The translations under genes were made by a program, and so were the position numbers. From Promethearchaeota archaeon (GTDB lineage Archaea; Asgardarchaeota; Lokiarchaeia; Sigyniarchaeales; SOKP01), in contig JBHLOY010000001.1 of NCBI GenBank assembly GCA_048939995.1, forward strand, positions 398,449 through 462,448: 64,000 nucleotides of DNA, in the 5' to 3' direction. The stretch's first letter is position 1, and the number at the start of each line of letters is the position of its first letter. Below are positions 1 to 64,000 of this stretch, one piece after another. The notes under the pieces are model-generated. The model did not search any database and had not been told where the DNA came from. It worked only from the letters and a program-made list of their open reading frames with translations.

Positions 1-1486
1 TTTCTATAGCTGGTATAAATTTAGGTGCTTTACGTTTTTTGGTTGCTTGCTCAAAAGAATAGGCTATCTGAAGTAGTTTCGGTTCTTGAAATGCTCCCCC
101 GAAAAATGAAATTCCAATGGGTAAATTAAATACAAAACCTGCTGGAACAGTGATATTGGGATACCCAGCAACTGCTGCTAAAGAGGAACTGCCACCTGTA
201 AAGTGATCTCCATTAATATAATCTATTAACCAAGCAGGACCTCCGCTTGGAGCAACAATTGCATCTAATTGGTACTCATTTATAGCGGCATCAATTCCTT
301 CCTCTCGGGCAAAACGTTGGCATTTTTGTATTGCTTCTTTGTACTCTTCACTCGTTATTGACTCTTTTTCATTTGCCATAAGGAATAGTTCTTGCCCAAA
401 ATATGGCATAATATCTTGCCTATGGTTTTCATTAAACCTTATTAAATCCTCGAGATTTCTTATAGAATTTATTGGTCCATATTTAAGTAGATATTGATTT
501 AAGTCATGCTTAAAATCATATAAAAGAACTACTAATTCAGGTTCCTCTAAACTATCAAGAGATTTAAATTCGATGGGATCTATTATATCAGCACCTAAAG
601 CCTTCATTTTATCAACGCTTTCTTCCATAATTTTATCAATATGTTCATTCTTACTAAAGAAGTTGCGAGCTACACCTATTCTAGCATTTTTCATTCCATC
701 TGGATCTAAAAATTGGATGTAATCATGAATTTTAGTTTTGTTATCGATTGTGCTTGGATCATCTGGATCAGTTCCAACTAACACGTTTAATAAAATTGTT
801 GCATCATAAATAGATCTCGCCATAGGTCCAGCAGTATCTTGATGATGAGAAATTGGGATAATTCCATTTCTGCTAATCAATCCGATTGTTGGTTTAATTC
901 CAACAACTGAATTAATATGTGATGGGCATATGATTGATCCATCAGTTTCAGTACCAATGGCTATTGGACATAAATTAGCTGCTACTGCAGCAGCAGAACC
1001 AGAGCTTGAACCACATGGACTTCTGTCTAGAGCATATGGATTGAGCGTCTGCCCACCTCGGCTACTCCAACCACTGGTAGAACGAGTTGAACGAAAATTA
1101 GCCCATTCACTTAAGTTAGCTTTCGCAATGATAATAGCACCCGCTTTCCGTAAGTTTTTAACTATAAAAGCATCTTCTGATGCATAATGTCCTTCTAAAG
1201 CTAAGGATCCCGCTGTAGTCTGCATTTTATCAGCAGTATTAATATTATCTTTAATGATGATTGGAATACCATGTAATGGTCCACGAATATTGTTGTCCTT
1301 CCATTCTTTATCTAAATTTTCTGCAATTTCTATTGCATCAGGATTCAGTTCAATTACAGAATTAATTTTTGGTCCAGATTTATCAATTTCATGGATGCGC
1401 TGTAAATACAATCCAGTAAGTATTCTAGCAGAAATTTCCCCGCTTTTCATTAATACATTAATTTCTTTAATGCTATATTCCTTCAT
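1..1486 (-). CDS. Amidase signature family protein (3' end runs off the window)
   Basis: Manual translation from ATG at 1486 (not in the ORF track): MKEYSIKEINVLMKSGEIS...GPLHGIPIIIKDNI...NPYALDRSPCGSSSGSAAAVAANL...GTETDGSIICPS. These are the amidase signature motifs. Confidence 0.9.
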   Translation of the reverse strand, partial: MKEYSIKEINVLMKSGEISARILTGLYLQRIHEIDKSGPKINSVIELNPDAIEIAENLDKEWKDNNIRGPLHGIPIIIKDNINTADKMQTTAGSLALEGHYASEDAFIVKNLRKAGAIIIAKANLSEWANFRSTRSTSGWSSRGGQTLNPYALDRSPCGSSSGSAAAVAANLCPIAIGTETDGSIICPSHINSVVGIKPTIGLISRNGIIPISHHQDTAGPMARSIYDATILLNVLVGTDPDDPSTIDNKTKIHDYIQFLDPDGMKNARIGVARNFFSKNEHIDKIMEESVDKMKALGADIIDPIEFKSLDSLEEPELVVLLYDFKHDLNQYLLKYGPINSIRNLEDLIRFNENHRQDIMPYFGQELFLMANEKESITSEEYKEAIQKCQRFAREEGIDAAINEYQLDAIVAPSGGPAWLIDYINGDHFTGGSSSLAAVAGYPNITVPAGFVFNLPIGISFFGGAFQEPKLLQIAYSFEQATKKRKAPKFIPAIE

Positions 1487-1674
1487 TTTTTACATCTTTT
1501 TAATAATAATAGTTGATAGTCATATTCTTATAAAATTCTTTGTTTCCATTCCTTAGATTCATGTATATTAGTAATTTTTAAGTTTTAATAATCCAATCAA
1601 TGAAAATGATGTAATACTAGAAAATTAATTATAAGAAATATAATTATGTTACTTAATTTCATTAAATTAATAAA

Positions 1675-1863
1675 ATGATTAATACGAGTAAAAAATACCA
1701 AAAGAGAGTAAAACGTCTTAAAGATCATAAAAATGATGAAGAAGGAAGACCACATCAAGAAAAAATAAAATCATATTCGAGTAATATTAAAGTAAGCCAA
1801 TTAAAAAAAAATGATAAAAAAATTCATAAAAAGCTTGATAAAAGTGAGTATACTTGGTTATAG
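1675..1863 (+). CDS. Small lysine-rich hypothetical protein (may be non-coding)
   Basis: 62-aa ORF in an intergenic gap with no recognisable motif. Confidence 0.25.
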   Translation: MINTSKKYQKRVKRLKDHKNDEEGRPHQEKIKSYSSNIKVSQLKKNDKKIHKKLDKSEYTWL

Positions 1864-1945
1864 AGAGAGATGAGAAGATTAACTCGAATTTCTCTAAAAG
1901 ACTCACATACTTAAACCTTTTATTGAAAATCTAAGTGCGAAAAAA

Positions 1946-2722
1946 ATGAACTTTGAAATTATAGATATAAATTCAACAAACTTAGTTAAGTATGGATTAT
2001 TCTGTAAGAAATCTCAGAAGAAAGAAGTAGGATACAAAAATAAAATTGAATGGATAAAGGAGAGATTTAAGGAAGGTTTAAAGTATAAACTTCTGCGAAT
2101 AAGAGAGCAAAATAAAGTATCATTAGGAGGATTTATCGAATATATTCCTGGTAAATATAATTGGAGAGGGATAGCAGCAGATGATTGGATGGTTATTCAT
2201 TGCATTTGGATTGTGGGAAAATTTAAGAAAAAGGGGTATGCATCTAGGCTCTTAGAAGAATGTATGAAAGATGCAGCAGAAGTTGGTATGCAAGGAATCG
2301 TATGTATGACTGCTGAAAAAGGAGGTTGGCTTCCGAATAAAAGACTTTTTGAAAAACATGGCTTTAAAAAGGTTGATGAATTCAAACCCTATTTCGGTTT
2401 ATATGCCAAAGCACTTTCAGATAAAGCAAGATTACCAAAATTTTTTCCCATCTCTAACGATAAGATAAAGGAGTATGATACGAGAGTTACGGTCCTATAT
2501 TCTCATCAATGTCCTTATATCTCACGTACAATTGAAGAAATTAGAGATTTTGCTGAAACTAAGGCTCTGTCCTTTCAGGCTATTAACTTAAAAAGTTGTA
2601 AAGAAGCCCAACAGAATCAAATACATCCATATGGAACATATTGCATTTTTTCTGATGGTAAATTGTTATCATATATACCTGGAGAGAGAAGGAGAATCTT
2701 GGATTTATTAAATGAGAAATGA
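1946..2722 (+). CDS. GNAT acetyltransferase with C-terminal YoaP-like domain
   Basis: FIEYIPG, IHCIW and KKKGYASRLL (acetyl-CoA motif A); C-terminal QCPY...AQ...PYGTY. Confidence 0.8.
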   Translation: MNFEIIDINSTNLVKYGLFCKKSQKKEVGYKNKIEWIKERFKEGLKYKLLRIREQNKVSLGGFIEYIPGKYNWRGIAADDWMVIHCIWIVGKFKKKGYASRLLEECMKDAAEVGMQGIVCMTAEKGGWLPNKRLFEKHGFKKVDEFKPYFGLYAKALSDKARLPKFFPISNDKIKEYDTRVTVLYSHQCPYISRTIEEIRDFAETKALSFQAINLKSCKEAQQNQIHPYGTYCIFSDGKLLSYIPGERRRILDLLNEK

Positions 2723-2742
2723 AGGAGAAATCTAATCCGTTA

Positions 2743-3216
2743 CTATTTGTTAATATATACACCTTCACTTAATTTTTGTTTTAAATCTGCAAAGGCTTTT
2801 TTCCATGCTTTATCAAAAAAGTTACGGGCTTCCTCCCATTCTGAGCTTTTCCTCCAACCAATATGGAAGAGATAAACAATAGTATTATTCTTGTTATCAC
2901 TTGGAAAGAAAAATATCACAACATGAGTCAATGGATCAGCAAAATTCATAAATGAATGAAATTGTTCAGGTCCCTTCCAATCAAATGATATAAATTTATT
3001 CAGTTCAATTCCTGTAATTTTACAACCTATTGTACTATTCAAATCAGGATTAGTAGGGTCCCAAAACAGTTCATACTTACCTCCAACTCTAGGTTCCACA
3101 TCAGCTTTTTCAGGTAACCAACTTTCTAGTAAAGAGTTTACAGTAAACATCTTAAAAGCTAAGTCTAAATCACAATTTAATTCAATTTTATGAAAGATTA
3201 TTCTTTCTATTTTCAA
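2743..3216 (-). CDS. SRPBCC/AHSA1 (START-like) domain protein
   Basis: LLESWL...VEPRVGGKYELFW, ISFDW, H-x-GW and a C-terminal W..AF..LK helix. Confidence 0.8.
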   Translation of the reverse strand: MKIERIIFHKIELNCDLDLAFKMFTVNSLLESWLPEKADVEPRVGGKYELFWDPTNPDLNSTIGCKITGIELNKFISFDWKGPEQFHSFMNFADPLTHVVIFFFPSDNKNNTIVYLFHIGWRKSSEWEEARNFFDKAWKKAFADLKQKLSEGVYINK

Positions 3217-3320
3217 TCACTTTTAGCTATTTTCTTATAGAATATTTAATATAATTATATATTAGTTTATTAATACAATTTATTTAATTTAGAGTGAAAA
3301 TTTGAGGGTAGAATCATATT

Positions 3321-4115
3321 ATGAATAATGAAGATTTAATATTATATGAAGTGGAGAGTCGTATTGCTACAATTACAATAAATAGACCAGATAAAGCTAA
3401 CTCTTGTAATGTTGATATGTTGAAGAAGATACATAGGAGCTTAATTGAAGCTGATGAAAATCAGAAAGTAAAATGTATTCTCATTAAAAGTAAAGGTGAA
3501 AAGTTCTTTTCAGCTGGATATGATCTAAAAGACATTCAAGGTTCTCCTGAACAAGCAAGGATGATTACAGAATGGGGGAGAAATGTGAATGAAACAATTG
3601 TTCTTTTAAAAAAGCCAGTGGTCGTCCAAGTTCAAGGTATCGCAGTTGGCTTTGGTGTTTTAATTACACTTGCATCGGATTTACGTGTTTTTGCCGATAG
3701 ATCTAAAGAGGAGTTATATTTAAGGCTACCAGAAATAGCTATTTCAGCCTTTCCTCAAACTGGTGCAACTTTTCTTCCTTTAATGGCTTTTGGGCTGACA
3801 ATAGCGAAAAATCTTTTATTCACTACAGATACAGTAGGAGTTCAGGAACTTAAAAATATTAATTTTCCAACCCGAGTATTTCCATTAGAAACCCTTGAAG
3901 AGGATACCCTTTCTTTTGTTAAACAGTTAACCAAATATAAAACTGAGTTTTTATTTTTTATTAAGTCTATGTTAGCAATTATGAATAAACGTTATATTAA
4001 ATCTTGTTTTGATCTAGAAGATGAATGCGGTAAAGTGGCTTATGAAAAAGGAAAAAAATTAATGAAAGAGCTAGATAATTTTATTAAAGGTTTACATAGA
4101 AAATATTCTGATTAA
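3321..4115 (+). CDS. Enoyl-CoA hydratase/isomerase (crotonase) family
   Basis: IATITINRPDKANS, FFSAGYDL, KPVVVQVQGIAVGFG, LPE. Confidence 0.9.
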   Translation: MNNEDLILYEVESRIATITINRPDKANSCNVDMLKKIHRSLIEADENQKVKCILIKSKGEKFFSAGYDLKDIQGSPEQARMITEWGRNVNETIVLLKKPVVVQVQGIAVGFGVLITLASDLRVFADRSKEELYLRLPEIAISAFPQTGATFLPLMAFGLTIAKNLLFTTDTVGVQELKNINFPTRVFPLETLEEDTLSFVKQLTKYKTEFLFFIKSMLAIMNKRYIKSCFDLEDECGKVAYEKGKKLMKELDNFIKGLHRKYSD

Positions 4116-4121
4116 ACATTA

Positions 4122-4179
4122 CTTTTGCTCTAACTTCCTCTGCTTGGATTATTAAGGCTTCAATTGTGAAATTTAAATG
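4122..4179 (-). pseudogene. Remnant of a paralogue of the 8937-9611 gene
   Basis: 48/58 nt identical to 9209-9266. Translates HLNFTIEALIIQAEEVRAK versus HYNLTIEVLLIQAEELRVK. Confidence 0.7.
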
Positions 4180-4523
4180 GTTAAATTCAAAGAATCATAA
4201 TTTGGAACGGGATCATATTCGGATTTAAGATTGAGGTTTTGTCGAATCTACTTTTTACCTTTTTCACCTAAAATTGTTTTTTTTCTGAGAAAAAACTTTT
4301 TTATTTTTTAGAGAAGGAAAGCGAAACATAGTTAATAAGATCTATCTTAGACCTTCACTTCCTTCTGATAAATTGGCTTTTTCAGCTATTACATTTAGCA
4401 TTCTCTCTGTATATAGTTGCATACATTACAATTTTTCTGATATGTATGAAAAATATGAATTATATGAGAAACTTTAATTAATTGATATCTTTTTACTTGT
4501 TAATTAGTTAATTTAGGGGAAAA

Positions 4524-4802
4524 ATTATTTTTGGAAAATTAGAATTTTATGGTAGTGCAACCGTAGGTGAACGGGGACAAGTCGTTTTACCAATTGAATT
4601 AAGAAAGAAAATACAACTTGAAGCAGGAGAGAAATTAATTGTAATGGGGACAGAGGGAAAAAATGTAGTTCTTTTACTCAAAGCAGATTTCTTGACTCAC
4701 ATTCTTAATAAGATGGAAAAAGGGCAAAACGAATTAAGGAAATATCTAATGGACAATCCTCTTTCTATAGAAGCTGAAGACAAAGAAATAGAAACTAAAT
4801 AA
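4524..4802 (+). CDS. AbrB/MazE/SpoVT family DNA-binding regulator (probable ATT start)
   Basis: Manual translation: FGKLEFYGSATVGERGQVVLPIELRKKIQLEAGEKLIV. In-frame TAA at 4509-4511, with no ATG/GTG/TTG before the domain. AGGGGA at 4515-4520 precedes ATT at 4524/4527. Confidence 0.8.
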   Translation: MIFGKLEFYGSATVGERGQVVLPIELRKKIQLEAGEKLIVMGTEGKNVVLLLKADFLTHILNKMEKGQNELRKYLMDNPLSIEAEDKEIETK

Positions 4803-4820
4803 GTTAATGGTGATTTTAGA

Positions 4821-7052
4821 ATGAAAGTCAGAATGATTAAGTATTCAAAACCTTATCTTATTATGATTGCTGTTTCTATTGCGTTGTTATTTGGACAAGC
4901 AAACTTTAACCTAACGCTACCTGATTATCTCGCAAAGATAGTGAATGTAGGCATTCAACAGAAGGGTATAGAGAATGCGGTACCCGAAGCAATTCGGGGG
5001 ATCGAAATGAACCATACTCTGCTATTTCTTACTCCAGAAAATCAGACAGACGTGCTTAATGCTTATACTCTGGTGCAAAATGGCACTATAGAAGCTAATC
5101 AATATGTCAATAAATACCCCGCTCTGCATAACCAGTCTATTTATGTATTGACCGATTCTGATAGCATGACAATCACACTTTTAAACCCAGTTATGGCCAG
5201 GGGGCTCTTATCGGTATCCTTCGTCGAATTACTTATGGTTAATGACACATTACGTATGCTTGTAAATATTCAATTAAATATTTCTCTCCCTGGTGGTACA
5301 GATTTATTTGAATATCTTAAAACACAACCTATAGAATTGGGATTGATAACTGCTCTGGTTAACTCACGATTTAGCGCTCTTGGAGAAGCTTTTTTAATAC
5401 AGGCAGCAATTCAAGTTGTAAGAGTTGAGTATGAAAAACTTGGCATAAATGTAGATCAAATGCAACTTGATTACATGTTCTATTACGGTGGTTTGATGCT
5501 TCTTCTTACATTTCTTGCAATGGCTTGCACAATTGGAGTCGGATATTTTGCCGCTAAAATTGCCACCGGAATGTCTCGTGATATGCGAAAGGATATATTT
5601 GAGAAGGTTGAAAAATTCTCGAGTACTGAATTTGATACATTTTCCACAGCATCATTGATCACGCGCTCAACGAATGATATAACTCAAGTCCAAATGGCCA
5701 TAATGATGATCATCCGTTTAGTGTTTTATGCTCCTATTTTGGGGATTGGTGGAGTAATCCACGCCCTTGAATTAGCTCCCTCGATGTGGTGGATACTAGC
5801 AATGGCGGTGGGGGTATTACTTGCCCTGATCCTTGTAGTCTTTTACATAGCCTTACCGAAGTTCAAGAGCATCCAAAAGTTAGTAGATCGCCTTAATCTC
5901 GTAGCTCGAGAGAGTTTGTCGGGTTTAATGGTTGTAAGAGCTTTCAATAAACAAAAGTTTGAAGAACATCGATTTGATAAGGCTAATATTGATCTTACTA
6001 AGGTTTCACTGTTTATAAACCGAGTCATGGTGATCATGATGCCAGTGATGATGATGTTAATGAATGCTTTGGTAATTATTATTATATGGGTCGGATCACA
6101 CGATGTAGCCAATGCAAATATCCAAGTCGGTGATATGATTGCTTTTATGCAATATGCTATACAGGTAACTTTTGCCTTCCTTATGCTTTCGTTAATGTTT
6201 ATCATCTTACCTCGAGCTTTAGTATCTGTAAATCGTATTGCCGAGGTTTTAAAAGTTGATATAATGATCCAAGACCCCGAAAATCCAATACATTTTGATG
6301 AACCATTTAAGGGAGAAATTGAATTTCGAGATGTTTCTTTCCGTTATGCTGGAGCGCCAGAGAATGCGTTGAATGATATATCTTTCACCGCTCAAGCAGG
6401 CCAGTTCACTGCTCTTATTGGACCGACCGGATCTGGTAAATCTACGCTTGTAAACTTGATTCCTCGCCTATATGAGGTGTCATCGGGAGCGATATTAATC
6501 GATGGCGTCGACGTACGTGAAGTAAATCAACAAGAACTTCATGAAAAAATTGGATATGTACCTCAAACAAGCGTGTTATTTTCCGGAACTATTGAAAGTA
6601 ATCTCTTGTTTGCAGATGAAAACGCGAGTGAAGACATTCTTGAATCATCAATAGAGACTGCTCAAGCTACTGAGTTCATAACTTCTAACCCTGAGGGCAT
6701 GGCTACTGAAATAGCCCAAGGTGGTAAGAATGTATCTGGGGGTCAAAAGCAGCGCCTTTCGATAGCTCGGGCATTAGTCAAAAAAGCCCCAATTAACATT
6801 TTAGACGATAGTTTTTCTAATTTAGATTTTAAAACTGATATTGCTTTAAGAAAAGCCCTTCGAAAATCTATATCAGCAAGTACAGTAATTATAGTGACAC
6901 AAAGGGTTTCCACAATAAAAGATGCTGATCAGATCATTGTTCTCAATAAGGGAAAGATTGTTGGAATGGGTAAGCATGCTGAGCTCATGGAAGATTGTGC
7001 TATATATAGGGATATAGCCATTTCACAACTAAATTTGGAGGAATCATCATGA
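4821..7052 (+). CDS. Heterodimeric ABC exporter subunit (TMD+NBD, degenerate catalytic residues), TM287-like, with large extracellular loop
   Basis: Walker A GPTGSGKS, signature VSGGQKQ, Walker B ILDDS (D for E), switch TQR (Q for H). Confidence 0.9.
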   Translation: MKVRMIKYSKPYLIMIAVSIALLFGQANFNLTLPDYLAKIVNVGIQQKGIENAVPEAIRGIEMNHTLLFLTPENQTDVLNAYTLVQNGTIEANQYVNKYPALHNQSIYVLTDSDSMTITLLNPVMARGLLSVSFVELLMVNDTLRMLVNIQLNISLPGGTDLFEYLKTQPIELGLITALVNSRFSALGEAFLIQAAIQVVRVEYEKLGINVDQMQLDYMFYYGGLMLLLTFLAMACTIGVGYFAAKIATGMSRDMRKDIFEKVEKFSSTEFDTFSTASLITRSTNDITQVQMAIMMIIRLVFYAPILGIGGVIHALELAPSMWWILAMAVGVLLALILVVFYIALPKFKSIQKLVDRLNLVARESLSGLMVVRAFNKQKFEEHRFDKANIDLTKVSLFINRVMVIMMPVMMMLMNALVIIIIWVGSHDVANANIQVGDMIAFMQYAIQVTFAFLMLSLMFIILPRALVSVNRIAEVLKVDIMIQDPENPIHFDEPFKGEIEFRDVSFRYAGAPENALNDISFTAQAGQFTALIGPTGSGKSTLVNLIPRLYEVSSGAILIDGVDVREVNQQELHEKIGYVPQTSVLFSGTIESNLLFADENASEDILESSIETAQATEFITSNPEGMATEIAQGGKNVSGGQKQRLSIARALVKKAPINILDDSFSNLDFKTDIALRKALRKSISASTVIIVTQRVSTIKDADQIIVLNKGKIVGMGKHAELMEDCAIYRDIAISQLNLEESS

Positions 7053-8896
7053 TGCGACGATCTGGAGGCCCTATGAGGGGAGCTGGTCCACATGGATCTA
7101 GATTCGGAGTTCGTGAAAAAGCTACCGATTTTCGTGGAACTATGGGAAAATTATTTCGGTATATGGGTAGATATAAATGGTTAGTACTATTGGTATTTAT
7201 TTTTGCGGCAGCTTCTACTACAGCAAGCATTATAGGACCAAAGATTCTAGGAACTGCCACCACTACTTTGGTTAATGGAGTAATAGCCAAAGTTAGTGGT
7301 ACAGGTGAAATTGACTTTGTTAAAATTGGAGGAATTCTATTAGAAGTATTGATAATATACATTGTATCAGCGGCGTTTGGTTTTGTCCAAGGTTGGATTA
7401 TGGCAAATATTTCAACTAATATTGCTTATCGACTTCGTCGAGACATTTCGGAAAAGATTAATCGCTTACCCCTCAAATATTATGATGGAACGACTCACGG
7501 AGAAGTACTCTCTCGAATTACAAATGATATAGACACTATAAATCAAACTTTGAGTCAGAGTCTCACATCAATTATTACATCAGTAGTTACTGTTGTTGGT
7601 ATCGTGATTATGATGTTAACTATAAATTGGATAATGACATTAGTAGCACTTGGAATGCTTCCACTGACACTTCTACTAATAGGCGTCATCATTGGTCGAT
7701 CACAGAAGTATTTTAAACAACAACAAGATTATTTAGGGCATGTGAATGGACATGTGGAAGAAATGTATGGTGGTCATATTGTAGTAAAAGCTTTCAGCGG
7801 AGAGGAAAAAAGTGTCGAAAAATTCAAAGGATTAAATAATCGATGGTATCAAGGATCCTGGAAAGCCAATTTTTTATCGGGATTGATGATACCAATCACG
7901 TTTTTCATCAGCAATTTGGGATATGTTGTTGTTACTATACTTGGCGCGTATTTAGCTATCCAAAATGTTATAACTATAGGGGATATTCAAGCATTTATCC
8001 AATACATCCGTTCATTCACTCAGCCTCTCAGCCAAATTGCTAATGTTTCAAATGTCCTCCAGCAAACAGCTGCTGCAGCAGAACGTGTATTTAAATTTCT
8101 TGAGGAAGAAGAGGAAGTCAATGAAGTATCCAATCCTATTAAGTTAGAACAAGTTAAAGGTTTGGTAGAATTCCGTAATGTGAATTTCGGATATAACCCA
8201 GATAAGATTATTATCCACAACTTCTCTGCAATAGCTAAACCAGGGCAAAAAGTCGCAATTGTGGGTCCAACAGGTGCAGGCAAGACCACATTGGTCAAGT
8301 TACTTATGCGTTTCTATGAATTAAATAGTGGAGCAATTTTGGTTGATGGTCAAGACACTCGAGAGATGACACGTGAAGATTTGCGCCAAATGTTTGGAAT
8401 GGTGCTTCAAGATACCTGGCTTTACAATGAATCTATTATAAATAACATCCGCTTTAGTAATCAAGATGCAACCGATGAAGAAGTGTACACTGCTGCACGC
8501 ATAGCTAATGTAGATCACTTTGTTAAAACTTTACCCGATGGGTATAACATGATAATCAATGAAGAGATAACGAATATCTCTCAGGGTCAAATGCAATTAC
8601 TTACTATCGCCCGTGCTGTTCTTGCCGATCCACCAATACTTATCCTCGATGAGGCTACAAGTTCCGTGGATACACATACGGAGATCCTAATTCAAAATGC
8701 TATGGATGCATTAATGCAGAATAGAACCAGCTTTGTTATTGCTCACCGCTTGTCAACTATTCGAAATGCCGATTTAATCCTCGCAATTCGTGATGGAGAG
8801 ATCGTGGAGCAAGGTACACATAAAGAATTATTAGTTCGGAATGGATATTACGCTGAATTATATAATAGCCAGTTTGAAGCGTTAAATTCTACTTAA
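7049..8896 (+). CDS. Heterodimeric ABC exporter subunit (TMD+NBD), TM288-like
   Basis: GPTGAGKT, ISQGQ, ILDEATS, AHRLST; 4-nt overlap with the partner gene. Confidence 0.9.
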   Translation: MMRRSGGPMRGAGPHGSRFGVREKATDFRGTMGKLFRYMGRYKWLVLLVFIFAAASTTASIIGPKILGTATTTLVNGVIAKVSGTGEIDFVKIGGILLEVLIIYIVSAAFGFVQGWIMANISTNIAYRLRRDISEKINRLPLKYYDGTTHGEVLSRITNDIDTINQTLSQSLTSIITSVVTVVGIVIMMLTINWIMTLVALGMLPLTLLLIGVIIGRSQKYFKQQQDYLGHVNGHVEEMYGGHIVVKAFSGEEKSVEKFKGLNNRWYQGSWKANFLSGLMIPITFFISNLGYVVVTILGAYLAIQNVITIGDIQAFIQYIRSFTQPLSQIANVSNVLQQTAAAAERVFKFLEEEEEVNEVSNPIKLEQVKGLVEFRNVNFGYNPDKIIIHNFSAIAKPGQKVAIVGPTGAGKTTLVKLLMRFYELNSGAILVDGQDTREMTREDLRQMFGMVLQDTWLYNESIINNIRFSNQDATDEEVYTAARIANVDHFVKTLPDGYNMIINEEITNISQGQMQLLTIARAVLADPPILILDEATSSVDTHTEILIQNAMDALMQNRTSFVIAHRLSTIRNADLILAIRDGEIVEQGTHKELLVRNGYYAELYNSQFEALNST

Positions 8897-8936
8897 ATAG
8901 ATTTAAATTTTTTTTTTATCCTAATTCATTAATTTA

Positions 8937-9611
8937 TCAAACCGTTAAGCAAAAGATATAATTATTACCTTTTTTTCCAAAAACAGTAAGTAGGTTGATT
9001 TTTCTAAGAGTGTATGTCATCATTTGAGCTAACCTAACTGAAATATTTAGAGAATCTGAAAGCTCACGATTTGTAAATGGATTTTTAAGTGTTATTGGAA
9101 TTAATTGTAATAATTGTTTAGGATTAGAAAATATCTTCCAATCCAATACTTTAAGCAATCTTCGGTCACTAACACTCCATCCTTTTCGCCTCCAACTTCC
9201 TTTATTGTCTTTTACTCTAAGTTCTTCTGCTTGGATTAATAAAACCTCAATTGTGAGATTATAATGTGATATTAGATGAGGAATGTAAATTAGTTCTTTA
9301 AAAATATTGAGGAAGGAACCATGTTTTGGGGATAATCTTTTTGAATTTATTTTGTTACCAATTGGCTGTAGTTTTATAATCCATTTATCTTTAATTATGG
9401 GACAAATTAGAAGCACTTTGTTATTTTTAAGAAGTTCTTCGAGTTTTCTTCTTATTCCTGCAAAATTTTTTGTTTGAATTTCTATTAATAAATCTTCACG
9501 GGCAAGGTCAACTACGTATTTACCAATTGGGCTCTCAACCTTATCACCTGATTGTTTGAAGATTTGTTTTAAGGCTGCATGTAGGGATGTTTCATTTAAA
9601 GTGCCAATCAT
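8937..9611 (-). CDS. Conserved hypothetical protein: putative PD-(D/E)xK nuclease-like fold with C-terminal HTH
   Basis: E-x-S-L-H, then VD...IEIQT, a nuclease-like pattern; C-terminal FTNRELSDSLNIS HTH-like segment. Confidence 0.55.
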   Translation of the reverse strand: MIGTLNETSLHAALKQIFKQSGDKVESPIGKYVVDLAREDLLIEIQTKNFAGIRRKLEELLKNNKVLLICPIIKDKWIIKLQPIGNKINSKRLSPKHGSFLNIFKELIYIPHLISHYNLTIEVLLIQAEELRVKDNKGSWRRKGWSVSDRRLLKVLDWKIFSNPKQLLQLIPITLKNPFTNRELSDSLNISVRLAQMMTYTLRKINLLTVFGKKGNNYIFCLTV

Positions 9612-9715
9612 TTATAATTAGAATTTTATAGAAAAAATTAAAAATTGAATATTATTAGGAAAATATGCATCCTAAAATAATAGAAATATATTTCTAACAA
9701 ACTTTATCTGAGATT

Positions 9716-9898
9716 TTGGATTCAATACTCTATATGAAAGATGAGATTGAAAAAAGATTACATCGAGTTAAAATAATTAAGAATAGGAATAAGAATAATA
9801 TTAAATGCCCTATTTCTAAACAATGTAATTTTTCAGAAAATTCTTATAGATGTAGTCAGTTCTATAGGAAGTGTACATTTTATAGAATTTTCAAGTAA
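9716..9898 (+). CDS. Small four-cysteine (putative Zn-binding) protein
   Basis: CPISKQC...RC...KC in a 60-aa ORF upstream of the PadR gene. Confidence 0.4.
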   Translation: MDSILYMKDEIEKRLHRVKIIKNRNKNNIKCPISKQCNFSENSYRCSQFYRKCTFYRIFK

Positions 9899-9918
9899 CT
9901 CTTTTTAGGCAAAAATTT

Positions 9919-9948
9919 ATATATGCAATTTTCATATTTTGCATATAT
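9919..9948. promoter_or_regulatory. Inverted repeat, candidate PadR operator
   Basis: ATATATGCAA-N10-TTGCATATAT, with perfect 10-bp arms, about 40 nt upstream of the PadR start; a further ATGCAAA half-site at 9965-9971. Confidence 0.5.
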
Positions 9949-9987
9949 TGTCAATTTATCAAAAATGCAAATAATATTGAATGAATA

Positions 9988-10611
9988 TTGACTGAAAATT
10001 ATGACATAAAACATCGAGCTTTTGTTATATTAGGTTTAATTAATGAGAAAATGCATGAAGGTGGATGTCATGCATATGATATTAATAAAAGGATTGAAGA
10101 AAGGGGAATGAGGGATTGGACAAACATAGGTATTGATTTTTCATTCTCAACAATTTATCGAACCTTGGATAGACTAGAAAATGATGAGCTAGTAGAGAGT
10201 TTTGAGGAAGAAATAGATGGGAGAAATCGAAAAACATATAGAATTACACCTTATGGATATAAAATTCTGAAAAGTAACGTGTATGATGTTTTATATAATT
10301 ATAGGGGGAAGAAAGATGAAGATTTTTATGTTGCTTTTTCAATGTTTCCAATTCTTAATATTGAGGAACAAATTGAAGCTTTTACCCATTCATTAGTAAA
10401 TGTAAAGAATCATAGGAAAGAATTAGAAATCATGTTAAATGAAATGCTAGTTAATTTCCCAAAAATGCCAATCAACGTAACTGGTCTCTTTATCCACCCT
10501 ATTAAAATTCTCAAAACTGATGAAGAATTTTTCGAAATGGTGATAGATGAAATCAAAAAGTTTAGAGGAAATATCAATCCTAATGATTATAAACCAAGAG
10601 AGGCAGAATAA
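9988..10611 (+). CDS. PadR family transcriptional regulator
   Basis: ILGLI...HAYDI...STIYRTLDRLE..ELV...RKTYRIT..G. Confidence 0.9.
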   Translation: MTENYDIKHRAFVILGLINEKMHEGGCHAYDINKRIEERGMRDWTNIGIDFSFSTIYRTLDRLENDELVESFEEEIDGRNRKTYRITPYGYKILKSNVYDVLYNYRGKKDEDFYVAFSMFPILNIEEQIEAFTHSLVNVKNHRKELEIMLNEMLVNFPKMPINVTGLFIHPIKILKTDEEFFEMVIDEIKKFRGNINPNDYKPREAE

Positions 10612-11748
10612 ATGAAATATATGGTTAAAAATTTTAAACATCGAATCGGTTCTCATTGCGAATCTGCATCAATGAGAGATCTTTTTGAATATTATGGTTT
10701 TCCTATGTCAGAGGCTATGGCATTCGGTTTAGATGGTACAATGGGTTTCGGTTTTTTTGATATGTCTGATCAAACCTCATTCGTTATTGACTTTGATATA
10801 CCTTTCTTCTTAGGAGGGAAACAAGGAACGATTGACCCTAATAGCCTAGCGTGCCGTTTGTTAGGTATCACTCTTAGAAAACAATCTTTCACCAGTGCAG
10901 ATAAAGCATGGGAAGAATCAAAGAGATTGATTAAACAAAATGTGCCTCTTATAATACGGGTAGATATTGTCTATATGCCGTATGAAGATTTTGGAAATCA
11001 GAGTGATGAAACGCATTTTGGTGGACATGCAATAACATTAGCAGGATTCGATGAAGAGAAAGGTCTAGCTTATTTAGGTGATACAGAATTCGATGGTTTT
11101 CAATCAATCCCAATTAGTATTTTGAAAACAGCTAGAAGTTCAACTTATGGACCTAAATTTTTGCATCCGCAGAATACTCAATTTTCTATGAAATGTGGTC
11201 CTGATAATAAACATCCCCCCTTAGCTGCAGGAATAAAACTTGCAATTCAGCAAGTTGTAAACAATATGCTTCGAGCTTCGATGAATTATAACGGAATACA
11301 AGGGTTAAAGAGATTTGCGAGTTCTATACTCTCATGGGATGATAAATTGAAAAAAAAGGTGACTAATTCTAAGGGACATGAAACTTATTTAGCAAGCATA
11401 ATGTTTGATCTTATTTATGGATATATTGAGACTTGGGGTACAGGAGGGGCATGCTTTCGAAATTTATATAAAAATTTTCTTGAGGAATTGATACAACTTC
11501 CGGAGATAAAGAAAGGTCCTATGGCATGGAAGAATGAAGAAATAAAGATAATAGAAGATTGTTTACCTCTTATAGATGCTTCTAGGAAAAAGTGGACATT
11601 GTTTGCTCAATCACTAAAAAATTCTGTTGAAGAATATAAAAGTGAATGTTTATTGCATGTTAACTTGAATGAATTACAAAACACTGTTTTAGATATTTTA
11701 AAGAATGAAGAGATTTTATTTAAAAACTTATCAAGGATAAAAATCTAA
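10612..11748 (+). CDS. BtrH N-terminal/DUF4872 protein (papain-like Cys-His fold)
   Basis: G-S-HCES...SEAMAFGL and HFGGHAITLAGFD. Confidence 0.75.
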   Translation: MKYMVKNFKHRIGSHCESASMRDLFEYYGFPMSEAMAFGLDGTMGFGFFDMSDQTSFVIDFDIPFFLGGKQGTIDPNSLACRLLGITLRKQSFTSADKAWEESKRLIKQNVPLIIRVDIVYMPYEDFGNQSDETHFGGHAITLAGFDEEKGLAYLGDTEFDGFQSIPISILKTARSSTYGPKFLHPQNTQFSMKCGPDNKHPPLAAGIKLAIQQVVNNMLRASMNYNGIQGLKRFASSILSWDDKLKKKVTNSKGHETYLASIMFDLIYGYIETWGTGGACFRNLYKNFLEELIQLPEIKKGPMAWKNEEIKIIEDCLPLIDASRKKWTLFAQSLKNSVEEYKSECLLHVNLNELQNTVLDILKNEEILFKNLSRIKI

Positions 11749-11750
11749 AG

Positions 11751-12767
11751 GTGAAAAAATTGAGCAATTGGGAATCTATGTTAAATAAAAACCCATTAGA
11801 TTGGTTATTAGAAGAAAATAATCCTTCAGTTAGATATTTTACTTTAGTAGATATATTAGAAAAAAGTCCAACTTCTGCTGAAGTTAAAGATGCTAAACAA
11901 AAAATCATGAGAAGTGAGATTGTATCTAAAATTCTGAGTAAGCAAAAGGAAGGAGGGTACTGGGTGAATCATGATAACTTCTATGTATATACCAAGTATA
12001 AAGGTACTGTATGGACTTTTATCATCTTAGCAGAACTTAATGCGGATGGAAATGATGATAGAATTAAACAGACTTGTGAATTTATTCTCAAAAATTCTCA
12101 AGACCGCAATAGCGGAGGTTTTTCTGTCCATGGAAATGAAGAGAAGGGTGGTGTCCATGAGCAAGTTATACCTTGCCTAAACGGAAATATGATTTGGGCT
12201 TTAATCAGATTTGGATATCTAGACGACCCACGAATTCAACATGCTATTAATTGGATTGTACAATATCAAAGACTTGATGATGGGGTTGACAAAACACCTC
12301 AAGGGTGGCCTTATGAAAAACATAAAAATTGTTGGGGAAAGCATACATGTCATATGGGCGTTGTAAAAAATTTAATGGCGTTAGCTGAGATTCCATTAAA
12401 TAAACGATCGCGTAAAGTTAGTAATTTTATTCCTAAAGCAGTTGAATATATACTCGACCATCATATTTATAAAAAAAGTCATGAAAAGAATGTGGTAGCT
12501 AAGGAGGAATGGACTAAGTTTGGTTTTCCTTTATTATGGAAAATAGATGCTTTGGAAATTGTGAACATTTTAACACAATTAGGTTATAAGGATGCCAGAA
12601 TGCAAGAAGCTATTGATTTAGTTCTATCAAAACAAACTCAAGAAGGTAAATGGATATTAGAAAAAAGCTTTAATGGACGTGTTCAGGCAAACATTGAACA
12701 ACAAGGTAAAGAGAGTAAATGGATTACCCTGAACGCAGTTAGAGCGTTAAAACAATATTATGAATAA
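11751..12767 (+). CDS. Prenyltransferase/squalene-cyclase (QW-repeat) alpha-barrel protein
   Basis: Repeats SKQKEGGYW, SQDRNSGGF and SKQTQEGKW; N-terminal WLLEENNPSVRY; C-terminal SKWITLNA. Confidence 0.65.
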   Translation: MKKLSNWESMLNKNPLDWLLEENNPSVRYFTLVDILEKSPTSAEVKDAKQKIMRSEIVSKILSKQKEGGYWVNHDNFYVYTKYKGTVWTFIILAELNADGNDDRIKQTCEFILKNSQDRNSGGFSVHGNEEKGGVHEQVIPCLNGNMIWALIRFGYLDDPRIQHAINWIVQYQRLDDGVDKTPQGWPYEKHKNCWGKHTCHMGVVKNLMALAEIPLNKRSRKVSNFIPKAVEYILDHHIYKKSHEKNVVAKEEWTKFGFPLLWKIDALEIVNILTQLGYKDARMQEAIDLVLSKQTQEGKWILEKSFNGRVQANIEQQGKESKWITLNAVRALKQYYE

Positions 12768-12796
12768 AGTTTAATTAGTTTATTAATGGGAAATAT

Positions 12797-13459
12797 ATGG
12801 TAAATGAAATAGATATAAAAATCGAAGAACTTCGCAAAAATTTTCTACAATATACCAGAAAAGCATTTGAAATGCTTCCAAGAATAGATTACCCTCACAT
12901 ACTTGATGTAGGTTGTGGTTCAGGAATACCAGCTATAGAATTAGCGCAATTGAGCAATGCAGAGATAATTGGAATAGATATTGATCAAGAAGCTCTAGAA
13001 AAGTTTAATGAAAAAATTAAAAAATTCAACTTATCAGATCGAGTGAAAACTATTAATTGTTCTTTATTAGATATAGATTTTCCGAATGAGAATTTTGATA
13101 TTATCTGGGCAGAGGGAGTAATGCAATTTATTGGATTTGAAAAAGCTTTGAAAGAATGGAATAGAATGCTCAAAAAGAATGGTTTTATTGTTGTGCACGA
13201 TGATTTGAGAGATAAAGAAAAGAAATTAAAAACTATACCCAAATATGGATATAAATTAGTAGATTATTTCCTATTACCTGATGATGTATGGTGGAGGGAT
13301 TATTTTATGCCATTAGAACTTCAAATCGAGAAGTTTAGTAATTTCCCCAGAAAGCTTAAGAAATTAAAGAGTTTTATAAAAGAAATTAATTCCTATAAGA
13401 AAAATCCAGGAAATTATCGGTCGATGTTTTATTTAATCCAGAAAGTAGATAGAGTTTAA
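12797..13459 (+). CDS. Class I SAM-dependent methyltransferase
   Basis: ILDVGCGSG, GID, FDIIWAEG. Confidence 0.9.
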   Translation: MVNEIDIKIEELRKNFLQYTRKAFEMLPRIDYPHILDVGCGSGIPAIELAQLSNAEIIGIDIDQEALEKFNEKIKKFNLSDRVKTINCSLLDIDFPNENFDIIWAEGVMQFIGFEKALKEWNRMLKKNGFIVVHDDLRDKEKKLKTIPKYGYKLVDYFLLPDDVWWRDYFMPLELQIEKFSNFPRKLKKLKSFIKEINSYKKNPGNYRSMFYLIQKVDRV

Positions 13460-13475
13460 TTTTAGTGAAAATATT

Positions 13476-13901
13476 ATGATAGATAATAATTTAGCAGCTC
13501 CATGTGGTATATATTGTGGTGCTTGTCGCCAATATCTCGTCTTGAAAAAAGACTTACTAAAAGAGAGAGGCTTTAAATTAGGTTGTAGAGGATGTCGAAT
13601 TCGAAACAAGAATTGTGTCTTTATAAGAAGAGATTGTTCAGCATTGAGGAAAAAAGAATTAGAATTTTGTTTCGAGTGCGAGAAATTTCCATGTCAAAAA
13701 TTGAGTAAAATTGATGCTCTTTATCAAGAGAGATATCATGTAAACTTGATTAAGAATCTGAAAAGAATTCGAGATATAGGTGTCGATAAATGGCTTAAAG
13801 AGCAAGAGATACTCTACACTTGCCCTAAATGTGAAGGTGAGATTTGCGTCCATGATGCTGAATGTTATGATTGTGGGAATAAATTAAATCCAAATACATA
13901 A
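13476..13901 (+). CDS. DUF3795 cysteine-rich (Fe-S/Zn) protein with C-terminal Zn ribbon
   Basis: APCGIYCGAC, CRGCR, FCFECEKFPC, CPKC...CYDC. Confidence 0.8.
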   Translation: MIDNNLAAPCGIYCGACRQYLVLKKDLLKERGFKLGCRGCRIRNKNCVFIRRDCSALRKKELEFCFECEKFPCQKLSKIDALYQERYHVNLIKNLKRIRDIGVDKWLKEQEILYTCPKCEGEICVHDAECYDCGNKLNPNT

Positions 13902-13915
13902 TAAGGAGGATAAAA

Positions 13916-16417
13916 ATGGATGAGATAAGAATTGTAGGTGCACGAATTCATAATCTAAAAAATGTAAAGATAAATATTCCTAAAAATAAGATTATACTCA
14001 TTACAGGAGTGTCAGGTTCAGGTAAATCCAGTTTGGCTTTTGATATTATTTTTGATGAGGGTATGAACAGATATTTGCAATCAATTGGTTTTCCACCGAA
14101 GTTTGAAGATGAAAAACCATTTGATATAATAGAAGGTCTTAGCCCTACCGTGGCAGTAGAACAAAGGACAACAAGAGTTTTTAATCCTCGTTCTACGGTA
14201 GGTACTAAAACGGGGCTATATGGACTTCTTCGGATGCTTTATGCCACTGAAGGGGTTTTGATTTGCCCAATTTGTAAAGAACCCGTCAACGAAGCTACTT
14301 TAGAGTGTGGTATATGTGGAATGGTTATTGAACGTAAGCAAATCAAATATTTTTCATTTAACGAGCCTTCAGGGATGTGCTTAGAATGCAAAGGAAGGGG
14401 ATATACAATGCATCTTAATGAGGAAATGATCATTCAAGACTATAATAGAAATTTAATAGAAATTACGAAAGCGGGTTCTGGCTGTTTTGCTGATCAGATT
14501 AGATTTGTTGAACAATTACCAAGATTTTATGATTTTGATATTAAAACAGCCTATAAGGATCTACCAGAAAAAATTAAGAAGATCTATCTTTATGGAAGTG
14601 GAAAAAAGCTACAGTTTAAATGGGAGTCAAAAAGATTTAGTGGTGAATTAGAAAGAGAATTTGAAGGAATTATTCCACATTTAGAGAGAGCTATGACTGA
14701 GAGTACGAGTGCCTATCGAAGAAGTAAAATTGCGAAGGATTATATGAGCATGAAAAAGTGTGAGGGATGTTTTGGCTATAGAATAAATGAACAAGCTAGA
14801 GAGATTAAGATTAATAGTAAGCATATAGGAGAATTATCAAAAATGACTATTGATGAGTTAATCGATTTCTTAGAAAACTTAAGTAAAAAAAATATAAAAA
14901 GTCCTCAAGGTAAATCAATGCTAGAAAGCTTGATTAAAGGTTTGAAGCGCATGATTAATGTTGGTCTTTCCTATTTACACTTACATCGTTCCTTGCCTAC
15001 TTTAAGTGGAGGGGAATTACAAAGACTATCTCTCATGACTCATCTTGATGGAGGGCTTGATTCTCTTATTTACATATTGGATGAACCGAGTATGAGTCTA
15101 CATGAAAAAGAAAAAGAATCATTGATTAATATTCTAAAAGAACTTAAAGATTTAGGAAATACTGTAATTATTGTTGAACATGACAAACAATTTATCAAAA
15201 TCGCTGATGAAATTATAGATATTGGACCAGGAGCAGGAAAGAATGGAGGAAAAATAGTTTATCAAGGGGATTTAGATGGGATTAGGCAAATTAATAATTC
15301 TTATACAGGTCAATTTTTATTAGGTAAAATAAAATTGCCAAATAAGACAGTTCAACAAATTAAGGTAATTAATGGTAAGACCAAATTCTTAATTATTAAA
15401 AATGCTAATACAAATAATCTTAAAAGCGTTAATATTAAGATTCCGCTCGGTATGCTGGTTGGAATTGCAGGAGTTTCCGGATCGGGTAAGAGTTCTTTAG
15501 TATTAGATACCTTAGTGCCGCTTTTAAGACCATACTTTTCAAGAAGTACTCGAAAAGTTGTAAAAAACCAAAATGAAAATGAAGATGATGCTGAAAATGG
15601 AGAAGATCTAACAGAATTTTCTGGAATTCTAGAAGGATGGAAAAATCTAGATGGTGTAGTTGTTGTAAACCAAAAACCAATATCTAGAGTGAGAACTTCC
15701 ACTCCTTCTTCATTTATTGGTATTTGGGATAAAATAAGGAATATTTATGCTAAAACTCCTGAAGCAAGGAAGAGAAAATATTCAGCAGGACACTTTTCAT
15801 ATAATTCTGATAATGGTAGGTGTCCCATTTGTAGAGGTAGTGGAGTTCAAGATTTACAAATTTCTTTTTTAAGTAGTTTCACCATACCTTGTAAAGAATG
15901 TAAAGGTTTAAGATATAAAGCAGAAATTTTAGAAATCAAATATAAAGGGAAGACAATCGCAGATTTACTTGATATAACGGTAAAGGAAGCATTAGAATTA
16001 TTCAGATCCGAAACTAGAGTTTCTAATATATTAAAGATTCTTGAAAAGATTGGCATGGGATATATTACACTAGGGCAACCTGCCCCTACGTTAAGTGGAG
16101 GTGAAGCTCAACGAATCAAATTAGCGAAAGAACTTGGAAAAGTCCGTAAGGGTAAATCATTGTATATATTGGACGAACCTACTGTTGGTTTATCATTCTA
16201 TGATGCCGTAAAACTAATAGAGTTGTTAGATCAACTAGTAGAGGAAGGAAATAGTGTTATAATAATTGAGCATGACCCTGAAATTCTCTCTTATATGGAC
16301 TATATAATCGAGCTAGGTCCAGAAGGAGGGTCAAAAGGGGGAAAAGTAATTGCTGTCGGAACACCAAAGCAATTAAAAGAAAATAAAAGTTCAATTACAG
16401 GTAATTATTTAAACTAA
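13916..16417 (+). CDS. uvrA: UvrA-family ABC ATPase (short, class II/DrrC-like)
   Basis: GARIHNLKNV, two GVSGSGKSS Walker A motifs, two LSGGE signatures, ILDEP, CxxC Zn sites; 833 aa. Confidence 0.85.
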   Translation: MDEIRIVGARIHNLKNVKINIPKNKIILITGVSGSGKSSLAFDIIFDEGMNRYLQSIGFPPKFEDEKPFDIIEGLSPTVAVEQRTTRVFNPRSTVGTKTGLYGLLRMLYATEGVLICPICKEPVNEATLECGICGMVIERKQIKYFSFNEPSGMCLECKGRGYTMHLNEEMIIQDYNRNLIEITKAGSGCFADQIRFVEQLPRFYDFDIKTAYKDLPEKIKKIYLYGSGKKLQFKWESKRFSGELEREFEGIIPHLERAMTESTSAYRRSKIAKDYMSMKKCEGCFGYRINEQAREIKINSKHIGELSKMTIDELIDFLENLSKKNIKSPQGKSMLESLIKGLKRMINVGLSYLHLHRSLPTLSGGELQRLSLMTHLDGGLDSLIYILDEPSMSLHEKEKESLINILKELKDLGNTVIIVEHDKQFIKIADEIIDIGPGAGKNGGKIVYQGDLDGIRQINNSYTGQFLLGKIKLPNKTVQQIKVINGKTKFLIIKNANTNNLKSVNIKIPLGMLVGIAGVSGSGKSSLVLDTLVPLLRPYFSRSTRKVVKNQNENEDDAENGEDLTEFSGILEGWKNLDGVVVVNQKPISRVRTSTPSSFIGIWDKIRNIYAKTPEARKRKYSAGHFSYNSDNGRCPICRGSGVQDLQISFLSSFTIPCKECKGLRYKAEILEIKYKGKTIADLLDITVKEALELFRSETRVSNILKILEKIGMGYITLGQPAPTLSGGEAQRIKLAKELGKVRKGKSLYILDEPTVGLSFYDAVKLIELLDQLVEEGNSVIIIEHDPEILSYMDYIIELGPEGGSKGGKVIAVGTPKQLKENKSSITGNYLN

Positions 16418-16455
16418 TAATATAAAACTAATAACAGATAAAAAGATAATGAGAA

Positions 16456-17091
16456 ATGGAAAATTTGAATAAGAAAGAGTTCAAACCGGAAACTCTTGTA
16501 GGTAAAGCTATAAAAGATCCAATATTACGCGAAAAATTAATAAAAAATTTGCTTGTTAAAGATGACTATACAAGGTTTAATAGCCATAAAGTTTTGCTAA
16601 TTTTAAGTGAAAAGAAACCCGAAATTCTTTATCCTAATTGGGATTTTTTTGCTAATTTATTGAAAAGTAGCAATAATTTTCAAATCGTTATTGGAATTCA
16701 ATTAATTGCAAACCTTGTTAGAGTTGACCATCAAGCTAAGTTTGAAGGTTTGTTTGATGAATATTGCAGATTAATTGATACTAAAAGTGTGATGACGTCA
16801 TCACATATAGCATTGAATTTAGGTAAGATTGCCAAAGAGAAACCAAACTTAAGAGAGAAAGTAACCAAACGATTACTGAGTATAGATAAGACCCATCATG
16901 AGCCACAAAGAAAAGATCTAATAAAAGCATATGCAATCGAATCTCTAAATGAGTATTTCGATATGGTTGAAGATAAAGCAGAAATAATTAATTTTGTAAA
17001 AAGTCAATTAAAATCTCGAAGCCCTAAAACTAAGAAGATAGCTGAGAGTTTTCTTAAAAAAAAAGCTCTAAAGAACAATTTCCAATGTTAA
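16456..17091 (+). CDS. HEAT/ARM-like alpha-helical hypothetical protein
   Basis: Helical repeat pattern (R..S.KVL..LSEKKPEILYP, LGKIAKEKP). Confidence 0.55.
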   Translation: MENLNKKEFKPETLVGKAIKDPILREKLIKNLLVKDDYTRFNSHKVLLILSEKKPEILYPNWDFFANLLKSSNNFQIVIGIQLIANLVRVDHQAKFEGLFDEYCRLIDTKSVMTSSHIALNLGKIAKEKPNLREKVTKRLLSIDKTHHEPQRKDLIKAYAIESLNEYFDMVEDKAEIINFVKSQLKSRSPKTKKIAESFLKKKALKNNFQC

Positions 17092-17151
17092 CAAGTGTAG
17101 ATTCAAAGATTAATTAATAATATGTTCTAATAATTTCTTTCAATTAATAAG

Positions 17152-17700
17152 ATGAATATTAAGGATTGGCAAGATTTTAAGGGAGAACAGGTACTTAGAG
17201 AATTAGGAATTACAGAAAGTCAAAAAGTATTAGATTTTGGATGTGGCTCGGGAGTATATTCGATTATTGTAGCAAAAATTGTAAAAAGTCAAGGAAAAAT
17301 TTATGCTCTCGATTATAATGAAGATTCTTTAGGAGTACTAAAACATAAAATTAGAACACATAATATTAAAAATATTGAAATCATTAAGACATCAAAAGAA
17401 ATATCAATCCCTTTGAAATCTAATTTTTTAGATACGGTATTACTATATGATGTTTATCATTTATTAGATAAAGATAATAGATTTATATTATTAGGTGAAA
17501 TTTATCGTGTTTTAAAGAGGAAATCTGGAATTTTATCTTATTTTGCTACTCATATTGATTCTTATGGAATTAATTTAAATGAAGTTCAAGAGCAATTGAC
17601 AAATGCAGGTTTTGAATTTAAAGGGAAGTTTAAAAGACCTATGTTTCATTGGAATTGGATTGAAGAAGGTATTATTCTTAACTATAATAAAAAAGGATGA
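17152..17700 (+). CDS. Class I SAM-dependent methyltransferase
   Basis: VLDFGCGSG, YALD, EIYRVLK. Confidence 0.85.
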   Translation: MNIKDWQDFKGEQVLRELGITESQKVLDFGCGSGVYSIIVAKIVKSQGKIYALDYNEDSLGVLKHKIRTHNIKNIEIIKTSKEISIPLKSNFLDTVLLYDVYHLLDKDNRFILLGEIYRVLKRKSGILSYFATHIDSYGINLNEVQEQLTNAGFEFKGKFKRPMFHWNWIEEGIILNYNKKG

Positions 17701-17733
17701 TCTTGTATTTATATCAATTTAAATAAGTTAAAA

Positions 17734-18324
17734 TTAAATTTCTTCTTTAATCTGAGTATAAAAATCCGCAATAATTTTATGTTTTTTTGTTGCAATTTTC
17801 TTTGAAATATCTAGGATCAAACCGTCCTTTATTTTAAGAATTTTTTCTTCTAAATGATTAATTACATCATTCAGATTGCCCTTATTTTGAATTGTATAGC
17901 CTATTGTTCGATACAACCCAATCGCCCCAATTGCATCTATTTTATCCACATCTGACAAAATCTTTGCTTCAAGAGTTTTAGGTCTTACTTGATTTGAAAA
18001 AGAATGTGCCTTAATACAATGAAGAATATTTTTCATGTTCTCATCTGGAAGATTGAAGTCTTGGGAATTTAAGTATACTTTAGCCAGCTTTGCAGAAATT
18101 TCTGCGTGATTTTCACGAATATCTTTATTTTTCTTTTTATTTCTTGCTAGATCATGAAGTAAAGATGCTATTTTTAACACATCTAGATTAGCATTTAATT
18201 TTTTACCTAAAGTTATGCATAAATTATAAACTCTCTCAATATGAGGAAATCCATGAATATCATTTAATTCAGAATTCTTAATTGTATATTTACGAACAAC
18301 TTCAATGAGGTTTTCTTTTACCAT
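17734..18324 (-). CDS. HD-domain phosphohydrolase
   Basis: HGFPHIERV, LLHD, H, SDVDKIDAIGAIG. Confidence 0.9.
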   Translation of the reverse strand: MVKENLIEVVRKYTIKNSELNDIHGFPHIERVYNLCITLGKKLNANLDVLKIASLLHDLARNKKKNKDIRENHAEISAKLAKVYLNSQDFNLPDENMKNILHCIKAHSFSNQVRPKTLEAKILSDVDKIDAIGAIGLYRTIGYTIQNKGNLNDVINHLEEKILKIKDGLILDISKKIATKKHKIIADFYTQIKEEI

Positions 18325-18407
18325 TAGAAATTTCTTTATAATTTATTATCTATTAGAAAAAATTAAAAAAGAAATATTTAAGTTTAACCCAAAGATTTAA
18401 TAAAGGA

Positions 18408-20096
18408 CTATACTTCTTCTCCTCGTCTTTTAGCTTCAATATCCTTTAACTCTTTCCTCTGTACTTTCCCAACCATTGTTTCTGGAAGTTCTTTCCTAAA
18501 TTCTATGAATTTTGGTACTTTATAGGGAGCCATATTTTGTTGGCAGAAAGCCTTAATTTCATTTTTCATCTCATCAGTTTCTTGATAGCCATCTTTTAAT
18601 ACTACATAAGCTTTTACTTTTTCGCTACCCGGGAGATCAGGATTAGGAACACCTATAATAGCAACATTCTCAATTGCTTCGTGTTCAAATAAAATATCTT
18701 CAAGCTCTCGTGGATATACCTTAAACCCACTTACATCTATCATATCCTTCTTTCGATCAACAATATAGAAATAACCATCTTCATCCATTTTACCAATATC
18801 TCCTGTCAGAACCCACCCATCTTTTAATTGATTATCTGTCTCTTCTGGTTTATTCCAGTACCCTTTAAATACTTGAGGTCCTTTCATCATAATTTCTCCA
18901 GCTTCTCCAAGAGGGACAATTTTGGTGTAATCTTCAATATCAACTATTTTAACCTCTGTATCAGGTATTGGCATTCCAACAGAACCTATTTTTCTTTCTC
19001 CAACTATTGGATTACTATGAGTTACTGGTGAAGTTTCTGTCATTCCATATCCTTCTAATACTTTTCCTCCAGTTCTTTGTTCAAATTCTTTAAGAACTTC
19101 GGGAGGCATTGGTGCGGCTCCAGTATTGCAAATTCTGATAGATCTAAGATATTTAGCATAATCTTCTAAGTCATCTCTTTCCAATAGACGCATATACATT
19201 GTTGGGACTCCTGGAAATATTGAAGGTTGTGTAGCTTTTATTATTTCAAAAAGGGACTTCTGATCTCGTGCATCGGGGTTTAATGCGACTGTTGAAGCAA
19301 GATAAATATGTAGGTTCATGCATACTGTTTGGCCATAAATATGAAAAAGAGGTAGATTGGTTAAGATAGTTTCTTTTCCTCTTTGTAATGCTTGGCCTAT
19401 CCAAGAAAGTGTAGCCACAGAATTAGAAACAAGATTATAATGAGTTAACATAGCACCTTTTGGAACACCAGTTGTGCCTCCTGTATATTGAAGGCAAGCA
19501 ATATCTTCCTTTGCATTAGTTTCAAATTTAGGAGGATCCGGTTTTGTGTTCTCGATAATATTGAGGAATTGATGAGTTCCTGATATCTCAGGAGGATTTC
19601 TCGGAGCCATTGGGGCGTAATCAAAAACGTTTGTGATTATTACCTGCCTTAAGCGGGTCCTATCTCTAATTTTATTAATCTTTTCTACCTGATTATCCCA
19701 TGCAATAATTATCTCTGCCCCAGAATCGTTAAGTTGGTACATCAACTCGTGCTCAGTATAGAGAACACTAACACAAGTCACTATTCCACCTGCTTTTAAT
19801 ATTCCATAATAACTCATTATGAATTGTGGAAAATTTGGAATCATAATGGCTACAACATCACCTCTTTTGACTCCCATTTTAACAAGTGCAGTTGCTAATC
19901 TATCGGCTGTATCCTTCAATTTTTTGTATGTTATTTTATTTTTTAAAAACCAAATTGCGGTATGGCTACTAAAATCACTTGCAGCATCATCTAAAAACTT
20001 ATAAATGTTTATTTCAGGATAATCTATGTGAGCCGGAACGCCCTCATCATAATTCTTTAACCATGGTTTAGAAGCATATGGATCCATTTCACTCAT
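18408..20096 (-). CDS. fadD: Long-chain fatty acid-CoA ligase
   Basis: QYTGGTTGVPKG, EGYGMTE, TGD, DRKKDMI, GKV. Confidence 0.9.
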   Translation of the reverse strand: MSEMDPYASKPWLKNYDEGVPAHIDYPEINIYKFLDDAASDFSSHTAIWFLKNKITYKKLKDTADRLATALVKMGVKRGDVVAIMIPNFPQFIMSYYGILKAGGIVTCVSVLYTEHELMYQLNDSGAEIIIAWDNQVEKINKIRDRTRLRQVIITNVFDYAPMAPRNPPEISGTHQFLNIIENTKPDPPKFETNAKEDIACLQYTGGTTGVPKGAMLTHYNLVSNSVATLSWIGQALQRGKETILTNLPLFHIYGQTVCMNLHIYLASTVALNPDARDQKSLFEIIKATQPSIFPGVPTMYMRLLERDDLEDYAKYLRSIRICNTGAAPMPPEVLKEFEQRTGGKVLEGYGMTETSPVTHSNPIVGERKIGSVGMPIPDTEVKIVDIEDYTKIVPLGEAGEIMMKGPQVFKGYWNKPEETDNQLKDGWVLTGDIGKMDEDGYFYIVDRKKDMIDVSGFKVYPRELEDILFEHEAIENVAIIGVPNPDLPGSEKVKAYVVLKDGYQETDEMKNEIKAFCQQNMAPYKVPKFIEFRKELPETMVGKVQRKELKDIEAKRRGEEV

Positions 20097-20180
20097 TCTA
20101 ATAATATACCTCCTAAAATTAGATTATTCATAATAATTCAAAAGATTTATTATAAAATAAAAAGATTTTGAAAATAAATA

Positions 20181-21683
20181 TCACTGTTCTAAGCTATCTA
20201 AGGCAGTAATAGCAGATTCACAAACATAATCACATTCGTCGTGTATAAGACCCTTTAAACCTGAAATAATTTCAGGTGTAGTTATACCAATTTTTGCAAG
20301 AGCTTCAGTGGATCTCCATCTAACATCAGGATTTTTATCACTTAAAGCATTCATCAACGATGGAATCGCTCTTTCAGCAAATTTGCCCATTTTACCAATG
20401 GATAATGCCGCCTCTCGTCGTACAATTTTAGATTTATCATTTAGAGCTTGTTCAAGAGCAGATAAAGCATCTTCCGAGCCAATTCCGATACTTCCTAGTG
20501 CCCTTGCAGCCTCAACTCGAATATGCTTTTTTCCACTTTGCATTATTTCAATCATAAATGGGATAGCTTCTTCAGCGTCTACACCAATACCTCCAATTGA
20601 AGAAATAATTATTAGTTTACGCCTATTATTGGTTATAAAATATTTTATTATATAATAAGGGGTTAAAATTAGAGGTACTAATAGAGTTAAAATGAATATG
20701 AAAATAGGAAGAAAATCTGATGATTCTAATAATATGTATGGGGCAACCAAAAAAGGTAAGATCCAATACAATATCCAACCAAATGAAAATTTCATATACT
20801 CATTATAAGATTTGATTAATGACGGTATAGAGTCTTTTCCAATTGAGCGAAGCGCATCAGCAGCTTTTCCGTGGATAATTTCATTATTATCTCTTAATAA
20901 CAAATAAAGGCTCTCAATAACTTTTGGATCTGCTTTTTTTATTTCACCCAAAGTTTCAATAGCTTCTTTTTTTATAATCAGATTTTTGTGTTTTATTATA
21001 CCTAATAAACTTGGTATCGCTGCTTCTCCCATCTCAGCTAAGGTGCTAACTATTCTATATCTTACTCTCCAATCCTTATCATCAATTGAAGAGATCAAAC
21101 TTGGAAGAGCCTTTATAGATCCTTTTCCAATTTTACTTATTGCCTGAGCTGAAGCAGTCCTAACTGCCCAACTTATATCTTTAAGGCTCTTCATTAAATA
21201 AGGAACTGAATCACCTGCCTCAGGACCAATAGATCCAAGAGCATTAGCAGCTTCTGCACGAACTTCTTCATTATTATCCTTTAATGCTTTATTTAGGCTA
21301 TTTAATGACTCCGGAGTTGGATTTTTGATCTTACCTAATGAGATTGCTGCCTCTTTTCGAATTGATTCATATTCACTACTTAGTAATTTAGCGAGTTCTG
21401 GCACAGCATCCTTTATACTAGTCCCAATCTTTCCTAAAGTTCGAGCAGTCTCACGACAGATACTCCAATCCTCATCTGAAAGACAAGCCAATAATTCTGA
21501 GACTGCATTTATTGATTTATCTCCTAATTCTCCTAAAATGTATATCGCGTTAAATTTTATTGATCGAATTTCACTATCTAAATTTGCAATTACTTCTTTG
21601 ATTACTGAGGGATCCTTTTCAATTCTAGATAATACTAAATCAATCCTAGAGTCTCTTAAAAGTGTTTCTAATGGGGCAGACAA
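20181..21683 (-). CDS. HEAT/PBS-lyase repeat protein with internal transmembrane hairpin
   Basis: Many LxD..xVR..AA.ALG repeats interrupted by two hydrophobic segments (FSFGWILYWILPFLVAPYILL; FLPIFIFILTLLVPLIL). Confidence 0.8.
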   Translation of the reverse strand: MSAPLETLLRDSRIDLVLSRIEKDPSVIKEVIANLDSEIRSIKFNAIYILGELGDKSINAVSELLACLSDEDWSICRETARTLGKIGTSIKDAVPELAKLLSSEYESIRKEAAISLGKIKNPTPESLNSLNKALKDNNEEVRAEAANALGSIGPEAGDSVPYLMKSLKDISWAVRTASAQAISKIGKGSIKALPSLISSIDDKDWRVRYRIVSTLAEMGEAAIPSLLGIIKHKNLIIKKEAIETLGEIKKADPKVIESLYLLLRDNNEIIHGKAADALRSIGKDSIPSLIKSYNEYMKFSFGWILYWILPFLVAPYILLESSDFLPIFIFILTLLVPLILTPYYIIKYFITNNRRKLIIISSIGGIGVDAEEAIPFMIEIMQSGKKHIRVEAARALGSIGIGSEDALSALEQALNDKSKIVRREAALSIGKMGKFAERAIPSLMNALSDKNPDVRWRSTEALAKIGITTPEIISGLKGLIHDECDYVCESAITALDSLEQ

Positions 21684-21694
21684 TTTTTATCACC

Positions 21695-22408
21695 TTATAT
21701 ACCTAAATAAACCTTTTTTATTCGGGGTTCCTTTTCTAACTGTTCTTTGGTTCCCCGCATTTCTATTTTACCTTCTTCTAAGACATGGATATTTTCTCCT
21801 ACTTGCATCCCCAATACAGCATCCTGTTCAACTAAAAGCGCAGTAGTACCTTCATTTTTGATTTTCTCAATAGCATTAAATATATTTGCTTTAATTTTAG
21901 GAGCTAAACCTAATGAAGGTTCATCCATTAATAGAAGTTTCGGATTAGCCATAAGTGAGCGAGCTATTGCTAGCATTTGTTGTTCTCCACCACTAAGTGT
22001 TCCAGCTCTTTGTTTTTTCCTTTCTTTAAGACGTGGAAAAAGTTCAAAAACAAAATTAATTAATTCTTTATATTTTGATTTATCCTTAAGAGAATATGCT
22101 CCCATACGAAGATTTTCCTCAACACTCATATCATAAAAAAGTCTCCTACGTTCTGGGCAATGTGAAATTCCCAATCTAGCAATTTCATTAGCTTTCATAT
22201 CATCTATTCTTACTCCCATGAAAGTAATTTTACCTCGATCAGGTTCTTCTAAACCCGAAATTACTCTAAGAAGTGTAGATTTACCAGCACCATTAGGCCC
22301 TATAACTACGTCAAGAGATTTTTCTTCCACATTTAAATTAATTTCTTCGAGGGATTTTGCCTTACCATAATAATGATATATTTTTTTTAATTCAAGCAAA
22401 TTCTTCAC
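21695..22408 (-). CDS. livF: Branched-chain amino acid-type ABC ATPase
   Basis: GPNGAGKST, CPERRRLF, LSGGEQQMLAIAR, DEPSLGLAP. Confidence 0.9.
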   Translation of the reverse strand: MKNLLELKKIYHYYGKAKSLEEINLNVEEKSLDVVIGPNGAGKSTLLRVISGLEEPDRGKITFMGVRIDDMKANEIARLGISHCPERRRLFYDMSVEENLRMGAYSLKDKSKYKELINFVFELFPRLKERKKQRAGTLSGGEQQMLAIARSLMANPKLLLMDEPSLGLAPKIKANIFNAIEKIKNEGTTALLVEQDAVLGMQVGENIHVLEEGKIEMRGTKEQLEKEPRIKKVYLGI

Positions 22409-23144
22409 CTTTACCTAAATATGCTTCTAATACAATTTTATTACTTGCAACTTCTTTGGGAGTTGCATCAATAATGAATTTACCTTGGTGCATTGCTATT
22501 ACTCTCGGTACAAGATGCATTAGTTCTCTTAATACATGACCAGTCATAAAGATTGTGGCTCCATCCTCATGTAGTGCTTTGATTAATTCAGTAATAACAT
22601 CTGATTCTTCACGAGATAGCCCACTAAAAGGCTCATCAAGGAGTAAAAGTTGAGGATTAGTACCAAGTGCTTTGGCGATTTGAAGTTTTCTTAAATCCCC
22701 ATGAGGTAATACAATTGGAGGGATTCTAGCTTTATCAACTAAACCTGTAGATGCTAATATAGTACTAGCATATTCTTCTACTCCATAATTTTTTGCAACT
22801 CTCTTACCTCTTGGTGAAAGACAAGATACTGTTACATTATCCAGTAAAGTTAAAAACTTAAAAGATCTCACCAGTTGGAAGGTACGAGCTATTCCTAAGT
22901 TGACTATCTTATAGGGTTTCATACCAGTAATGTTTCGTCCATCAAATCTAATCCTTCCTAAACTTGGTTTCTCAAATCCAGATATTAGATTAAAAATTGT
23001 GGTTTTTCCTGCACCATTTGGTCCAATTAATCCTACAAATTCACCACGATTAATCTCAAAGCTAAAATCATTAACAGCTGTTAAACCGCCATATTTTTTG
23101 GTTAAATTTTTTACTTCTAAAAGAACTCCCATTTTAAAATTCAC
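22392..23144 (-). CDS. livG: Branched-chain amino acid-type ABC ATPase
   Basis: GGLTAV, GPNGAGKTT, IARTFQ, LLDEP, AYLG. Confidence 0.9.
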   Translation of the reverse strand: MNFKMGVLLEVKNLTKKYGGLTAVNDFSFEINRGEFVGLIGPNGAGKTTIFNLISGFEKPSLGRIRFDGRNITGMKPYKIVNLGIARTFQLVRSFKFLTLLDNVTVSCLSPRGKRVAKNYGVEEYASTILASTGLVDKARIPPIVLPHGDLRKLQIAKALGTNPQLLLLDEPFSGLSREESDVITELIKALHEDGATIFMTGHVLRELMHLVPRVIAMHQGKFIIDATPKEVASNKIVLEAYLGKGEEFA

Positions 23145-23159
23145 ATATTTTTTTAATAA

Positions 23160-24188
23160 TTATCGTCCTATTAAAATGTCATATAAATCTTTAAGTTTTT
23201 CTACTATTGGCTTCAAAATACCATGTTCAGCAAATCGTATTACTATTATTAAGATGATAGAAAATATAAATACTGATACATCAGGCCATTCACTAAAAAT
23301 TTCGGCAACAAACCAAAAGAAATATGAGCCTAATGCTGATCCCGAAATAGTTGCTATTCCTCCTAGAGAGGCCATAACTATCGCATAAAATGAATATAGA
23401 GGCTGGTAGACTCCCGGATTTACACCTCGATTATGCATAGCGAATAAACTGCCTGCAATACCCGCAAAAAAAGCGCTAATCATAAAGGCAATGATTTTAT
23501 ATTTTGTTAAATTGATACCAGACGCTTCTGCTCCTTTATTATCGTCTCGGATTGATTTAAGGACAGTTCCCATCTTTGATTTGGTGATCCAAATTAAAAT
23601 TTCAAAAGTAGCGATCATTAAGATTAAATGGATATAATAATTATCTATAGCATTCCTTGAAATTTGTGGGATTTGGGAAATCCCTTCAGATCCTCCCAAC
23701 CAGGGTTCAAACCTAACGTTAAGGAATACATTAAACATAATTAACCCTAAAACCATTGTCCCTAATCCTAAATAGGGCCCTTTAAGTCTTAGGGCTGGAA
23801 TTCCAATCAACAATCCGAATACTACTCCAACCAGAGCTCCAATAATAAGCGCTAGCCACCAGACTGTTTCACCAAATAAAGGAGTGAAAACATAACGAAT
23901 AAAAAATGATGTAATGTAGCCAGCAATCCCGAAAAATATCGCATGCCCAAAGCTAACTTGCCCTGTAAAGCCAGCTAAAAAATCCCAACTTGCCGCAAAA
24001 ATCGCAAAGATCATCGAAGTAATAAAAATACCTAAATAATACCTATTTTGAGTGAAAAGAGGTACAATAAAAAGTGCTATCAAACAAATAACAGTTAATT
24101 TTCCCCTAAAAGTTTTTAGCCAATTAATAAGATAGATTTTTGAACTAGATACTTTTTTCTTTAAACGACTTTTTTCTTTTAATGACAT
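23160..24188 (-). CDS. livM: Branched-chain amino acid-type ABC permease
   Basis: GFTGQVSFGHA, LRLKGPYL, SIRDD..GAEASGI. Confidence 0.9.
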   Translation of the reverse strand: MSLKEKSRLKKKVSSSKIYLINWLKTFRGKLTVICLIALFIVPLFTQNRYYLGIFITSMIFAIFAASWDFLAGFTGQVSFGHAIFFGIAGYITSFFIRYVFTPLFGETVWWLALIIGALVGVVFGLLIGIPALRLKGPYLGLGTMVLGLIMFNVFLNVRFEPWLGGSEGISQIPQISRNAIDNYYIHLILMIATFEILIWITKSKMGTVLKSIRDDNKGAEASGINLTKYKIIAFMISAFFAGIAGSLFAMHNRGVNPGVYQPLYSFYAIVMASLGGIATISGSALGSYFFWFVAEIFSEWPDVSVFIFSIILIIVIRFAEHGILKPIVEKLKDLYDILIGR

Positions 24189-24218
24189 TTTTTATAATTT
24201 CTCCTATAAGCTTTAGAA

Positions 24219-25079
24219 TTAATAGACTTCTTTTTTTCCAAATAAACCTCTTGGTCGAATTAAAAGTACTAAAATAATCACTATAATCGGTACTATTGCA
24301 GAAAAAGCTGGATCAATAAAATAATTAACAATATTTCTAGTATATCCCATAATAAATGCTCCAACTACACTTCCTTTCAAACTTCCTAATCCACCAAAAA
24401 TTACAATGGCAAAAGAATTTGATAAGACTTCCCAACCCATATGAGGGGCTATAGATGCAGCTGGTACGTATAATATTGCTGCGATTCCTGCTAAAAATGC
24501 TGAAATCATAACAGTATACATAAGTGTCCTATCAGCATTAATGCCCATTAGCATTGCAGCTTCTCTATCTTGAGAAATCGCTCTTATTGATTTTCCAAGT
24601 TTTGATTTATTTATAAAAACCCCTATAATAATTACGATCACAAATGAAGATATTAATATAACAAGAAATTGTGCTGGAAATGACACGCCAAGAATAGTAA
24701 AAGTATAATCCTTTACAGGGCTTGGAACCGTGTGAGGTATGGCATCCCCAAAAACTTTTATGAATTGTTCAAAAAAGAATCCCAATGAAAATGTAATAAT
24801 AAGAATAGCCACATGGTTCTCTTGCAAAGGTTTTATTAGAAGAAGATAGGAAGCCCCACCGACAATAATAATAATAACTAGCGAGAGAATAGTTCCTCCT
24901 ATAAAACCCATTATATTGAATGTCCAGAACAGAATATATCCTGTTAACAAATAAAATAATCCATGAGATAAATTCAAAATTCCCCCAACTCCATAAACTA
25001 ATGAAAATCCCAAGGCAAGTAGCATATAAACAGAAGCTTCAATTGTTCCAAAAATTATTACTTCGGCAATAGGTACCAT
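24219..25079 (-). CDS. livH: Branched-chain amino acid-type ABC permease
   Basis: ALGFSLVYGVGGILNLSHG, IRAISQDREAAMLMGI, RPRGLFG. Confidence 0.9.
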   Translation of the reverse strand: MVPIAEVIIFGTIEASVYMLLALGFSLVYGVGGILNLSHGLFYLLTGYILFWTFNIMGFIGGTILSLVIIIIVGGASYLLLIKPLQENHVAILIITFSLGFFFEQFIKVFGDAIPHTVPSPVKDYTFTILGVSFPAQFLVILISSFVIVIIIGVFINKSKLGKSIRAISQDREAAMLMGINADRTLMYTVMISAFLAGIAAILYVPAASIAPHMGWEVLSNSFAIVIFGGLGSLKGSVVGAFIMGYTRNIVNYFIDPAFSAIVPIIVIILVLLIRPRGLFGKKEVY

Positions 25080-25226
25080 TTTTTATCCTCGATTTATTCC
25101 TAAAATTATTTATAAGTTTAATTTTACTTTAAAGTTTATAAAGCTTTTCTATCAATTTCTAAATTGGCATAAATAAGAATAATAGAGAAAAAAAAAAAAA
25201 ATTGAGGTTACAAGATTGTTTTCTTT

Positions 25227-26615
25227 TTAATCATTGATCCCCCAGGGAGGAATTGCTATAGCTCCTGTTACAATACTATCTGGATAAAGTACATTTCCAG
25301 ATGATATAACACTTTTTGAACCATCTGGTTTCCATTGACAATATAAAGTAGTACCATATGGCCAACCCACTACTGCATCATGAGCCTTATTCCAACCCAC
25401 GTAACCTGTTGAAACACTGTCTCCAATCCATGGGCTAGCTCTATTAAAGCTTTCGAGATACGTTATTAGCGTTTCAGTCTTAAAACTTCCAGTCGCGTTA
25501 ATGCTAGCAGCTATTGTGTTTACAGCGTCATAGGCTCCTACTGCTGTATATAAAGGTTCATGATCAAATGTAGCTATAAAATCATCCCAGAAGGCTATTG
25601 TTAAGTCAGTTTTATTTGTCCTATGAACAGACTGCATTATCGTTTCATAAGCACAATCTCCGCCAGTATCGTCCCAGAATGTATCTAATTGCGATTGAAC
25701 ATCGATGCCTACTAAAAGACATTGGGGTTGGAGAGCTGCATATTGAGTCATCATGTAAATTCCACCTTGAGCTGAGATTACGGGGATTGTTATTTGTGCA
25801 TTTGCCGCCTCTATTTGATTCCAGTAGGTAGCAAAATCTGTTGCTGTAGCAGTAATGGGATATGCAATGTCAGCTACTATGGTATATCCATATAATGGAA
25901 GGTAAGTATTAAGTGCAGTATCCATTGGAATGGTCCAGTCTAAAGCTTCTCGTAAAACTGCCACCTTGTTTATGGTTTTGTTAAGTACAAGAGGATTTTG
26001 TAAATATGCCTTGAGGAAAGCCATTTGGCCGATTTGTGATCCTCCTAATGCAGATGAATTAATAGGCATAACCCTAAACCAATACTTATATCTATTATAA
26101 CTAGAATACGCTTCTCCGTAAACATTATAGCAGAAATAATCGGTTGATGCTCCAGTTCCAAGAAATAACTTTTTAGCATCCATAACGACTTCTACATACG
26201 CTTTTAAAGCCTCTGTTCTAAATCCTCCTATTATATATTCTGCACCATCTACTTCAATAATTTTTTCTGCTGCACCAACTCCCTTAGTAACGTCAAGTAC
26301 AGGGTTTGATTCATCCGTATCTTCAGCTACGAGCCCTATATAGTAAGTCGTACCATTAACTTGAACTCCGCCACCGGTATTTATATTATAGGCTGCAAGC
26401 CAGGCTCCCTCATAATTTCCCTGTCCTTGTATTTCAGTTATACCTCCAAGTAAACCAATCTTAATTATTCGATTATCTGGTATACCTGAAACTCCCGGAG
26501 TTATAAAAGCAGATGCAGCTGGAGTTAATAAAAACCAGACGCCAACGCCTATACCTGCACCAGCGATAGCTAAGACAGCAACTATGGCTAAGATTCTTTT
26601 CATATTTCGTTCCAT
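25227..26615 (-). CDS. livK: Liv-type ABC substrate-binding protein (N-terminal membrane anchor)
   Basis: IKIGLL, INTGGGV, IGGFRTE, YWFRV, AYDAV; first gene of the liv operon. Confidence 0.85.
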   Translation of the reverse strand: MERNMKRILAIVAVLAIAGAGIGVGVWFLLTPAASAFITPGVSGIPDNRIIKIGLLGGITEIQGQGNYEGAWLAAYNINTGGGVQVNGTTYYIGLVAEDTDESNPVLDVTKGVGAAEKIIEVDGAEYIIGGFRTEALKAYVEVVMDAKKLFLGTGASTDYFCYNVYGEAYSSYNRYKYWFRVMPINSSALGGSQIGQMAFLKAYLQNPLVLNKTINKVAVLREALDWTIPMDTALNTYLPLYGYTIVADIAYPITATATDFATYWNQIEAANAQITIPVISAQGGIYMMTQYAALQPQCLLVGIDVQSQLDTFWDDTGGDCAYETIMQSVHRTNKTDLTIAFWDDFIATFDHEPLYTAVGAYDAVNTIAASINATGSFKTETLITYLESFNRASPWIGDSVSTGYVGWNKAHDAVVGWPYGTTLYCQWKPDGSKSVISSGNVLYPDSIVTGAIAIPPWGIND

Positions 26616-26782
26616 ATTTTAATCACTTTTTAGAAAGTTATTATTTTTAACAAATTTTTATATCTAAATTAGATTTGACAATTAGTATTTCAGATAAACA
26701 TATATTTAAATATTTATAATTGAACTCTGTATTTTTCTATAGACAGTCTAAAAAACAGTTATTAATTTACTAGCTTAGAAGG

Positions 26783-27736
26783 CTATTGATTTATTTTAAA
26801 CAGGTTAAATCCATTAGAAACATGGTCAATTATATCTGATCTTTTGTTAAAAGTCACTTTTAGACCATATACTGATCCTCGGAAATAACTTTCTGCCAGG
26901 ACTAGTATGACACTGCAATGTTCATCAGTTTTTTTAATAATCGGTATTTGTGCCTCCCATTTCGTAAAAAACACATAATTTTTTGCGATATTTATTGCTT
27001 TTTTATAATACTTCATATCTTCAGATGCATTTGATAACTGAGTTTCAAAAATTTTACTATTTTTTTTTGAAAATTGAATTTTCTTTCTTAATCTAAAAAT
27101 GCATAAGTTATCTGAAGAAATTTTTTCATAAATAAAATATCTAAATGGGAATAGACCAGGAATGTAAAGCGCATTAGAAGGCAATTTTGCTTGAATCCAA
27201 ATTTTAGAAATAATGCGATACATGAAATAGAGTAAATAAAATCCAAAAAAGTATTGAAATAGATATGAAAAGAATAGTTGTGGAAAAAAGAAGTATAATA
27301 TTGAATAAAATATTATTACTGTACCTGAGATAAGAGCTAAAACAAAATTAATTGCCCTATCTATAAAAAATCTATACCTTCTTTTCGAGAAGGGATAAAA
27401 AATAGGAATTTTGGACGCTGTCATTAAATCAAGTGAAATATGAAGACTGTAAAAAAGGAATCCGACAACCCAGACAATAACAAAATTTTCATTGGTAATA
27501 AGAGTAAATATACTTGCTGTAAAAAAAGAAAAGATGATTGCAGTAAAATAAGAATGGGATAATCCTTTGTGTGAGAGAAAATTTGATTTTTTAATTAATT
27601 GTAATGGTTCCAAGACAATATCAAAATCAGCAATGATAGCCATAATTATAGCATAGAGAACGATACTAAATGGTAATGAGTTAAGCGTGTAGATACTTAT
27701 AAATATTGCCATTAAAAAGTGTGTGAAAAAATCCAT
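26783..27736 (-). CDS. Membrane metal-dependent hydrolase (YdjM-like)
   Basis: MDFFTH, DFD, HKGLSHS, H..LD, YPF. Confidence 0.8.
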   Translation of the reverse strand: MDFFTHFLMAIFISIYTLNSLPFSIVLYAIIMAIIADFDIVLEPLQLIKKSNFLSHKGLSHSYFTAIIFSFFTASIFTLITNENFVIVWVVGFLFYSLHISLDLMTASKIPIFYPFSKRRYRFFIDRAINFVLALISGTVIIFYSILYFFFPQLFFSYLFQYFFGFYLLYFMYRIISKIWIQAKLPSNALYIPGLFPFRYFIYEKISSDNLCIFRLRKKIQFSKKNSKIFETQLSNASEDMKYYKKAINIAKNYVFFTKWEAQIPIIKKTDEHCSVILVLAESYFRGSVYGLKVTFNKRSDIIDHVSNGFNLFKINQ

Positions 27737-27841
27737 AAAAGCTCGAAGATTTAAATAAGGAATTATTTTTTAAGTTTCAGATTTTAAAATAAAGAGGAAA
27801 GAATTTAAATATTTTTTGCAATAAATTAAGGAGGCAATCCT

Positions 27842-27885
27842 TTTGTCAATCTCTTACTATAATTTTCTAAAAGATTTCATTCAAA
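27842..27885 (-). promoter_or_regulatory. SECIS-like kink-turn hairpin (eukaryote/Loki-type)
   Basis: Minus strand 5'-UUUG AAU GAA AUCUUUUA GAAAAUUAUAG UAAGAGAU UGA CAAA-3': 4-bp stem, 3-nt bulge, tandem G.A/A.G pairs, 8-bp stem and an unpaired apical AAAA. Confidence 0.7.
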
Positions 27886-27888
27886 TTA

Positions 27889-28356
27889 TTATAATTGTTT
27901 GTTAAAATAATGGATAAAATATTTATTCTCTTTACCATATTTTTGGCGCAGTATTGTTTTAAGTGACCCCATATCTAATCGTTCTTTTACTTTTTCTCAT
28001 CAACATCCTACATCTGGTTGTAATTGAATAAAGCTATTAGGATAGATATTGAATTCAATATTTTCCCTAATGGGGTTAAATTTACGTAAAATTCCATCCT
28101 CATCAGGTGCGTAGGCAAATACTCCGACGTCCTCATATATTAAACCTTCCTCTAAATTTACAAATAGTTGAAGATAACTATGAATGTAACTCTCATATAG
28201 TGGAAATATTGAATTCATAGAATCTTCCATTTCAATTTTATCAACCAATGCTAAAGCTTGGATAAATGTTGCGTTATCATTGAGTTCAAGAGAATACTTC
28301 TTACCCTGTTGGAGACCTTTAATTGGTATACTAATTTCAAATTCTACCTTTTTAAT
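27889..28356 (-). CDS. Putative selenoprotein with beta-grasp/MoaD-like fold and Gly-Cys-(Sec)-(Sec) motif; ends at 28000 if UGA is not recoded
   Basis: AGGTGA then ATT (28356) extends the track ORF by 36 codons. Reads ...PDVGC-TGA-TGA-EKVKERLDMGSLKTILRQKYGKENKYFIHYFNKQL-TAA, followed by the SECIS-like hairpin. Confidence 0.6.
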
Positions 28357-28378
28357 CTTTAATTCACCTATCGTATGA

Positions 28379-28648
28379 TTATATTAAGCCTTTTTCTTTA
28401 AGGAGAATGGGTAAATCTTTTTTCAGTAGAAATGCAGCAGTATATTTTCTTTCATTATCTACTACAATTGAGTTTCCATGTAAATTAAGGCTTCTAGCTT
28501 CTTCAGAATTAAGATTTTTTGTGCTATAATCAATATGTTTAATGTAAGGAGTTAAAACAATGAATACACGGTTCATAAACTTATCCCATTCGCAAGCACA
28601 GCTATCTAATGGCACATAAATGTCCACTTTTAATTTGCTATTTTCCAT
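28379..28648 (-). CDS. Small thioredoxin-fold/ArsD-like protein with CxC
   Basis: KVDIYVPLDSCAC resembles the position of the Cys cluster after the first beta strand in ArsD metallochaperones; also supported by gene context. Confidence 0.45.
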   Translation of the reverse strand: MENSKLKVDIYVPLDSCACEWDKFMNRVFIVLTPYIKHIDYSTKNLNSEEARSLNLHGNSIVVDNERKYTAAFLLKKDLPILLKEKGLI

Positions 28649-28659
28649 GGTTTAGATCC

Positions 28660-28965
28660 TTAAGAACAATTACATGATTGGTTTGAATTTTTTACTCTAC
28701 TTCTCACATTCCATAAACATCCACAACCAGGCTGTTCTTGCATAATGATAGCTTGGGTGGGGCAATTTCTCTTACAGGCACTGCACTCAGTACAGAGATT
28801 TTCATTAGTTATTTCATACTTTCCATTTTCATTTGGTTTTGGTAATCCAAAAGGGCAAATCTCTCCACACAACCCACAACCATTACAGATATCTTTATTA
28901 ATAAAGATACGCAGATTCTTCATGATTTGTGTGATATTTAAAGACTTAAAATCTATTTCAGTCAA
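28660..28965 (-). CDS. hgcB: HgcB-like 2x[4Fe-4S] ferredoxin
   Basis: CNGCGLCGEICP and CTECSACKRNCP, then GCGC and C-terminal SCNCS. Directly downstream of the hgcA-like gene. GGAGGTG favours a TTG start at 28965. Confidence 0.7.
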   Translation of the reverse strand: MTEIDFKSLNITQIMKNLRIFINKDICNGCGLCGEICPFGLPKPNENGKYEITNENLCTECSACKRNCPTQAIIMQEQPGCGCLWNVRSRVKNSNQSCNCS

Positions 28966-29010
28966 ACTTAACACCTCCTAATCTACAATATTATTAATTT
29001 TTTATATTAT

Positions 29011-30681
29011 TTAAACAAATATAACTCCAATTGTTAATGAAATCAAGCCTATTATTAAAAAAACCTTATTTAATAAGCTAAATAGGGGATATTCATTTTC
29101 AATTTTTCTTGGGCTTGTTGCCATTGTATAACCACTGGAAGACATAGTGGAAAAAAAAGCAATCCAAAAGAAAAATCCAATATTTATGAGGACATAAAGA
29201 ATTGAACTATGAAGCCACCACGTTAGTAATCCCAAAATACTAATATTAATGAATCCATAGAATATTCCCTTAAATACAAATTTTTGGGTAAAATCTGAAA
29301 GAGGAAACAATAAAAATATAATTAGATTTGTAATTATGACCCAAAGGCAGATTTCCCCAATCCACCAAACCTTATCAAAGTTTGTAAAAATTGCTAGTCC
29401 TAAGAATAGGAAGAATAAAGCGATTATAGGTAAAAGAAACACTTTACGGAAGAGAAATGTAGTGTGGGTTATTACTGCACGCATGCGATGAGACAATTTA
29501 AATTTAGCGAGCTTCATTTTATCTGATTTTTTAGACGGCTTTTCTTTTAAATAGTCTGGTATAAACTTGGACCATACTGGGCCATATTTAACCTTAAATG
29601 GAAATTTTTCGGAACTTTTAGGTAGTTCTGGAATAGCTATTCCGCCAGCAGAAAGTTGAGGAAGCAGAAGTGTTTTTTTATTAGAAATATATTGAATTCC
29701 AGAAGTTTCTACAGCTTCGAGGAGTTGGGAATTACCAAAATTATTTCCGCGAGCCGCACACCATACATTAATCCCATTAGAATCGACACATAATACCCAT
29801 GCGTTGATCTTTTTCAAATCTCGCATAACTTTAATATATGTATAATCATAATTTGCAGTAACAATAATAGGGGAATCTTTATCGGGAGTCCCAGATTCAT
29901 AAATCCCTGGCTCAATAGGAACATGATCCACTTGACCGGTGAAGGTGCAACGGTATATCCTTAATTGAGATTTTATTCCTTTAAATTTTCTCGGTTTAGG
30001 ACGATAATAACCAGGTTCATTTTTTTGATTGACAATTACTTTTTGAAGCTCTAATGCTTGGATAGAGCCATGTTTCCACTTTTTTTGAGTTTTAATTTTG
30101 AATCCGATTGATTCTAGATAATTAAAGAACCATTTAACACGGAAAGTATTTTGTAATCGAAGTCTTCTAATTTTTTTCTTGTACCACCATCTTTTAATAT
30201 TAAAGATTAATCTCCAAAATCCTGAAGGCACAAATTCAGCTCCAATTATTAAACTTCCTTCTGGTTTTAGGACTTTCCATGCATTTCGAAGGAAAATTTG
30301 CTGTTCAAATGGACGTAATTCTGATAACATAAAAGTACTTACTACCACATCCTTAGAAGAATCTTCCATATGTATATCTGAGAAAGTCCCAATTTGATAA
30401 GTTAGTTTCAAATTTTCTTCTTGAGGATAATTCTGCATTGCAAAAGTAATCATCTTAAAATTTTTGTCAATTGCAATAACATTATTACCCTTTAATGCCA
30501 TTTTAGCAGCGAGTACACCTGTACCACATCCAATCTCTAAAACATCTGAAGCATTTACACGATCAAGAATCCATTTCTGGACTTCTTTATTAACTCCCTT
30601 TGTAAGAGTGGTAAATTTTGAATCATATGTATCTGGTTCCTGTTCCAATTTCCTCATATATACGACAGCCATTAAATACAC
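29011..30681 (-). CDS. hgcA: Fusion: SAM methyltransferase + HgcA-like corrinoid domain + transmembrane domain
   Basis: VLEIGCGTG; PGIY..G.PD..SPIIVTANY, DSNGINVWCAARG (cap helix), LLLPQLSAGG, YGPV; about 5 C-terminal TM helices with GYT..TS. Confidence 0.75.
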   Translation of the reverse strand: MYLMAVVYMRKLEQEPDTYDSKFTTLTKGVNKEVQKWILDRVNASDVLEIGCGTGVLAAKMALKGNNVIAIDKNFKMITFAMQNYPQEENLKLTYQIGTFSDIHMEDSSKDVVVSTFMLSELRPFEQQIFLRNAWKVLKPEGSLIIGAEFVPSGFWRLIFNIKRWWYKKKIRRLRLQNTFRVKWFFNYLESIGFKIKTQKKWKHGSIQALELQKVIVNQKNEPGYYRPKPRKFKGIKSQLRIYRCTFTGQVDHVPIEPGIYESGTPDKDSPIIVTANYDYTYIKVMRDLKKINAWVLCVDSNGINVWCAARGNNFGNSQLLEAVETSGIQYISNKKTLLLPQLSAGGIAIPELPKSSEKFPFKVKYGPVWSKFIPDYLKEKPSKKSDKMKLAKFKLSHRMRAVITHTTFLFRKVFLLPIIALFFLFLGLAIFTNFDKVWWIGEICLWVIITNLIIFLLFPLSDFTQKFVFKGIFYGFINISILGLLTWWLHSSILYVLINIGFFFWIAFFSTMSSSGYTMATSPRKIENEYPLFSLLNKVFLIIGLISLTIGVIFV

Positions 30682-30712
30682 CTATTTTCTTGTATTTTAT
30701 AATAAAATAAAC

Positions 30713-31771
30713 CTATTGAGATTTCCAAAAACCTCGTTTTTTTAGATACCTGCCTAAATAAACTATTGAAAGCATTATGGGGACTTCCCAAAATAATCCC
30801 ATAGTAGTCCCCAATGCTGCAATTGAACCAACACCATAGATTGCGATAGCAGTAGCGATTGCAATTTCAAAATGACTTGAAGATCCAATAATTACAGTTA
30901 TTACAGCCTCTTTGTATTTTAATTTAAAAAATTTGGTAATTAGGATATTGTATCCAACAACAATAGCAAAACCAACCAGAAGTGGTATTGAAACCAATAA
31001 TAACAAATCTGGATTAAGTACTAGAACTTGTCCATTTAAAGAAAAAAGCACAGCTAGAGTAGTCAATAGAGCTAAAATAGAAATTTTTCCTACTAGAGGG
31101 CGATAAATATTATTAAACCAATCTATTCCCTTGGAAGAAATAATAAGTCTTTTAGATATAATACCAAGTAATAAAGGAAGCCCAATAAAAATTAATGTTG
31201 AAAATAATAAAAGGATCCAATTTATTGGGATGCTTTGAATACCTGTTAATAACGTTACCATTGGAGCATAACCAAATATTATAGTTATGGTGTTTAAACT
31301 AGTATTAATTACATTCTGTTCTTGATTTCCTCGTGCCATCCAGCCCCATACAAGAACCATCGCTGTACACGGTGAACTAGAGAGTAATATAATAGCGACT
31401 GAAAGTTGTTGATTTCCAGCTAAAAACAAATTAACCATCAGTAACCCTATAAAAGGAGCAACTAACCAATTAGAGATTAATGTTAAAATGATAGGTTTAG
31501 GATTTCTTCCCAATTTCTTTAATTCTGAGGCCTGAATATTTAACATTGCAGGATACATCATCAAAAACAAACAAATCCCAATAGGAACTGAAATTTCCCC
31601 TATTTTTATAGCATCAATTGCTTCACTGATGCCTGGAAAAAATTGCGATAAAAGAATTCCAATAAGAATACATAAAGCAACCCATAGGGGAAGAAATTTC
31701 TCAAAAAAACCAATATCTTTCCCTTTCTCTTTCGAAACTTGTTCTATTCGATTTAATCTTTCTTTTTGCAT
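30713..31771 (-). CDS. acr3: Acr3 family arsenite efflux transporter
   Basis: FFEKFLPLWVALC, LMMYP, NW, PCTAMVLVW, FEIAIATA, EVPIML. Confidence 0.9.
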   Translation of the reverse strand: MQKERLNRIEQVSKEKGKDIGFFEKFLPLWVALCILIGILLSQFFPGISEAIDAIKIGEISVPIGICLFLMMYPAMLNIQASELKKLGRNPKPIILTLISNWLVAPFIGLLMVNLFLAGNQQLSVAIILLSSSPCTAMVLVWGWMARGNQEQNVINTSLNTITIIFGYAPMVTLLTGIQSIPINWILLLFSTLIFIGLPLLLGIISKRLIISSKGIDWFNNIYRPLVGKISILALLTTLAVLFSLNGQVLVLNPDLLLLVSIPLLVGFAIVVGYNILITKFFKLKYKEAVITVIIGSSSHFEIAIATAIAIYGVGSIAALGTTMGLFWEVPIMLSIVYLGRYLKKRGFWKSQ

Positions 31772-31774
31772 AAT

Positions 31775-32530
31775 TTATTGAATAACCTCTTCTAAAATAA
31801 GTGTTGAATCTTTATTCCTTCTTTCATACTCTCTTCTAATGTTTTTAATAAAAGATTTTAAATTATTTGTAAGTTTATTGAAACTTTCCAAGGAGATACC
31901 ATTAAATATTGAGACTAAATGGATAATACCAGCCACTTCCTTATCGCATGTATGACCAAAACGCGGAGCACGGCATTCATAACAAACATTTAAAGCGAAA
32001 TTTTGAAGATTATTTTCCTCAAACTCCTTGTTCAATAGAAAATCTGCTCCTGCCTTTGAAGAACCACATAATGATGATCTTTCTATATCAATTCTATTGA
32101 TAACTCCACTATTATCTATACTGAAATGATAAATTGGACGACCAAAATATGTAGTAAATAAATCAACTTCAGAGATACCCGTATTATTCTCTAATGAACA
32201 CATTGTAGGAGCATAAATAACATTAGGATTCACCTTTCTGGCTTGTAAATATAAACCTATTCCCGGAAGCACTCCTAAAATCACTGGTTTTTGGAGTTCA
32301 ACAAGTTGAGTTATAATGTCAGGATGACGAACATATGAAATGTAAAGGTCACATTCAGGGATGTTTAGATCCAGCTCATCATCTAACATAATATTCGATG
32401 GAATCTCTGGTACAAGTATCCATTTAGTTTCAAACTTTTTTTTTATGTTTTCAAATGCTCTATCCCCATATTTCCCATCAGAAACTACTCCAACCGTTAA
32501 TTTTTCTTTTTTTTCCATTTTATATACCAT
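31775..32530 (-). CDS. DUF166 family protein
   Basis: YGDRA, HPD, MCSL, FGRP, RSSLCGS, YECRA, IH; recognised from memory of the family. Confidence 0.6.
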   Translation of the reverse strand: MVYKMEKKEKLTVGVVSDGKYGDRAFENIKKKFETKWILVPEIPSNIMLDDELDLNIPECDLYISYVRHPDIITQLVELQKPVILGVLPGIGLYLQARKVNPNVIYAPTMCSLENNTGISEVDLFTTYFGRPIYHFSIDNSGVINRIDIERSSLCGSSKAGADFLLNKEFEENNLQNFALNVCYECRAPRFGHTCDKEVAGIIHLVSIFNGISLESFNKLTNNLKSFIKNIRREYERRNKDSTLILEEVIQ

Positions 32531-32659
32531 TCATTATGGTTAGAGCTTAAGGTATAGAAAGAACCATTCAAATAAAAATGTTTCGATGTAAATTGATTTT
32601 TTTCGATTTGGATAAAACTTTTATAATTTAATATCTTTATATATAATATAAATAGATTT

Positions 32660-33064
32660 TTGGTGGTTTTTATCAAGGTTAATCGGAGGACAACAATCAA
32701 AGAAATGCTATGTAGTTGCGAGGAAGGTTCTGATAGTGAAAAGTATTTTAAAAATTTAGAAAAATTAGGAGAAAACCTAAAATTAGATGACAAGATCAAT
32801 TCTACATTAATATTTTTAAATGCTTTAGGAAATAAAGAACGATTAACTATTATTAACGCCTTGAAAGAAAAAGATCGTTGTGTATGTGAATTAGAAGTTA
32901 TTTTAGACAAATCTCAACCTTCCATATCTCATCATCTAAGAGAATTAGAAAAAGCTAACTTGATTCGAGGGTGGAAAAAAGGGAAATTTACATATTATAG
33001 TCTTTTAGAAAATAATTTTAAGGAGCAATTAGAAAATTTCTATCATGAATATAGGCTTGGATAA
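32660..33064 (+). CDS. arsR: ArsR/SmtB family repressor, divergent from the acr3 operon (start uncertain)
   Basis: ALGNKERL.I...CVCEL...SQPSISHHL..L...GKFTYYSL; additional N-terminal CSC. Confidence 0.9.
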   Translation: MVVFIKVNRRTTIKEMLCSCEEGSDSEKYFKNLEKLGENLKLDDKINSTLIFLNALGNKERLTIINALKEKDRCVCELEVILDKSQPSISHHLRELEKANLIRGWKKGKFTYYSLLENNFKEQLENFYHEYRLG

Positions 33065-33232
33065 ATAATCCGTCGATAATCATGGTGTAGAAGGTTGAAA
33101 ATATGATGAATTAAATTCTTTCTTTTTGAATTAGTCATAATTAGACATAATTTCGATGACCTTACATATGAGATTTTTTTGTCGAAATAAGGTTCACCGC
33201 TAAATATTTATGTATAAATTCCCATGTAGATA

Positions 33233-34498
33233 ATGTTTATTATTTTAAGATTGAGATTATTAATGAAGCGTTCAGAAAATGGAGCAAATGAAAAAAAATA
33301 TTATCGGGTAATTCTACCTTCGGATTTTCAAATTGAGAAAGAGGATATTTTTTATCGCGATAAGTATAATGATATTATGAATTATTTTAAAGTTTTACTA
33401 ACTAGTGACGAGTATTCAGAAATTCAACAATATGTACAACCAAAAGGATTAATTCTTCTCAATATCCATCCTAGTACAGATATTTTAGACTTCTTGAGAT
33501 TAATCTCAAAGAATTACTTTTTAGATCTTATAGAGTTAGATTATTTTGAAATTTTGAAATCACCTTTAAAATTTCTTAATAGATTCGATCTAATCTTTCA
33601 AAATATAGTTGATGAGACTAAACATAAAGATGAACTTCAGAATGATTCTAAAAGCTATTTGGATAGCTATGAGAAGATTAAACCAAACAGATTGATATTG
33701 ATAAATGAATCTGAATTGCCAGAAAATTTACTTAATGAGCAAAATTTACTGAATTTCTTCTTAGCTTATTATAAAAGTTACAAACCAGAATATATAAAAA
33801 ATGGAATTATATTAGTATGGTTAAATGAACGCCTAGATGGTATAAATTTAAATTTTGTCTACCAAATTTTCGATCAATTAATTAAAGTTCCCCATTTAAG
33901 CATTGCAGAAAAGGAAGTATATCTAAGGAGCTATTCTGAAAAGAACCCTAGAATTGTATTTGATATAAATACAGTGATCAGTTATACTAAAGATTGGGAA
34001 ATTTTAGATATTAGAAATCTGTTAAAATTAGCCATTTTTAAGCAGTTCCTTAATTTTGAGCTAAATAAAACTTCTAATGAAATAACAGATATTATTATAA
34101 ATTTAATCGATTCAGGCGAATTTAAACCAGCAACTTTTTGCAATAATCAATTAACTCCAGATAAGGATTTAAGCAGAGAATCAATATTTATGAAAAAAGG
34201 CTTCAAAAATAAGGAAATGAACCTTAACGAGTTACAATCTATAATGAATGATATTCAAACTCAACCTATTTCTGAATTCATGTTAAGCCAATTATATGAA
34301 AATGCGGCTTTTAAAAATTATACAGAACTGGTCATAATTATCGATAAATTAAATAAAAACGAAGTACTTGAAGAAAACGAGAGAAGATTACTTGCTAATT
34401 ATCCTTTCATCTTAAATGATCCTCCAAATAGAGCCCAGATTCACTTAGAGAAGGCAAAAAAAAAAGTTGACCATATAAGACAGAGTTTTAGCAGATAA
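33233..34498 (+). CDS. Degenerate (probably inactive) AAA+ ATPase-like protein
   Basis: PKGLILLNIHPSTD at the Walker A position (no GKT); IFDQLIKVPHLS..EKEVYL resembles RFDR..VPLP..E.R..IL; co-oriented with smc. Confidence 0.5.
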   Translation: MFIILRLRLLMKRSENGANEKKYYRVILPSDFQIEKEDIFYRDKYNDIMNYFKVLLTSDEYSEIQQYVQPKGLILLNIHPSTDILDFLRLISKNYFLDLIELDYFEILKSPLKFLNRFDLIFQNIVDETKHKDELQNDSKSYLDSYEKIKPNRLILINESELPENLLNEQNLLNFFLAYYKSYKPEYIKNGIILVWLNERLDGINLNFVYQIFDQLIKVPHLSIAEKEVYLRSYSEKNPRIVFDINTVISYTKDWEILDIRNLLKLAIFKQFLNFELNKTSNEITDIIINLIDSGEFKPATFCNNQLTPDKDLSRESIFMKKGFKNKEMNLNELQSIMNDIQTQPISEFMLSQLYENAAFKNYTELVIIIDKLNKNEVLEENERRLLANYPFILNDPPNRAQIHLEKAKKKVDHIRQSFSR

Positions 34499-34517
34499 AT
34501 AAAGAGGGGTTTCCACG

Positions 34518-37500
34518 ATTTCTATCGAAGCAGAAAGTATTTATTTAAAAAAGGTGATTCTTGAGAACTTCTTGAGTTTTCAAAGAGATGAAATAAATTT
34601 CGAGGATTCCAAATTCGTTATAATAATTGGACCTAATTGGTCGGGAAAAACGTCAATTTTTCAGGCGATTAAATTTGCTCTAGGAAGTAATGAAAGAGAT
34701 GAAAGATATAAAAAATGGTCTGATTTTATAAGGAATGGGCAAGACCATGCGATGGTTGAAGTTCATATACTAAATAATGAAGAATTAATCAAAATAAGGA
34801 GAACGGTGGTTAGAGGACAATCCCCGTTTTTTGAGATTGAAAGAATTACTAGTAAGGGCTTTCAAAGAGTTAATGCAAATGATATACAAGATTTAATTTC
34901 TAATTTAAGTATAAATCCTGATAATCAATTTGCTTTTGTAAGTCAAGGAAAAATTGATGTGATTAAAAGTTTAAAACCCATTGAACTTTGCGCTTTTTTA
35001 GAAGAGGGAATTGGATTGAAAGGGCTTAGGGAAGAAATTTTACTTCAAAAAAGAGGTATTTTTAGTCTAAATAGAGAATTTCAATCTATCTTGAGTCGTC
35101 GAAATACCCTAAATATTAATCTTAATCTTTTACAGCCTAAAATCCAACGCTTAAAAGAAAAACAAAAGCTTCTTGAGAGAAAGAAACGTTTTACAGATGA
35201 GTTATTATATGCAAACAGACAAAAGTTAGAAGATAACATAAGCCATTTAAGAGAAAAATTAAAAGAACAACAAGTATCTATTAGTGAGATCAAAAAGGTT
35301 ACTGAAAATTATCGAACTGTGCTTTCAGAAAAGCAATCAAAACTGAATGAGATTGAAGAAAATATCAACGAGTTTTCAGAGGAGTTAGGTCAATTAACTT
35401 ATAAAAAAAAAAGTCTAATAGAAAAAATTCAAATTTGGGAAAAAGAAAAAGTATTAGCCAAAAAGGAATTAGATGATCTAAATTTAAACGTTTTAAATCT
35501 TGAAAAAATTGTTAAAAATATTGAGAGTCAAAGGAATAAATTAGTCAGTGAGGTTAATTTAATTCAGAAAGAAATTTACTCTTTGAGGGGAAATATTGAC
35601 AAATTAATAAAAGAACAGAATACATTAACAAAAAAATTGAAGCAAAATGAAGATTTTTTAAAGGATTATCATAATTTAACTTCTAAAAAAGGAGATTATA
35701 GCAAGAAGATTGAAGATAATAAAAAACAGATAAAGGATATCAATTCAGAAATCAATGAGATTTTCCAGAGTTTTAAAGATATTGAACATAGATTAGAAAA
35801 GAATAAATGGTTTCTTGAAAATCCTACTTCTGATTTACTTTTACATCTTGATGGGGAAATTAGAAACTACTCCAAAGACCTTTTCGAATTAGGGAAAGAA
35901 TTAACTAATTTGCAATTCAAAAGAACTAACTTATTAGAGAGTTTTAAGAATCTACAAGTCTCCTTAAGAGAGCGAAAAGTGATTTTTCCGTCGAGTATTA
36001 ATATTTTAAAAGAAGAAATTGAAAGAAGGGAGTTAACCAATCAAGTAAAGGGGCCAATAATTGAATTCTTGCAGTATGATGATGAGCTAAGTTATGCAAT
36101 CGAATCGGTTTTGGGCGAAAGATTGTTATATAGTTTCGTTGTTAACGAATGGGATATTTTAAATCTCTTAAATAAAATAAAAAACAAATATAATGCCTAT
36201 TGTAATATTTACATAACTAAGAGTCTTGAAATTCGCCCTTTACCTCAATTTTCTGCTGATAATGTTATTGGTTATTTAGTAGAATTAATAAGAGTAGCTA
36301 ATAATGATAAAGATATTCTAAAAGTTATATATTCTAAAGTAAGGAATTGCTTAGTAGTTAAGGACTACCATTCAGCAATCCAAATCTATAAGAATTATAA
36401 TTTTAGGGGAAAATGTGTGACTTTAAAGGGAGAGCAGTTAATATCTTATAACTATGTATATGAAACTCCTTTTCAAAAGCGTCTAAAGGGTTTACTAAGT
36501 GCTAGTACTTTAAAAGAAAAACTAACTAAATTAGAGACTGAGATAGAAGCTATAAATAAAAGAATTTTTGAGTTAAGAGCTGAATACTCTACGATTGACC
36601 AAAATCAGAAAGATCTATACGAAAGAAAAGAATCATTTAACGATTTACTATATAACTTTAATCAAAAGCAGAGATTGACCTCAAAAAAGAATCAACTCTA
36701 TGAGCTTACGCATAATCTTGAGAATGATATTTTAGAACTCCAAAATAAAATCATTGAAATAGAGAACCAGATTCAGATTCTAGAGTCCCAGAGAGATCCG
36801 GAGATTTTTAAATTAAATGACAGAATTGAAGAGATACCGGACGAATTACATCTCTACAATGAAGATTTAAAAAAATGGGATAAAAAATTGAATTCTAATA
36901 TGCAACAGGAACAAGAGATCAATGAAAAACAAGCAACTCAAAAAAAAAAATTGATGGATTTAAAACAAGATTATGATATGAAAAAGCAAAAGTTTCAAAA
37001 CTCAGATAAGAAAGCTTTTTCAATATATAAGAAGCTGGAATCAATTGAGGATGAAATAGATGAAATAGAAAATAATATCTCAAAATCAAAGGACCAAAAG
37101 TTAGAGATCCAACAAGAAAAAACAGAAGTTGAAAAGGAACACATAGAGATAAAAATAAAACTAGAACAAGAATTACTAAAAAAAGTTGGCATTGAACAAG
37201 AGTTATCATCTAATGAAAAAGATTTAGAAAGAATAAATTCTGAGATAAGTGTTTTGGTATCTAATAAGGAAATTAAAATACGTCCTATTAATGATATTAG
37301 AGAAGATATTCTAATAATAGATAAAACCCTGTTAAAATATTTAGATGTGGATGACTCGATCCTAATTGAAAAGGCTCAAATACTATCCAGTATGAAAGAG
37401 ATTGCGAAACATCAAAAAAGTCTAGAAAAAGATATAAAATCGGCTATTAAAACCGAGAATAAACTGGAAGAAACATATTTTAATAAATTTAAGGGAACTT

Positions 37501-37952
37501 TAAATGATTTGGAATTAAAAATCAACCAAAAATTTGAATCTGCTAATATAAAATCCTATTGTTCCCTTAATTTAATCGGCAATTTTGAAGATTTAGGAAT
37601 AGATATTAAGGCTGCAACTACAAAAGAACAATTAAAATCTTTTAAGGCACTTAGCGGAGGTCAAATTTCAATGATTTCAATTTGCCTAATTCTTTCACTT
37701 CAGGAAATTAAACCATCACCGCTTTGTATGTTTGATGAGGCAGGTATGTTTTTAGATGACAAAAATTCAGAAGCATCCTATCAAATGATTAAGGCTACAC
37801 TTGAGCAAAATCCAGTACAACTACTCATGTTTTTACCCAAGTCGTCAAACAATTTATATTTATTAGCTGATAAGTTAATTGGAGTAGCGAGGATTGGTAA
37901 AAAAGAAGTTTCTACAATTTTTAAACCAAAAATTTTAAAAGAAAAAATATGA
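34518..37952 (+). CDS. smc: SMC family ATPase, Smc5/6-like (probable ATT start at 34518)
   Basis: YLKKVILENFLSF, GPNWSGKTS, NQFAFVSQGKI, hinge GPIIE...AIESVLG, long coiled coils, LSGGQ, PLCMFDEAGMFLD, QLLMFLPK. Confidence 0.9.
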   Translation: MSIEAESIYLKKVILENFLSFQRDEINFEDSKFVIIIGPNWSGKTSIFQAIKFALGSNERDERYKKWSDFIRNGQDHAMVEVHILNNEELIKIRRTVVRGQSPFFEIERITSKGFQRVNANDIQDLISNLSINPDNQFAFVSQGKIDVIKSLKPIELCAFLEEGIGLKGLREEILLQKRGIFSLNREFQSILSRRNTLNINLNLLQPKIQRLKEKQKLLERKKRFTDELLYANRQKLEDNISHLREKLKEQQVSISEIKKVTENYRTVLSEKQSKLNEIEENINEFSEELGQLTYKKKSLIEKIQIWEKEKVLAKKELDDLNLNVLNLEKIVKNIESQRNKLVSEVNLIQKEIYSLRGNIDKLIKEQNTLTKKLKQNEDFLKDYHNLTSKKGDYSKKIEDNKKQIKDINSEINEIFQSFKDIEHRLEKNKWFLENPTSDLLLHLDGEIRNYSKDLFELGKELTNLQFKRTNLLESFKNLQVSLRERKVIFPSSINILKEEIERRELTNQVKGPIIEFLQYDDELSYAIESVLGERLLYSFVVNEWDILNLLNKIKNKYNAYCNIYITKSLEIRPLPQFSADNVIGYLVELIRVANNDKDILKVIYSKVRNCLVVKDYHSAIQIYKNYNFRGKCVTLKGEQLISYNYVYETPFQKRLKGLLSASTLKEKLTKLETEIEAINKRIFELRAEYSTIDQNQKDLYERKESFNDLLYNFNQKQRLTSKKNQLYELTHNLENDILELQNKIIEIENQIQILESQRDPEIFKLNDRIEEIPDELHLYNEDLKKWDKKLNSNMQQEQEINEKQATQKKKLMDLKQDYDMKKQKFQNSDKKAFSIYKKLESIEDEIDEIENNISKSKDQKLEIQQEKTEVEKEHIEIKIKLEQELLKKVGIEQELSSNEKDLERINSEISVLVSNKEIKIRPINDIREDILIIDKTLLKYLDVDDSILIEKAQILSSMKEIAKHQKSLEKDIKSAIKTENKLEETYFNKFKGTLNDLELKINQKFESANIKSYCSLNLIGNFEDLGIDIKAATTKEQLKSFKALSGGQISMISICLILSLQEIKPSPLCMFDEAGMFLDDKNSEASYQMIKATLEQNPVQLLMFLPKSSNNLYLLADKLIGVARIGKKEVSTIFKPKILKEKI

Positions 37953-38599
37953 TTGATTTTGTAAGTTATTACGAAGAAATTAACCGAAAGATCGAAAAGC
38001 TAAAAATGGAAATGCTATCAGGAAAGCTTAGCCTATTAAGTTTTGAACTTGATCCAATTTTTCAAGACCTCAAAGATTCTCTTAATACCTATAACATTGA
38101 TAATTATTCTGCATTATACAAAGAAGCTTGTTTCCTCTTAAACCAAAAGTTTGAAGAACTTAAATCATTTCTTAAACTTTTAGAAAATGACAAACTCTTT
38201 TTTAATTTCTTAGATTTAAATCCTAGTGATCAAGATATTTCTTTATTATTCAATGGTTGCTGGAGGATGATTTTTAATATTGAAACAATCTCCACTAACT
38301 TTTTGGCAGAAAGTGATAAAAAGTATTCCAAAGAACGGAATAAGATAATACAGGTTGAGCATTTAAAACGTCAGAAAGTAAATTCTGAATTTTTATTAGA
38401 AATTGCTCACCATAATTTTACTGAGAAGATGTCTCTTTATTTTGAAAAAATTAAGTCAAAATTGCCATGCAAATTTGAAGATATCTTCGAGAATGATAAA
38501 GATCAAGGGGAAATATTTGAAAATTTTGTATATTTATTACATCTTCTTCAATTAAATAAAATAAAGTATCAAAAAGAAACTGAAAGTTTATATATGTGA
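37949..38599 (+). CDS. Kleisin/ScpA-like subunit
   Basis: Overlaps the smc stop; C-terminal FEDIF...FVYLLHLLQLNKIKYQ matches the ScpA winged-helix pattern F..LL.L...I...Q. Confidence 0.55.
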   Translation: MIDFVSYYEEINRKIEKLKMEMLSGKLSLLSFELDPIFQDLKDSLNTYNIDNYSALYKEACFLLNQKFEELKSFLKLLENDKLFFNFLDLNPSDQDISLLFNGCWRMIFNIETISTNFLAESDKKYSKERNKIIQVEHLKRQKVNSEFLLEIAHHNFTEKMSLYFEKIKSKLPCKFEDIFENDKDQGEIFENFVYLLHLLQLNKIKYQKETESLYM

Positions 38600-38611
38600 G
38601 GAGAATTTAAG

Positions 38612-39142
38612 ATGAATGAAATTTCAATTTTAATGCATCTTTTAAGTAGAAGAGATGATTTATCTTGCATTGGAGCGACTGAAGAACAAGTATTAGAAGC
38701 ATTGAATATAACTTATAAAAATAAAACACTGCACTTTCAACGTCTTATTACCGAATTATCTAAAATTATTGCCCCATTAGGAATTGAAATTAAATTTAAT
38801 CCTTTAAATGCTCATTGGTTTATAACATTTGAGCCTGAAATCTCCGATATTATAAATTCGAACCCCTTTGGAACACATCCTAGTTTGGGAGCAACCCTAT
38901 TTTGTATTTTAGCATGCTGTTTGAAGAATTCAGGGTTCTCAACAATTCAAGAAATTCATAAAATAAGAAAAAAGAAAACTGTTATAAAAGACATCAAACA
39001 GTTGGAAGAAAAAGGATATATTACATATAATAAGGAAGAGAATCGCATTTCTCTAACTCCGCTAATAGGATATCATTTAGATCTAGATAAATTATTTTTA
39101 AGGTTATCTATTGAACTAAATGAAAAAGAAAAGAAAAATTAA
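38612..39142 (+). CDS. Tandem winged-helix protein (ScpB/KITE-like)
   Basis: 176 aa with two WH-like halves (...IKQLEEKGYI...ISLTP); follows the kleisin-like gene. Confidence 0.5.
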   Translation: MNEISILMHLLSRRDDLSCIGATEEQVLEALNITYKNKTLHFQRLITELSKIIAPLGIEIKFNPLNAHWFITFEPEISDIINSNPFGTHPSLGATLFCILACCLKNSGFSTIQEIHKIRKKKTVIKDIKQLEEKGYITYNKEENRISLTPLIGYHLDLDKLFLRLSIELNEKEKKN

Positions 39143-39153
39143 CGATGAGTCGT

Positions 39154-39789
39154 TTAAAGTGAAGTAGTGATTTTAAGAATCATTTCTGCTACTCGATTAT
39201 TATATTTTTCAACTTCGTCAAAGTTATCAACAGTTTCACCACAAGTAACAAATACATCTTGGATTGTTATTTTTCTTTTAGTAAAAAAATCACTGACTTT
39301 CTTTGTTAACTTCTCAATTTCTTTTTCTTTATCTCCTTTTAATAAATCTATCTTGTTTATACATAAATAGATTTTTTCAGGAAAAAATCTTACGTCATTA
39401 AAGAATTCAAATTGTCTATCTAAATCTCTATCTAAAGAGAAGACTGCAATAATTTGAGTCGCTATACGAGAAATTGTGATAATCCCCATTTTCACAACCG
39501 CGCGGCTACGGTCTCCCCCTGGAGCAAAGATTGTATGAGCTTTACCAGAAGCATCTTCTCTAAATACTACTCTATTGGGATGAATAGTTTTTGTTTCTTT
39601 TTCATCAAGAGTGTCAGCCTTATTTCCTCTAGGCACAGTTGCCTCACCAGAGAAATCTGTCTTTACAACTGAAGCTTTCAATCCTCCCTCAACGTTTTCA
39701 ATATCTCCACGATTAAGATATCGAACGAACAAACGCAAGATAGAGGTTTTACCGACACTTATATCTCCTAGTAATCCAATATTCACCAT
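39154..39789 (-). CDS. Divergent small GTPase (Ras-like superfamily)
   Basis: G1 GDISVGKTS, G2-like TKTI, atypical G3 APGG, G4 NKID, G5-like TCG. Confidence 0.75.
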   Translation of the reverse strand: MVNIGLLGDISVGKTSILRLFVRYLNRGDIENVEGGLKASVVKTDFSGEATVPRGNKADTLDEKETKTIHPNRVVFREDASGKAHTIFAPGGDRSRAVVKMGIITISRIATQIIAVFSLDRDLDRQFEFFNDVRFFPEKIYLCINKIDLLKGDKEKEIEKLTKKVSDFFTKRKITIQDVFVTCGETVDNFDEVEKYNNRVAEMILKITTSL

Positions 39790-40601
39790 TATACTTCACC
39801 TTCCAATAATTTATTTAATAGTAATTCATAGTCAGGGATTAAGAATTGTTCCAAATATGCATTATTGTGGGCTTCAATCAAAGCTATTAGCACTTCTTTT
39901 AAATTCTTAGCACTTTCAGCATACTTCAAAAGATTTTCTGAAGAAGGATCACTATTGAAATCTCTTGCTTTTTCTTCAAATCCAAAATTAGAGCGATCAG
40001 GCAGAGAATCAAAAAATCCAAAAGCAGAATATCCTTGATATTGAAAAAACACAAAAAATCTTGTTTTAATTGATGAGATTACTTTAGTTAAATAAGCAGA
40101 AGGATATATTTCGCCTAAAATTAGCTCATCATCTTGTTCAATAACGAAATAAGGTGAGATAGGAGAAACTTGATTTCCATACATTTCTTTTGGTGGTAAT
40201 GATATAAATGGTAACTTTTCGGAAACTATAGTCCATAGATCTTCACGACGTTTTTCCATTAAAATATCTTTAATTTCATCATAGGCAAAATAGAAATCTG
40301 ATTGTAAAGCTAATAATGAGCTTAAATATACTGATAAAGAAGCAAAAGTAGCTTCCAACAGAGGTCTTCTACCTTCATCTGATTCGGAAGGCTTAACTGC
40401 GCCTTTCCAAGCACGAAGTCCAGTGTATACAAATCCTTTAATATCGAAAAAGCTTCCGGATAGAAATATAAATGAAGGAACAAATCCTTGTTCTTTCGTT
40501 AATAAATCTCGTGACTTATTGATTAATGATGTTTCTAATTTGTCATCGTTAAATTTTGAGTGAACTACTGGCATTATAAGCCATTTCTTTTTTTTCGCCA
40601 A
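39789..40601 (-). CDS. Hypothetical protein translationally coupled to the GTPase
   Basis: 270-aa ORF whose stop overlaps the GTPase ATG by 1 nt. Confidence 0.7.
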   Translation of the reverse strand: MAKKKKWLIMPVVHSKFNDDKLETSLINKSRDLLTKEQGFVPSFIFLSGSFFDIKGFVYTGLRAWKGAVKPSESDEGRRPLLEATFASLSVYLSSLLALQSDFYFAYDEIKDILMEKRREDLWTIVSEKLPFISLPPKEMYGNQVSPISPYFVIEQDDELILGEIYPSAYLTKVISSIKTRFFVFFQYQGYSAFGFFDSLPDRSNFGFEEKARDFNSDPSSENLLKYAESAKNLKEVLIALIEAHNNAYLEQFLIPDYELLLNKLLEGEV

Positions 40602-40774
40602 CCTTATAGCACAACTCTTGTTTTAATTAGGATTGTTATAATTGCTGAATTAATATTTTAATCTATATTTATTAAACAATATATTATCATAATATAATTT
40701 TTTGCAAATGTAGCATATAGAGAATTAAGTTTTTGTAATAATTTTAATTTCAAATTAATTTGAAATTTTGACTA

Positions 40775-41509
40775 TTAGAGAGGTCTATTTAATTTTCTTT
40801 TCCTTATAAAATAAAACACAAAAATTACTATGATTATCACTGCTGCAAATATAAAGATTTCAAAAGGAAAACCTTCAGTAGTTTCCCTAACTGGAGAAAA
40901 TGAATCTGGGGCAGCATCTAGGTAAATATAATTCCCATCATAGGAGGATGATAACACAAACCAGGTAGTATTTTCATTAATTGTAAATGCTAGCTGAGGG
41001 ATTATGGCTTCAATTGTATAATCTGAAAATGAGCCAACACTATCAGCCGAATTATTAAATGGAGTCCAATCATTAATAGTATTATTCCAAAATTCAAAAT
41101 CATATTCATCTCCGTTAAGAATATATTTAACTAATATCACCTTAAATCCTGTGCCAGTAAAATTAGAATAATGTACTCCATACTCAAATATTAAGTTATC
41201 TGGATTATAATTTTCAAAGAAATATATATTACATTCCATATTATATCCACTTATATTTCCTAAGAAAGTAACATTGCTATATTGGCTCGTAATATTTAGA
41301 GCAATATTAGTAATATCAAGCTGAGGATGGGTACTAACTTTCTCAACTTTTTGATTTAACGTATCTATTCTAAGTACATCGTTTTCAGGGTCAATATAAC
41401 TACCTATAGTTGCTTTAGCTTTGGGAGATTGATATAATACTAAAATAAACACAATAAAGTAAACTAAAATCATTAAATAAGCTTTTCTTTTCCCCATTTT
41501 AATGCTCAC
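40775..41509 (-). CDS. Secreted protein with C-terminal membrane anchor
   Basis: N-terminal signal, beta-rich N/S/T body (DPENDV, D.APD), C-terminal TM helix followed by RKRK. Confidence 0.7.
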   Translation of the reverse strand: MSIKMGKRKAYLMILVYFIVFILVLYQSPKAKATIGSYIDPENDVLRIDTLNQKVEKVSTHPQLDITNIALNITSQYSNVTFLGNISGYNMECNIYFFENYNPDNLIFEYGVHYSNFTGTGFKVILVKYILNGDEYDFEFWNNTINDWTPFNNSADSVGSFSDYTIEAIIPQLAFTINENTTWFVLSSSYDGNYIYLDAAPDSFSPVRETTEGFPFEIFIFAAVIIIVIFVFYFIRKRKLNRPL

Positions 41510-42083
41510 TTGCTAATAATTTTCTGATTTTTTCTGTAATTAGATCATAATCTTCAATTGAATTTAAGTTAGAAATATGGATATATTCTATCTTATCAGT
41601 GTTTTTATAAAAATTATAATTCACACTTAAATTTGGATACCGTTCTTTAATTTTTATTAAGGCACCTTTTAAGAAAAGATTGATAAAATCTTCAGAAGTT
41701 TCTTTTATATCCCTTATTTCTGGATCAATGAATTTGATTTCAAGTCTTTTGAAATCATAGAAATTGAGTACACAGAGCAGGTCTTTTTCATCTGCAGAAA
41801 AGATTTTTCGCTTAATATTGGTACCCTTAAACTTTTCTTCTGAGATTCCTTCTTTAAAATATTCTTCACTTAATAATTTAGCATATATCTCATCAGCGCT
41901 TGTAAAAGACTGATTAGAGATTATTGAATTCAGATGATTCAGAATTTCATGAATTTCTTTTATTTCCAACTGTAAATCTTCTAATTGTTCTTGCTTCTTA
42001 ACATATATATTTTGAAGTAATGATAGAACTTTTGTTAATTTCTCTGTCTCCTTGTCATCATCTGTAAAATCCATCGTGTTCAT
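41499..42083 (-). CDS. Hypothetical protein (N-terminal coiled coil)
   Basis: 194-aa ORF with no recognised motif. Confidence 0.6.
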   Translation of the reverse strand: MNTMDFTDDDKETEKLTKVLSLLQNIYVKKQEQLEDLQLEIKEIHEILNHLNSIISNQSFTSADEIYAKLLSEEYFKEGISEEKFKGTNIKRKIFSADEKDLLCVLNFYDFKRLEIKFIDPEIRDIKETSEDFINLFLKGALIKIKERYPNLSVNYNFYKNTDKIEYIHISNLNSIEDYDLITEKIRKLLASEH

Positions 42084-42162
42084 ATAAATATAAAAATTAA
42101 ATAAATTTATTTATTTATTTAGTGCTAGTTGTATTAAGTAATTTTTTTCAGAGGGAATTAAA

Positions 42163-43032
42163 ATGAAGTCAATGATTATTACCCCTAGCCCTATAGATCC
42201 TGAAGTTCAAGTTCTTTCAGAACAATTTAAAAAGTTTGGATATAATATCGAGTATTTTGTACCTTCAAAATTTATCGCTAAAATTAAGATTAGCCATTTT
42301 GAATCTCAATTTAAAGATCTTGAACCAAGAGCAGCACTTGTAAGAGGCTTTGGAGCAGCTCAAACTCAAAAAATTTTCTTTAGGTTGGATTTATTAAGTG
42401 CTATTGAAGAATATAATGTGAAGTTAATTAATTCGAGAGAATCACTAGAAATTGCCAGCGACAAGTTTCTAACGTCTCTTTTTTTAGAAAAGAATAATAT
42501 AGCAACTCCAAGGACAATAGTTTGTGAAGATCCTGGGGATGCATTAACTTCTTTTGAGGAATTGGGTGGGGATATTGTATTAAAACCTCTTTATGGCTCT
42601 CGAGGTGTAGGAATTACAAGAATAAATGATAGAGGATTTGCTGAAAACGTAATTTATGCCCTAGGTCAATTGAATGAAGTCTTCTATTTACAAGAATTTA
42701 TTGAGCATTACAATCGAGATATTAGGATTCTTGTGCTAGGAGATAAAGTGATTGCAGGTATGTACCGAGTAAGCGATAAGTGGAAAACTAATATTCATGC
42801 AGGTGCCAGAATGGAGCCTATAGAACTGACATCCGAATTAAAAAATTTAGCAATTAGAGCAGCTAAGGTTACTAAAACTGAAATCGCTGGAGTAGATATT
42901 GTAGAAAGTGAAAAGGGTTTGTTGGTTTTGGAGGTCAACTCAATTCCTGGATTTACAGCACTACAAAAAGTTACGAACGTTAATATTGCTGAAGAAATGA
43001 TAAATTACTTTTTAAATAGAACAAAAATTTAG
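42163..43032 (+). CDS. RimK/LysX family ATP-grasp amino acid ligase (possibly a cofactor glutamate ligase)
   Basis: ASDK, VLKPLYGSRGVG, LQEFI, DIR, WKTN, AGVD, LEVNSIPGF. Confidence 0.85.
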   Translation: MKSMIITPSPIDPEVQVLSEQFKKFGYNIEYFVPSKFIAKIKISHFESQFKDLEPRAALVRGFGAAQTQKIFFRLDLLSAIEEYNVKLINSRESLEIASDKFLTSLFLEKNNIATPRTIVCEDPGDALTSFEELGGDIVLKPLYGSRGVGITRINDRGFAENVIYALGQLNEVFYLQEFIEHYNRDIRILVLGDKVIAGMYRVSDKWKTNIHAGARMEPIELTSELKNLAIRAAKVTKTEIAGVDIVESEKGLLVLEVNSIPGFTALQKVTNVNIAEEMINYFLNRTKI

Positions 43033-43079
43033 AAAAATTAGAAAAAAATTAGATTTTCAACTTATTCTATGATATTAGA

Positions 43080-43421
43080 CTATAATTCTTCAATTAAACC
43101 AATTAAAAATGCAATAAGAACCAAAACTCCCGCTAAGATATCCACAAAAATAATCATCAGAACTGCTAAGATAAATAACATAATCCAATTAAATGGAATG
43201 GGATTATTTGGTTTTATACCCGCTAAAAGTGTTATGATTGCCACCGCAAAACCGATAATAATTGCTACAACAATATGAAGTCCAAGAGGAATTGGGTATA
43301 GCTGATACTGTGTACCTATTCCAGGGATCAATCTAAGTATGAGATAAACTATTCCGACTAATGCCCCAATGATAGTCAAAAACTTCATTATTCCTTCATT
43401 CTTATAATGTTTCTTCACCAT
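43080..43421 (-). CDS. Small membrane protein
   Basis: About four hydrophobic segments. Confidence 0.65.
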   Translation of the reverse strand: MVKKHYKNEGIMKFLTIIGALVGIVYLILRLIPGIGTQYQLYPIPLGLHIVVAIIIGFAVAIITLLAGIKPNNPIPFNWIMLFILAVLMIIFVDILAGVLVLIAFLIGLIEEL

Positions 43422-43563
43422 ATTCTATCATCTCGTTTAAAATAATATTCTTATTAAGTTTTTAAATTATAAAAGAATTTTCTATTTTTGAAACCGAATG
43501 ATATAGTAATACAAAATTGATTTAAACATAACTTTATTTTAATTTTAAAACATTCTAATCAAT

Positions 43564-44427
43564 ATGACATTTTCAATAGTTGCATATGACGCTAAGAATA
43601 ATGAGTGGGGGATCGCAGTTCAATCAAAATTTGTGGCTGTAGGAGCAATTGTTCCTATTGCTAAGGCTAATGTAGGTGCCATAGCTACACAAGCATATGC
43701 AAATACAAGTTATGGGCCAAAGGGTCTTTCTTTACTTGAAAAAGGTCTAACGGCTAAAGACACAGTTGAAAGATTATTGAAAGAGGATGAGTTAAGAGAA
43801 GAAAGACAAGTAGGAATTATAGATTCATACGGAAATGCACATGCATTTACTGGAAAGAAATGTTTCGACTGGGCTGGTCATGTAATTGGTGAGAATTATA
43901 CTTGCCAGGGAAATATACTAACTTCTGAAGCAGTTATAGAAGCAATGGCAGAAGCTTTTGAAAACACAAAAAAAGATTTAGTTGAAAAACTTTTCGCAGC
44001 TTTAGAAGCTGGTCAAGAGAAAGGAGGTGATAAAAGGGGAAGAGAATCTGCTGCAATTCTAATTGTAAAAGAAAAAGGTGCTTATGATGGTGGAACTGAT
44101 AGATATATTGATATAAGGGTTGATGAACATCCAGACCCAATCAAAGAATTACGTAATGTTTTTGAAGTCTATGATATGTCTATTCTTCTTAGAGATGATC
44201 CAAATGACATTATCAAATTGGAGGGGGAAGCAGCTGTAATTGTAAAAGAAAGGTTAAAATTAGATGGTTTTTATGAAGGTGAAATTAACGAATTATATGA
44301 TGAAGAAACTAAAGCTGCTCTAAGAGATTGGTTAGGAATAAATAATTTTGAGGTCAAAGAAAGAGATGATGAATATATGTGGGGCTCCGTGTATAGATAT
44401 ATATTCAAATTAAGAAACAAACTTTAA
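43564..44427 (+). CDS. DUF1028 (Ntn-hydrolase-like) protein with C-terminal PG-binding-like domain
   Basis: MTFSIVA, GAIATQA, RQVG, QGNIL, GGDKRG.ESAA, DIRVD.H.DPI.EL. Confidence 0.85.
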   Translation: MTFSIVAYDAKNNEWGIAVQSKFVAVGAIVPIAKANVGAIATQAYANTSYGPKGLSLLEKGLTAKDTVERLLKEDELREERQVGIIDSYGNAHAFTGKKCFDWAGHVIGENYTCQGNILTSEAVIEAMAEAFENTKKDLVEKLFAALEAGQEKGGDKRGRESAAILIVKEKGAYDGGTDRYIDIRVDEHPDPIKELRNVFEVYDMSILLRDDPNDIIKLEGEAAVIVKERLKLDGFYEGEINELYDEETKAALRDWLGINNFEVKERDDEYMWGSVYRYIFKLRNKL

Positions 44428-44536
44428 GATTTCTTTTCAAATTATAGATCTTCTATAATATCCAGATAATATCGCGATATTTCTCCTTTTAAAATAGAGA
44501 GCTTAAAGTTATAATTTTGTGATAGAAGAGAAAATT

Positions 44537-44692
44537 ATGAAATATCGGAATGATTTAGTAGTAGCAAGAAAATTAGCAAAAAATAGATTTGCAAATCAAG
44601 ATTACTACAAAGAAATGAGCATTAAATTAGAGCATTTATTAAAGTTTTATGAAAATTTAAGAATTTGGAACGAGCTTTCTAATGAAAATTGA
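44537..44692 (+). CDS. Small hypothetical protein (51 aa)
   Basis: Manual ORF MKYRNDLVVARKLAKNRF...WNELSNEN* fills the gap and abuts the maf stop. Confidence 0.4.
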   Translation: MKYRNDLVVARKLAKNRFANQDYYKEMSIKLEHLLKFYENLRIWNELSNEN

Positions 44693-45301
44693 TTATTCTA
44701 TTGTTAGAAGATTGAAATTAAAATACCTTTTTAATAGTTCATAGATTTTAAATAGCGGCAAACCAATGACATTAGAAAATGAGCCATCGATAGATTTTAC
44801 AAATATATTAGCTTTATCATTAATCGAATAAGCTCCTGCTCTTCCTTTCCATTCACCTGATTTTAAGTAGGACCAAATCTCTTCATCTGATAATTCCCCA
44901 AAATGAACTGTTGTAGATTCATAATCAACAATCAAATTCGAAGATGATGTAGCTGTAAGAGCTATACCTGTAAGTAAATTATGTGACTTATTTTGTAATT
45001 TCTTCAACATCTGGTAAGCTTGTTCTTGATTTGAAGGTTTTCCAATAACCTCTTTATTACAATCAACAATTGTATCTGCGGCTATTATTATAGCATTTAG
45101 ACTTTCTTCCATAATCAATCTTTTAACATATAGAGCTTTTGCTTTTGCTAATTCTTTGACTAAGTTTACTGGGATCTTAATTTTTCTTTTATAGATGTCT
45201 TCATCGATCTTAGCAACTCTAGTTTCAAAAGGAATTTTTGCTCTTCTTAAAATTTCATGCCTATCCCTTGATTGAGAAGCTAATATAATTTTTTCTAACA
45301 A
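44693..45301 (-). CDS. maf: Maf family nucleoside triphosphate pyrophosphatase
   Basis: IILASQS.DR, IDE, LAKAKA, AADTIV, GKP, RAGAY, NVIGLP. Confidence 0.9.
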   Translation of the reverse strand: MLEKIILASQSRDRHEILRRAKIPFETRVAKIDEDIYKRKIKIPVNLVKELAKAKALYVKRLIMEESLNAIIIAADTIVDCNKEVIGKPSNQEQAYQMLKKLQNKSHNLLTGIALTATSSSNLIVDYESTTVHFGELSDEEIWSYLKSGEWKGRAGAYSINDKANIFVKSIDGSFSNVIGLPLFKIYELLKRYFNFNLLTIE

Positions 45302-45443
45302 AATTGGCTAAACACTCGATTTTTTTATTTAAATTTTGGTAAAAATTTTAATAAATAGTGTTCTTTGAAGATGTTAAAGATTTAAATTATTCATCAAATA
45401 AATTTATGTTATAATGCTATAAAATTAATTATCTTGAACTTTT

Positions 45444-46541
45444 ATGATTGAATTTTCAGTATGGTTTATTTTTATTACTTTTTCCTATATTATAATTTTA
45501 TATCTATTTTTGCATTTTTCTAAGAAAAAAGATCGATTTAATAATATATTAGGGTTTGCTGCGTTATCTATTGTTTTCATGCATTTATTAATCATTTTTA
45601 TCCTAATGTTTCAAGATGCTACACTTCATTCAGATCTAATTCCACTTTGGTTTTTTACGCTAGGATTTCCTATACTAGTTTTGGTTGTAGTAGTTCTTTT
45701 TTCGTCGTTTCTAGGACTCATAATTAAATTTTTAATCAATTTTCGCTCTTTTAAGCGCTTAAATATTAAAAGAGAATTTAAATTTAAAGAGAAAAGTAAA
45801 GTAAAAAATGATTTATATCGAAAAGTGCCTCATGCTTTAATGTTTATTGGTATTTTAGCATTATGGCTAATTGGGGTGTACGTTATTTATTCTACAATAG
45901 GAACTACTGAAGGGATGATCCCATATGAGAATAATATGTTTTATCTATACTTACAAATTCTAACTATGCCAAATAGCATTCGTAGTGTATTGTTTTCCTT
46001 AGGTTGGTTTTATTATCTATTACTCTTCTTTTTTTATGTTTTTGCATTAATAATGCTAACTAATGAATTTACTCGCAAATCACGATATGTGAGTTTTCCT
46101 ACAAATATTTTTTGTACTATTTTTCTAAATAAAAATGAAAAAGAGTCATATGGCACATATCTATATTTTTCGATTGGCCATATGTTTGCAGCTTTGATTT
46201 GTCCTCCAATGGTATTTTTTTCCATTTTAGGAATTAGTACTATCGCAGATTTAGTCGCAAGTCAGATCGGGATAAGATATGGAAAGAATCATATAAGCTT
46301 TAACCAAAATAAAACATGGGAGGGCACTTTTGCCGGTTCAATTGCCGCCTTTTTCATAAGCTTCCCTTTTATAGGTCATATATGGGCTTTTATATTTACT
46401 ATTACATTTTTATTTCTTGATATATTGACTGAGAAACCATTAAAAATATCTGATAACTTAATCTTTCCAATGGCTTTATCAATTATTTATTTTATTATCA
46501 GATTCATATTTAATTTAAATTATTATTCTCTGTTAGGTTAA
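45444..46541 (+). CDS. CTP-dependent lipid kinase (dolichol/phytol/diacylglycerol kinase) family membrane protein
   Basis: RKVPH, AD..ASQIGIRYGK, KTWEG, DN. Confidence 0.7.
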   Translation: MIEFSVWFIFITFSYIIILYLFLHFSKKKDRFNNILGFAALSIVFMHLLIIFILMFQDATLHSDLIPLWFFTLGFPILVLVVVVLFSSFLGLIIKFLINFRSFKRLNIKREFKFKEKSKVKNDLYRKVPHALMFIGILALWLIGVYVIYSTIGTTEGMIPYENNMFYLYLQILTMPNSIRSVLFSLGWFYYLLLFFFYVFALIMLTNEFTRKSRYVSFPTNIFCTIFLNKNEKESYGTYLYFSIGHMFAALICPPMVFFSILGISTIADLVASQIGIRYGKNHISFNQNKTWEGTFAGSIAAFFISFPFIGHIWAFIFTITFLFLDILTEKPLKISDNLIFPMALSIIYFIIRFIFNLNYYSLLG

Positions 46542-46544
46542 AAC

Positions 46545-47576
46545 ATGTTTTATCTACCCACAAGTATTATTTTATTTGGATACTCAATAACCACTTTAAT
46601 TTATATATTAATAAATTGGAAAGATAAAGTAAAAAAAGGGTTAATTGTTAATGAACTCGCTATAGCACTTTTATTTGGTTTAGCAGGGATGTTATTTCCT
46701 TATATGTTCATTTTTCATTCTGCTTCAATACCATTAGACTCTTTAAATTTTTTATGGCTATTAACCTCGATTACCTTTTTAACTGAGATGGGAATTTTAT
46801 CTATTATTTTAGTTTACAACACAATAATTTCGAAAAGAAATCCACAGATCATGGCAGAGAGAGAGTATAGTAGATACTGTGAAGAATTCAATCAAAATTG
46901 GAATGATGATTTGAAGAGTGAACGTGGAAGAAAAATGTTACATCTATTTACCAGTTGTGTTATTTTTATTTGTTGGAGCTTAGGAACTATATTGGACGCT
47001 TTTGGTATATTAGATAAAATTTCTCTTGACAATTACAGCTTTTCCTATTTACTTATTATTATAATTGGATTTGGATTTATTTTTATGTTTCAAATAGCAG
47101 ATTTAGCACGATTAAATAAATTTTATATGTTGCCAAATTGGGCTCGAAAATGGTATTTATCTATGCGAAAAGAGGAACAGGAAACTTTTTTAGCAGCTAC
47201 GCCATTAGTTTTATCTTTTGTACCTTTCATTTTTGCTCCCTTCCCAATTTTTGGCGCAGTATCTTTAATTGCTACTGGCGCAGATGCGATGGCCTGTATT
47301 ATTGGAAAAAAATATGGAAAACATTCCCTTAGGAAGAATTCAAAGAAAACCATAGAAGGGTTTGTGGCAGGTGGAATAAGCACGTTCTTGATTGTCTTTA
47401 TTATATTTAATATTTACCATATATGGATGCCAATTAACCAAATAAAAATAATTATGATGGCGTTTATAGCTACGAGCATTTTTTTGATTGTTGATATGTA
47501 TGCAAAATTCATCTCTGATAATATTTTAAATCCAATCTTGACAGGATTAGGGATGTGGTTAATCTATTTACTTTAA
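46545..47576 (+). CDS. CTP-dependent lipid kinase family membrane protein (tandem paralogue)
   Basis: RKMLH, ADAMACIIGKKYGK, KTIEG, SDN. Confidence 0.75.
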   Translation: MFYLPTSIILFGYSITTLIYILINWKDKVKKGLIVNELAIALLFGLAGMLFPYMFIFHSASIPLDSLNFLWLLTSITFLTEMGILSIILVYNTIISKRNPQIMAEREYSRYCEEFNQNWNDDLKSERGRKMLHLFTSCVIFICWSLGTILDAFGILDKISLDNYSFSYLLIIIIGFGFIFMFQIADLARLNKFYMLPNWARKWYLSMRKEEQETFLAATPLVLSFVPFIFAPFPIFGAVSLIATGADAMACIIGKKYGKHSLRKNSKKTIEGFVAGGISTFLIVFIIFNIYHIWMPINQIKIIMMAFIATSIFLIVDMYAKFISDNILNPILTGLGMWLIYLL

Positions 47577-47584
47577 GTTAAGAT

Positions 47585-47878
47585 TTAACCACCAAAATAA
47601 AGATATAAAAAGGCTATATCATCACCATCTTTCAAAAGAGTTTCCAAAAATTTGTCATGGCGATAACTTATCCCATTAATAATTATTGATAAAAATGAAC
47701 TAAATTGCCCAGGTCTTTTTTTATCCCATAGAAGCTCTTTAAATTTTTGCCCATATTTTTCATAGAAGTATTCTAATAAGTCTTGTAGGGTGAGTTCTTT
47801 CTCAAGTTTTACTATTTCATTTGTTTTTTTGGTAACTTCATTGAATGGTGGTTCGTATCGAAGTTTTAAAGCGATCAT
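47585..47878 (-). CDS. MoaD/ThiS/SAMP ubiquitin-like sulfur carrier
   Basis: TLQDLL, IIING, LKDGDDIAF and a C-terminal GG. Confidence 0.85.
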   Translation of the reverse strand: MIALKLRYEPPFNEVTKKTNEIVKLEKELTLQDLLEYFYEKYGQKFKELLWDKKRPGQFSSFLSIIINGISYRHDKFLETLLKDGDDIAFLYLYFGG

Positions 47879-48018
47879 ATATTTTACTCCTTATAAATTA
47901 AAAAGAATGATACTTAGGAATCATAAATTATTAAAAATATAAATTTTTAATGGAAATAAAAAATAAAAAGGATTTTTTTAATACCATTTTTATACTATAT
48001 TCGAAATTAAAGGGGAGC

Positions 48019-48201
48019 TTATATATTATCTGTAATTTCTTCTTTTCCCTCTTTAACAGCTTTCTTAACTCCCTTTGATACGCTCCCTTTCTTAACGCCT
48101 TTTTCTACACCTTTCCCAATAGCCTCGCTACCGGTGAAATCTTCAACGATCCCACCAGCTGCTTTTGCTAAACCTTTTTTTAATTTTTTGGCAAAGCCCA
48201 A
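48019..48201 (-). CDS. Small Lys/Gly-rich amphipathic protein
   Basis: TTG start after GAGGTTGA; repeated KGV(E/K)K motif. Confidence 0.55.
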   Translation of the reverse strand: MGFAKKLKKGLAKAAGGIVEDFTGSEAIGKGVEKGVKKGSVSKGVKKAVKEGKEEITDNI

Positions 48202-48364
48202 TTAACTCAACCTCTTAGATTTAATAAATATAAGATAAAGTATAGTTTTTTAAATGTATTTAAAAACAAAATAGAATTAACATGTTTTCTTATTAAAAAA
48301 TTAACAACTAGATTATAAAATTAAAAAAGATAATTGCTTAATTGTAGATAAAGAGGTATCGAAA

Positions 48365-49381
48365 ATGGCACAAACACTTTTTATTTCAGAAAGAACCATA
48401 CGAGATGCTTGGCTTTCTGCTTTAGCACAAGTTCTATTTAATGGAGATAATATTAAAACGGAATATGATAAGACAGATGATCCCCCCTCAAAAGATGCAA
48501 CAGCCTTGATAGAGGTTAAAGAACCATTAAAAGATCCAATTATGAGAAAGGAAAAGTTAATGAAGATTAACACTAAATATGGAAACTCTTATGAAGTATA
48601 TGGATGCATCGCTGATACTTATCTAATTGGATCAATTCAGAGTGGGTATATTGAAGAAATTCTACAAGGTGTAAATGATCATTATATTTGGGATTCAAAT
48701 GTGAGTTTTCCTTACTCATATCATGACAGGATTTTCAAATATACTCCCTTCTCTCTTGAAGACACAGTTCATGTAGATTACGATTTAGAAATTGTAGAAA
48801 ATGAATTTGTAAAAAGTCACCAAAAGTTAATCAAGGCAAATAAGATTGTAAAATCTAATGATGGTTTAACTTGGAAACTCAAAAATCTTGTAGATTTTAG
48901 CCTTGAGAAAAAAATTTCTGATCAGATTGGAGTAGATAAAATCCCCATAGGAGTAATAAGATTCCCAAAGATCAATCAAATAGAATATATAATTCAAAAA
49001 TTAAAAGAAAAACCATTTTCAAGAAGAGCTCAAGCAATAACATGGAGGCCACTAGTGGATCCTTTTCATGTAGATCCTCCTTGTCTTCAAAGAATTTATA
49101 TGCGAATTAAAGATGGAAAACTTTTAATGCAAACTACTTGGAGGAGCAGAGACCTATTTAGAGCTTGGGAAGCTAATGTAAATGGAATGATTAGAATTCA
49201 AAAATTAGTGGCTGATGAGCTGGGAGTGGAATTGGGTCATTACTTAGATTTCAGTAACTCACTACATATATATGGAAACACTATTTCAGAAGTCAAAGAT
49301 ATGTTTAATCGTATGATAAATCGAGGTGAGAAATTTCCTAGTGAAGTTGAAACCCTTCTTGAAAAGTATATCAAGGATTAA
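48365..49381 (+). CDS. thyA: Thymidylate synthase (archaeal ThyA type) with internal insertion
   Basis: YSYHDRI, INQIEYII, SRRAQAITW, PPCL, RSRD, N, SLHIY. Confidence 0.85.
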   Translation: MAQTLFISERTIRDAWLSALAQVLFNGDNIKTEYDKTDDPPSKDATALIEVKEPLKDPIMRKEKLMKINTKYGNSYEVYGCIADTYLIGSIQSGYIEEILQGVNDHYIWDSNVSFPYSYHDRIFKYTPFSLEDTVHVDYDLEIVENEFVKSHQKLIKANKIVKSNDGLTWKLKNLVDFSLEKKISDQIGVDKIPIGVIRFPKINQIEYIIQKLKEKPFSRRAQAITWRPLVDPFHVDPPCLQRIYMRIKDGKLLMQTTWRSRDLFRAWEANVNGMIRIQKLVADELGVELGHYLDFSNSLHIYGNTISEVKDMFNRMINRGEKFPSEVETLLEKYIKD

Positions 49382-50154
49382 TTATCGAAAATTTTAGGAA
49401 AGATATTTCTAGTATTATTATAGATTTGTTCTTCGAGCTCATCAATCGATACATTCTTTAGCTTTGATATCGATCTTAAAACTTCTTTTATCATAGCAGG
49501 AGTACCTACTTTTCCTGAATATTCAACAGGACCATCACTTTCTAATAATAAGCGTTCTACATCCACCATTTCGACTGTCTTCTTTACTGCTAGAGAATAA
49601 TTAATTGCAGGTGTTATTGAAAAGTAATAACCTCTATTAATGCCTAACTTTAATAAGTTTTCTGGTCCTGAATACCAATGAATATTAACATTTGGAATAT
49701 TATACGATAATAAAGAATCAAAAACAGTTTGTTCTGCACCCTTGCTATGAATTATCACAGGTAATCTTAGATCTTCTGCTAATTTTAGCATAAGTAAAAA
49801 GATTCTCTTCTGCAATGGATAAAATTCTTTATTTTTGATGAAATAGTGATCTAGACCAATTTCCCCTACTGCAACAATTTTTTCTTTATTTGATTTTATA
49901 AAAATTTCGATCGAATCTAGCTGATCTTTAATCTTTTCATTCATTTTCACTTCTTCAGGATGTATTCCAAGTGCTGGGTATATGGATTTAAATTTTTGTG
50001 AAATTTCTAAAATTCTTTCTTGACTGAGAGCACTCATTGCAACTGCTATAATTTTTTGAACTCCAGCATTAAAAGCTTCTTTCAAGATATCTTCAATTGT
50101 TAAATAAAGATTTGCATGACAATGAACATCTATTAAAAAGTTATCCACCTTCAA
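49378..50154 (-). CDS. tatD: TatD family deoxyribonuclease
   Basis: DVHCH, GIHP, GEIGLD, IHS, HW, ESDGP. Confidence 0.9.
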   Translation of the reverse strand: MKVDNFLIDVHCHANLYLTIEDILKEAFNAGVQKIIAVAMSALSQERILEISQKFKSIYPALGIHPEEVKMNEKIKDQLDSIEIFIKSNKEKIVAVGEIGLDHYFIKNKEFYPLQKRIFLLMLKLAEDLRLPVIIHSKGAEQTVFDSLLSYNIPNVNIHWYSGPENLLKLGINRGYYFSITPAINYSLAVKKTVEMVDVERLLLESDGPVEYSGKVGTPAMIKEVLRSISKLKNVSIDELEEQIYNNTRNIFPKIFDN

Positions 50155-50182
50155 AAATTTAAAATAATCTAGCTTAGCGCAC

Positions 50183-50518
50183 TCACAATCGGCTAATTTC
50201 TGCTCTTAAATCCACAATTTTTTTTACTAATTGAAATTTTCCCTTTGGATATGATTTTGTATCTAAATATTGCTTTAAATTTTCTAATTCCTTAATTAAA
50301 TAATTCTTTATATCTTCTTTAGTCACATGACCTAAAAGTTTTGGTAAGGGTTCGATCTTCTCTGATCGCTTAACTCTTAGACTTGAGATTGCCTTTGCTA
50401 ATTGTGCTTGAAATCCCTTAGACTCTGAGATATCAGAACCACCAAGCATATCTAAAGAAGTTTTTAAGCCATCAATAAAGGCCTCTAAGTCCTTTATCTC
50501 TATATCATCATCAGTCAT
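50183..50518 (-). CDS. Hypothetical helical protein
   Basis: 111-aa ORF. Confidence 0.6.
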   Translation of the reverse strand: MTDDDIEIKDLEAFIDGLKTSLDMLGGSDISESKGFQAQLAKAISSLRVKRSEKIEPLPKLLGHVTKEDIKNYLIKELENLKQYLDTKSYPKGKFQLVKKIVDLRAEISRL

Positions 50519-50617
50519 TTATAAAGTAAACACTGTGAGTTAATATCCTTATATCCTAGAAGAATTTTTATTATATATATTTCTTTATATTTTACTCTAT
50601 CTAAAGCTAATAAGCAT

Positions 50618-51367
50618 TTAAGCAAATTCTACAAAAAGTAAATTAGCAAGAGTAAATGTAATTATTTTCCTAAGATTTTCATTATAAAGTCTTACTCTGT
50701 CTGAAAATTCTATTTGAATTGCCTGACTATTTTTTATTTTACTAGCTCCATACTTTTGAGTGATATAACCTCCTGTAAGAGCGTATTCCCTCCCTCTTTG
50801 ATGATTTGGAGCAATAGAGATCCCTAATTTTACAAAAGCTTTAATAATTTTTCCTCGTAAATCTTTTCCCCAAAATCTTTGAGTTTTGGGTACTGAATAT
50901 AGAGATTCCAAATTATTAGTCCCTAATATAATGTCTACATCGCGAAAACCCGCGGGAATATCTTTTGTTTCAAATCCATGCACATCAATCAATAATGAAC
51001 GATTAAAGTGTGTTAAATTAAAGTAAATTAATTCTTGTATTTTATGGTGATAATATTGGTAAATTTCTTTAGCTAAAAGAGATATCACATCGTATGCTTT
51101 AGATTCATTCCTATTGATGTCTATTTTGCTTCTATGCACATTTGATATAATGTAGGAGGGAATTTTTTTAATATTTGATTTAGATTGATATAATATTTCA
51201 ATGCTTCTAATTAATTCTAAGGCGAGTTCTTTTGAGTTTTTATCAGTTCCAACAATGCCCTTTCTTCGATTTGGTATGACTTTAGGTTTTTTTGTACCAC
51301 TATGAGGAACTGATATAATCAATGGAATATCTCCCTTATGACACCTTATATGTTTCTCAAAAGCCAT
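50618..51367 (-). CDS. N-formylglutamate amidohydrolase family
   Basis: ISVPHSG, RSKIDINR, YH, IDVHG, GGYIT, IQIE. Confidence 0.8.
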   Translation of the reverse strand: MAFEKHIRCHKGDIPLIISVPHSGTKKPKVIPNRRKGIVGTDKNSKELALELIRSIEILYQSKSNIKKIPSYIISNVHRSKIDINRNESKAYDVISLLAKEIYQYYHHKIQELIYFNLTHFNRSLLIDVHGFETKDIPAGFRDVDIILGTNNLESLYSVPKTQRFWGKDLRGKIIKAFVKLGISIAPNHQRGREYALTGGYITQKYGASKIKNSQAIQIEFSDRVRLYNENLRKIITFTLANLLFVEFA

Positions 51368-51429
51368 GAAAGTAATTGTTAATATTTATAGAAAATAAAT
51401 AAAAAGTTAAAAATTTAAATTCCAGATTT

Positions 51430-51903
51430 TTACGTAATTGTAATCATTCTGAGTATCATAAATATACCTAACCATATTAGAAATCCACAAATACCAAAAA
51501 TATAATATGCCCAGATGTTCTTTTCTTTTATAAAAATTAAATAGCAAAATAACCAAGAACCAAGAGCTCCAACAGCCCCCATTAGTAGATCAGTAGTTAT
51601 ATTTTGCCAGCTATCAACTCTACCCTCGAATTTCCAACCCAAATCTATAAATAGCGTGTTTTCAAAAACTTCCCATAAAATTATTATTATCATTGTACAA
51701 ATAAAAACGAATAATAATGAGAAGATAGGAATATGACCCTTACTTTTTGGTATAGTGTAAAACAATGAGAAGAAGAGAAAAACACCAATGCCGAAGCAAA
51801 TATGGCCAATCGAATAAAAATCAAACCAAGCTATTCCAACCATTGAAGGATCGGTTGCTATTAAATCCACGAATAACATATTATTTTCACATTTGATTTC
51901 CAA
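51430..51903 (-). CDS. Membrane protein (DUF2585/DUF2238-like)
   Basis: D.YS.GH..FG, WEVFEN, DS..N...D; four TM segments. Confidence 0.55.
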   Translation of the reverse strand: MEIKCENNMLFVDLIATDPSMVGIAWFDFYSIGHICFGIGVFLFFSLFYTIPKSKGHIPIFSLLFVFICTMIIIILWEVFENTLFIDLGWKFEGRVDSWQNITTDLLMGAVGALGSWLFCYLIFIKEKNIWAYYIFGICGFLIWLGIFMILRMITIT

Positions 51904-51992
51904 AATGTTTCTTTTTATAATTAATAATTTTTTAATAGAATAATTCTAAATTAATAATACTATTCATTGAATATAATCTTATTTTGTGTTAA

Positions 51993-53291
51993 TTGTTGAA
52001 AAAGGGTACTGCTTTAATTGTATTTTATCAAAAAGAGAACATTTATAGTTTCAATGCATTGATTGCAGCTATTGAAACTGAGCCGAAGTTAGATGATATT
52101 GATATATTTTTTATAAGAGGGAAAGAGAACCTCATTAATAAGCTGAGCAAATTAATTTTTATTTATAAGAGAGTAATTTTGGGAGTTTCTTTCTTTACCA
52201 CACAAGTTTGGAAAATCTATCAATTGTTAAAGATTTTAAAAAAAAATTATCAAGATAAAATAATTTTTATTGCTGGTGGAGCTCATTCTACGGGTGATCC
52301 CTTAGGAACTCTGAAGATGGGCTTCGATGTTGTTGTCGTGGGAGAAGGAGAAAAAACGTTAATCGAACTTATTTTAAAAATTAAGAATGACGACTTATTC
52401 AATAATATTAAAGGAATTGCCTTCTTAAATCAAAAAAAAGAATTAGTATATACTGGAAATAGAAGCCCAATAAGTTTAGATAATTACCCTCCTTTACCTG
52501 TTAAACATATAAAATTTGGAGCTATAGAAATTACAAGGGGATGTCCATATACGTGCTATTTCTGTCAAACATCATATTTATTTGGCACAAAACCACGTCA
52601 TAGGAGCATAGACAATATATGCAAAGCAGTTAAAATTATGGCCCTTAAATATGGGAAGAACGATATCCGTTTTATATCTCCTAATGCTTTTTCTTATGGC
52701 TCGATGGATGGAAAAACCTTAAACTTAGAAAAATTAGAAGAACTACTAAAGCAAATTAAAAGTATAATTTCTTCAAGTGGAAGAATTTTCTTAGGATCAT
52801 TCCCCTCAGAAGTCAGACCAGAACATGTGACTATTGATTCTCTAAAATTGGTTAAAAATTATGCTGCCAATGATAATATTGTTATCGGTGCGCAGTCTGG
52901 AAGCCAAAAGTTACTTGACTTATGTCATAGAGGTCATAATGTGGAAGACGTTTATAAAGCTGTAGAACTAACTGTTCAATCGGGACTTAAAGCGAATGTA
53001 GATTTTATTTTTGGGCTACCTTATGAAAATGAAACCGATATTGACCTAACTCTTAAAGTTATAACCGATTTGACTGATATTGGAGCTAGAATTCACACAC
53101 ATTCATTTCTACCATTGCCTCAAACCGTATTTGCTTCATTTAATGCTAAAAAGATACACAAAAAAATCAGAAAAGTACTTCATGATCTAAATATTAAGGG
53201 ATTAGCCTACGGTGAATGGAAAAAACAAGAGGATATTGCAATTAAGATAAGTAAATACTTAAAATCAAAAGAAGTGAAGGATCTATTCTAA
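51993..53291 (+). CDS. B12-binding domain/radical SAM protein
   Basis: IAGGAH, GEGE, EITRGCPYTCYFC, FPSEVRPE, GAQSGS. Confidence 0.9.
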   Translation: MLKKGTALIVFYQKENIYSFNALIAAIETEPKLDDIDIFFIRGKENLINKLSKLIFIYKRVILGVSFFTTQVWKIYQLLKILKKNYQDKIIFIAGGAHSTGDPLGTLKMGFDVVVVGEGEKTLIELILKIKNDDLFNNIKGIAFLNQKKELVYTGNRSPISLDNYPPLPVKHIKFGAIEITRGCPYTCYFCQTSYLFGTKPRHRSIDNICKAVKIMALKYGKNDIRFISPNAFSYGSMDGKTLNLEKLEELLKQIKSIISSSGRIFLGSFPSEVRPEHVTIDSLKLVKNYAANDNIVIGAQSGSQKLLDLCHRGHNVEDVYKAVELTVQSGLKANVDFIFGLPYENETDIDLTLKVITDLTDIGARIHTHSFLPLPQTVFASFNAKKIHKKIRKVLHDLNIKGLAYGEWKKQEDIAIKISKYLKSKEVKDLF

Positions 53292-54140
53292 TATATAGTA
53301 ATTTTGACCATTTTTTTTTATAAATCCCTCATCTTCTAATACATTGAGAATTTCTCTTATTGTACCTCGATCTCTCTGAACTTCTTTAAATATTTCAGTT
53401 TCATTAATATTTTTTTCTCTAAGTATCATCTTCAACACTTTTCCTCGAATCTCTCGATTAGATCCTTCAAATTTAGCTTGTTTTCTATAGTGGGTACTTT
53501 TTTTATGTAATTCTGGATGTGTTTTTTTAAGCATAACTCCATAATCCATTAAAGCATAATACCATTCTCTAGGATTAGCAAAATCTAGAGTTTTTTTAAC
53601 TAAAGGTAATATTTCTTCATCAGAGATTAGATTTTTATCCCGAAAGAAGAAATGGATATAAACCCTTCGAATGTTTGTTTCAACAAAATAGGTCGGTTTA
53701 TTAAAAGAAAAGGTTAATATCGACGAAGCAGTATTATGACCAATTTGGGGAAAAGATTTTAGAATATTTATGTCTTCAGGTAATTTACCTTCATATTCAT
53801 TAACTACAATTTTAGCTATTTTTTTCAATGCGAGGGCTCTTCGATTATATCCTAGTCCTTGCCAAACTTTTAAAATTTCATTAGTCTTAGCGTTTGCTAG
53901 TTCATTAAAATTTGGAAATTTGTTAATAAATTCTAAAAACTTGTCAGCTACCCTACTTGTCTGAGTTTGCTGAAGCATTATTTCCGATATTAAAACATTA
54001 TAAGGACTGATATCTGTTCTAAAGGGAAAATTTCTTCCAGATCTTTTGTAATATGAATAGATAATTCCTTGGAAAGTTTTCAATATATGGCTGGTTAAAC
54101 CTTCTCTTTTGTAAGTTTTGTAAAAATCATGAATAAGCAT
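53283..54140 (-). CDS. mutY: A/G-specific adenine glycosylase (HhH-GPD), lacking Fe-S cysteines
   Basis: PYNVLISEIMLQQTQ, WQGLGYNRRA, PQIG.NTA, ETNIRRV, ALMDYG. Confidence 0.85.
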   Translation of the reverse strand: MLIHDFYKTYKREGLTSHILKTFQGIIYSYYKRSGRNFPFRTDISPYNVLISEIMLQQTQTSRVADKFLEFINKFPNFNELANAKTNEILKVWQGLGYNRRALALKKIAKIVVNEYEGKLPEDINILKSFPQIGHNTASSILTFSFNKPTYFVETNIRRVYIHFFFRDKNLISDEEILPLVKKTLDFANPREWYYALMDYGVMLKKTHPELHKKSTHYRKQAKFEGSNREIRGKVLKMILREKNINETEIFKEVQRDRGTIREILNVLEDEGFIKKNGQNYYILE

Positions 54141-54228
54141 GTATTAACACTTTTATTGATTTTAATTTGAAAATCTATTGTGAAAAAAGAAGTTAACTCT
54201 TTTTAAATATAATTTACTTAAGAAATAA

Positions 54229-56142
54229 TTATTTAGTAATATCAAACGCGAATTCGGTTACTCCACCTTCAATTTTTTTTAATGTTAAGTTGTATCCAGC
54301 AGTATCAATCAAATGAAGCATCGATTTGTTTTCTAGCAAAATTGTCCCTCCAAATGTTTTATAATTTAGCTCCCTTCCAATTTTCACCAAGTAGTTTAAT
54401 AAAAACCTTGTTATTCCCAAATTTCTCCAATCTTTATGAACAACAAATGCCAATTCTGCCAAGGTAGGCTTGATAGTTTTGAAAAAACCCCCTAAAGCTA
54501 TTATTTTTGATTCTGCTTCTTCTTTATATTCTCCAACTAATATCATATCTGTAGTATAATCAATATTTACCATTGGTTGGATTTTTTTATGGCGAAAATC
54601 TCGAATCGGTGTAAAAAATCTTAAATATCTATCTTTTTCATCGAGTGAATAATGAAGTTCTTGAATCGTTCTTTCATCTGTTGGTTTTACTGGTCTTATA
54701 AGTATTTTTTTTTCATTTTTTAAAATTAATTTTGTCTCATATTTTTCAGGGTAGATCGCTATTCTCCCATCTATAGATACAGGTAATTTTTGATCTGAAT
54801 ATGCATATTTCCACTTCTTAGCATGTTCTAATAATTCTTCCCGAAAATCGGGGTGTGCAATATTTATCATTTCTAATACTCTTTCTCGTATACTCTTTCC
54901 ATAAAGGTATGCTATTCCCCATTCAGAAATGATATAATGCACATCACCGCGAGTTATTACTACCCCTGAACCTTGTTGGAGATAAGGTACTATCCTTGAA
55001 ACTACTCTGCCATCTGATAAAGTGGCTGTAGATGGAACCACCATTATTGGCTTCCCTTCCTTTGAACGCCCAGCTCCTCTAATAAAATCAACTTGTCCTC
55101 CAATTCCACTATAGAACTGATAGCCTAAAGAATCGGCATTAATCTGCCCTGTAATATCTACAGTCAATGCTGCGTTAATAGCAACTTGTTTTCTATTCTG
55201 AGAAATAATAAAAGGGTCATTTGTATATTCACAAGGATGAAATTCAACCATAGGATTATCATCGCAAAAATCATATAACTTCCTAGTACCCATGACAAAA
55301 GAACATATAATCTTATCTTTATGTATTGATTTCTTTTTGCATGTAACTACTCCTTTCTCTACGAGATCTACTATTCCATCTGAAAAAACTTCACTATGTA
55401 CCCCTAAGTCACTTTTTCCTTCTAATTCAACAGTAACAGCATTTGGAATGGTTCCGATTCCCATCTGAATGGTGGAACCATCTTCAATTAATGATGCTAC
55501 AAATTTTGCGATTTTTTTTTCAGATTCATCTGGAGGACCATAATCAAATTCAATAATATCGTGATCGGATAATACAAAGGCATCAATATCATCCATGTGT
55601 ATAAAGGAATCTCCTAATGTACGAGGCATTTTAGGATTTATTTCAGCAACAACAAAATCTGCAGCCTCAGCAATGGATTTTACAATATCTACATTAATTC
55701 CATAACTACAGAAACCATATCTATCTGGTGGACTTACTTGAATGAGGGCAGTGTCCAAATGCATTCTTCCAAGCTTAAACAACCAAGGGATTTCGGACAA
55801 AAGCATGGGAGTGTAATCGGCTTGCCCTGTTTTGATATATTTTCTTAAAGATTTACCAATAAAGAAGGCATTATGTCTAAATAAATCCTCGATTCCACCT
55901 GCAGTTTCATAATAATCAAGATCGCTTAGACTTAAAAAGTGCATTATTTCCACATCTGGTAATTCCGGACCAAGTTCAATTAGTTTTTTTGTTAAATCTA
56001 AAGGTTCAGCACATCCCGAATCGATAAAAATGCGATCTCCAGGATTTATAAATTTCTTAATTGCTTGGTTAATTGACACCTTTTTCTTATTATATTTATT
56101 CAATAGGTATTCGACATTTTCTTTACTCATTCGCAAAACCAC
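54229..56142 (-). CDS. Acetyl-CoA hydrolase/CoA-transferase fused to C-terminal GNAT domain
   Basis: QVSPPD.YG, IQMGIG.IP, HSE, SGIGGQVDF.RGA; C-terminal IRPVKP.D, RYLRFF, AELAFVV...W.NLG. Confidence 0.9.
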   Translation of the reverse strand: MVLRMSKENVEYLLNKYNKKKVSINQAIKKFINPGDRIFIDSGCAEPLDLTKKLIELGPELPDVEIMHFLSLSDLDYYETAGGIEDLFRHNAFFIGKSLRKYIKTGQADYTPMLLSEIPWLFKLGRMHLDTALIQVSPPDRYGFCSYGINVDIVKSIAEAADFVVAEINPKMPRTLGDSFIHMDDIDAFVLSDHDIIEFDYGPPDESEKKIAKFVASLIEDGSTIQMGIGTIPNAVTVELEGKSDLGVHSEVFSDGIVDLVEKGVVTCKKKSIHKDKIICSFVMGTRKLYDFCDDNPMVEFHPCEYTNDPFIISQNRKQVAINAALTVDITGQINADSLGYQFYSGIGGQVDFIRGAGRSKEGKPIMVVPSTATLSDGRVVSRIVPYLQQGSGVVITRGDVHYIISEWGIAYLYGKSIRERVLEMINIAHPDFREELLEHAKKWKYAYSDQKLPVSIDGRIAIYPEKYETKLILKNEKKILIRPVKPTDERTIQELHYSLDEKDRYLRFFTPIRDFRHKKIQPMVNIDYTTDMILVGEYKEEAESKIIALGGFFKTIKPTLAELAFVVHKDWRNLGITRFLLNYLVKIGRELNYKTFGGTILLENKSMLHLIDTAGYNLTLKKIEGGVTEFAFDITK

Positions 56143-56220
56143 CTTTCATAAAAAATAAAATACTAATGGTTTTAAATCAGGTCTAAATAAAAAATAAATT
56201 GAATATTTCAAAATTTTAAT

Positions 56221-56841
56221 CTATTTTTTATGAATAATAATTTCAACAATCCGATTAATATATTTTCCTTTTTGAATTTTACAAGTTCGAGCAACTTTTT
56301 TAAAATTAAATGATTCTGCTAAAGCGTCCAAATAAGAAATATTATATAAAATAGAGAGACTCTCATTGTTCCGCATGAATAATTTATCTAATGCTAGTTT
56401 AACTTGATCTCCATTTAATTTTTTTGATCTTATTTTAGTTCTTTCAATAATTTCTTTTAAAGAAATATTGAAATGGAAATCACGTATACTTGAAATTAAA
56501 GAACTTAAAACAATAGTATAGAGCAAAATAATATCATATTCGGTATCTTGTAATGCTGTTAATCTAATCTGAATATCTTGATATATTTCTTGTAAGAAGT
56601 TCTCGTCTAGTCCTTTAATTTTTTTAAAAGGTTTAAAGAATTTCAAATAACTACCTTCTAAAAAGTAATCGAGATTTCTTTTAAATAAATCTTTGAATTT
56701 TTTCACAATTAAACCAGAATTCCTAATTTTTACAGACACGTCAGGTGTTCTGCCAATTATTGTATCACTGCCATCTAAATAGAATTGTTGCTCTATGAGG
56801 TTATCTGTAGCTTGATATAATTGTTTTATTTTCGATTCTAT
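56221..56841 (-). CDS. Hypothetical protein (probable ATA start at 56841; the ORF track starts at GTG 56739)
   Basis: The frame is open 34 codons upstream of the GTG. AGGTG lies 8 nt before ATA, and there is an in-frame TAA at 56872-56874. Confidence 0.65.
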   Translation of the reverse strand: MESKIKQLYQATDNLIEQQFYLDGSDTIIGRTPDVSVKIRNSGLIVKKFKDLFKRNLDYFLEGSYLKFFKPFKKIKGLDENFLQEIYQDIQIRLTALQDTEYDIILLYTIVLSSLISSIRDFHFNISLKEIIERTKIRSKKLNGDQVKLALDKLFMRNNESLSILYNISYLDALAESFNFKKVARTCKIQKGKYINRIVEIIIHKK

Positions 56842-57066
56842 TTTTAGAACACCTAAGTTCTCTTCTCGTTTTTATAGGGCTATAGTAATTATCAAAATTC
56901 AATGATTTAATTTTTATGATCTTAATCAGATATATTATTCTTACTGCTTATAATTTTCTACAATAATATTAATTAGAAAATGTTACATGAATATCATTAA
57001 TGTTGTTTTAAAAAAACAAATTCTTATCTAAGTTCAAATTTAAAATAAAAACTTAAGTGAAATAAA

Positions 57067-58791
57067 ATGGGATTGAAATTAGCGTCCACACTAGCAATAC
57101 TTTTCTTGTTCGGGCTGATTTATGCTGTAGTATTTGTAATAGGGGTTTGGTTTTTACCAAACACTTGGTGGAGCCTCTTGATTATGGTTGGATTTACTAT
57201 CATGATAATATTATTCCAATATGGGATAAGTCCTTTGATAGTAGGATGGTTATATCGAATTGATTGGATTCCTTATGAACAATATATAGCGGAATACCCC
57301 CATTTAGGCGATGCCATAAATAAAGTCGTAGCTATGCAAAGAATAAAGCCTCCAAAGTTGGGAATCATTTTTAATGAATTTAATCCAAATGCTTTTACTT
57401 ATGGTTGGACTAAAAATTCTGCAAGATTGGTAATTACGGAAGGTATCTTAGAACACTTAGATGAGCGAGAGCAAACTGCTGTGGTTGCCCACGAATTAGG
57501 GCATATTGTACATAATGATTTTATTCTCATGACTGTTGTATTTGCCATTCCACTAATCTTGTTGACAATAGCGAGATGGTCCTTCTACGTTGCTCGTTTT
57601 TCGGGAATAAGATCTGGTGATAGAGATAAAGCAAATTATCTACCACTAATATTAATAGTAGTTGCAGTGGTATCCTATCTTTCATATTATTTAGGATATC
57701 TAGTCTCATTAGTAGTAAGTAGAATTAGAGAATATTATGCTGATCAACATTCTGCAGAGCTTACTGAAGATCCAAATACTTTATCCACTGCTTTAGTAAA
57801 AATAGCTTATGGATTATTAGTGGGAGGAACTGAAGCCGAAATTAAAGAGAGAAATAAATCCAGAGTTAGAGCACTTAGGGGATTAGGCATTTTTGATCCG
57901 AAAAAAGCACATTATTTCGCTATGCAGGGTGTTGGAGCTTCTGGTGAATATTCAAAAAGAGCAATTGAAGCTGCTGCAGGATGGGATTTATTTAATCCAT
58001 GGGCCAAATATTTCCAAATTTTTAGCACTCATCCATTACCTGCCAAAAGAATTCAACGTTTAAATGAACTATGTGAAATTTATGGGAAATCTGTAGAAAT
58101 TGATTTTTCTCAAGCTCGAAAAATTAAAGAGGAACAAATAGGTAAATCAATGATTGGTGAATTTCTTACAGATATATTTATTAAATCCTTACCTTCTATA
58201 GTCTTTTTTGTTTTAATTGTCCTAAGCGTATTATGGTTATTTGCAACTATTGGATGGTTATATATAGGGACAATTGCGACTGTTAGTAATTTAATCCTCA
58301 TGTGGGCAACGGGATTTTTTGTTATGGGAATTGCTGCTATTTTGAGAACTTCATATATGTATCGGAAGGGATTTGAACCTGCAACAGTACTTGATTTAGT
58401 CACTCAGATAAATGTTTCGCCAGTTCGTCCCATTCCTGCTATTATAGAAGGTACAATAATTGGTAAGGGAATTCCAGGCTACATTTTCAGTAATGACCTC
58501 TACTTTCAAGATGAAACTGGATTAATGTATATCGATTATAGATTTGGTTTGAGCATTGTCGATTTCTTTTGGGCAATTACAAAAGTTAATAGATTAATAG
58601 GGCAACGAGTTAGAATTAAAGGATGGTACCGAAGGGGACCTGGTCCATATTTACAAATAGACACCTTAGAAACTGAAATGGGAAGGCGCCATCGAAATTA
58701 TTCAAAACACATGACATATATTCTAGCAATTATATTCTTCATTATTAGCGCTATAGTCTTTTATTTCTGGTTTGCTACCTATTTCTTTTAA
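57067..58791 (+). CDS. htpX: M48 family zinc metalloprotease (HtpX-like) with C-terminal membrane/beta-barrel extension
   Basis: PNAF, AHELGH, SRIREYYAD, STHP...RI. Confidence 0.85.
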   Translation: MGLKLASTLAILFLFGLIYAVVFVIGVWFLPNTWWSLLIMVGFTIMIILFQYGISPLIVGWLYRIDWIPYEQYIAEYPHLGDAINKVVAMQRIKPPKLGIIFNEFNPNAFTYGWTKNSARLVITEGILEHLDEREQTAVVAHELGHIVHNDFILMTVVFAIPLILLTIARWSFYVARFSGIRSGDRDKANYLPLILIVVAVVSYLSYYLGYLVSLVVSRIREYYADQHSAELTEDPNTLSTALVKIAYGLLVGGTEAEIKERNKSRVRALRGLGIFDPKKAHYFAMQGVGASGEYSKRAIEAAAGWDLFNPWAKYFQIFSTHPLPAKRIQRLNELCEIYGKSVEIDFSQARKIKEEQIGKSMIGEFLTDIFIKSLPSIVFFVLIVLSVLWLFATIGWLYIGTIATVSNLILMWATGFFVMGIAAILRTSYMYRKGFEPATVLDLVTQINVSPVRPIPAIIEGTIIGKGIPGYIFSNDLYFQDETGLMYIDYRFGLSIVDFFWAITKVNRLIGQRVRIKGWYRRGPGPYLQIDTLETEMGRRHRNYSKHMTYILAIIFFIISAIVFYFWFATYFF

Positions 58792-58877
58792 AAAGTAATT
58801 TTTATTTTTTTATTCTTTTTTATTTAATACAAATGTAAAATCGTAATTCTTATATTGTTAAACAGCATTAATCACCA

Positions 58878-60137
58878 ATGAAAATGACTACTTTTAATAA
58901 AAATAAAGTTGAATTGATGACACCTTTAAAAAACTTAAAATCTCTCAATGCTGTTATTGGAAATGCTGATGCAGTTTATTTTGGTGTCGAATCCTTTAAC
59001 ATGCGAATGTTTAGTGATAATTTCAAATTAGTCGAGTTAAATAAAATTGTAAAAACTTGTCATGAGAGTCATATTAAGGCTTATCTCACTACAAATATAA
59101 TTATCTATGAAAATGAAATTAAACTGTTGGAATCTATATTAGATAAGGCTGTAGAAGCAGATATTGATGCTGTAATTGTTCATGATATAGGAGCTATTCA
59201 GCTTGCTAAGGAAAGAGGGCTTAAATTTCATATATCCACTCAAGCAAGTATCTCTAATTCTTATTCTGCTAAATTTTATGAATCATTAGGTGCTAATAGA
59301 TTGATTTTAGCACGAGAGTTATCCTTAAATCAGATTAAAGAAATACAGAATAAACTTAAAACTGCAAAAATAGAAACTTTCATCCATGGAGCTCAATGCA
59401 CTTCGATTTCAGGAAGATGTTATTTCTCAGCTGAATTATGTGAATCTCAGGACTACTCTGCAAACCGAGGGAAATGTGTTCAGCCTTGCCGCAGGAAATG
59501 GCGGGTAATTGACGATCAAGATAATGAAGTGCTCTATGATGGAGTTTTCTTCATCAATACAAAAGATCTTTGTATGATTGAACATATCCCCACATTAATC
59601 GAAGCTAACATTGATGCATTTAAAATTGAAGGTCGAATGAGAGATCCCATTTATATTGAAGAAACTACCTCCTGCTACCGTGAAGCAATTGATGCTTATT
59701 ATGACAATACATTCACCCAACAAAAAGTAAAAGAATGGTTAAAAAGACTTAATAAGGTATATAATCGAGGTTTTTCAACTGGATTTTATTTTAGTTTACC
59801 CAAGGGCAAAGAAATCCAGAGAGAATTTGATGGCAATATCTCACAATTTCAAAAAGTTGAAGTGGGCAAGGTTCTAAATTATTACCCAGAAAAGAAAGCA
59901 GCAAAAATCCTCTTAACTGCTGGTAAATTAAAATTAAATGACGAAATTTTCATTATAGGAACTCATACTGATACCTATATAAGGCAAAGAGTAACTTCTA
60001 TTCAAATTAAACAAAAGAAAAATCTCACTGAAACGCCATCAGTCTCATCCAGTATTGAAAGATTAACTGTTGGAATTACTGTTAATAAACCGGTTAAAAA
60101 AAATGATAAGATTTTTAAATTGAACATTTCTAAATGA
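58878..60137 (+). CDS. Peptidase U32 family Fe-S protein (tRNA/rRNA hydroxylase-like)
   Basis: ADAVYFG, HISTQ, LAREL, HGAQC..SGRC, NRGKCVQPCR, KIEGR. Confidence 0.9.
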   Translation: MKMTTFNKNKVELMTPLKNLKSLNAVIGNADAVYFGVESFNMRMFSDNFKLVELNKIVKTCHESHIKAYLTTNIIIYENEIKLLESILDKAVEADIDAVIVHDIGAIQLAKERGLKFHISTQASISNSYSAKFYESLGANRLILARELSLNQIKEIQNKLKTAKIETFIHGAQCTSISGRCYFSAELCESQDYSANRGKCVQPCRRKWRVIDDQDNEVLYDGVFFINTKDLCMIEHIPTLIEANIDAFKIEGRMRDPIYIEETTSCYREAIDAYYDNTFTQQKVKEWLKRLNKVYNRGFSTGFYFSLPKGKEIQREFDGNISQFQKVEVGKVLNYYPEKKAAKILLTAGKLKLNDEIFIIGTHTDTYIRQRVTSIQIKQKKNLTETPSVSSSIERLTVGITVNKPVKKNDKIFKLNISK

Positions 60138-60253
60138 AATAGAATAAAATAGTCTTTTAAATGAAATTATAAAATTAGAAATAATATATTGAAAATAATA
60201 TAAAATAAAAAGAGTATTAATTAATTTAATATGGGATTTGATTGAAATTTAGC

Positions 60254-60682
60254 TTATTCTGCGAGATCTTCAAAAGCTTCGATGGCTAATTCAATAATTT
60301 CTTGAAATGCCATAGCATCTTGAAGGTTACCTTCGACAGTTATGTCTCCAGCCATATAAGCGCTTGTTGCATCAACTTCTCCGAAGAGTAAGCCTAAGGC
60401 AACTTCTTTGTTAGCAGAAAAGGTAAAAGAAGGATTATCTACATCTCCTTCTCCATACTCAAGTATTCCGTCGTGAGCTTTCATCCAAGCTCTGGTGTCG
60501 GCATCAGTAACAATCATTTGGACTGTAATATCCATATCTTCTAATTCTTCTTTCAAATCTTCATTCTCTTCAGCAATTTGCTTGAAGAGTTCATACATTT
60601 TAAGAGCAAAGCTGATCTCAGTTGCAGCTGCTCCTGCATCTAATTTTTCCTTTACTTCATCTATTAATCCTTGATCGACCAT
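60254..60682 (-). CDS. SCP2 sterol/lipid-binding domain protein
   Basis: GEVDATSAYMAGDITVEGNL.DAM. Confidence 0.85.
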   Translation of the reverse strand: MVDQGLIDEVKEKLDAGAAATEISFALKMYELFKQIAEENEDLKEELEDMDITVQMIVTDADTRAWMKAHDGILEYGEGDVDNPSFTFSANKEVALGLLFGEVDATSAYMAGDITVEGNLQDAMAFQEIIELAIEAFEDLAE

Positions 60683-60801
60683 TTTGGTTTTTCAACCTTT
60701 TTTTATTTTTTAACCCTTTAAATCTAAAATTTTATATTTTAAATTTTTTTTGAAATTGTGATTTAGATAATTCTTTTTGATTTAAAAAACTTTGAACTTT
60801 T

Positions 60802-60814
60802 TAACAAATTGTTA
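60802..60814. promoter_or_regulatory. Palindrome TAACAAATTGTTA, candidate operator
   Basis: Perfect 6-1-6 palindrome upstream of the SCP2 gene; near-copies at 26648-26660 and 63102-63114. Confidence 0.4.
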
Positions 60815-60885
60815 GCAAAAAGTTTTTATTGATATTTAAAATATGAAAATTTTTAGAAATCAGAATGTTGATATATATATTTAAA

Positions 60886-61023
60886 TGGCGCCCACAGCGG
60901 GATTTTCTTCATGTGTGGAAAGCACACATTATTTTGAACCCGCGTCGCAGGAGTGACAGTCCCGAATGCTGGACCGGGTTTTGCGCGTCTTTTAATTAAA
61001 GACTAACTCTACACTATGTGGGC
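60886..61023 (-). tRNA. tRNA-Asp(GTC) with two non-canonical introns (D-loop ~60979-61008; T-loop ~60904-60933), CCA encoded
   Basis: Acceptor stem GCCCACA/TGTGGGC-G-CCA; anticodon arm CGGGA-CTGTCAC-TCCTG; T arm GCGGG-TTCAAAT-CCCGC. Removing two 30-nt inserts gives 78 nt. Confidence 0.9.
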
Positions 61024-61222
61024 TTAATTTATAGTGTTATATCAGAAAGAATAAATACAACTATAAAAATTTTATTCTCACACTTTACAGCTCTTCTTTT
61101 TTCTAATTAAAAATGTGAGTAATTTATCATTTTAGATCTTAATAAATTTGGATAAAAAACAAATAAATAAGAGGAAAGAGATAATCATTTATAGGTATAA
61201 GAATTTTTCATTTTGAAATAGA

Positions 61223-61660
61223 GTGATGGATGCTAAGGATCCTATTAATTCGTTATTGGAAGTTTTGGAAAAGGATAAAAAGCAGTTTGTAAGGTTCTTA
61301 GATAAAATCATCAGAATCGGGGTAAAAATCTTTAATTCAACGGAGGAGCTTCAAGAAGAATTGGTGGGGTTTGACGATGTTTACCAGACTTGTATTAAAG
61401 ATGTAAATTTTGATTATTGGTTCAAAGTTTCAAATGGAAAAATCGAATATCAAAGAGGAATTAATCCAGAAGCTCTCTTTAAAATAAATCACACCTCAGA
61501 CATGGTAATCAAAATTCTTAAGGGAGAGACTAGCGGAACAGATGCATTTATGAGAGGAAAACTTAATGTCGAAGGTGATCTAACTCAAGGTTTAAGATAT
61601 GTTAAGCTTTTCCGTATGTTTTTTAAATATATACAAAAAAAGAATCACTCTGCTAATTAA
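61223..61660 (+). CDS. SCP2 domain protein
   Basis: GETSGTDAFMRGKLNVEGDL. Confidence 0.85.
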   Translation: MMDAKDPINSLLEVLEKDKKQFVRFLDKIIRIGVKIFNSTEELQEELVGFDDVYQTCIKDVNFDYWFKVSNGKIEYQRGINPEALFKINHTSDMVIKILKGETSGTDAFMRGKLNVEGDLTQGLRYVKLFRMFFKYIQKKNHSAN

Positions 61661-61768
61661 ATAAGGATTATCATCGCTATATTATATGCTAATATATATT
61701 ACGAATTTTTAAATGATCATGAGTTAATTCAAATAATAATCTCTATATTTAAAGATTGAGTTTAAGAG

Positions 61769-62209
61769 ATGACAACTGATTCGAAAGTACTCTATTCAAT
61801 GTTAAATGAACTAGAAATAGCAGATGATGCATTTAAGATTAATATAGACAAATTAATGAGTGTAGGAGTAAAAATTGCTAACAAATCAAAAGATTTTCAG
61901 GACGAATTACAATTATTTGGGGATATTATTTTCCACCTTTATCTAAAAGATATCGATTTTAATATATGGATTATTAACTCAAATGGAATTTTAACATATA
62001 ACACGAGTTTCTATGAACCCGAGTCTGAAAAAAAAAGAGTGATTCATTTCATTCTCGTAAAAAATACGTTGAAACGGATTTTTACTAAAGATTTGGATGC
62101 CGCAGAAGCTTATATGAAAGGTTTTATCGAATTTGATGGTGATTTCTCAGATGCCATGATTGCAAAAAACCTAATGAAAATCTATTCTCATTGTTTAGAA
62201 CATATATAA
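61769..62209 (+). CDS. SCP2 domain protein
   Basis: LDAAEAYMKGFIEFDGDF.DAM. Confidence 0.75.
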   Translation: MTTDSKVLYSMLNELEIADDAFKINIDKLMSVGVKIANKSKDFQDELQLFGDIIFHLYLKDIDFNIWIINSNGILTYNTSFYEPESEKKRVIHFILVKNTLKRIFTKDLDAAEAYMKGFIEFDGDFSDAMIAKNLMKIYSHCLEHI

Positions 62210-62303
62210 GAAAAAGAGATATACTTATACTATTTATCAAAAATTTTTTTAGATATAAAATATGAAATAATTATACTGTTATATTGTTTGATCCCCCTTT
62301 TTA

Positions 62304-62407
62304 GGGCCTATAATCTAGTCTGGATTTAAGTTTTTATGAATGAATTTAACAGAAAGGGTGCCCGGCTTCGGACTGGGATGTCGCAGGTTCGAATCCTGCT
62401 AGGCCCG
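62304..62407 (+). tRNA. tRNA-Arg(TCG) with D-loop intron (~62326-62354)
   Basis: Acceptor stem GGGCCTA/TAGGCCC; anticodon arm CCCGG-CTTCGGA-CTGGG; T arm GCAGG-TTCGAAT-CCTGC. Removing 29 nt gives 75 nt. Confidence 0.9.
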
Positions 62408-62422
62408 TTTTTTAGTTTGATT

Positions 62423-62683
62423 TTAAAATAACAATATCATAATAAAAGGTATTAACCAAAATATTATTCCAAGTATTCCAAGTATTAACCCTGCTATTGC
62501 TAAACCGGGAGAATCATCTTTCTTAATTCCTATCCCCCCACAAATTATAGCGATAACTGAAGATAAAAGTGGTACATACCATAAGATTACAACTGGCAAT
62601 GGCATTGGAAAGAGTAAAAGCAAAGCAGATAATAATCCGATTATTCCAAACACTAATGAGACAATACCAAGAGCTTTTCCCAT
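62423..62683 (-). CDS. Small membrane protein (DUF4190-like)
   Basis: GIVSLVFGIIG...IAIICG.IG...LAIAGLILG; GGAGG before ATG 62683. Confidence 0.7.
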   Translation of the reverse strand: MGKALGIVSLVFGIIGLLSALLLLFPMPLPVVILWYVPLLSSVIAIICGGIGIKKDDSPGLAIAGLILGILGIIFWLIPFIMILLF

Positions 62684-63227
62684 CTTTATTCCTCCTTGGA
62701 TTTCAATTTTCAATTTATAATTGAAATTGGATAGCTTTGAATGTAATATAAATTTTTTCTTTGATATGTCGAATCTTTATGGTAGAAGTCGAGCTATTCT
62801 AATAATCTAAAAGGAATAGACTTAAATGTTTGACTGATCCTAACTATCATTATCAAATAAGGTAAGGATAATGCGTGTAATAATTGTTTATAAATCCTCT
62901 AGCTCTTTATTATGGTTAATTTTCAAGAAGAAAGGGGTTCAAATAAATAATTTTCGATTAGACTCTGGAAAGGAATCAATATTTCTATCATATCCTGATT
63001 TTGAACCATATAGAACAATCCTTCTCAAGGAGAGAAAAAGAGGAAAAAATCCTCAACACTCAGCTGCTGATTAATTAGAAATTTTATTAGATTGTTTTTT
63101 ATAACAAATTGTGGATAACATCTTTCATCAAAAAAAGCTTGTTTTTGTTTTGTACTATTGAAACAAAATATTTTCATAAATTGAAAATTTAAATTCTCTT
63201 CTGTTTTCATATCTAATTAAGAAGTTT

Positions 63228-63343
63228 TATTAACACAAATATTTAATAATCTTTGTACACAAATGTTTTTTATTAGCACAAAACTTTATAAATGCAAAAA
63301 TAATATTTATTTGTTAGCAAAGAAAAAAAAGTTATTAACACAA
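63228..63343 (+). repeat. Degenerate direct repeats TATTA(A/G)CACAA upstream of the last gene
   Basis: Copies at 63228, 63271 and 63333, plus partial copies near 63253, 63290 and 63311. Confidence 0.4.
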
Positions 63344-63362
63344 TAATAAATCCCAAAATATT

Positions 63363-64000
63363 ATGATTGTATTAGAGGATTCCCTCTCTGAAGTAATAGA
63401 GGAATATCGTCCTTTAGAGATGTTAGGGATAGGTTTAGTTTCTATAACCCCCAGGAATCATAATATAATTTTTCATAAGGGAATTGGCATCCAACTTCTA
63501 AATAAGCTAGTTGCGTTATATAAAGGAGAAATAATTGAAAAAAGAGAAGGAATATTTATAGATTATTTAGGTTCTTTCATTGTCTATATTCATTTCTATG
63601 AAGTAGAAAAGGAAGTTTTTACTATTTTCTATCTCAATGAAAAAAATAAGTTAATTAAATATGAACGTTTATGTGCTCTCTCAAATATTATAATGACATG
63701 TTATTGTTCGAATATTTCTACTTTAGAACTATTTAGTGTTTGTAATAGGATTATTCCTTGCGTGAAAGGTATTTCAGCCATATTTATAATATATAGAAGT
63801 GGCCATTCTTTATTCACTAAAGTAAATAAGGAAAAAAAATTCTTAGCTGAAAATCAAATTCAAGTTAGTGGATTTATCTCAGCAATCTTGGCATTTTCTA
63901 AAGAAGTAATAGGGAAAGAATCTGGGGAAGGCCTCCAGGCAATTATTTTCGAGAATGAAAGATTTTTTGTCCATGTAAGAGATAATATAATTTTTGCTTA
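63363..64000 (+). CDS. Longin-like domain protein (truncated by window end)
   Basis: Manual translation is open to the window end; ISAIFIIYRSGHSLF...VSGFISAILAFSKEVIG...LQAIIF matches the Asgard longin-like pattern. Confidence 0.7.
   Translation, partial: MIVLEDSLSEVIEEYRPLEMLGIGLVSITPRNHNIIFHKGIGIQLLNKLVALYKGEIIEKREGIFIDYLGSFIVYIHFYEVEKEVFTIFYLNEKNKLIKYERLCALSNIIMTCYCSNISTLELFSVCNRIIPCVKGISAIFIIYRSGHSLFTKVNKEKKFLAENQIQVSGFISAILAFSKEVIGKESGEGLQAIIFENERFFVHVRDNIIFA

Follow-up and report, generated by a model that had tools for sequence, protein, structure and literature searches.

The hgcAB genes of Pseudodesulfovibrio mercurii ND132 are under ArsR control and respond to arsenic (10.1101/2022.10.17.512643), so that the bacterial link between hgcAB, ArsR and arsenic genes, noted in a preliminary description of the DNA analyzed here, is a real one. 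Organometallic selenoproteins have also been described in bacteria, and comprise ArsM/AhpD, ArsM/DUF2284, MbdU and a Sec-containing HgcA (PMC13188914). We analyzed a stretch of 64,000 nucleotides (the window, from whose first letter all positions are counted) of a Promethearchaeota archaeon of the Loki type within the Asgard group (GCA_048939995.1, JBHLOY010000001.1), in which arsR on the plus strand diverges from six genes on the minus strand. Counted from the promoter, these encode a DUF166 protein, Acr3, a fusion of a CpaM-like methyltransferase with an HgcA-like protein, an HgcB-like ferredoxin, a CxC protein and a Sec-Sec protein, and are followed by a SECIS element. The intergenic gaps are, in operon order, 3, 31 (40 when counted from the ATG of the fusion), 36, 11 and 22 nt, and the operon contains no ArsC, ArsD or ArsA. 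The gene identities and the divergent CVC-type arsR of the preliminary description were borne out by profile matches and by the RCVCELE motif, as was its remark that every product carries Cys motifs.

The locus is composed of three recombining modules, namely ArsR-Acr3, the CpaM::HgcA-like fusion with the HgcB-like ferredoxin, and the CxC protein with the Sec-Sec protein. Our preferred reading, to which we assign a probability of roughly one half, is that it is an arsenic-handling operon made of these modules, which would include a soft-ligand pair and a methyl relay. Such an ArsR-linked locus offers HgcAB-type enzymes a testable arsenic-linked role.

The putative Sec-Sec selenoprotein and the CxC protein

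The last gene of the operon (27889..28356, minus strand) reads GC-TGA-TGA followed by 35 further sense codons, and reading of the adjacent in-frame TGA-TGA (28000..28005, minus strand) as Sec-Sec gives a predicted product of 155 amino acids. Each of the 51 copies examined has the two TGAs, a coding tail and the RNA element downstream. We found that the 31 codons past the TGA-TGA evolve in a coding-like manner, as the per-site differences at the first, second and third codon positions were 0.257/0.163/0.446 after the two Sec codons, in comparison with 0.279/0.174/0.473 before them, and the tail contained 1 in-frame stop, whereas the two alternative frames had 99 and 146. Of 400 Asgard genomes, 131 carry the gene, and nearly all of these matches contain exactly two TGAs; within the source organism's own family, the gene is present in 117 of 134 genomes. 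Among database entries, no homologue had Cys in place of Sec; the full-length entries show WW at these positions, which we read as TGA turned into Trp by the gene caller. At the conserved start of the family, the gene has no ATG, GTG or TTG, and the aligned codon, ATT both here and in most relatives, is likely to be the start.

An Asgard/eukaryote-type SECIS (27845..27880, minus strand) starts 8 nt past the stop codon and comprises ATGA (27880-27877), a 9-bp stem, an 11-nt A-rich loop and GAC with GA at 27847-27846, a position that agrees with the left edge of the locus at 27842. Its core bases were invariant across the aligned copies, 91% of the cells were paired as compared with approximately 50% when the partners were slid, and 10 of the 15 pairs varied on both sides. 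The architecture agrees with the published Asgard model (PMC11227280) and is identical to that found downstream of the genome's four FlpD/VhuD genes, which have 2 TGAs each; the Rfam SECIS models gave no match to the element. Further downstream, another conserved hairpin (27827..27843, minus strand), in which 4 of 6 pairs had changed on both sides, precedes a T-rich run and is probably the end of the transcript. The Sec machinery of the genome includes SelD with 1 TGA, SepSecS (374 bits) and PSTK (133 bits); in the search for tRNA-Sec, the best score in the genome was 33.5 bits against a cut-off of 47, and ARAGORN returned none. The distribution of the gene among Asgard genomes, its conservation in every copy examined and the covariation of the RNA element strongly suggest that the sixth gene encodes a selenoprotein, and that the putative selenoprotein and SECIS named in the preliminary description are both real.

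The Sec-Sec protein gave no sequence-level match in Pfam or NCBIfam. Its AF2 model (pLDDT 92.9) indicates a beta-grasp (ubiquitin/MoaD-like) fold, matching SAMP1 (Z 7.1, rmsd 3.2, 84 residues), CysO (Z 6.9) and MoaD (Z 6.0), with Foldseek probabilities of 0.97-0.99 and weak E-values. Cys117-Sec118-Sec119 stands at the position of the C-terminal Gly-Gly of the carriers, beyond which extends a helical tail of 35 amino acids that is itself conserved, and a second subfamily reads Ala-Asp-Sec-Sec instead of Gly-Cys-Sec-Sec. Paralogues of the gene in other contexts adjoin MsrB, TPMT/MduS-like methyltransferases or MFS transporters.

The preceding gene encodes the CxC protein of 89 amino acids (28379..28648, minus strand), for which profile searches in Pfam and NCBIfam gave no match. 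The AF2 model (pLDDT 94.5) matched thioredoxin folds (TM 0.58-0.64, probability 0.97-1.0), with the invariant C-x-C placed where helix 1 begins. The CxC domain was found fused to the C-terminus of ArsM in one fetched locus (L115) and one database protein (P0190). In the former, ArsM::CxC (357 bits) lies between Acr3 and the Sec-Sec gene, a true ArsM::CxC thus taking the slot held here by the HgcAB-like module.

One possible explanation for this module, which we regard as somewhat unlikely, is that the CxC and Sec-Sec proteins are a redox couple, not a carrier, serving as an arsenate/methylarsenate reductase or as a recycler of the methylase's oxidized cysteines in place of the ArsC/thioredoxin of classical ars operons. 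The ArsM catalytic cycle requires a thiol reductant, and the ArsM::CxC fusions, the position of C-x-C at the active site of the thioredoxin fold and the lack of ArsC in the operon are all consistent with a redox couple, as are the bacterial fusions of ArsM to redox-domain selenoproteins (NCBIfam NF041536 and NF041537). However, LMWP-type ArsC candidates are found elsewhere in the genome, and carriers typically have their reactive residues on the C-terminal arm of a beta-grasp fold. A redox couple would concern the CxC and Sec-Sec module only, and is compatible with the arsenic-handling operon that we prefer.

In our preferred reading, the CxC protein and the Cys-Sec-Sec beta-grasp protein would act as a soft-ligand thiol/selenol pair, which most likely binds or reduces As(III)/methylarsenite and then hands it on; we infer this role from the linkage to the Acr3 operon, the CxC::ArsM fusion and vicinal selenol chemistry.

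Regulation, efflux and linkage of the modules

The arsR product (32660..33064, plus strand) is an ArsR/SmtB metalloregulator (PF01022 (HTH_5), 55.5 bits; NF033788, 74.3 bits, cut-off 55) with CVC in helix 3 (RCVCELE) and CSC in its N-terminal arm. The RCVCELE motif with its CVC is kept in every Asgard ArsR homologue adjoining such operons; by this site, the protein is classified as As(III)-type, and a response to As(III) is predicted. An alignment of seven homologous intergenic regions revealed, in the divergent promoter (32531..32659), A/T-rich TATA-like boxes on either side of a conserved block with two ATCGA repeats, and this region likely holds the ArsR operator. ArsR would most likely repress the divergent operon until it binds As(III). 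The acr3 product (30713..31771, minus strand), a probable ACR3-family arsenite efflux permease, scored 270.4 bits against TIGR00832, slightly below the cut-off of 282.8, with positions 2-325 of 327 aligned; TIGR00832 was by far the best family, and PF01758 gave 121.6 bits. From its family, Acr3 is expected to export As(III).

The first gene of the operon encodes a Cys-rich DUF166 protein (31775..32530, minus strand; PF02593, 97 bits). The possibility that it is a DfsP selenoprotein form was rejected, with a score of 43 bits against a cut-off of 200. The preliminary description had proposed that the locus gives DUF166 a functional context. DUF166 lies within the operon in one sub-lineage only, in 6 of 40 fetched Sec-Sec loci; in other genera it sits in a DGC/GcvH/ferredoxin cluster. 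In M. maripaludis, corrinoid-dependent CODH/ACS autotrophy needs DUF166 (10.1101/2024.03.05.583561). The protein may perhaps be an accessory factor of the operon's corrinoid protein. Outside 27842-33064, a gene for a YdjM-family membrane protein (26783..27736, minus strand; PF04307, 64 bits) is a possible further member of the locus; in 23 of the 40 loci it is a direct neighbor of the Sec-Sec gene, and in three (L112, L114 and L117) it is flanked by two Sec-Sec paralogues.

The complete arrangement is kept in the closest genera, and 16 of the 40 loci carry all three modules. Another 14 have ArsR-Acr3 and the Sec-Sec gene without HgcAB-like genes, in some cases with the CxC gene between them. 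By a count made by eye, the Sec-Sec gene follows the HgcAB-like pair within 2 kb in approximately 40 of the approximately 84 genomes having both. In about 40 genomes, which belong to several genera, the pair is directly upstream of the CxC and Sec-Sec genes, with either type of Sec-Sec paralogue; in about half of the genomes having both, it is apart from Acr3 and the Sec-Sec gene. When located elsewhere, it has a MarR neighbor, not ArsR, in some genomes; in Thor-type genomes, it is accompanied by a CVC-type ArsR only, with no Acr3 at the locus. The conserved arrangement in the closest genera agrees with the preliminary description, but the single pathway that it proposed is only partly supported, because the three modules recombine and also occur apart.

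These data bear on a second alternative, namely that independent soft-metal modules have come together in the locus under one metalloregulator, as a mosaic in which Acr3 and the CxC and Sec-Sec proteins serve arsenic, the corrinoid module has another substrate (Sb, Se, Te, Bi, a thiol, a selenol or an organic acceptor) and DUF166 is incidental. The occurrence of every module without the others, the different redox cluster around DUF166 in other genera, the varied neighbors of the Sec-Sec paralogues and the ArsM that the genome already possesses would fit a mosaic. We nevertheless consider it unlikely, since the HgcAB-like pair recurs directly upstream of the CxC and Sec-Sec genes in several genera, ArsM fused to the CxC domain occupies the same slot in a relative, and the CVC-type ArsR adjoins the pair even where the Thor-type genomes lack Acr3.

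The corrinoid fusion and its ferredoxin

The fusion gene (29011..30681, minus strand), whose probable start is the ATG at 30672, encodes a CpaM-like class I SAM methyltransferase domain (residues ~6-213), an HgcA-like corrinoid domain (~245-382) and a C-terminal membrane domain. The NCBIfam scores were 147.6 bits for CpaM (NF043040, cut-off 180), 173.5 bits for HgcAB_like (NF043039, cut-off 285) and 163.3 bits for HgcA (NF040863, cut-off 275), all below the cut-offs; a CdhD-type corrinoid-binding domain was recognized by Pfam (PF03599, 50.2 bits, cut-off 24.8). True HgcA has the cap-helix motif N(V/I)WCA(A/G)GK, in which Cys is the ligand. The cap helix of the fusion, GINVWCAARGN, departs from this motif, with the Cys kept and the GK end replaced, and NVWCAARGN including the Cys was invariant in 12 aligned Asgard homologues, from more than 600 homologues of the fusion. 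In a quick tree with SH-aLRT support only, the fusion fell in a Loki and Thor clade outside the true-HgcA clade (99% support), and this Asgard clade was closer to true HgcA than to the canonical HgcAB-like fusions.

The gene that follows (28660..28974, minus strand) encodes the HgcB-like 2x[4Fe-4S] ferredoxin (NF040864, 54.6 bits, cut-off 99), with both CX2CX2CX3CP cluster motifs, GCGC past the second motif and a C-terminal SCNCS, as compared with CCG in most relatives. In homologous loci the two genes are always paired, with the HgcB-like gene second. A canonical CpaM and HgcAB-like pair is present elsewhere in the genome (contig C14; 254 and 361 bits, above the cut-offs), so that the module in the operon is a diverged paralogous system. 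A true ArsM (341 bits) is likewise encoded at another place in the genome; given this ArsM and the canonical pair, the module is neither the sole methylase nor a clean replacement. Our best guess, by analogy, is that it methylates arsenic or a related metalloid.

It is quite improbable that the fusion works together with the HgcB-like ferredoxin as a true mercury methylase with which ArsR and Acr3 share only a regulator, as reported for ND132 hgcAB: the cap-helix Cys, the membrane domain, the HgcB-type GCGC, the C-terminal Cys pair, the proximity of the Asgard clade to true HgcA in the quick tree and an ArsR linkage likewise typical of true hgcAB speak for it, but the position outside the true-HgcA clade, the low HgcA score, the altered cap helix, the additional SAM methyltransferase domain absent from true HgcA and the location between acr3 and arsenic-linked genes speak against it, as does the lack of Hg methylation by the only assayed fused HgcAB-like protein, that of P. 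furiosus, as cited in PMC10083202.

In the arsenic-handling operon that we favor, and by analogy with HgcAB, the CpaM-like domain would transfer the methyl group of SAM to Co(I) in the HgcA-like corrinoid domain, and the HgcB-like ferredoxin would hold the cobalt reduced. At the membrane, the Cys-capped methyl-corrinoid would then give the methyl group to a soft metal(loid), with As(III) or a congener such as Sb as the most likely acceptor. A point against this reading is that As(III) is oxidatively methylated by way of a methyl cation, whereas HgcA probably donates a carbanion or radical, so that the relay would differ chemically from ArsM.

Comparison with known systems

The module resembles HgcA and HgcB (NF040863/NF040864) in its CdhD-type corrinoid domain with a Cys cap helix and its C-terminal membrane domain, in the 2x[4Fe-4S] ferredoxin encoded next to it, which has an additional Cys past the second motif and C-terminal cysteines, and in the frequent ArsR neighbor. 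It differs in its scores (163 of 275 and 55 of 99), separate clade, cap helix NVWCAARGN, fused N-terminal SAM methyltransferase and setting in an acr3 operon, and the C-terminus of the ferredoxin in the source lineage has C-x-C in contrast to the CC of HgcB. Like the CpaM and HgcAB-like systems (NF043040/NF043039), the module combines a class I methyltransferase with HgcA-like corrinoid and HgcB-like ferredoxin domains encoded side by side; however, the canonical form is a free CpaM with an HgcA-HgcB fusion, whereas in this operon HgcA carries the methyltransferase and HgcB is a protein of its own, with scores below the cut-offs (148 of 180 and 174 of 285). With classical ars operons, the locus shares the divergent CVC-type ArsR and the ACR3 permease, along with ArsM in the operon of a relative, but the places of ArsC, ArsD and ArsA are held by the CxC protein, the Sec-Sec protein and the corrinoid module. 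The modeled fold of the CxC protein matches that of the thioredoxin superfamily, with a CxC motif in place of the CxxC active site.

The Sec-Sec protein is comparable to MoaD, ThiS, SAMP and CysO in its modeled beta-grasp (Z 6-7 over ~81-84 residues) and in the reactive residues where the C-terminal arm exits the fold, but in place of a Gly-Gly terminus it has the conserved helical tail of ~35 amino acids, and no E1-like partner was seen near its gene. With the bacterial organometallic selenoproteins, it shares the recruitment of Sec to methylation contexts related to arsenic or mercury; the folds and families are different, however, and the protein described here is archaeal, with a eukaryote-like SECIS and two adjacent Sec residues. 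The Sec-Sec beta-grasp protein is uncatalogued, and its family is absent from the 11 archaeal selenoprotein families counted in PMC13188914.

Organization of the operon

The window comes from an Asgard genome of ~3.75 Mb (98% complete), and the best protein matches carry the labels Promethearchaeota, Hodarchaeota or Hermodarchaeota. Six consecutive ORFs lie on the minus strand with intergenic gaps of 3, 31, 36, 11 and 22 nt, and a seventh gene, encoding an ArsR that carries RCVCELE (32660-33064 (+)), diverges from this run. The first two ORFs encode a DUF166 protein (31775-32530 (-); PF02593, 97 bits) and an ACR3-family permease (30713-31771 (-)), the latter aligning over its full length with TIGR00832 at 270 bits, just below the cut-off of 282.8. 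The third ORF (29011-30681 (-)) encodes a fusion protein of 556 aa matched by the CpaM, HgcAB-like and HgcA models: residues 6-213 resemble the corrinoid protein-associated methyltransferase CpaM (148 bits; cut-off 180), and residues 253-550 resemble the HgcAB-like model (174 bits; cut-off 285) and the HgcA model (163 bits; cut-off 275). The fusion is followed by an HgcB-like two-cluster ferredoxin (28660-28974 (-)), an 89-aa protein with a C-x-C motif but without a family match (CxC protein, 28379-28648 (-)), and a sixth ORF, the Sec-Sec gene, with TGA TGA at 28005-28000 (-) and read-through to a TAA at 27891-27889 (-). The gene set, layout, selenoprotein and SECIS element proposed in the preliminary description were confirmed and extended.

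CODH/ACS includes CdhD/E, corrinoid paralogues of HgcA. The operon provides a second corrinoid-protein context for DUF166, on which M. maripaludis depends for CODH/ACS-dependent autotrophy (10.1101/2024.03.05.583561). At locus L120 (2980-7411; similar in L103, L104, L110 and L122), a second CVC ArsR-like gene heads a small operon of CxC and DGC-domain genes, divergent from a cluster that encodes DUF166 together with a ferredoxin, a DGC-GcvH fusion and two DGC proteins. In other genera, it is in this thiol-rich redox cluster that DUF166 is located when it lies outside the acr3 operon. Past arsR, the region 33233-37952 (+) encodes a conserved protein of 421 aa without a Pfam match and an SMC-like ATPase of 1132 aa. 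Many relatives share the synteny of the 421-aa gene with arsR, but nothing links this gene to the operon.

The Sec-Sec selenoprotein family

When read through both TGA codons, the frame of the sixth gene remained open for 35 further codons, and the TGA-TGA and the downstream peptide were both kept in the first four relatives fetched. A six-frame search detected the gene in 131 of 400 Asgard genomes, among them 117 of the 134 that belong to the same family as the window. Almost all full-length matches contained exactly two internal TGAs and a few contained three, and UU was read in all 51 copies from the fetched loci. The copies fall into two subfamilies, with the motifs D-x-G-C-U-U-E-K-V and V-H-A-D-U-U-A-D. 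Over the 31 codons after UU, differences per site at codon positions 1, 2 and 3 were 0.257, 0.163 and 0.446, almost the same pattern as over the 30 codons before it (0.279, 0.174 and 0.473), and the tails of 40 sequences held 1 stop in frame, as compared with 99 and 146 in the other frames. This codon-position pattern and the near-absence of in-frame stops indicate that the tail is translated. Database entries spanning the whole protein show WW at the UU positions, which we read as TGA rendered as Trp by the gene caller, and no Cys form was seen among the database homologues.

The genome itself uses Sec: its SelD gene has one in-frame TGA, each of four FlpD/VhuD genes has two, and SepSecS and PSTK were both found. 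The best match to the Rfam tRNA-Sec model in the genome (74 nt, 33.5 bits) was below the cut-off, and tRNA-Sec was absent from the ARAGORN output with and without introns; ARAGORN recall looks poor, since only 20 tRNA genes were called for the whole assembly. A SECIS element lies 115-143 nt past the first TGA. Its plan of ATGA, helix, A-rich loop and (G/A)AC was present in 48 of the 50 copies with downstream sequence, a count that leaves out L012, whose copy runs off its contig; the two departing copies are upstream members of tandem pairs. Among 45 distinct sequences, 91% of the cells were paired, versus 45-52% with slid partners, and 10 of the 15 pairs had changed in both partners; the covariation score was higher than that of any shuffle, and RNAalifold independently predicted the identical helix. 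A covariance model built from the 45 copies matched only the two Sec-Sec family copies in the genome and was too sequence-specific for other SECIS elements, so those of the FlpD genes were compared by a pattern scan. The elements after the two-TGA FlpD genes follow the same plan (ATGA, 8-9 bp stem, 11-13 nt loop beginning with A's, GAC/GAG), and this plan agrees with the type I model published for Asgard SECIS elements (PMC11227280). An Rfam scan of 26500-34000 at E-values up to 10 returned no SECIS families and only chance snoRNA-like matches. A second covarying hairpin and then a T-rich run lie 3' of the SECIS, and presumably mark the transcript end.

The AlphaFold2 model of the Sec-Sec protein, built with 42 homologues (pLDDT 92.9), predicts a beta-grasp fold for residues 1 to ~117. 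The best fold matches were SAMP1 (Z 7.1), CysO (6.9), transcobalamin-type beta domains (6.4-6.8) and MoaD (6.0), and Foldseek concurred with weak E-values. Whereas sulfur carriers end in Gly-Gly, this protein has Cys-Sec-Sec at the same place, followed by two predicted tail helices. The transcobalamin/intrinsic-factor beta domains tie with the sulfur carriers, which would fit a role in cobalamin binding; this role was not adopted, because many Sec-Sec loci are without any corrinoid gene. The CxC protein (pLDDT 94.5) is modelled as a minimal thioredoxin fold in which the invariant C-x-C opens helix 1. An atlas look-up placed it near Thioredoxin_3 proteins with scores <0.9, which serves as a lead only, and an exhaustive profile search found the family to be small (74 clusters). 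An ArsD-like identity was dropped, there being no supporting sequence match and no ArsD among the listed fold matches.

Neither the Sec-Sec nor the CxC protein matched any Pfam or NCBIfam family at E-values up to 10. The Sec-Sec family is not one of the 11 archaeal selenoprotein families enumerated in a 2026 review (PMC13188914), and the Asgard selenoproteome survey searched solely by homology to known families (PMC11227280). The Sec-Sec beta-grasp protein represents a well-supported, uncatalogued selenoprotein family, widespread in Loki-type Asgard genomes and missing from Pfam, NCBIfam and homology-based surveys. Two neighbouring selenocysteines on the carrier arm of a ubiquitin fold constitute unusual chemistry.

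The likely start codon of the window's gene (28354-28356 (-)) is ATT, with AGGTGA 7 nt upstream. At the aligned position in L091-L130, ATT occurs in ~27 of 46 copies and the remaining copies have ATA, ATG, GTN or TTA. Some copies have a stop codon only 1-2 codons 5' of this conserved start, suggesting regular non-AUG initiation in the family. A third in-frame TGA occurs in some copies (L020:10394-10846, L099 and several genome matches), taking in L020 the place of Gly in the tail motif RLDIG; it could be a third Sec, an error or the mark of a pseudogene. The window's genome also carries a second paralogue (contig C16:9381-9860, locus L130), which belongs to the HAD-UU-AD subfamily and has a SECIS of its own; it adjoins genes for an Rce1-like protease and an MFS transporter and lies away from arsenic genes.

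Modularity of the gene neighbourhoods

Among 40 Sec-Sec genes sampled from 39 genomes, the full set of ArsR, (DUF166), Acr3, fusion, HgcB-like, CxC and Sec-Sec genes was found at 16 loci. ArsR-Acr3 and Sec-Sec genes occurred without the HgcAB-like genes at 14 loci, in some with the CxC gene between them, and ~6 Sec-Sec genes were solitary or in other contexts, where the neighbour was MsrB, an MFS transporter, or a methyltransferase of TPMT/MduS-like type accompanied by an ArsR-like gene. A YdjM-family membrane protein gene (26783-27736 (-) in the window) lies 3' of the Sec-Sec gene in 23 of the 40 loci and between two same-strand Sec-Sec paralogues in L112, L114 and L117; its product may be a member of the system.

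The fusion gene was present in 160 of the 400 genomes across the phylum, including families without the Sec-Sec gene. Loki-type genomes encode it at 56-68% identity and Thor-type genomes at ~30%, the latter with a co-directional CVC ArsR gene just 5', and it was also found in some Chloroflexota and other bacteria. In nearly all sufficiently long loci among 80 examined, the HgcB-like gene directly follows the fusion. In ~40 of the ~84 genomes with both, as counted by eye, the HgcAB-like pair was followed at no more than 2 kb by a Sec-Sec copy of either subfamily. Pairs away from Acr3 had MarR or ArsR beside them and otherwise unrelated neighbours. Bacterial methyltransferase-HgcA-like fusions were seen in L035 and L049 (Desulfobacteraceae) and L031-L047 (Chloroflexota); some of these ORFs, at 593-629 aa, have enough length for a triple fusion that takes in the ferredoxin, and searches with the window's proteins revealed neither ArsR nor Acr3 next to them. 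In sum, the window's locus is an arsenic operon built from separable modules. The earlier proposal of a single arsenic pathway is partly supported: the full set recurs in other Asgard genomes, and the modules also occur apart.

A putative metalloid methylase and its relation to HgcA and HgcB

A clue to function came from what lies between acr3 and the CxC/Sec-Sec genes, a position referred to here as the slot. In L115, which comes from another locus set within the window's family at genus level, the slot holds a bona fide arsenite methyltransferase, ArsM (NF008823, 357 bits; cut-off 263), whose C-terminus is a CxC domain; the exhaustive CxC-family profile search detected a second ArsM::CxC fusion, P0190. 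Some CxC-family members have N-terminal extensions with CC-x-CC motifs, as does the L115 protein at its N-terminus. The slot of L114 holds a different class I methyltransferase, so the slot appears to be repeatedly filled by a methylase, which in the window's lineage would be the HgcAB-like module. Strict displacement of ArsM by this module was rejected, since the window's genome holds both, with ArsM on contig C38. On contig C14 (L003:736-2532), the same genome encodes an unfused CpaM (254 bits) and, after it, an HgcAB-like fusion (361 bits), both passing their cut-offs; this canonical pair indicates that the organism holds two paralogous HgcA-type systems.

Methylation of arsenic or another metalloid by the corrinoid module would be the most economical hypothesis for the locus. 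In its specific form, to which we tentatively assign a probability of roughly 30%, the fusion and the HgcB-like ferredoxin may act as a SAM-fed corrinoid methylase of arsenite (or antimonite), working with the Sec-Sec beta-grasp protein as carrier. If true, this would be a second biological route of arsenic methylation, independent of ArsM, and a direct clue that the native job of the HgcAB lineage is the methylation of metalloids, not mercury. A search of the accessible literature found no papers describing CpaM or an arsR-acr3-HgcAB-like-Sec-Sec operon.

The cap helix of the fusion keeps the Cys of HgcA, but its sequence is NVWCAARGN. In a quick tree with SH-aLRT support only, 38 true HgcA rows formed one clade (99%) and the Loki and Thor fusions a separate clade (96%), with the canonical HgcAB-like and Chloroflexota fusions outside both. 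On the basis of the cap helix, scores far below the cut-offs and this tree, we assigned the fusion to a distinct paralogous lineage of the HgcA/HgcAB-like family rather than to HgcA itself. HgcB hallmarks are kept in the ferredoxin: GCGC follows its second cluster motif, and where most relatives have CCG at the C-terminus, it has C-N-C. The linkage of hgcAB to ArsR and arsenic genes stated in the preliminary description is backed by ND132, in which hgcAB is reported to be under ArsR control with an arsenic phenotype (10.1101/2022.10.17.512643), and by the ars genes noted close to hgcAB (PMC10349881); the fused-HgcAB subtree includes Asgard sequences (PMC10083202). The present locus places a close and distinct relative of HgcAB, with its own putative methyl-loading domain, in the slot that ArsM fills in a relative, within an operon whose other parts indicate arsenic, and makes the native role of HgcAB-type enzymes beyond methylmercury experimentally approachable.

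Follow-up and report, generated by a model that had tools for sequence, protein, structure and literature searches.

The window analysed here is a stretch of 64,000 nucleotides from the genome of a Lokiarchaeia archaeon, and the gene under study occupies positions 27889..28356 of its reverse strand. This gene would encode a protein of 155 amino acids if two adjacent in-frame TGA codons are both read as selenocysteine (Sec). The putative start is an ATT codon at 28356, preceded by an SD-like AGGTGA at 28369-28364; an ATG lies near the same position in some orthologues, and an ATA codon at 28371 is a possible alternative. An ATT start after an SD-like GGTGA or GGAG was apparent in many members of the family, and gene callers therefore shorten the N-terminus as well (the ORF called in the window begins at 28248). 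At the other end, public annotation of the family proteins is truncated, stopping at Gly-Cys.

The predicted product comprises a beta-grasp domain resembling SAMP, MoaD and CysO (residues 1-116; 28009..28356, reverse strand), the motif Gly117-Cys118-Sec119-Sec120 encoded by GGA TGT TGA TGA (27997..28008, reverse strand, with the TGA codons at 28002-28000 and 27999-27997), and a helical tail of 35 residues (27892..27996, reverse strand) which contains the tryptic peptide LDMGSLK. The reading frame ends at a TAA (27891-27889), and a SECIS element of the Loki type (eukaryote-like, type I) follows at 27846..27880 of the same strand. The first-pass annotation, made from the sequence of the window, had described this same succession of GGA TGT TGA TGA, 35 sense codons, TAA and SECIS-like hairpin, and every part of it was found in place. 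It had also put the chance of so long an open run at about 5%, which was too low: 283 of the 2905 real stops in the genome (9.7%) are followed by at least 35 open codons. Such a run is thus not rare and is a weak argument alone, and the case therefore rests on comparison.

Upstream of the selenoprotein gene and on the same strand lie a gene for a small CxC protein, thioredoxin-like by eye and with no Pfam or NCBIfam match (28379..28648); an HgcB-like dicluster 4Fe-4S ferredoxin (28660..28974; Pfam Fer4; NF040864 at 54.6 bits against a cut-off of 99) that lacks the terminal Cys-Cys and ends in SCNCS; a CpaM-like SAM methyltransferase fused to an HgcA-like corrinoid/membrane domain (29011..30681; NF043040 at 147.6 bits against 180 and NF040863 at 163 against 275), in which the motif NVWCAARGN is a variant of the HgcA cap-helix motif; an arsenite efflux transporter of the Acr3 family (30713..31771; TIGR00832, E 2e-80, 270 bits against a cut-off of 283); and a DUF166 protein (31775..32530; PF02593). 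A divergent ArsR/SmtB regulator with a CVC motif (32660..33064, forward strand; PF01022, NF033788) precedes this set. On the downstream side, 110 nt past the SECIS, a YdjM-family membrane protein is encoded on the same strand (26783..27736; PF04307; a neighbour in 19 of 60 wide loci) and may be the gene that actually closes the unit; accordingly, the earlier statement that the selenoprotein gene ends an operon is doubtful as to its last position, whereas the arsenic-gene context held.

A comparison of 60 wide loci, most of them from one family of related genomes, identified the CxC gene as the commonest neighbour (32), followed by ArsR (28), Acr3 (25) and the HgcA-like fusion (22). All three motif subfamilies described below occupy the ars slot, often with ArsC-type genes inserted directly after it, and in minimal loci (L130, L131) only the divergent ArsR gene and the selenoprotein gene or genes are present. 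A second Loki family (L152/L194) shows the order Acr3-ArsR-gene, and in three related Bathyarchaeia loci (L187-L189) a single-Cys homologue is found among ArsR, ArsP, ArsC, Acr3, thioredoxin-like and DGC genes. The ars-operon context was therefore seen in Loki families f1 and f4 and in these Bathyarchaeia loci, that is, in about three lineages, and was absent at the loci of families f2, f5, f6 and f7. The f2 loci have a CDF efflux gene upstream and those of f6 a ferredoxin and an aldehyde:ferredoxin oxidoreductase downstream, while the loci of MK-D1 and L. ossiferum have neither ars genes nor other telling neighbours nearby. The context had been called an arsenic/HgcAB-like operon; the first half of that name stands, as ArsR, Acr3, ArsP and ArsC recur, but the HgcA- and HgcB-like genes do not reach the NCBIfam cut-offs, and many loci lack them. 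Because these genes miss the cut-offs, arsenic is a better lead than mercury. The methyltransferase fusion, with its variant motif and its place in an ArsR/Acr3 operon at 22 of 60 loci, is a candidate corrinoid-dependent arsenic or metal methylase. A scan of the region with sigma-70 and terminator models, which do not suit archaea, gave nothing above chance, and the sole RNA-seq assembly holding the full region spans it evenly in a 38-kb contig and so gives no readout of expression, level or strand.

The argument for translation through the doublet came from its homologues. A search with the 118-residue ORF retrieved homologues in 39 of 61 relatives, and each locus that reaches the site has TGA-TGA and a similar tail. 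The doublet was in frame in 91 of 91 distinct TGA-bearing homologues (these copies come from related genomes), none of which ends at Gly-Cys with TAA or TAG; it is kept across six families, down to about 26-30% identity, and every full-length genome match of the family has two or three TGA codons. The true stops lie 32-50 codons beyond the doublet and are varied (TAA in 57 copies, TGA in 28 and TAG in 6). Changes in the tail are biased to synonymous ones: in 25 copies of the window's subfamily, dN/dS was 0.14 in the tail and 0.10 before the doublet, against 0.96 and 1.53 for the two alternative frames, and the tail shows the usual dip at third codon positions. Its residues Arg126, Gly141 and Tyr150 are invariant. 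In addition, a profile of the stop-free homologues aligned with the selenoprotein family through the tail (99.7%, 133 columns). As the tail beyond it is under selection and is homologous to that of stop-free relatives, the second UGA would be read through too, and the suggestion that one or both UGAs encode Sec can be narrowed to both. Conservation of the TGA positions was thus complete among the TGA-bearing homologues; the stop-free homologues have Cys at position 118 and I, V, S or T at positions 119-120.

Since TGA is the ordinary stop of 376 out of 2380 long ORFs of the same genome, the doublet points to recoding and not to reassignment. Three further explanations were discarded: genetic codes 4/25, as TGA ends those 376 long ORFs; a frameshift or overlapping ORF, the remaining frames being closed and neutral; and a selected product ending as Gly-Cys-Sec-stop, which read-through of the second UGA rules out.

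The SECIS begins 8 nt past the TAA and has the layout ATGA-N-8 bp stem-11 nt loop-stem-N-GA, with ATGA at 27880-27877, a stem formed by 27875-27868 and 27856-27849, an A-rich loop with AAA near its 5' side, and GA at 27847-27846. A strict genome-wide scan for this pattern gave eight matches, vs 0-2 in codon-block shuffles: five behind hdrA, vhuD and prxL, two behind the gene and its paralogue on contig C16, and one behind a small ORF. The element has the same geometry as those behind hdrA, vhuD and prxL in this genome, which is that of the published lokiSECIS (PMC4989117, PMC11227280). It is retained in 81 of the 91 TGA-bearing loci, 107-143 nt after the first UGA; raw pattern matches in the controls numbered 0/6 for stop-free homologues, 1/91 for antisense windows and 10/91 for upstream windows. 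Ten loci lack it: in four the gene is the leading one of a tandem pair and directly adjoins another member of the family, in three the element is slightly variant, and at three distant loci (L058, L141, L151) there is no clear match to the pattern. In 64 aligned copies all eight stem pairs showed compensatory changes and 98.4% of the stem cells were paired, with 0/500 for shuffles and about 50% for slid controls; this percentage is partly built in because the copies were picked by the same pattern, a reservation that does not extend to the ATGA and AAA, which are invariant and keep a fixed spacing behind a stop that varies. Folded by free energy on its own, the hairpin was unremarkable (z -1.1), as expected since non-canonical GA pairs are not scored, and an Rfam search of the region found no SECIS; support for the element thus comes from conservation and covariation and not from folding energy.

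The genome also holds the machinery for Sec: a SelD that itself contains Sec, SepSecS, EFSec-like and PSTK-like proteins whose best matches are just under or below the model cut-offs, and a tRNA with a UCA anticodon that lies between EFSec and SepSecS; it was located by hand, and ARAGORN, the Rfam tRNA-Sec model and a simple pattern all missed it. This tRNA-Sec (G000:C23, ~113475-113631, forward strand) seemingly has two introns, one on the D-arm side and one in the T-loop; the published Loki tRNA-Sec has a single intron, in the T-loop. The region downstream of the Sec-containing selD (L033; G000:C11:4162-5025, reverse strand) departs from the strict pattern for a type I SECIS. For selD genes, type II elements are reported in most cases.

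Taken together, the conserved doublet, the selected tail and the covarying SECIS indicate that both UGAs of this Lokiarchaeia gene are very probably read as Sec, making it a selenoprotein gene (probability about 0.93). The opposite reading, in which a plain double stop ends the protein at Gly-Cys, or Sec is followed by a stop, and the tail is untranslated or a separate micro-ORF, finds some backing in the normal use of TGA as a stop in this genome, in the database entries ending in GC and in the MoaD-like proteins that end at the same position; it is nevertheless highly improbable, as none of the 91 homologues, up to ~70% diverged, has TAA or TAG at either position, the conservation of the tail is codon-position-biased and extends to stop-free relatives, the SECIS covaries, and a separate tail ORF would have no start codon in the window. 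Truncated by-product forms may arise under low Se.

The family is near-core in its class. A profile search found it in 78 of 90 genomes of the Lokiarchaeia vs 0 of 210 other Asgard genomes, many of which carry SepSecS. It is present in the cultured MK-D1 (P. syntrophicum; G050:C1:805853-806329, forward strand) and Ca. L. ossiferum B35 (G055:C1:3628649-3629119, reverse strand), and the named database homologues are from Promethearchaeota/Lokiarchaeota MAGs. At positions 117-120, aligned in a gapless register, the 91 copies are of the types G-C-U-U (62), D/E-U-U-A (23) and U-G-U-U (6). The Cys-Sec-Sec triad of the first-pass annotation is thus the commonest form, but its Cys is dispensable, being replaced in the 23/91 copies with D/E-U-U and the 6/91 with U-G-U-U; from these sequences, the predicted constant of the family is the adjacent Sec-Sec, and the Cys is not essential. 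In a tree rooted at midpoint only, D-U-U and U-G-U-U each formed a supported clade among the C-U-U members of family f1. If the gapless register is correct, Sec and Cys exchange at position 118, with Sec in the HAD subfamily and Cys elsewhere.

The stop-free homologues are mostly from Bathyarchaeia (10 of 301 genomes of that class) and keep one Cys, in the forms C-I-T, C-I-S and C-V-S; positions 119-120 hold I, V, S or T. A Lokiarchaeia-like stop-free copy (L074:1274-1747; C-V-S, no SECIS) falls within family f2 in the tree, which points to Sec having been lost secondarily. This copy lies directly upstream of a NifU-domain gene and appears to have lost both Sec without replacement by Cys. A scan of 185,579 genomes for Cys-Cys relatives, with one pattern only, gave none that was confirmed.

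Several variants deserve mention. The paralogue in the same genome (L002/L072; G000:C16:9342-9800, forward strand) has the motif H-A-D-U-U, is followed by a SECIS of its own (C16:9821) and lies in no ars context. A three-Sec subfamily (L130-L135; for example L131:5768-6230) has S-S/A-U-G-U-U and usually forms a tandem pair with a C-U-U copy. As the leading gene of the L134 pair lacks its own SECIS, one element may serve five UGAs in two genes. A third in-frame TGA occurs in the tail of L010:1495-1968 (G017) at the usual Gly (LDI-U-NFK), where it could encode an additional Sec, end the protein early or result from a sequencing error, and L136 and L137 also have a third TGA inside the match. Separately, a 36-residue ORF with two CxxC motifs (L197:1519-1632; G000:C17, ~215637-215750, forward strand) ends in F-K-TGA-TAA/TAG in 6/6 orthologues (L197, L198-L202), each with a SECIS-like stem of varying sequence some 35-45 nt later, a short UGA-SECIS distance; judging from these features, it is a candidate second new selenoprotein with a C-terminal Sec.

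An AlphaFold model with Cys for Sec (pLDDT 91) shows the beta-grasp domain, the motif and two helices; the motif comes directly behind the final beta-strand, where a short helix begins. The structural matches were SAMP1 (Z 7.8, also the top Foldseek match), CysO (Z 7.6), the transcobalamin beta domain (Z 7.6) and MoaD; for a model, Z values of this size are a sign of a common fold and not of function. Searches of Pfam, NCBIfam and PDB sequences, including the ThiS/MoaD profile PF02597, gave no match for the selenoprotein, and hhalign against a shallow 8-sequence alignment of the genus's own MoaD/SAMP proteins returned a probability of 0.5-0.6%. Six ordinary ThiS/MoaD matches are present in the genome. 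The beta-grasp fold usually serves as a carrier or binding scaffold.

We infer the function of the protein from its gene neighbourhood alone. In the proposed mechanism, the ribosome would insert Sec at each of the two UGAs under the direction of the 3' SECIS ~116 nt downstream together with EFSec and tRNA-Sec, and translation would end at the TAA. In the product, the beta-grasp domain would lead into a Cys-Sec-Sec cluster, located where SAMP/MoaD end in Gly-Gly, and then into the helical tail. As part of an ArsR-controlled arsenic response, its two or three adjacent thiol/selenol groups would capture As(III) or similar species such as Sb(III) or methylarsenite, and the metalloid would be held, or passed to Acr3/ArsP efflux or to the methyltransferase-corrinoid protein in the manner of ArsD, while the upstream CxC protein may keep the Cys-Sec-Sec site reduced. 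We consider such capture of a soft metalloid by vicinal thiol/selenol groups, with hand-off or holding, somewhat better supported than not, with As(III) putatively favoured over Hg. Counting against it, the single Cys of the stop-free homologues cannot form a three-ligand site, and three consecutive ligands may misfit one As(III) geometrically; a strict three-ligand model leaves the single-Cys Bathyarchaeia forms and the non-ars contexts unexplained.

The main rival to metalloid capture is a redox catalyst, in which a vicinal selenenylsulfide or diselenide would cycle with the CxC or thioredoxin-like neighbours and re-reduce ArsC or the methyltransferase, or repair arsenic-damaged thiols. Mammalian thioredoxin reductase has a Gly-Cys-Sec-Gly tail. 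Oxidoreductases make up the majority of selenoproteins (PMC13188914), the gene closest by is a CxC or Trx-like one both in Loki (32/60) and in Bathyarchaeia, a single Cys suffices in the stop-free homologues, and the algal PDI_e has GUGUU in a thioredoxin fold (PMC7539508), with the same UGUU as the third subfamily. We nevertheless regard this role as unlikely, because a beta-grasp scaffold of the carrier or binding kind is not a catalytic redox fold, and the gain of a third Sec and the reshuffling of motifs would fit ligand clustering better than a fixed catalytic pair.

Less probable still is a sulfur or selenium carrier similar to SAMP, MoaD or CysO, with a persulfide or perselenide on the Cys/Sec cluster for cofactor synthesis (tungsten pterin, Fe-S) and later recruitment to ars operons. 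The closest folds (SAMP1, CysO, MoaD), the placement of the motif at the Gly-Gly position, and distant loci beside aldehyde:ferredoxin oxidoreductase (L053, L055), NifU (L074) and a molybdate/tungstate-type ABC transporter (L098) would agree with it. Nonetheless, a conserved tail of 32-50 residues takes the place of a free C-terminal Gly, Gly117 is not invariant, several members having another residue there, the comparison of profiles with the genus's own MoaD/SAMP proteins showed no similarity (0.5%), the genome already has its six ordinary ThiS/MoaD matches, and no E1 or MoaE was recognised among the neighbours. Weakest of the functional alternatives, and quite improbable, is a chaperone dedicated to the HgcAB-like pair and handling Hg(II)/methylmercury or cobalamin. 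In its favour, the gene shares an operon with the methyltransferase-HgcA-like gene in 22/60 loci, beta domains that bind cobalamin are among the fold matches (Z 7.1-7.6), and a bacterium is described in which ArsR links hgcAB to ars genes (10.1101/2022.10.17.512643). Against it, the HgcA- and HgcB-like genes are below cut-offs, no HgcA-like gene was found in 38/60 wide loci (some cut by contig ends) or in the Bathyarchaeia loci read, and a Z below 8 may mean a common fold only.

Returning to metalloid capture, a bolder reading, to which we give a little under an even chance, is that of a near-core Lokiarchaeia family with the first back-to-back Sec found in prokaryotes, in which the Gly-Gly end of a ubiquitin-type fold would be replaced by a cluster of two to three selenols (C-U-U, U-U or U-G-U-U), acting as a selenium-based arsenic chaperone or sink, and in which one short archaeal SECIS could drive up to five Sec insertions in two tandem genes. 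The finding would add a common family (78/90 genomes of its class) to an Asgard selenoproteome of seven known families, and implies that the archaeal EFSec/lokiSECIS system, without SBP2, decodes consecutive UGAs, providing a natural test substrate for the competition between release factor and Sec-tRNA in the closest relatives of eukaryotes. It would also put Sec into a protein of beta-grasp fold, and it suggests that selenium and arsenic are directly linked in sediment archaea. As the gene is present in both cultured Lokiarchaeia, existing or new proteomes can test the reading of Sec.

With respect to known systems, the 2016 list contains five Loki selenoprotein families (PMC4989117) and that of 2024 seven Asgard families (PMC11227280), while a 2026 review counts 119 prokaryotic families in a table that has neither an adjacent UU motif nor a beta-grasp family (PMC13188914). 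The present family is absent from all three inventories, in agreement with the initial remark that no such selenoprotein family had been described, and no description of it turned up in the largely open-access literature covered on tandem UGA codons, on new selenoproteins of Asgard archaea and on their hgcA/arsenic loci. Homology-based surveys may have missed it because Sec119-120 is not aligned with Cys in the stop-free homologues. The only Sec-Sec precedent found was the algal PDI_e (GUGUU; PMC7539508), with which the family shares consecutive Sec-Sec and, in one subfamily, U-G-U-U; PDI_e is, however, eukaryotic and thioredoxin-fold, and the likeness would be convergent.

With SAMP1, MoaD, CysO and Urm1 the protein shares the beta-grasp topology (Z 6.3-7.8 over ~84 aligned residues, rmsd 3.1-3.5) and the reactive motif at the terminal Gly-Gly position, but differs from them in having no terminal Gly-Gly, a 35-residue helical tail, domain insertions and no profile similarity. 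ArsD, an As(III) metallochaperone with the ligands Cys12, Cys13 and Cys18 (PMC12415280), is likewise a small protein of ars operons with vicinal soft ligands; binding by the selenoprotein is putative, its ligands include Sec instead of Cys, and no ArsA was recognised among its neighbours. The fold of ArsD also differs from the beta-grasp of the selenoprotein. The stop-free Bathyarchaeia homologues (for example UCH02879.1 and MEM2920734.1, hypothetical proteins) are homologous over the full length, tail included, and keep Cys118, differing in that they have no UGA, no SECIS and one Cys only. Finally, the gene shares with those of the lokiSECIS selenoproteins of Lokiarchaeia (SelD, HdrA, VhuD/FrhD, VhuU/FrhA, PrxL) the same 3' AUGA...GA SECIS with its A-rich loop and the same machinery, and, as in hdrA-vhuD, one SECIS can serve a tandem pair (L101, L134, L139, L140); it is set apart from the seven listed Lokiarchaeia/Asgard families by being non-homologous to them, by its beta-grasp fold and by its two adjacent UGAs.

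Follow-up and report, generated by a model that had tools for sequence, protein, structure and literature searches.

The closest described system is HgcAB, the enzyme pair by which organisms such as Pseudodesulfovibrio mercurii ND132 methylate mercury. The methyl donor of purified HgcAB is S-adenosylmethionine (SAM), and the methyl group passes through a Cys-ligated methylcob(III)alamin (PMC11588087). The cap helices of verified methylators are NVWCAAGK, NVWCASGK, NVWCAGGK, NIWCAAGK, NIWCAGGK and NVWCSAGK (PMC10087281), while no mercury methylation is seen with the only non-canonical relatives tested, the fused HgcAB proteins of P. furiosus and others (PMC10083202, PMC10087281). In many genomes, true hgcAB is flanked by arsR, acr3 and arsM and is induced by arsenic (PMC7438021; bioRxiv 10.1101/2022.10.17.512643), and a preprint of 2026 attributes halomethane dehalogenation to HgcAB (10.64898/2026.04.26.720869). 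The native function of HgcAB, the route by which SAM reaches the corrinoid, and the company that hgcAB keeps with arsenic genes are among the open questions of mercury methylation. HgcA-like genes have been reported in Asgard archaea (PMC10083202), as an earlier note made from the DNA discussed here had stated.

Here we describe a related Asgard lineage in which the SAM module is physically fused to the HgcA-like protein, lies inside an arsenite-efflux operon, and swaps places with the arsenite methylase ArsM. The window analysed is a stretch of 64,000 nucleotides from a Promethearchaeota archaeon (contig JBHLOY010000001.1). Our literature search found no paper describing a methyltransferase-HgcA-like fusion, and none under the names 'CpaM' or 'corrinoid protein-associated methyltransferase'.

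The fusion protein and its ferredoxin partner

The earlier note had described a methyltransferase-corrinoid-membrane fusion with GINVWCAARG and, next to it, a dicluster ferredoxin with GCGC and a C-terminal CNC, and both descriptions held. The fusion is an open reading frame (ORF) with Pfam Methyltransf_11 at its N-terminus (7e-17), a PF03599 match spanning residues 245-345 of the 556-aa ORF, and a hydrophobic C-terminus; the ferredoxin is a 104-aa ORF on the minus strand. Both ORFs lie where they had been placed, with their starts now revised: that of the fusion to the ATG at 30672, which is shared with relatives and agrees with the family alignment, and that of the ferredoxin to the TTG at 28965, its most likely start (Table 1).

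Table 1. Features of the operon, with positions counted from the first letter of the window.
Feature	Position	Strand	Evidence or remark
ArsR/SmtB regulator, CVCELE motif	32660..33064	plus, divergent	PF01022 5e-15; NF033788 74 bits
DUF166 protein, operon gene 1	31775..32530	minus	PF02593 1.5e-27
ACR3-type arsenite efflux permease	30713..31771	minus	TIGR00832 270.4 bits, E 2e-80 (cut-off 282.8, just missed)
Fusion protein (556-aa ORF 29011-30681; likely 553 aa)	29011..30672	minus	CpaM-like methyltransferase + HgcA-like corrinoid-binding domain + five TM helices
Fusion, methyltransferase domain (~residues 4-223 of 556-aa ORF)	30013..30672	minus	NF043040 match
Fusion, GxGxG motif I (LEIGCGTG)	30517-30540	minus	
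Fusion, acidic AIDKN motif	30460-30474	minus	
Fusion, corrinoid-binding domain	29506..29934	minus	NF040863 163.3 bits; NF043039 173.5 bits; PF03599 50.2 bits
Fusion, cap helix NVWCAARG	29746-29769	minus	putative Co-ligating Cys = residue 308
Fusion, membrane domain, five predicted TM helices	29017..29505	minus	AlphaFold2 model; hydropathy scan agrees
HgcB-like 2x[4Fe-4S] ferredoxin (104-aa ORF 28660-28974; likely 101 aa)	28660..28965	minus	NF040864 54.6 bits
p89, 89-aa thioredoxin-fold protein, invariant CxC-x-W	28379..28648	minus	model pLDDT 94.5
SecUbl, small ubiquitin-fold candidate selenoprotein, last operon gene	27889..28356	minus	syntenic tblastn match

Judged by its profile matches, the methyltransferase domain is specifically CpaM-like. 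It scores 147.6 bits (E 3e-43) against CpaM (NF043040, a hypothetical equivalog family) over profile positions 2-215 of 216, short of the cut-off of 180, and the next best methyltransferase family, UbiG, reaches 54.7 bits. Across the phylum, NF043040 scores fall into two populations, one at 211 bits or more and one at 108-152 bits. Two features that go with CpaM, association with an HgcA-like protein (here an in-frame fusion) and intact SAM motifs, are both present, and some Hodarchaeales fusions are already called 'CpaM' by PGAP. Conservation within the family is strong: among 44 aligned fusions, down to 24% identity, the motif I glycines (GxGxG) and the cap-helix N-V-W-C, including Cys308, do not vary, and at least 90% keep the acidic residue that follows strand 2 of the methyltransferase domain.

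The cap helix belongs to the longer motif GINVWCAARG (residues 303-312; 29746-29775). In a PDB sequence search, the corrinoid domain aligned with the C-terminal domain of the large subunit of CFeSP (2h9a, E 2e-9); this search returned only CFeSP and generic methyltransferases and no solved HgcA structure, the sole HgcAB entry being the computed model 9a0b, of which chain 9a0b_A was the best Foldseek match of our own model. The AlphaFold2 model of the whole fusion (pLDDT 91, pTM 0.87) places the predicted transmembrane (TM) helices at residues 388-424, 431-454, 460-483, 486-510 and 516-547.

The ferredoxin ORF contains CNGCGLCGEICP, CTECSACKRNCP, GCGC and a terminal CNCS. Two CX2CX2CX3CP cluster motifs are present, and the extra cysteines have a variant form. 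It covers profile positions 10-87 of 93 of the HgcB family NF040864 at 54.6 bits, below the cut-off of 99. Both cysteine features recur in the family, GCGC in 27/27 sequences and a C-terminal CxC or CC likewise in 27/27. The full-length fusion architecture occurs in at least 120 clusters at 90% identity (601 matches at E<=1e-5 overall), and the ferredoxin comes after the fusion at every locus having downstream DNA, so that the architecture and the pairing are far beyond chance.

Relation to HgcA, CpaM and CFeSP

The name 'HgcA', which the earlier note had given to the fusion, failed on profile search and phylogeny alike. As far as its sequence tells, the fusion is not a true HgcA but a member of a separate Asgard lineage, because it scores under the NCBIfam cut-offs, carries an off-motif cap helix and falls outside the HgcA clade. 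Against HgcA (NF040863), it reaches 163.3 bits (164.6 in the genome search) where the curated cut-off is 275; its NVWCAARG lies outside the verified-methylator set, and WCAARG is common to the Asgard fusion clade. In a careful tree with eight CdhE outgroups, the Asgard fusions form one clade (100/99) and true HgcA another from which the fusion is excluded (100/99), and the fusion also stands outside the fused HgcAB-like clade (91/90 against 100/96). A quick tree had put the fusion clade sister to true HgcA (SH-aLRT 92), but this placement was lost in the careful tree and we dropped it. The reference HgcA sequences were drawn from an exhaustive representative search, and a word-indexed search with the HgcA-like half alone retrieved just the fused family and no named reference HgcA.

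Two features of HgcA are nonetheless shared, the conserved Co-ligating Cys (Cys93 in ND132) and the five-TM C-terminal domain. The likeness to HgcA and HgcB of ND132 takes in the N-V-W-C cap helix with its Cys ligand, the five-helix membrane domain, a 2x[4Fe-4S] ferredoxin encoded by its own neighbouring gene and bearing additional cysteines past cluster 2 and at the C-terminus, and ArsR-family regulators and ars genes that are often close by. The differences are an extra N-terminal CpaM-type methyltransferase of ~220 aa, a cap helix reading WCAARG instead of WCA(A/G)GK, and a ferredoxin with CTECSAC, GCGC and CxC instead of the canonical HgcB pattern.

CpaM-like methyltransferases and HgcA-like proteins occur together, fused or adjacent, in three architectures: separate CpaM with HgcAB-like protein, triple fusions, and methyltransferase-HgcA with a separate HgcB. 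The source genome holds the first as well, a canonical CpaM and HgcAB-like pair (253.7 and 360.6 bits) on another contig and not in an ars operon. Methyltransferase type and HgcA-like corrinoid membrane protein are common to our locus and to the CpaM and HgcAB-like families (NF043040, NF043039; the 'fused HgcAB' of P. furiosus), but our locus has a fused methyltransferase and a separate ferredoxin, whereas in those families the reverse holds or all three are fused. Against NF043039, the fusion scores 173.5 bits, or 209.6 when reading on into the next gene, below the cut-off of 285, and the C-terminally fused ferredoxin of that family is here a separate ORF. A methyltransferase association is found in every branch of the HgcA superfamily except true HgcA. 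With the CFeSP large subunit (AcsC/CdhE; 2h9a, 2ycl, 4djd), the fusion shares a homologous cobalamin-binding Rossmann-like domain; CFeSP differs in having neither the Cys cap helix nor the TM domain, in its operon, and in its methyl donor, methyl-H4folate, which is delivered via a TIM-barrel methyltransferase.

The arsenite-efflux operon and its relatives

The genes run in the order ArsR / DUF166-ACR3-fusion-HgcB-p89-SecUbl, on the same strand with short gaps, ArsR being divergent. The ACR3 gene is the single TIGR00832 match in the source genome. We take the CVCELE of ArsR to correspond in position to the As(III)-binding ELCVCDL site of classical ArsR; CVCEL is kept in 17/17 orthologues adjoining the fusion, and CVC is also found in the ArsR-like gene upstream of two distant fusions that are 31-34% identical (L055, L058). 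The DUF166 gene, which belongs to what NCBIfam names a (seleno)protein family, is syntenic at many loci. No RNA families, riboswitches included, came up at E<=0.1 when 26000-34000 was scanned with Rfam, and no mer genes were seen near the fusion and no ArsP-like exporter in the operon.

The protein p89 had no match in a Pfam scan; an Atlas search gave a lead to PF13192, and the best folds for its model were thioredoxins and glutaredoxins, matched weakly (E ~0.01, TM 0.55-0.67). It lies near ACR3 across the phylum, even in genomes whose fusion is located elsewhere, and we rejected it as a specific accessory of the methylase, since it stays by ACR3 where the fusion has moved away.

Among the 18 genomes of the family that carry the fusion, 12 have ACR3 immediately upstream of it, as do 11/11 of the genus; these counts come from related genomes and not from independent samples. 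Within the fusion clade, an ars setting is ancestral and is also that of the cultured L. ossiferum; P. syntrophicum, the other cultured Asgard archaeon, has the fusion as well. A derived subclade of 15 loci, together with one further locus (L044), lies outside the ars context among MarR, MFS and other neighbours, and distant fusions in other Asgard families are not adjacent to ACR3.

In sister genomes of the same family that have no fusion, a canonical ArsM occupies its slot, in the orders ACR3-ArsM-SecUbl (L082) and ArsR / ArsM-p89-SecUbl (L083); by tblastn, a SecUbl match follows the fusion, and in these two loci it follows ArsM. Of the 12 genomes whose fusion adjoins ACR3, just 3 were found to have ArsM, and one locus (L084) encodes ArsM-DUF166-fusion-HgcB in a single operon. 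We also considered an absence of ArsM from the source genome and rejected it, a stand-alone canonical ArsM (341.4 bits) being present away from the operon. ArsM/AS3MT (NF008823) resembles the fusion as a class I SAM methyltransferase of ars operons found in the same slot. Its homology to the fusion is limited to the generic Rossmann fold (35.4 bits, cut-off 263); the fusion's methyltransferase domain has no As-binding cysteine set, and its proposed transfer would be indirect, via cobalamin, with a ferredoxin needed.

Proposed function and rival readings

On balance, we think that the fusion and its HgcB-like partner form a self-sufficient methyl-transfer system that depends on cobalamin and is of the HgcAB type, for which As(III), possibly Sb(III), would be the likeliest substrate. 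Sequence and setting together suggest that the fusion probably methylates arsenic-like elements, and, where the earlier note had left the choice open between Hg, As and another soft metal(loid), the operon context favours As(III)/Sb(III), because sister genomes have ArsM in this slot and the regulator is an ArsR of the CVC type. Since purified HgcAB takes its methyl group from SAM, the likeliest route would run from SAM to a Co(I) corrinoid and on to As(III)/Sb(III). The HgcB-like ferredoxin would first bring the corrinoid of the HgcA-like domain to the Co(I) state; the CpaM-type domain would bind SAM and give its methyl group to Co(I), forming CH3-Co(III) under the Cys308 cap helix; the methyl group would then pass to a thiol-bound soft metalloid, probably held by the ferredoxin through its GCGC and C-terminal CxC cysteines, and the ferredoxin would finally re-reduce the cobalt. 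In-cis loading of the corrinoid from SAM, as the earlier note had proposed, is plausible, and is strengthened by the use of SAM by purified HgcAB (PMC11588087) and by the NCBI concept of the CpaM family; the role of the fused domain is putative because true HgcAB uses SAM without such a domain. Class B radical SAM methylases, TsrM and MetH reactivation offer chemical precedent for transfer from SAM to Co(I) (discussed in PMC11588087), with the difference that their SAM folds are unrelated and include neither a class I Rossmann domain nor a membrane anchor.

Control of the module presumably lies with the CVC-type ArsR, and its transcript would be shared with the single ACR3 found in the genome; the module would then be a counterpart of ArsM that works through a corrinoid, or a partner to it. 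With a canonical ArsM encoded elsewhere, the source genome has no obvious gap in arsenite methylation, and simple redundancy is hard to square with the presence of ArsM and fusion together in one operon (L084). What ACR3 exports is As(III) and not methylarsenicals; this, the lack of an ArsP-like exporter in the operon and the fusions outside the ars context count against arsenic methylation.

More tentatively, and with less than even confidence, we suggest that the lineage represents an ArsM-independent, cobalamin-dependent arsenite (or antimonite) methylation widespread in Asgard archaea, hinting that the methylation of metalloids, driven by SAM, is what the HgcAB superfamily as a whole evolved for, and that mercury methylation is a side activity of one branch. 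The fused SAM module, the arsenite-efflux operon, the exchange with ArsM and the occurrence in both cultured Asgard archaea make the idea that HgcA-type enzymes are metalloid methylases directly testable on a two-gene module. If it is true, anaerobic arsenic methylation in sediments gains an unrecognised genetic marker that arsM surveys miss, and hgcA-like matches in metagenomes need sorting by lineage before being read as methylmercury potential.

We regard it as unlikely that the fusion is instead a SAM/corrinoid methyl or redox system for another acceptor, with arsenic merely the inducing stress. The candidates would be Se/Te species, the thiol or selenol of the co-encoded CxC and putative Cys-Sec-Sec proteins, and halomethanes by Co(I) dehalogenation. 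The products of the operon do include a candidate selenoprotein, a thioredoxin-fold protein with CxC and one from the DUF166 '(seleno)protein' family, but p89 need not be a substrate because it tracks ACR3 rather than the methylase. The derived subclade functions outside ars operons, dehalogenation by HgcAB is reported in the preprint cited above, and the source genome already has ArsM, all of which fit another acceptor; the exchange of the slot specifically with ArsM and the As/Sb-type CVC motif of ArsR do not.

A working mercury methylase equivalent to HgcAB, with ars neighbours that reflect ArsR-family regulation as in P. mercurii ND132, is quite improbable in our judgement. Residues important for mercury methylation have counterparts here (PMC11588087, PMC7305189), namely the cap-helix Cys, the Cys after the second HgcB cluster and the C-terminal Cys residues, and the ars context alone is compatible with mercury because true hgcAB, itself arsenic-induced, often has arsR, acr3 and arsM as neighbours (PMC7438021). 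The sister placement in the quick tree would also have fitted. Against this, the HgcA and HgcB cut-offs were both missed, the cap helix is not among the verified-methylator motifs (PMC10087281), the fusion stands outside the true HgcA clade, the tested fused relatives do not methylate mercury, and mer genes are absent nearby; what replaces the fusion in sister operons is ArsM and not any mercury gene.

It is very unlikely that the fusion works in the opposite direction, its corrinoid taking methyl groups anaerobically from MAs(III) or DMAs and ACR3 exporting the As(III) formed. Export of As(III) by ACR3 fits a product role, and anaerobic arsenic demethylation has been linked to corrinoid methyltransferase systems of methanogens in a preprint according to which no anaerobic equivalent of ArsI is known (bioRxiv 10.64898/2026.08.27.747368). 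However, a class I SAM domain with intact motifs has no obvious part in methyl disposal, the direction of HgcAB is from SAM to metal (PMC11588087), and the module is exchanged with a methylase, ArsM, and not with a lyase.

A CdhD/AcsC-type corrinoid protein of acetyl-CoA (Wood-Ljungdahl) metabolism, as the PF03599 match at 50 bits and the name 'Acetyl-CoA decarbonylase/synthase complex subunit gamma' given by one source to the P. syntrophicum orthologue P0187 might suggest, can be dismissed: the match to NF003195 is just 66.8 bits against a cut-off of 306, with likeness to CdhE/AcsC confined to the cobalamin domain, the genome has a bona fide CdhE of its own at 471.6 bits, the fusion carries a TM domain and a Cys cap helix with no cdh genes around it, and, where the earlier note had looked to clustering with CdhD/AcsC paralogues, together with a lack of Hg or As methylation, as grounds for giving up its reading, the careful tree splits CdhE from the entire HgcA superfamily at 100/100.

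Domains and fold of the fusion protein and its ferredoxin

Both open reading frames described in the earlier note are present on the minus strand with the features it listed (see table). The longer one begins with a class I methyltransferase (LEIGCGTG motif; Pfam Methyltransf_11 at 7e-17), continues into a corrinoid domain and ends in a hydrophobic tail; its start is likely the ATG at 30672, shared by relatives and the family consensus, giving 553 aa. In NCBIfam, the fusion scores 173.5 bits with the HgcAB-like fusion protein (cut-off 285), 163.3 bits with HgcA (cut-off 275) and, at its N-terminus, 147.6 bits with CpaM, the corrinoid protein-associated methyltransferase (cut-off 180), matched from position 2 to 215 of a 216-position profile; the runner-up among methyltransferase families reaches only 54.7 bits. 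All three matches are specific though sub-threshold.

An AlphaFold2 model built on a 44-sequence alignment (pLDDT 91, pTM 0.87) has five long C-terminal helices, and Foldseek ranks the HgcAB model 9a0b_A first among its matches (E 1e-11), ahead of class I methyltransferases. A PDB sequence search gave the C-terminal domain of the CFeSP large subunit as the sole corrinoid-side relative. The cap-helix N-V-W-C and the glycines of GxGxG do not vary among 44 fusions, even at identities as low as 24%. Cys 245 of the linker, in the motif R-C-x-F-T-G, is kept in at least 90% of 44 MT-HgcA fusions, distant ones included, and may serve as one more thiol related to a metal(loid) or a cofactor.

The adjacent gene encodes a ferredoxin that has two clusters, the motifs CTECSAC and GCGC, and CNCS at its C-terminus. 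It scores 54.6 bits against NCBIfam HgcB (cut-off 99) and follows the fusion at all 26 of the 29 named Asgard loci that retain downstream DNA.

Features of the fusion operon and related loci
Feature	Position	Strand	Remarks
Long ORF (fusion)	29011-30681	-	556 aa, GTG start
GINVWCAARG	29746-29775	-	inside PF03599 corrinoid domain
Linker with Cys 245	29935-30012	-	556-aa ORF numbering
HgcB-like ferredoxin	28965 (start)	-	probable TTG start
p89	28379-28648	-	invariant CxC-x-W instead of CxxC
p421 and SMC-like protein	33233-37952	+	421 aa, no Pfam match; 1132 aa
CpaM and HgcAB-like pair	C14:26362-28137		L001, ORFs 1498-2160 and 2197-3294; 253.7 and 360.6 bits
Radical SAM protein	L051 (G102:C5), ORF 9684-10826		directly upstream of distant MT-HgcA gene
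ACR3-like remnant	L060 (G135:C84) 9547-9627		67% identity over ~27 aa, between fusion and ArsR

Phylogenetic placement and spread

A maximum-likelihood tree built from 86 rows and 305 columns of the HgcA-like domain (LG+C20 PMSF) split eight CdhE outgroups from the HgcA superfamily at 100/100 and recovered three clades: true HgcA (100/99); Asgard MT-HgcA, with the window's protein, L. ossiferum and P. syntrophicum (100/99; 100/96 with the protein P0232); and a third (91/90) holding other methyltransferase fusions, triple fusions and HgcAB-like proteins. Given these three clades and the CdhE split, the fusion is not a true HgcA, and it is not an HgcAB-like fusion or a CdhD/AcsC paralogue either. 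The name HgcA given earlier is thus not supported, its HgcA score also lying below the cut-off, and the CdhD/AcsC reading falls with the CdhE split. The branching order of the three clades is not settled by this tree; a sister relationship of Asgard MT-HgcA to true HgcA appeared in a quick tree and was lost in the careful one. Association with a methyltransferase occurs in every lineage of the superfamily but true HgcA. In the tree of Lin et al. (PMC10083202), Asgard sequences already fell on the side called "fused HgcAB"; the first 327 columns of that alignment were trimmed, and no methyltransferase domain was discussed.

A word-indexed search with the fusion gave 601 clusters (90% identity). 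The top 120 all span the full length (521-578 aa) at 63-100% identity; their labels are Promethearchaeota/Lokiarchaeota, Hod-, Hermod- or Odinarchaeota, and their annotation is only "methyltransferase domain-containing protein". Two cultured archaea carry family members, P. syntrophicum (P0187) and L. ossiferum (locus L045). An exhaustive search of representative sequences revealed architectures that grade into one another: WCAARG-bearing MT-HgcA in Asgard archaea, MT-HgcA fusions at greater distance in Heimdall/Hodarchaeales and one Abyssubacteria, MT-HgcA-ferredoxin triple fusions, HgcAB-like fusions, and many true HgcA proteins with WCAAGKGTFG. The CpaM-like matches from 151 phylum genomes separate into two score populations, one of at least 211 bits that is stand-alone or in triple fusions, and one of 108-152 bits that is the MT-HgcA type; PGAP names some Hodarchaeales fusions CpaM. 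The neighbourhoods of distant fusions are heterogeneous, with a radical SAM gene at one locus and a DHDPS-Fae fusion downstream at another (L054).

The window's genome carries two paralogous methyltransferase-corrinoid systems plus ArsM: the MT-HgcA fusion; a canonical pair on contig C14, whose stand-alone CpaM precedes an HgcAB-like fusion (cap helix NVWCGACG) by 37 nt, beside a transposase-like ORF and outside ars operons; and a stand-alone ArsM outside any ars operon. It also has a bona fide CdhE.

The ars operon, its apparent methylase slot and a proposed mechanism

The fusion lies in an operon ordered DUF166, ACR3, fusion, HgcB-like, p89 and a small ubiquitin-fold (Ubl) gene, with same-strand gaps of 3-45 nt and a divergent ArsR whose CVCEL motif is invariant; the ACR3 is the genome's only one. 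ArsR and/or ACR3 is directly upstream of the fusion at 12 of 29 named Asgard loci; two more are cut upstream yet keep p89 and the Ubl gene, and 13 have no ars gene. Within the window's family ACR3 adjoins the fusion in 12 of 18 fusion-bearing genomes, and in its genus in 11 of 11. On the fusion tree the ars context is paraphyletic, extending to the deepest branches, where L. ossiferum sits at about 50% identity, while loci without ars genes form one derived clade plus L044, so ars linkage is the older state. In another Asgard family, fusions that are only 31-34% identical also have a CVC-bearing ArsR-like gene immediately upstream on the same strand.

In sister genomes without the fusion, a canonical ArsM (>350 bits) occupies the same position: ACR3-ArsM-Ubl at L082 (G144), and ArsM-p89-Ubl beside ArsR, with DUF166 and ACR3 remnants, at L083 (G138). 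One operon, L084 (G129), reads ArsM-DUF166-fusion-HgcB, and in a derived subclade the ars operon is just ACR3-p89, the fusion lying elsewhere. ArsM was found in 3/12 genomes with an ACR3-adjacent fusion, 4/6 with the fusion elsewhere and 3/8 without it, given as counts without statistics because the genomes are close kin. The operon thus reads as having a methylase slot, filled by ArsM or by the MT-HgcA/HgcB module.

SAM supplies the methyl group of purified HgcAB by way of Cys-ligated methylcob(III)alamin, and electron transfer is the role of HgcB's two clusters (Zheng et al. 2024, PMC11588087). By analogy with this chemistry, we propose that the HgcB-like ferredoxin would reduce the cobalt to its Co(I) state, SAM presented by the fused CpaM-type domain would give CH3-Co(III), the methyl would move onto a metalloid bound by GCGC and C-terminal CxC thiols of the ferredoxin, and the ferredoxin would re-reduce the cobalt. 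HgcAB works without a methyltransferase domain, a weak point of the proposal.

Judged by the operon, the likely substrate is As(III), or possibly Sb(III). Two weak points are that ACR3 is not known to export methylarsenicals, no ArsP having been seen in the fusion operon, and that ArsM and the fusion coexist in some genomes. Mercury may be the substrate or a side substrate despite the arsenic context, which fits it too, since true hgcAB is likewise often flanked by ars genes (PMC7438021) and induced by arsenic via an ArsR (10.1101/2022.10.17.512643).

The methyltransferase-corrinoid association has already been noticed by NCBI curators, as the families CpaM and HgcAB-like show; our literature search found no paper using either term, or describing the MT-HgcA fusion or its ars-operon placement. 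New here are the phylogeny that separates three lineages, the reading of the ars context as ancestral, the exchange with ArsM in one operon slot, and the finding that the CVC motif of ArsR recurs.

Accessory protein and neighbouring loci

The 89-aa protein p89 has no Pfam match; its confident model (pLDDT 94.5) has a thioredoxin-like fold with weak but uniform structural matches, and an Atlas search gave a lead to PF13192. It accompanies ACR3 throughout the phylum, in many Asgard genomes as a direct neighbour or no more than a few kb away, with or without a methylase, and looks like an undescribed ars-operon accessory.

The SMC-like and p421 genes keep synteny with the ars operon throughout the family, always in the order SMC-p421-ArsR (L020, L031, L033, L037-L039, L042, L062-L067), a conserved block that could inflate apparent neighbourhood conservation. 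L060, with its ACR3-like remnant, is an ars operon mid-rearrangement; an intact ACR3 lies on another contig of that genome, beside a second p89 copy. Many Asgard ArsM hits that clear the curated cut-off have a single in-frame stop inside the aligned region, TAA in eight genomes (G064, G088, G070, G047, G065, G145, G017, G003) and TAG in two (G038, G025), which could be match-boundary artefacts or stop-codon recoding, as reported in some Asgard lineages (PMC9723677).
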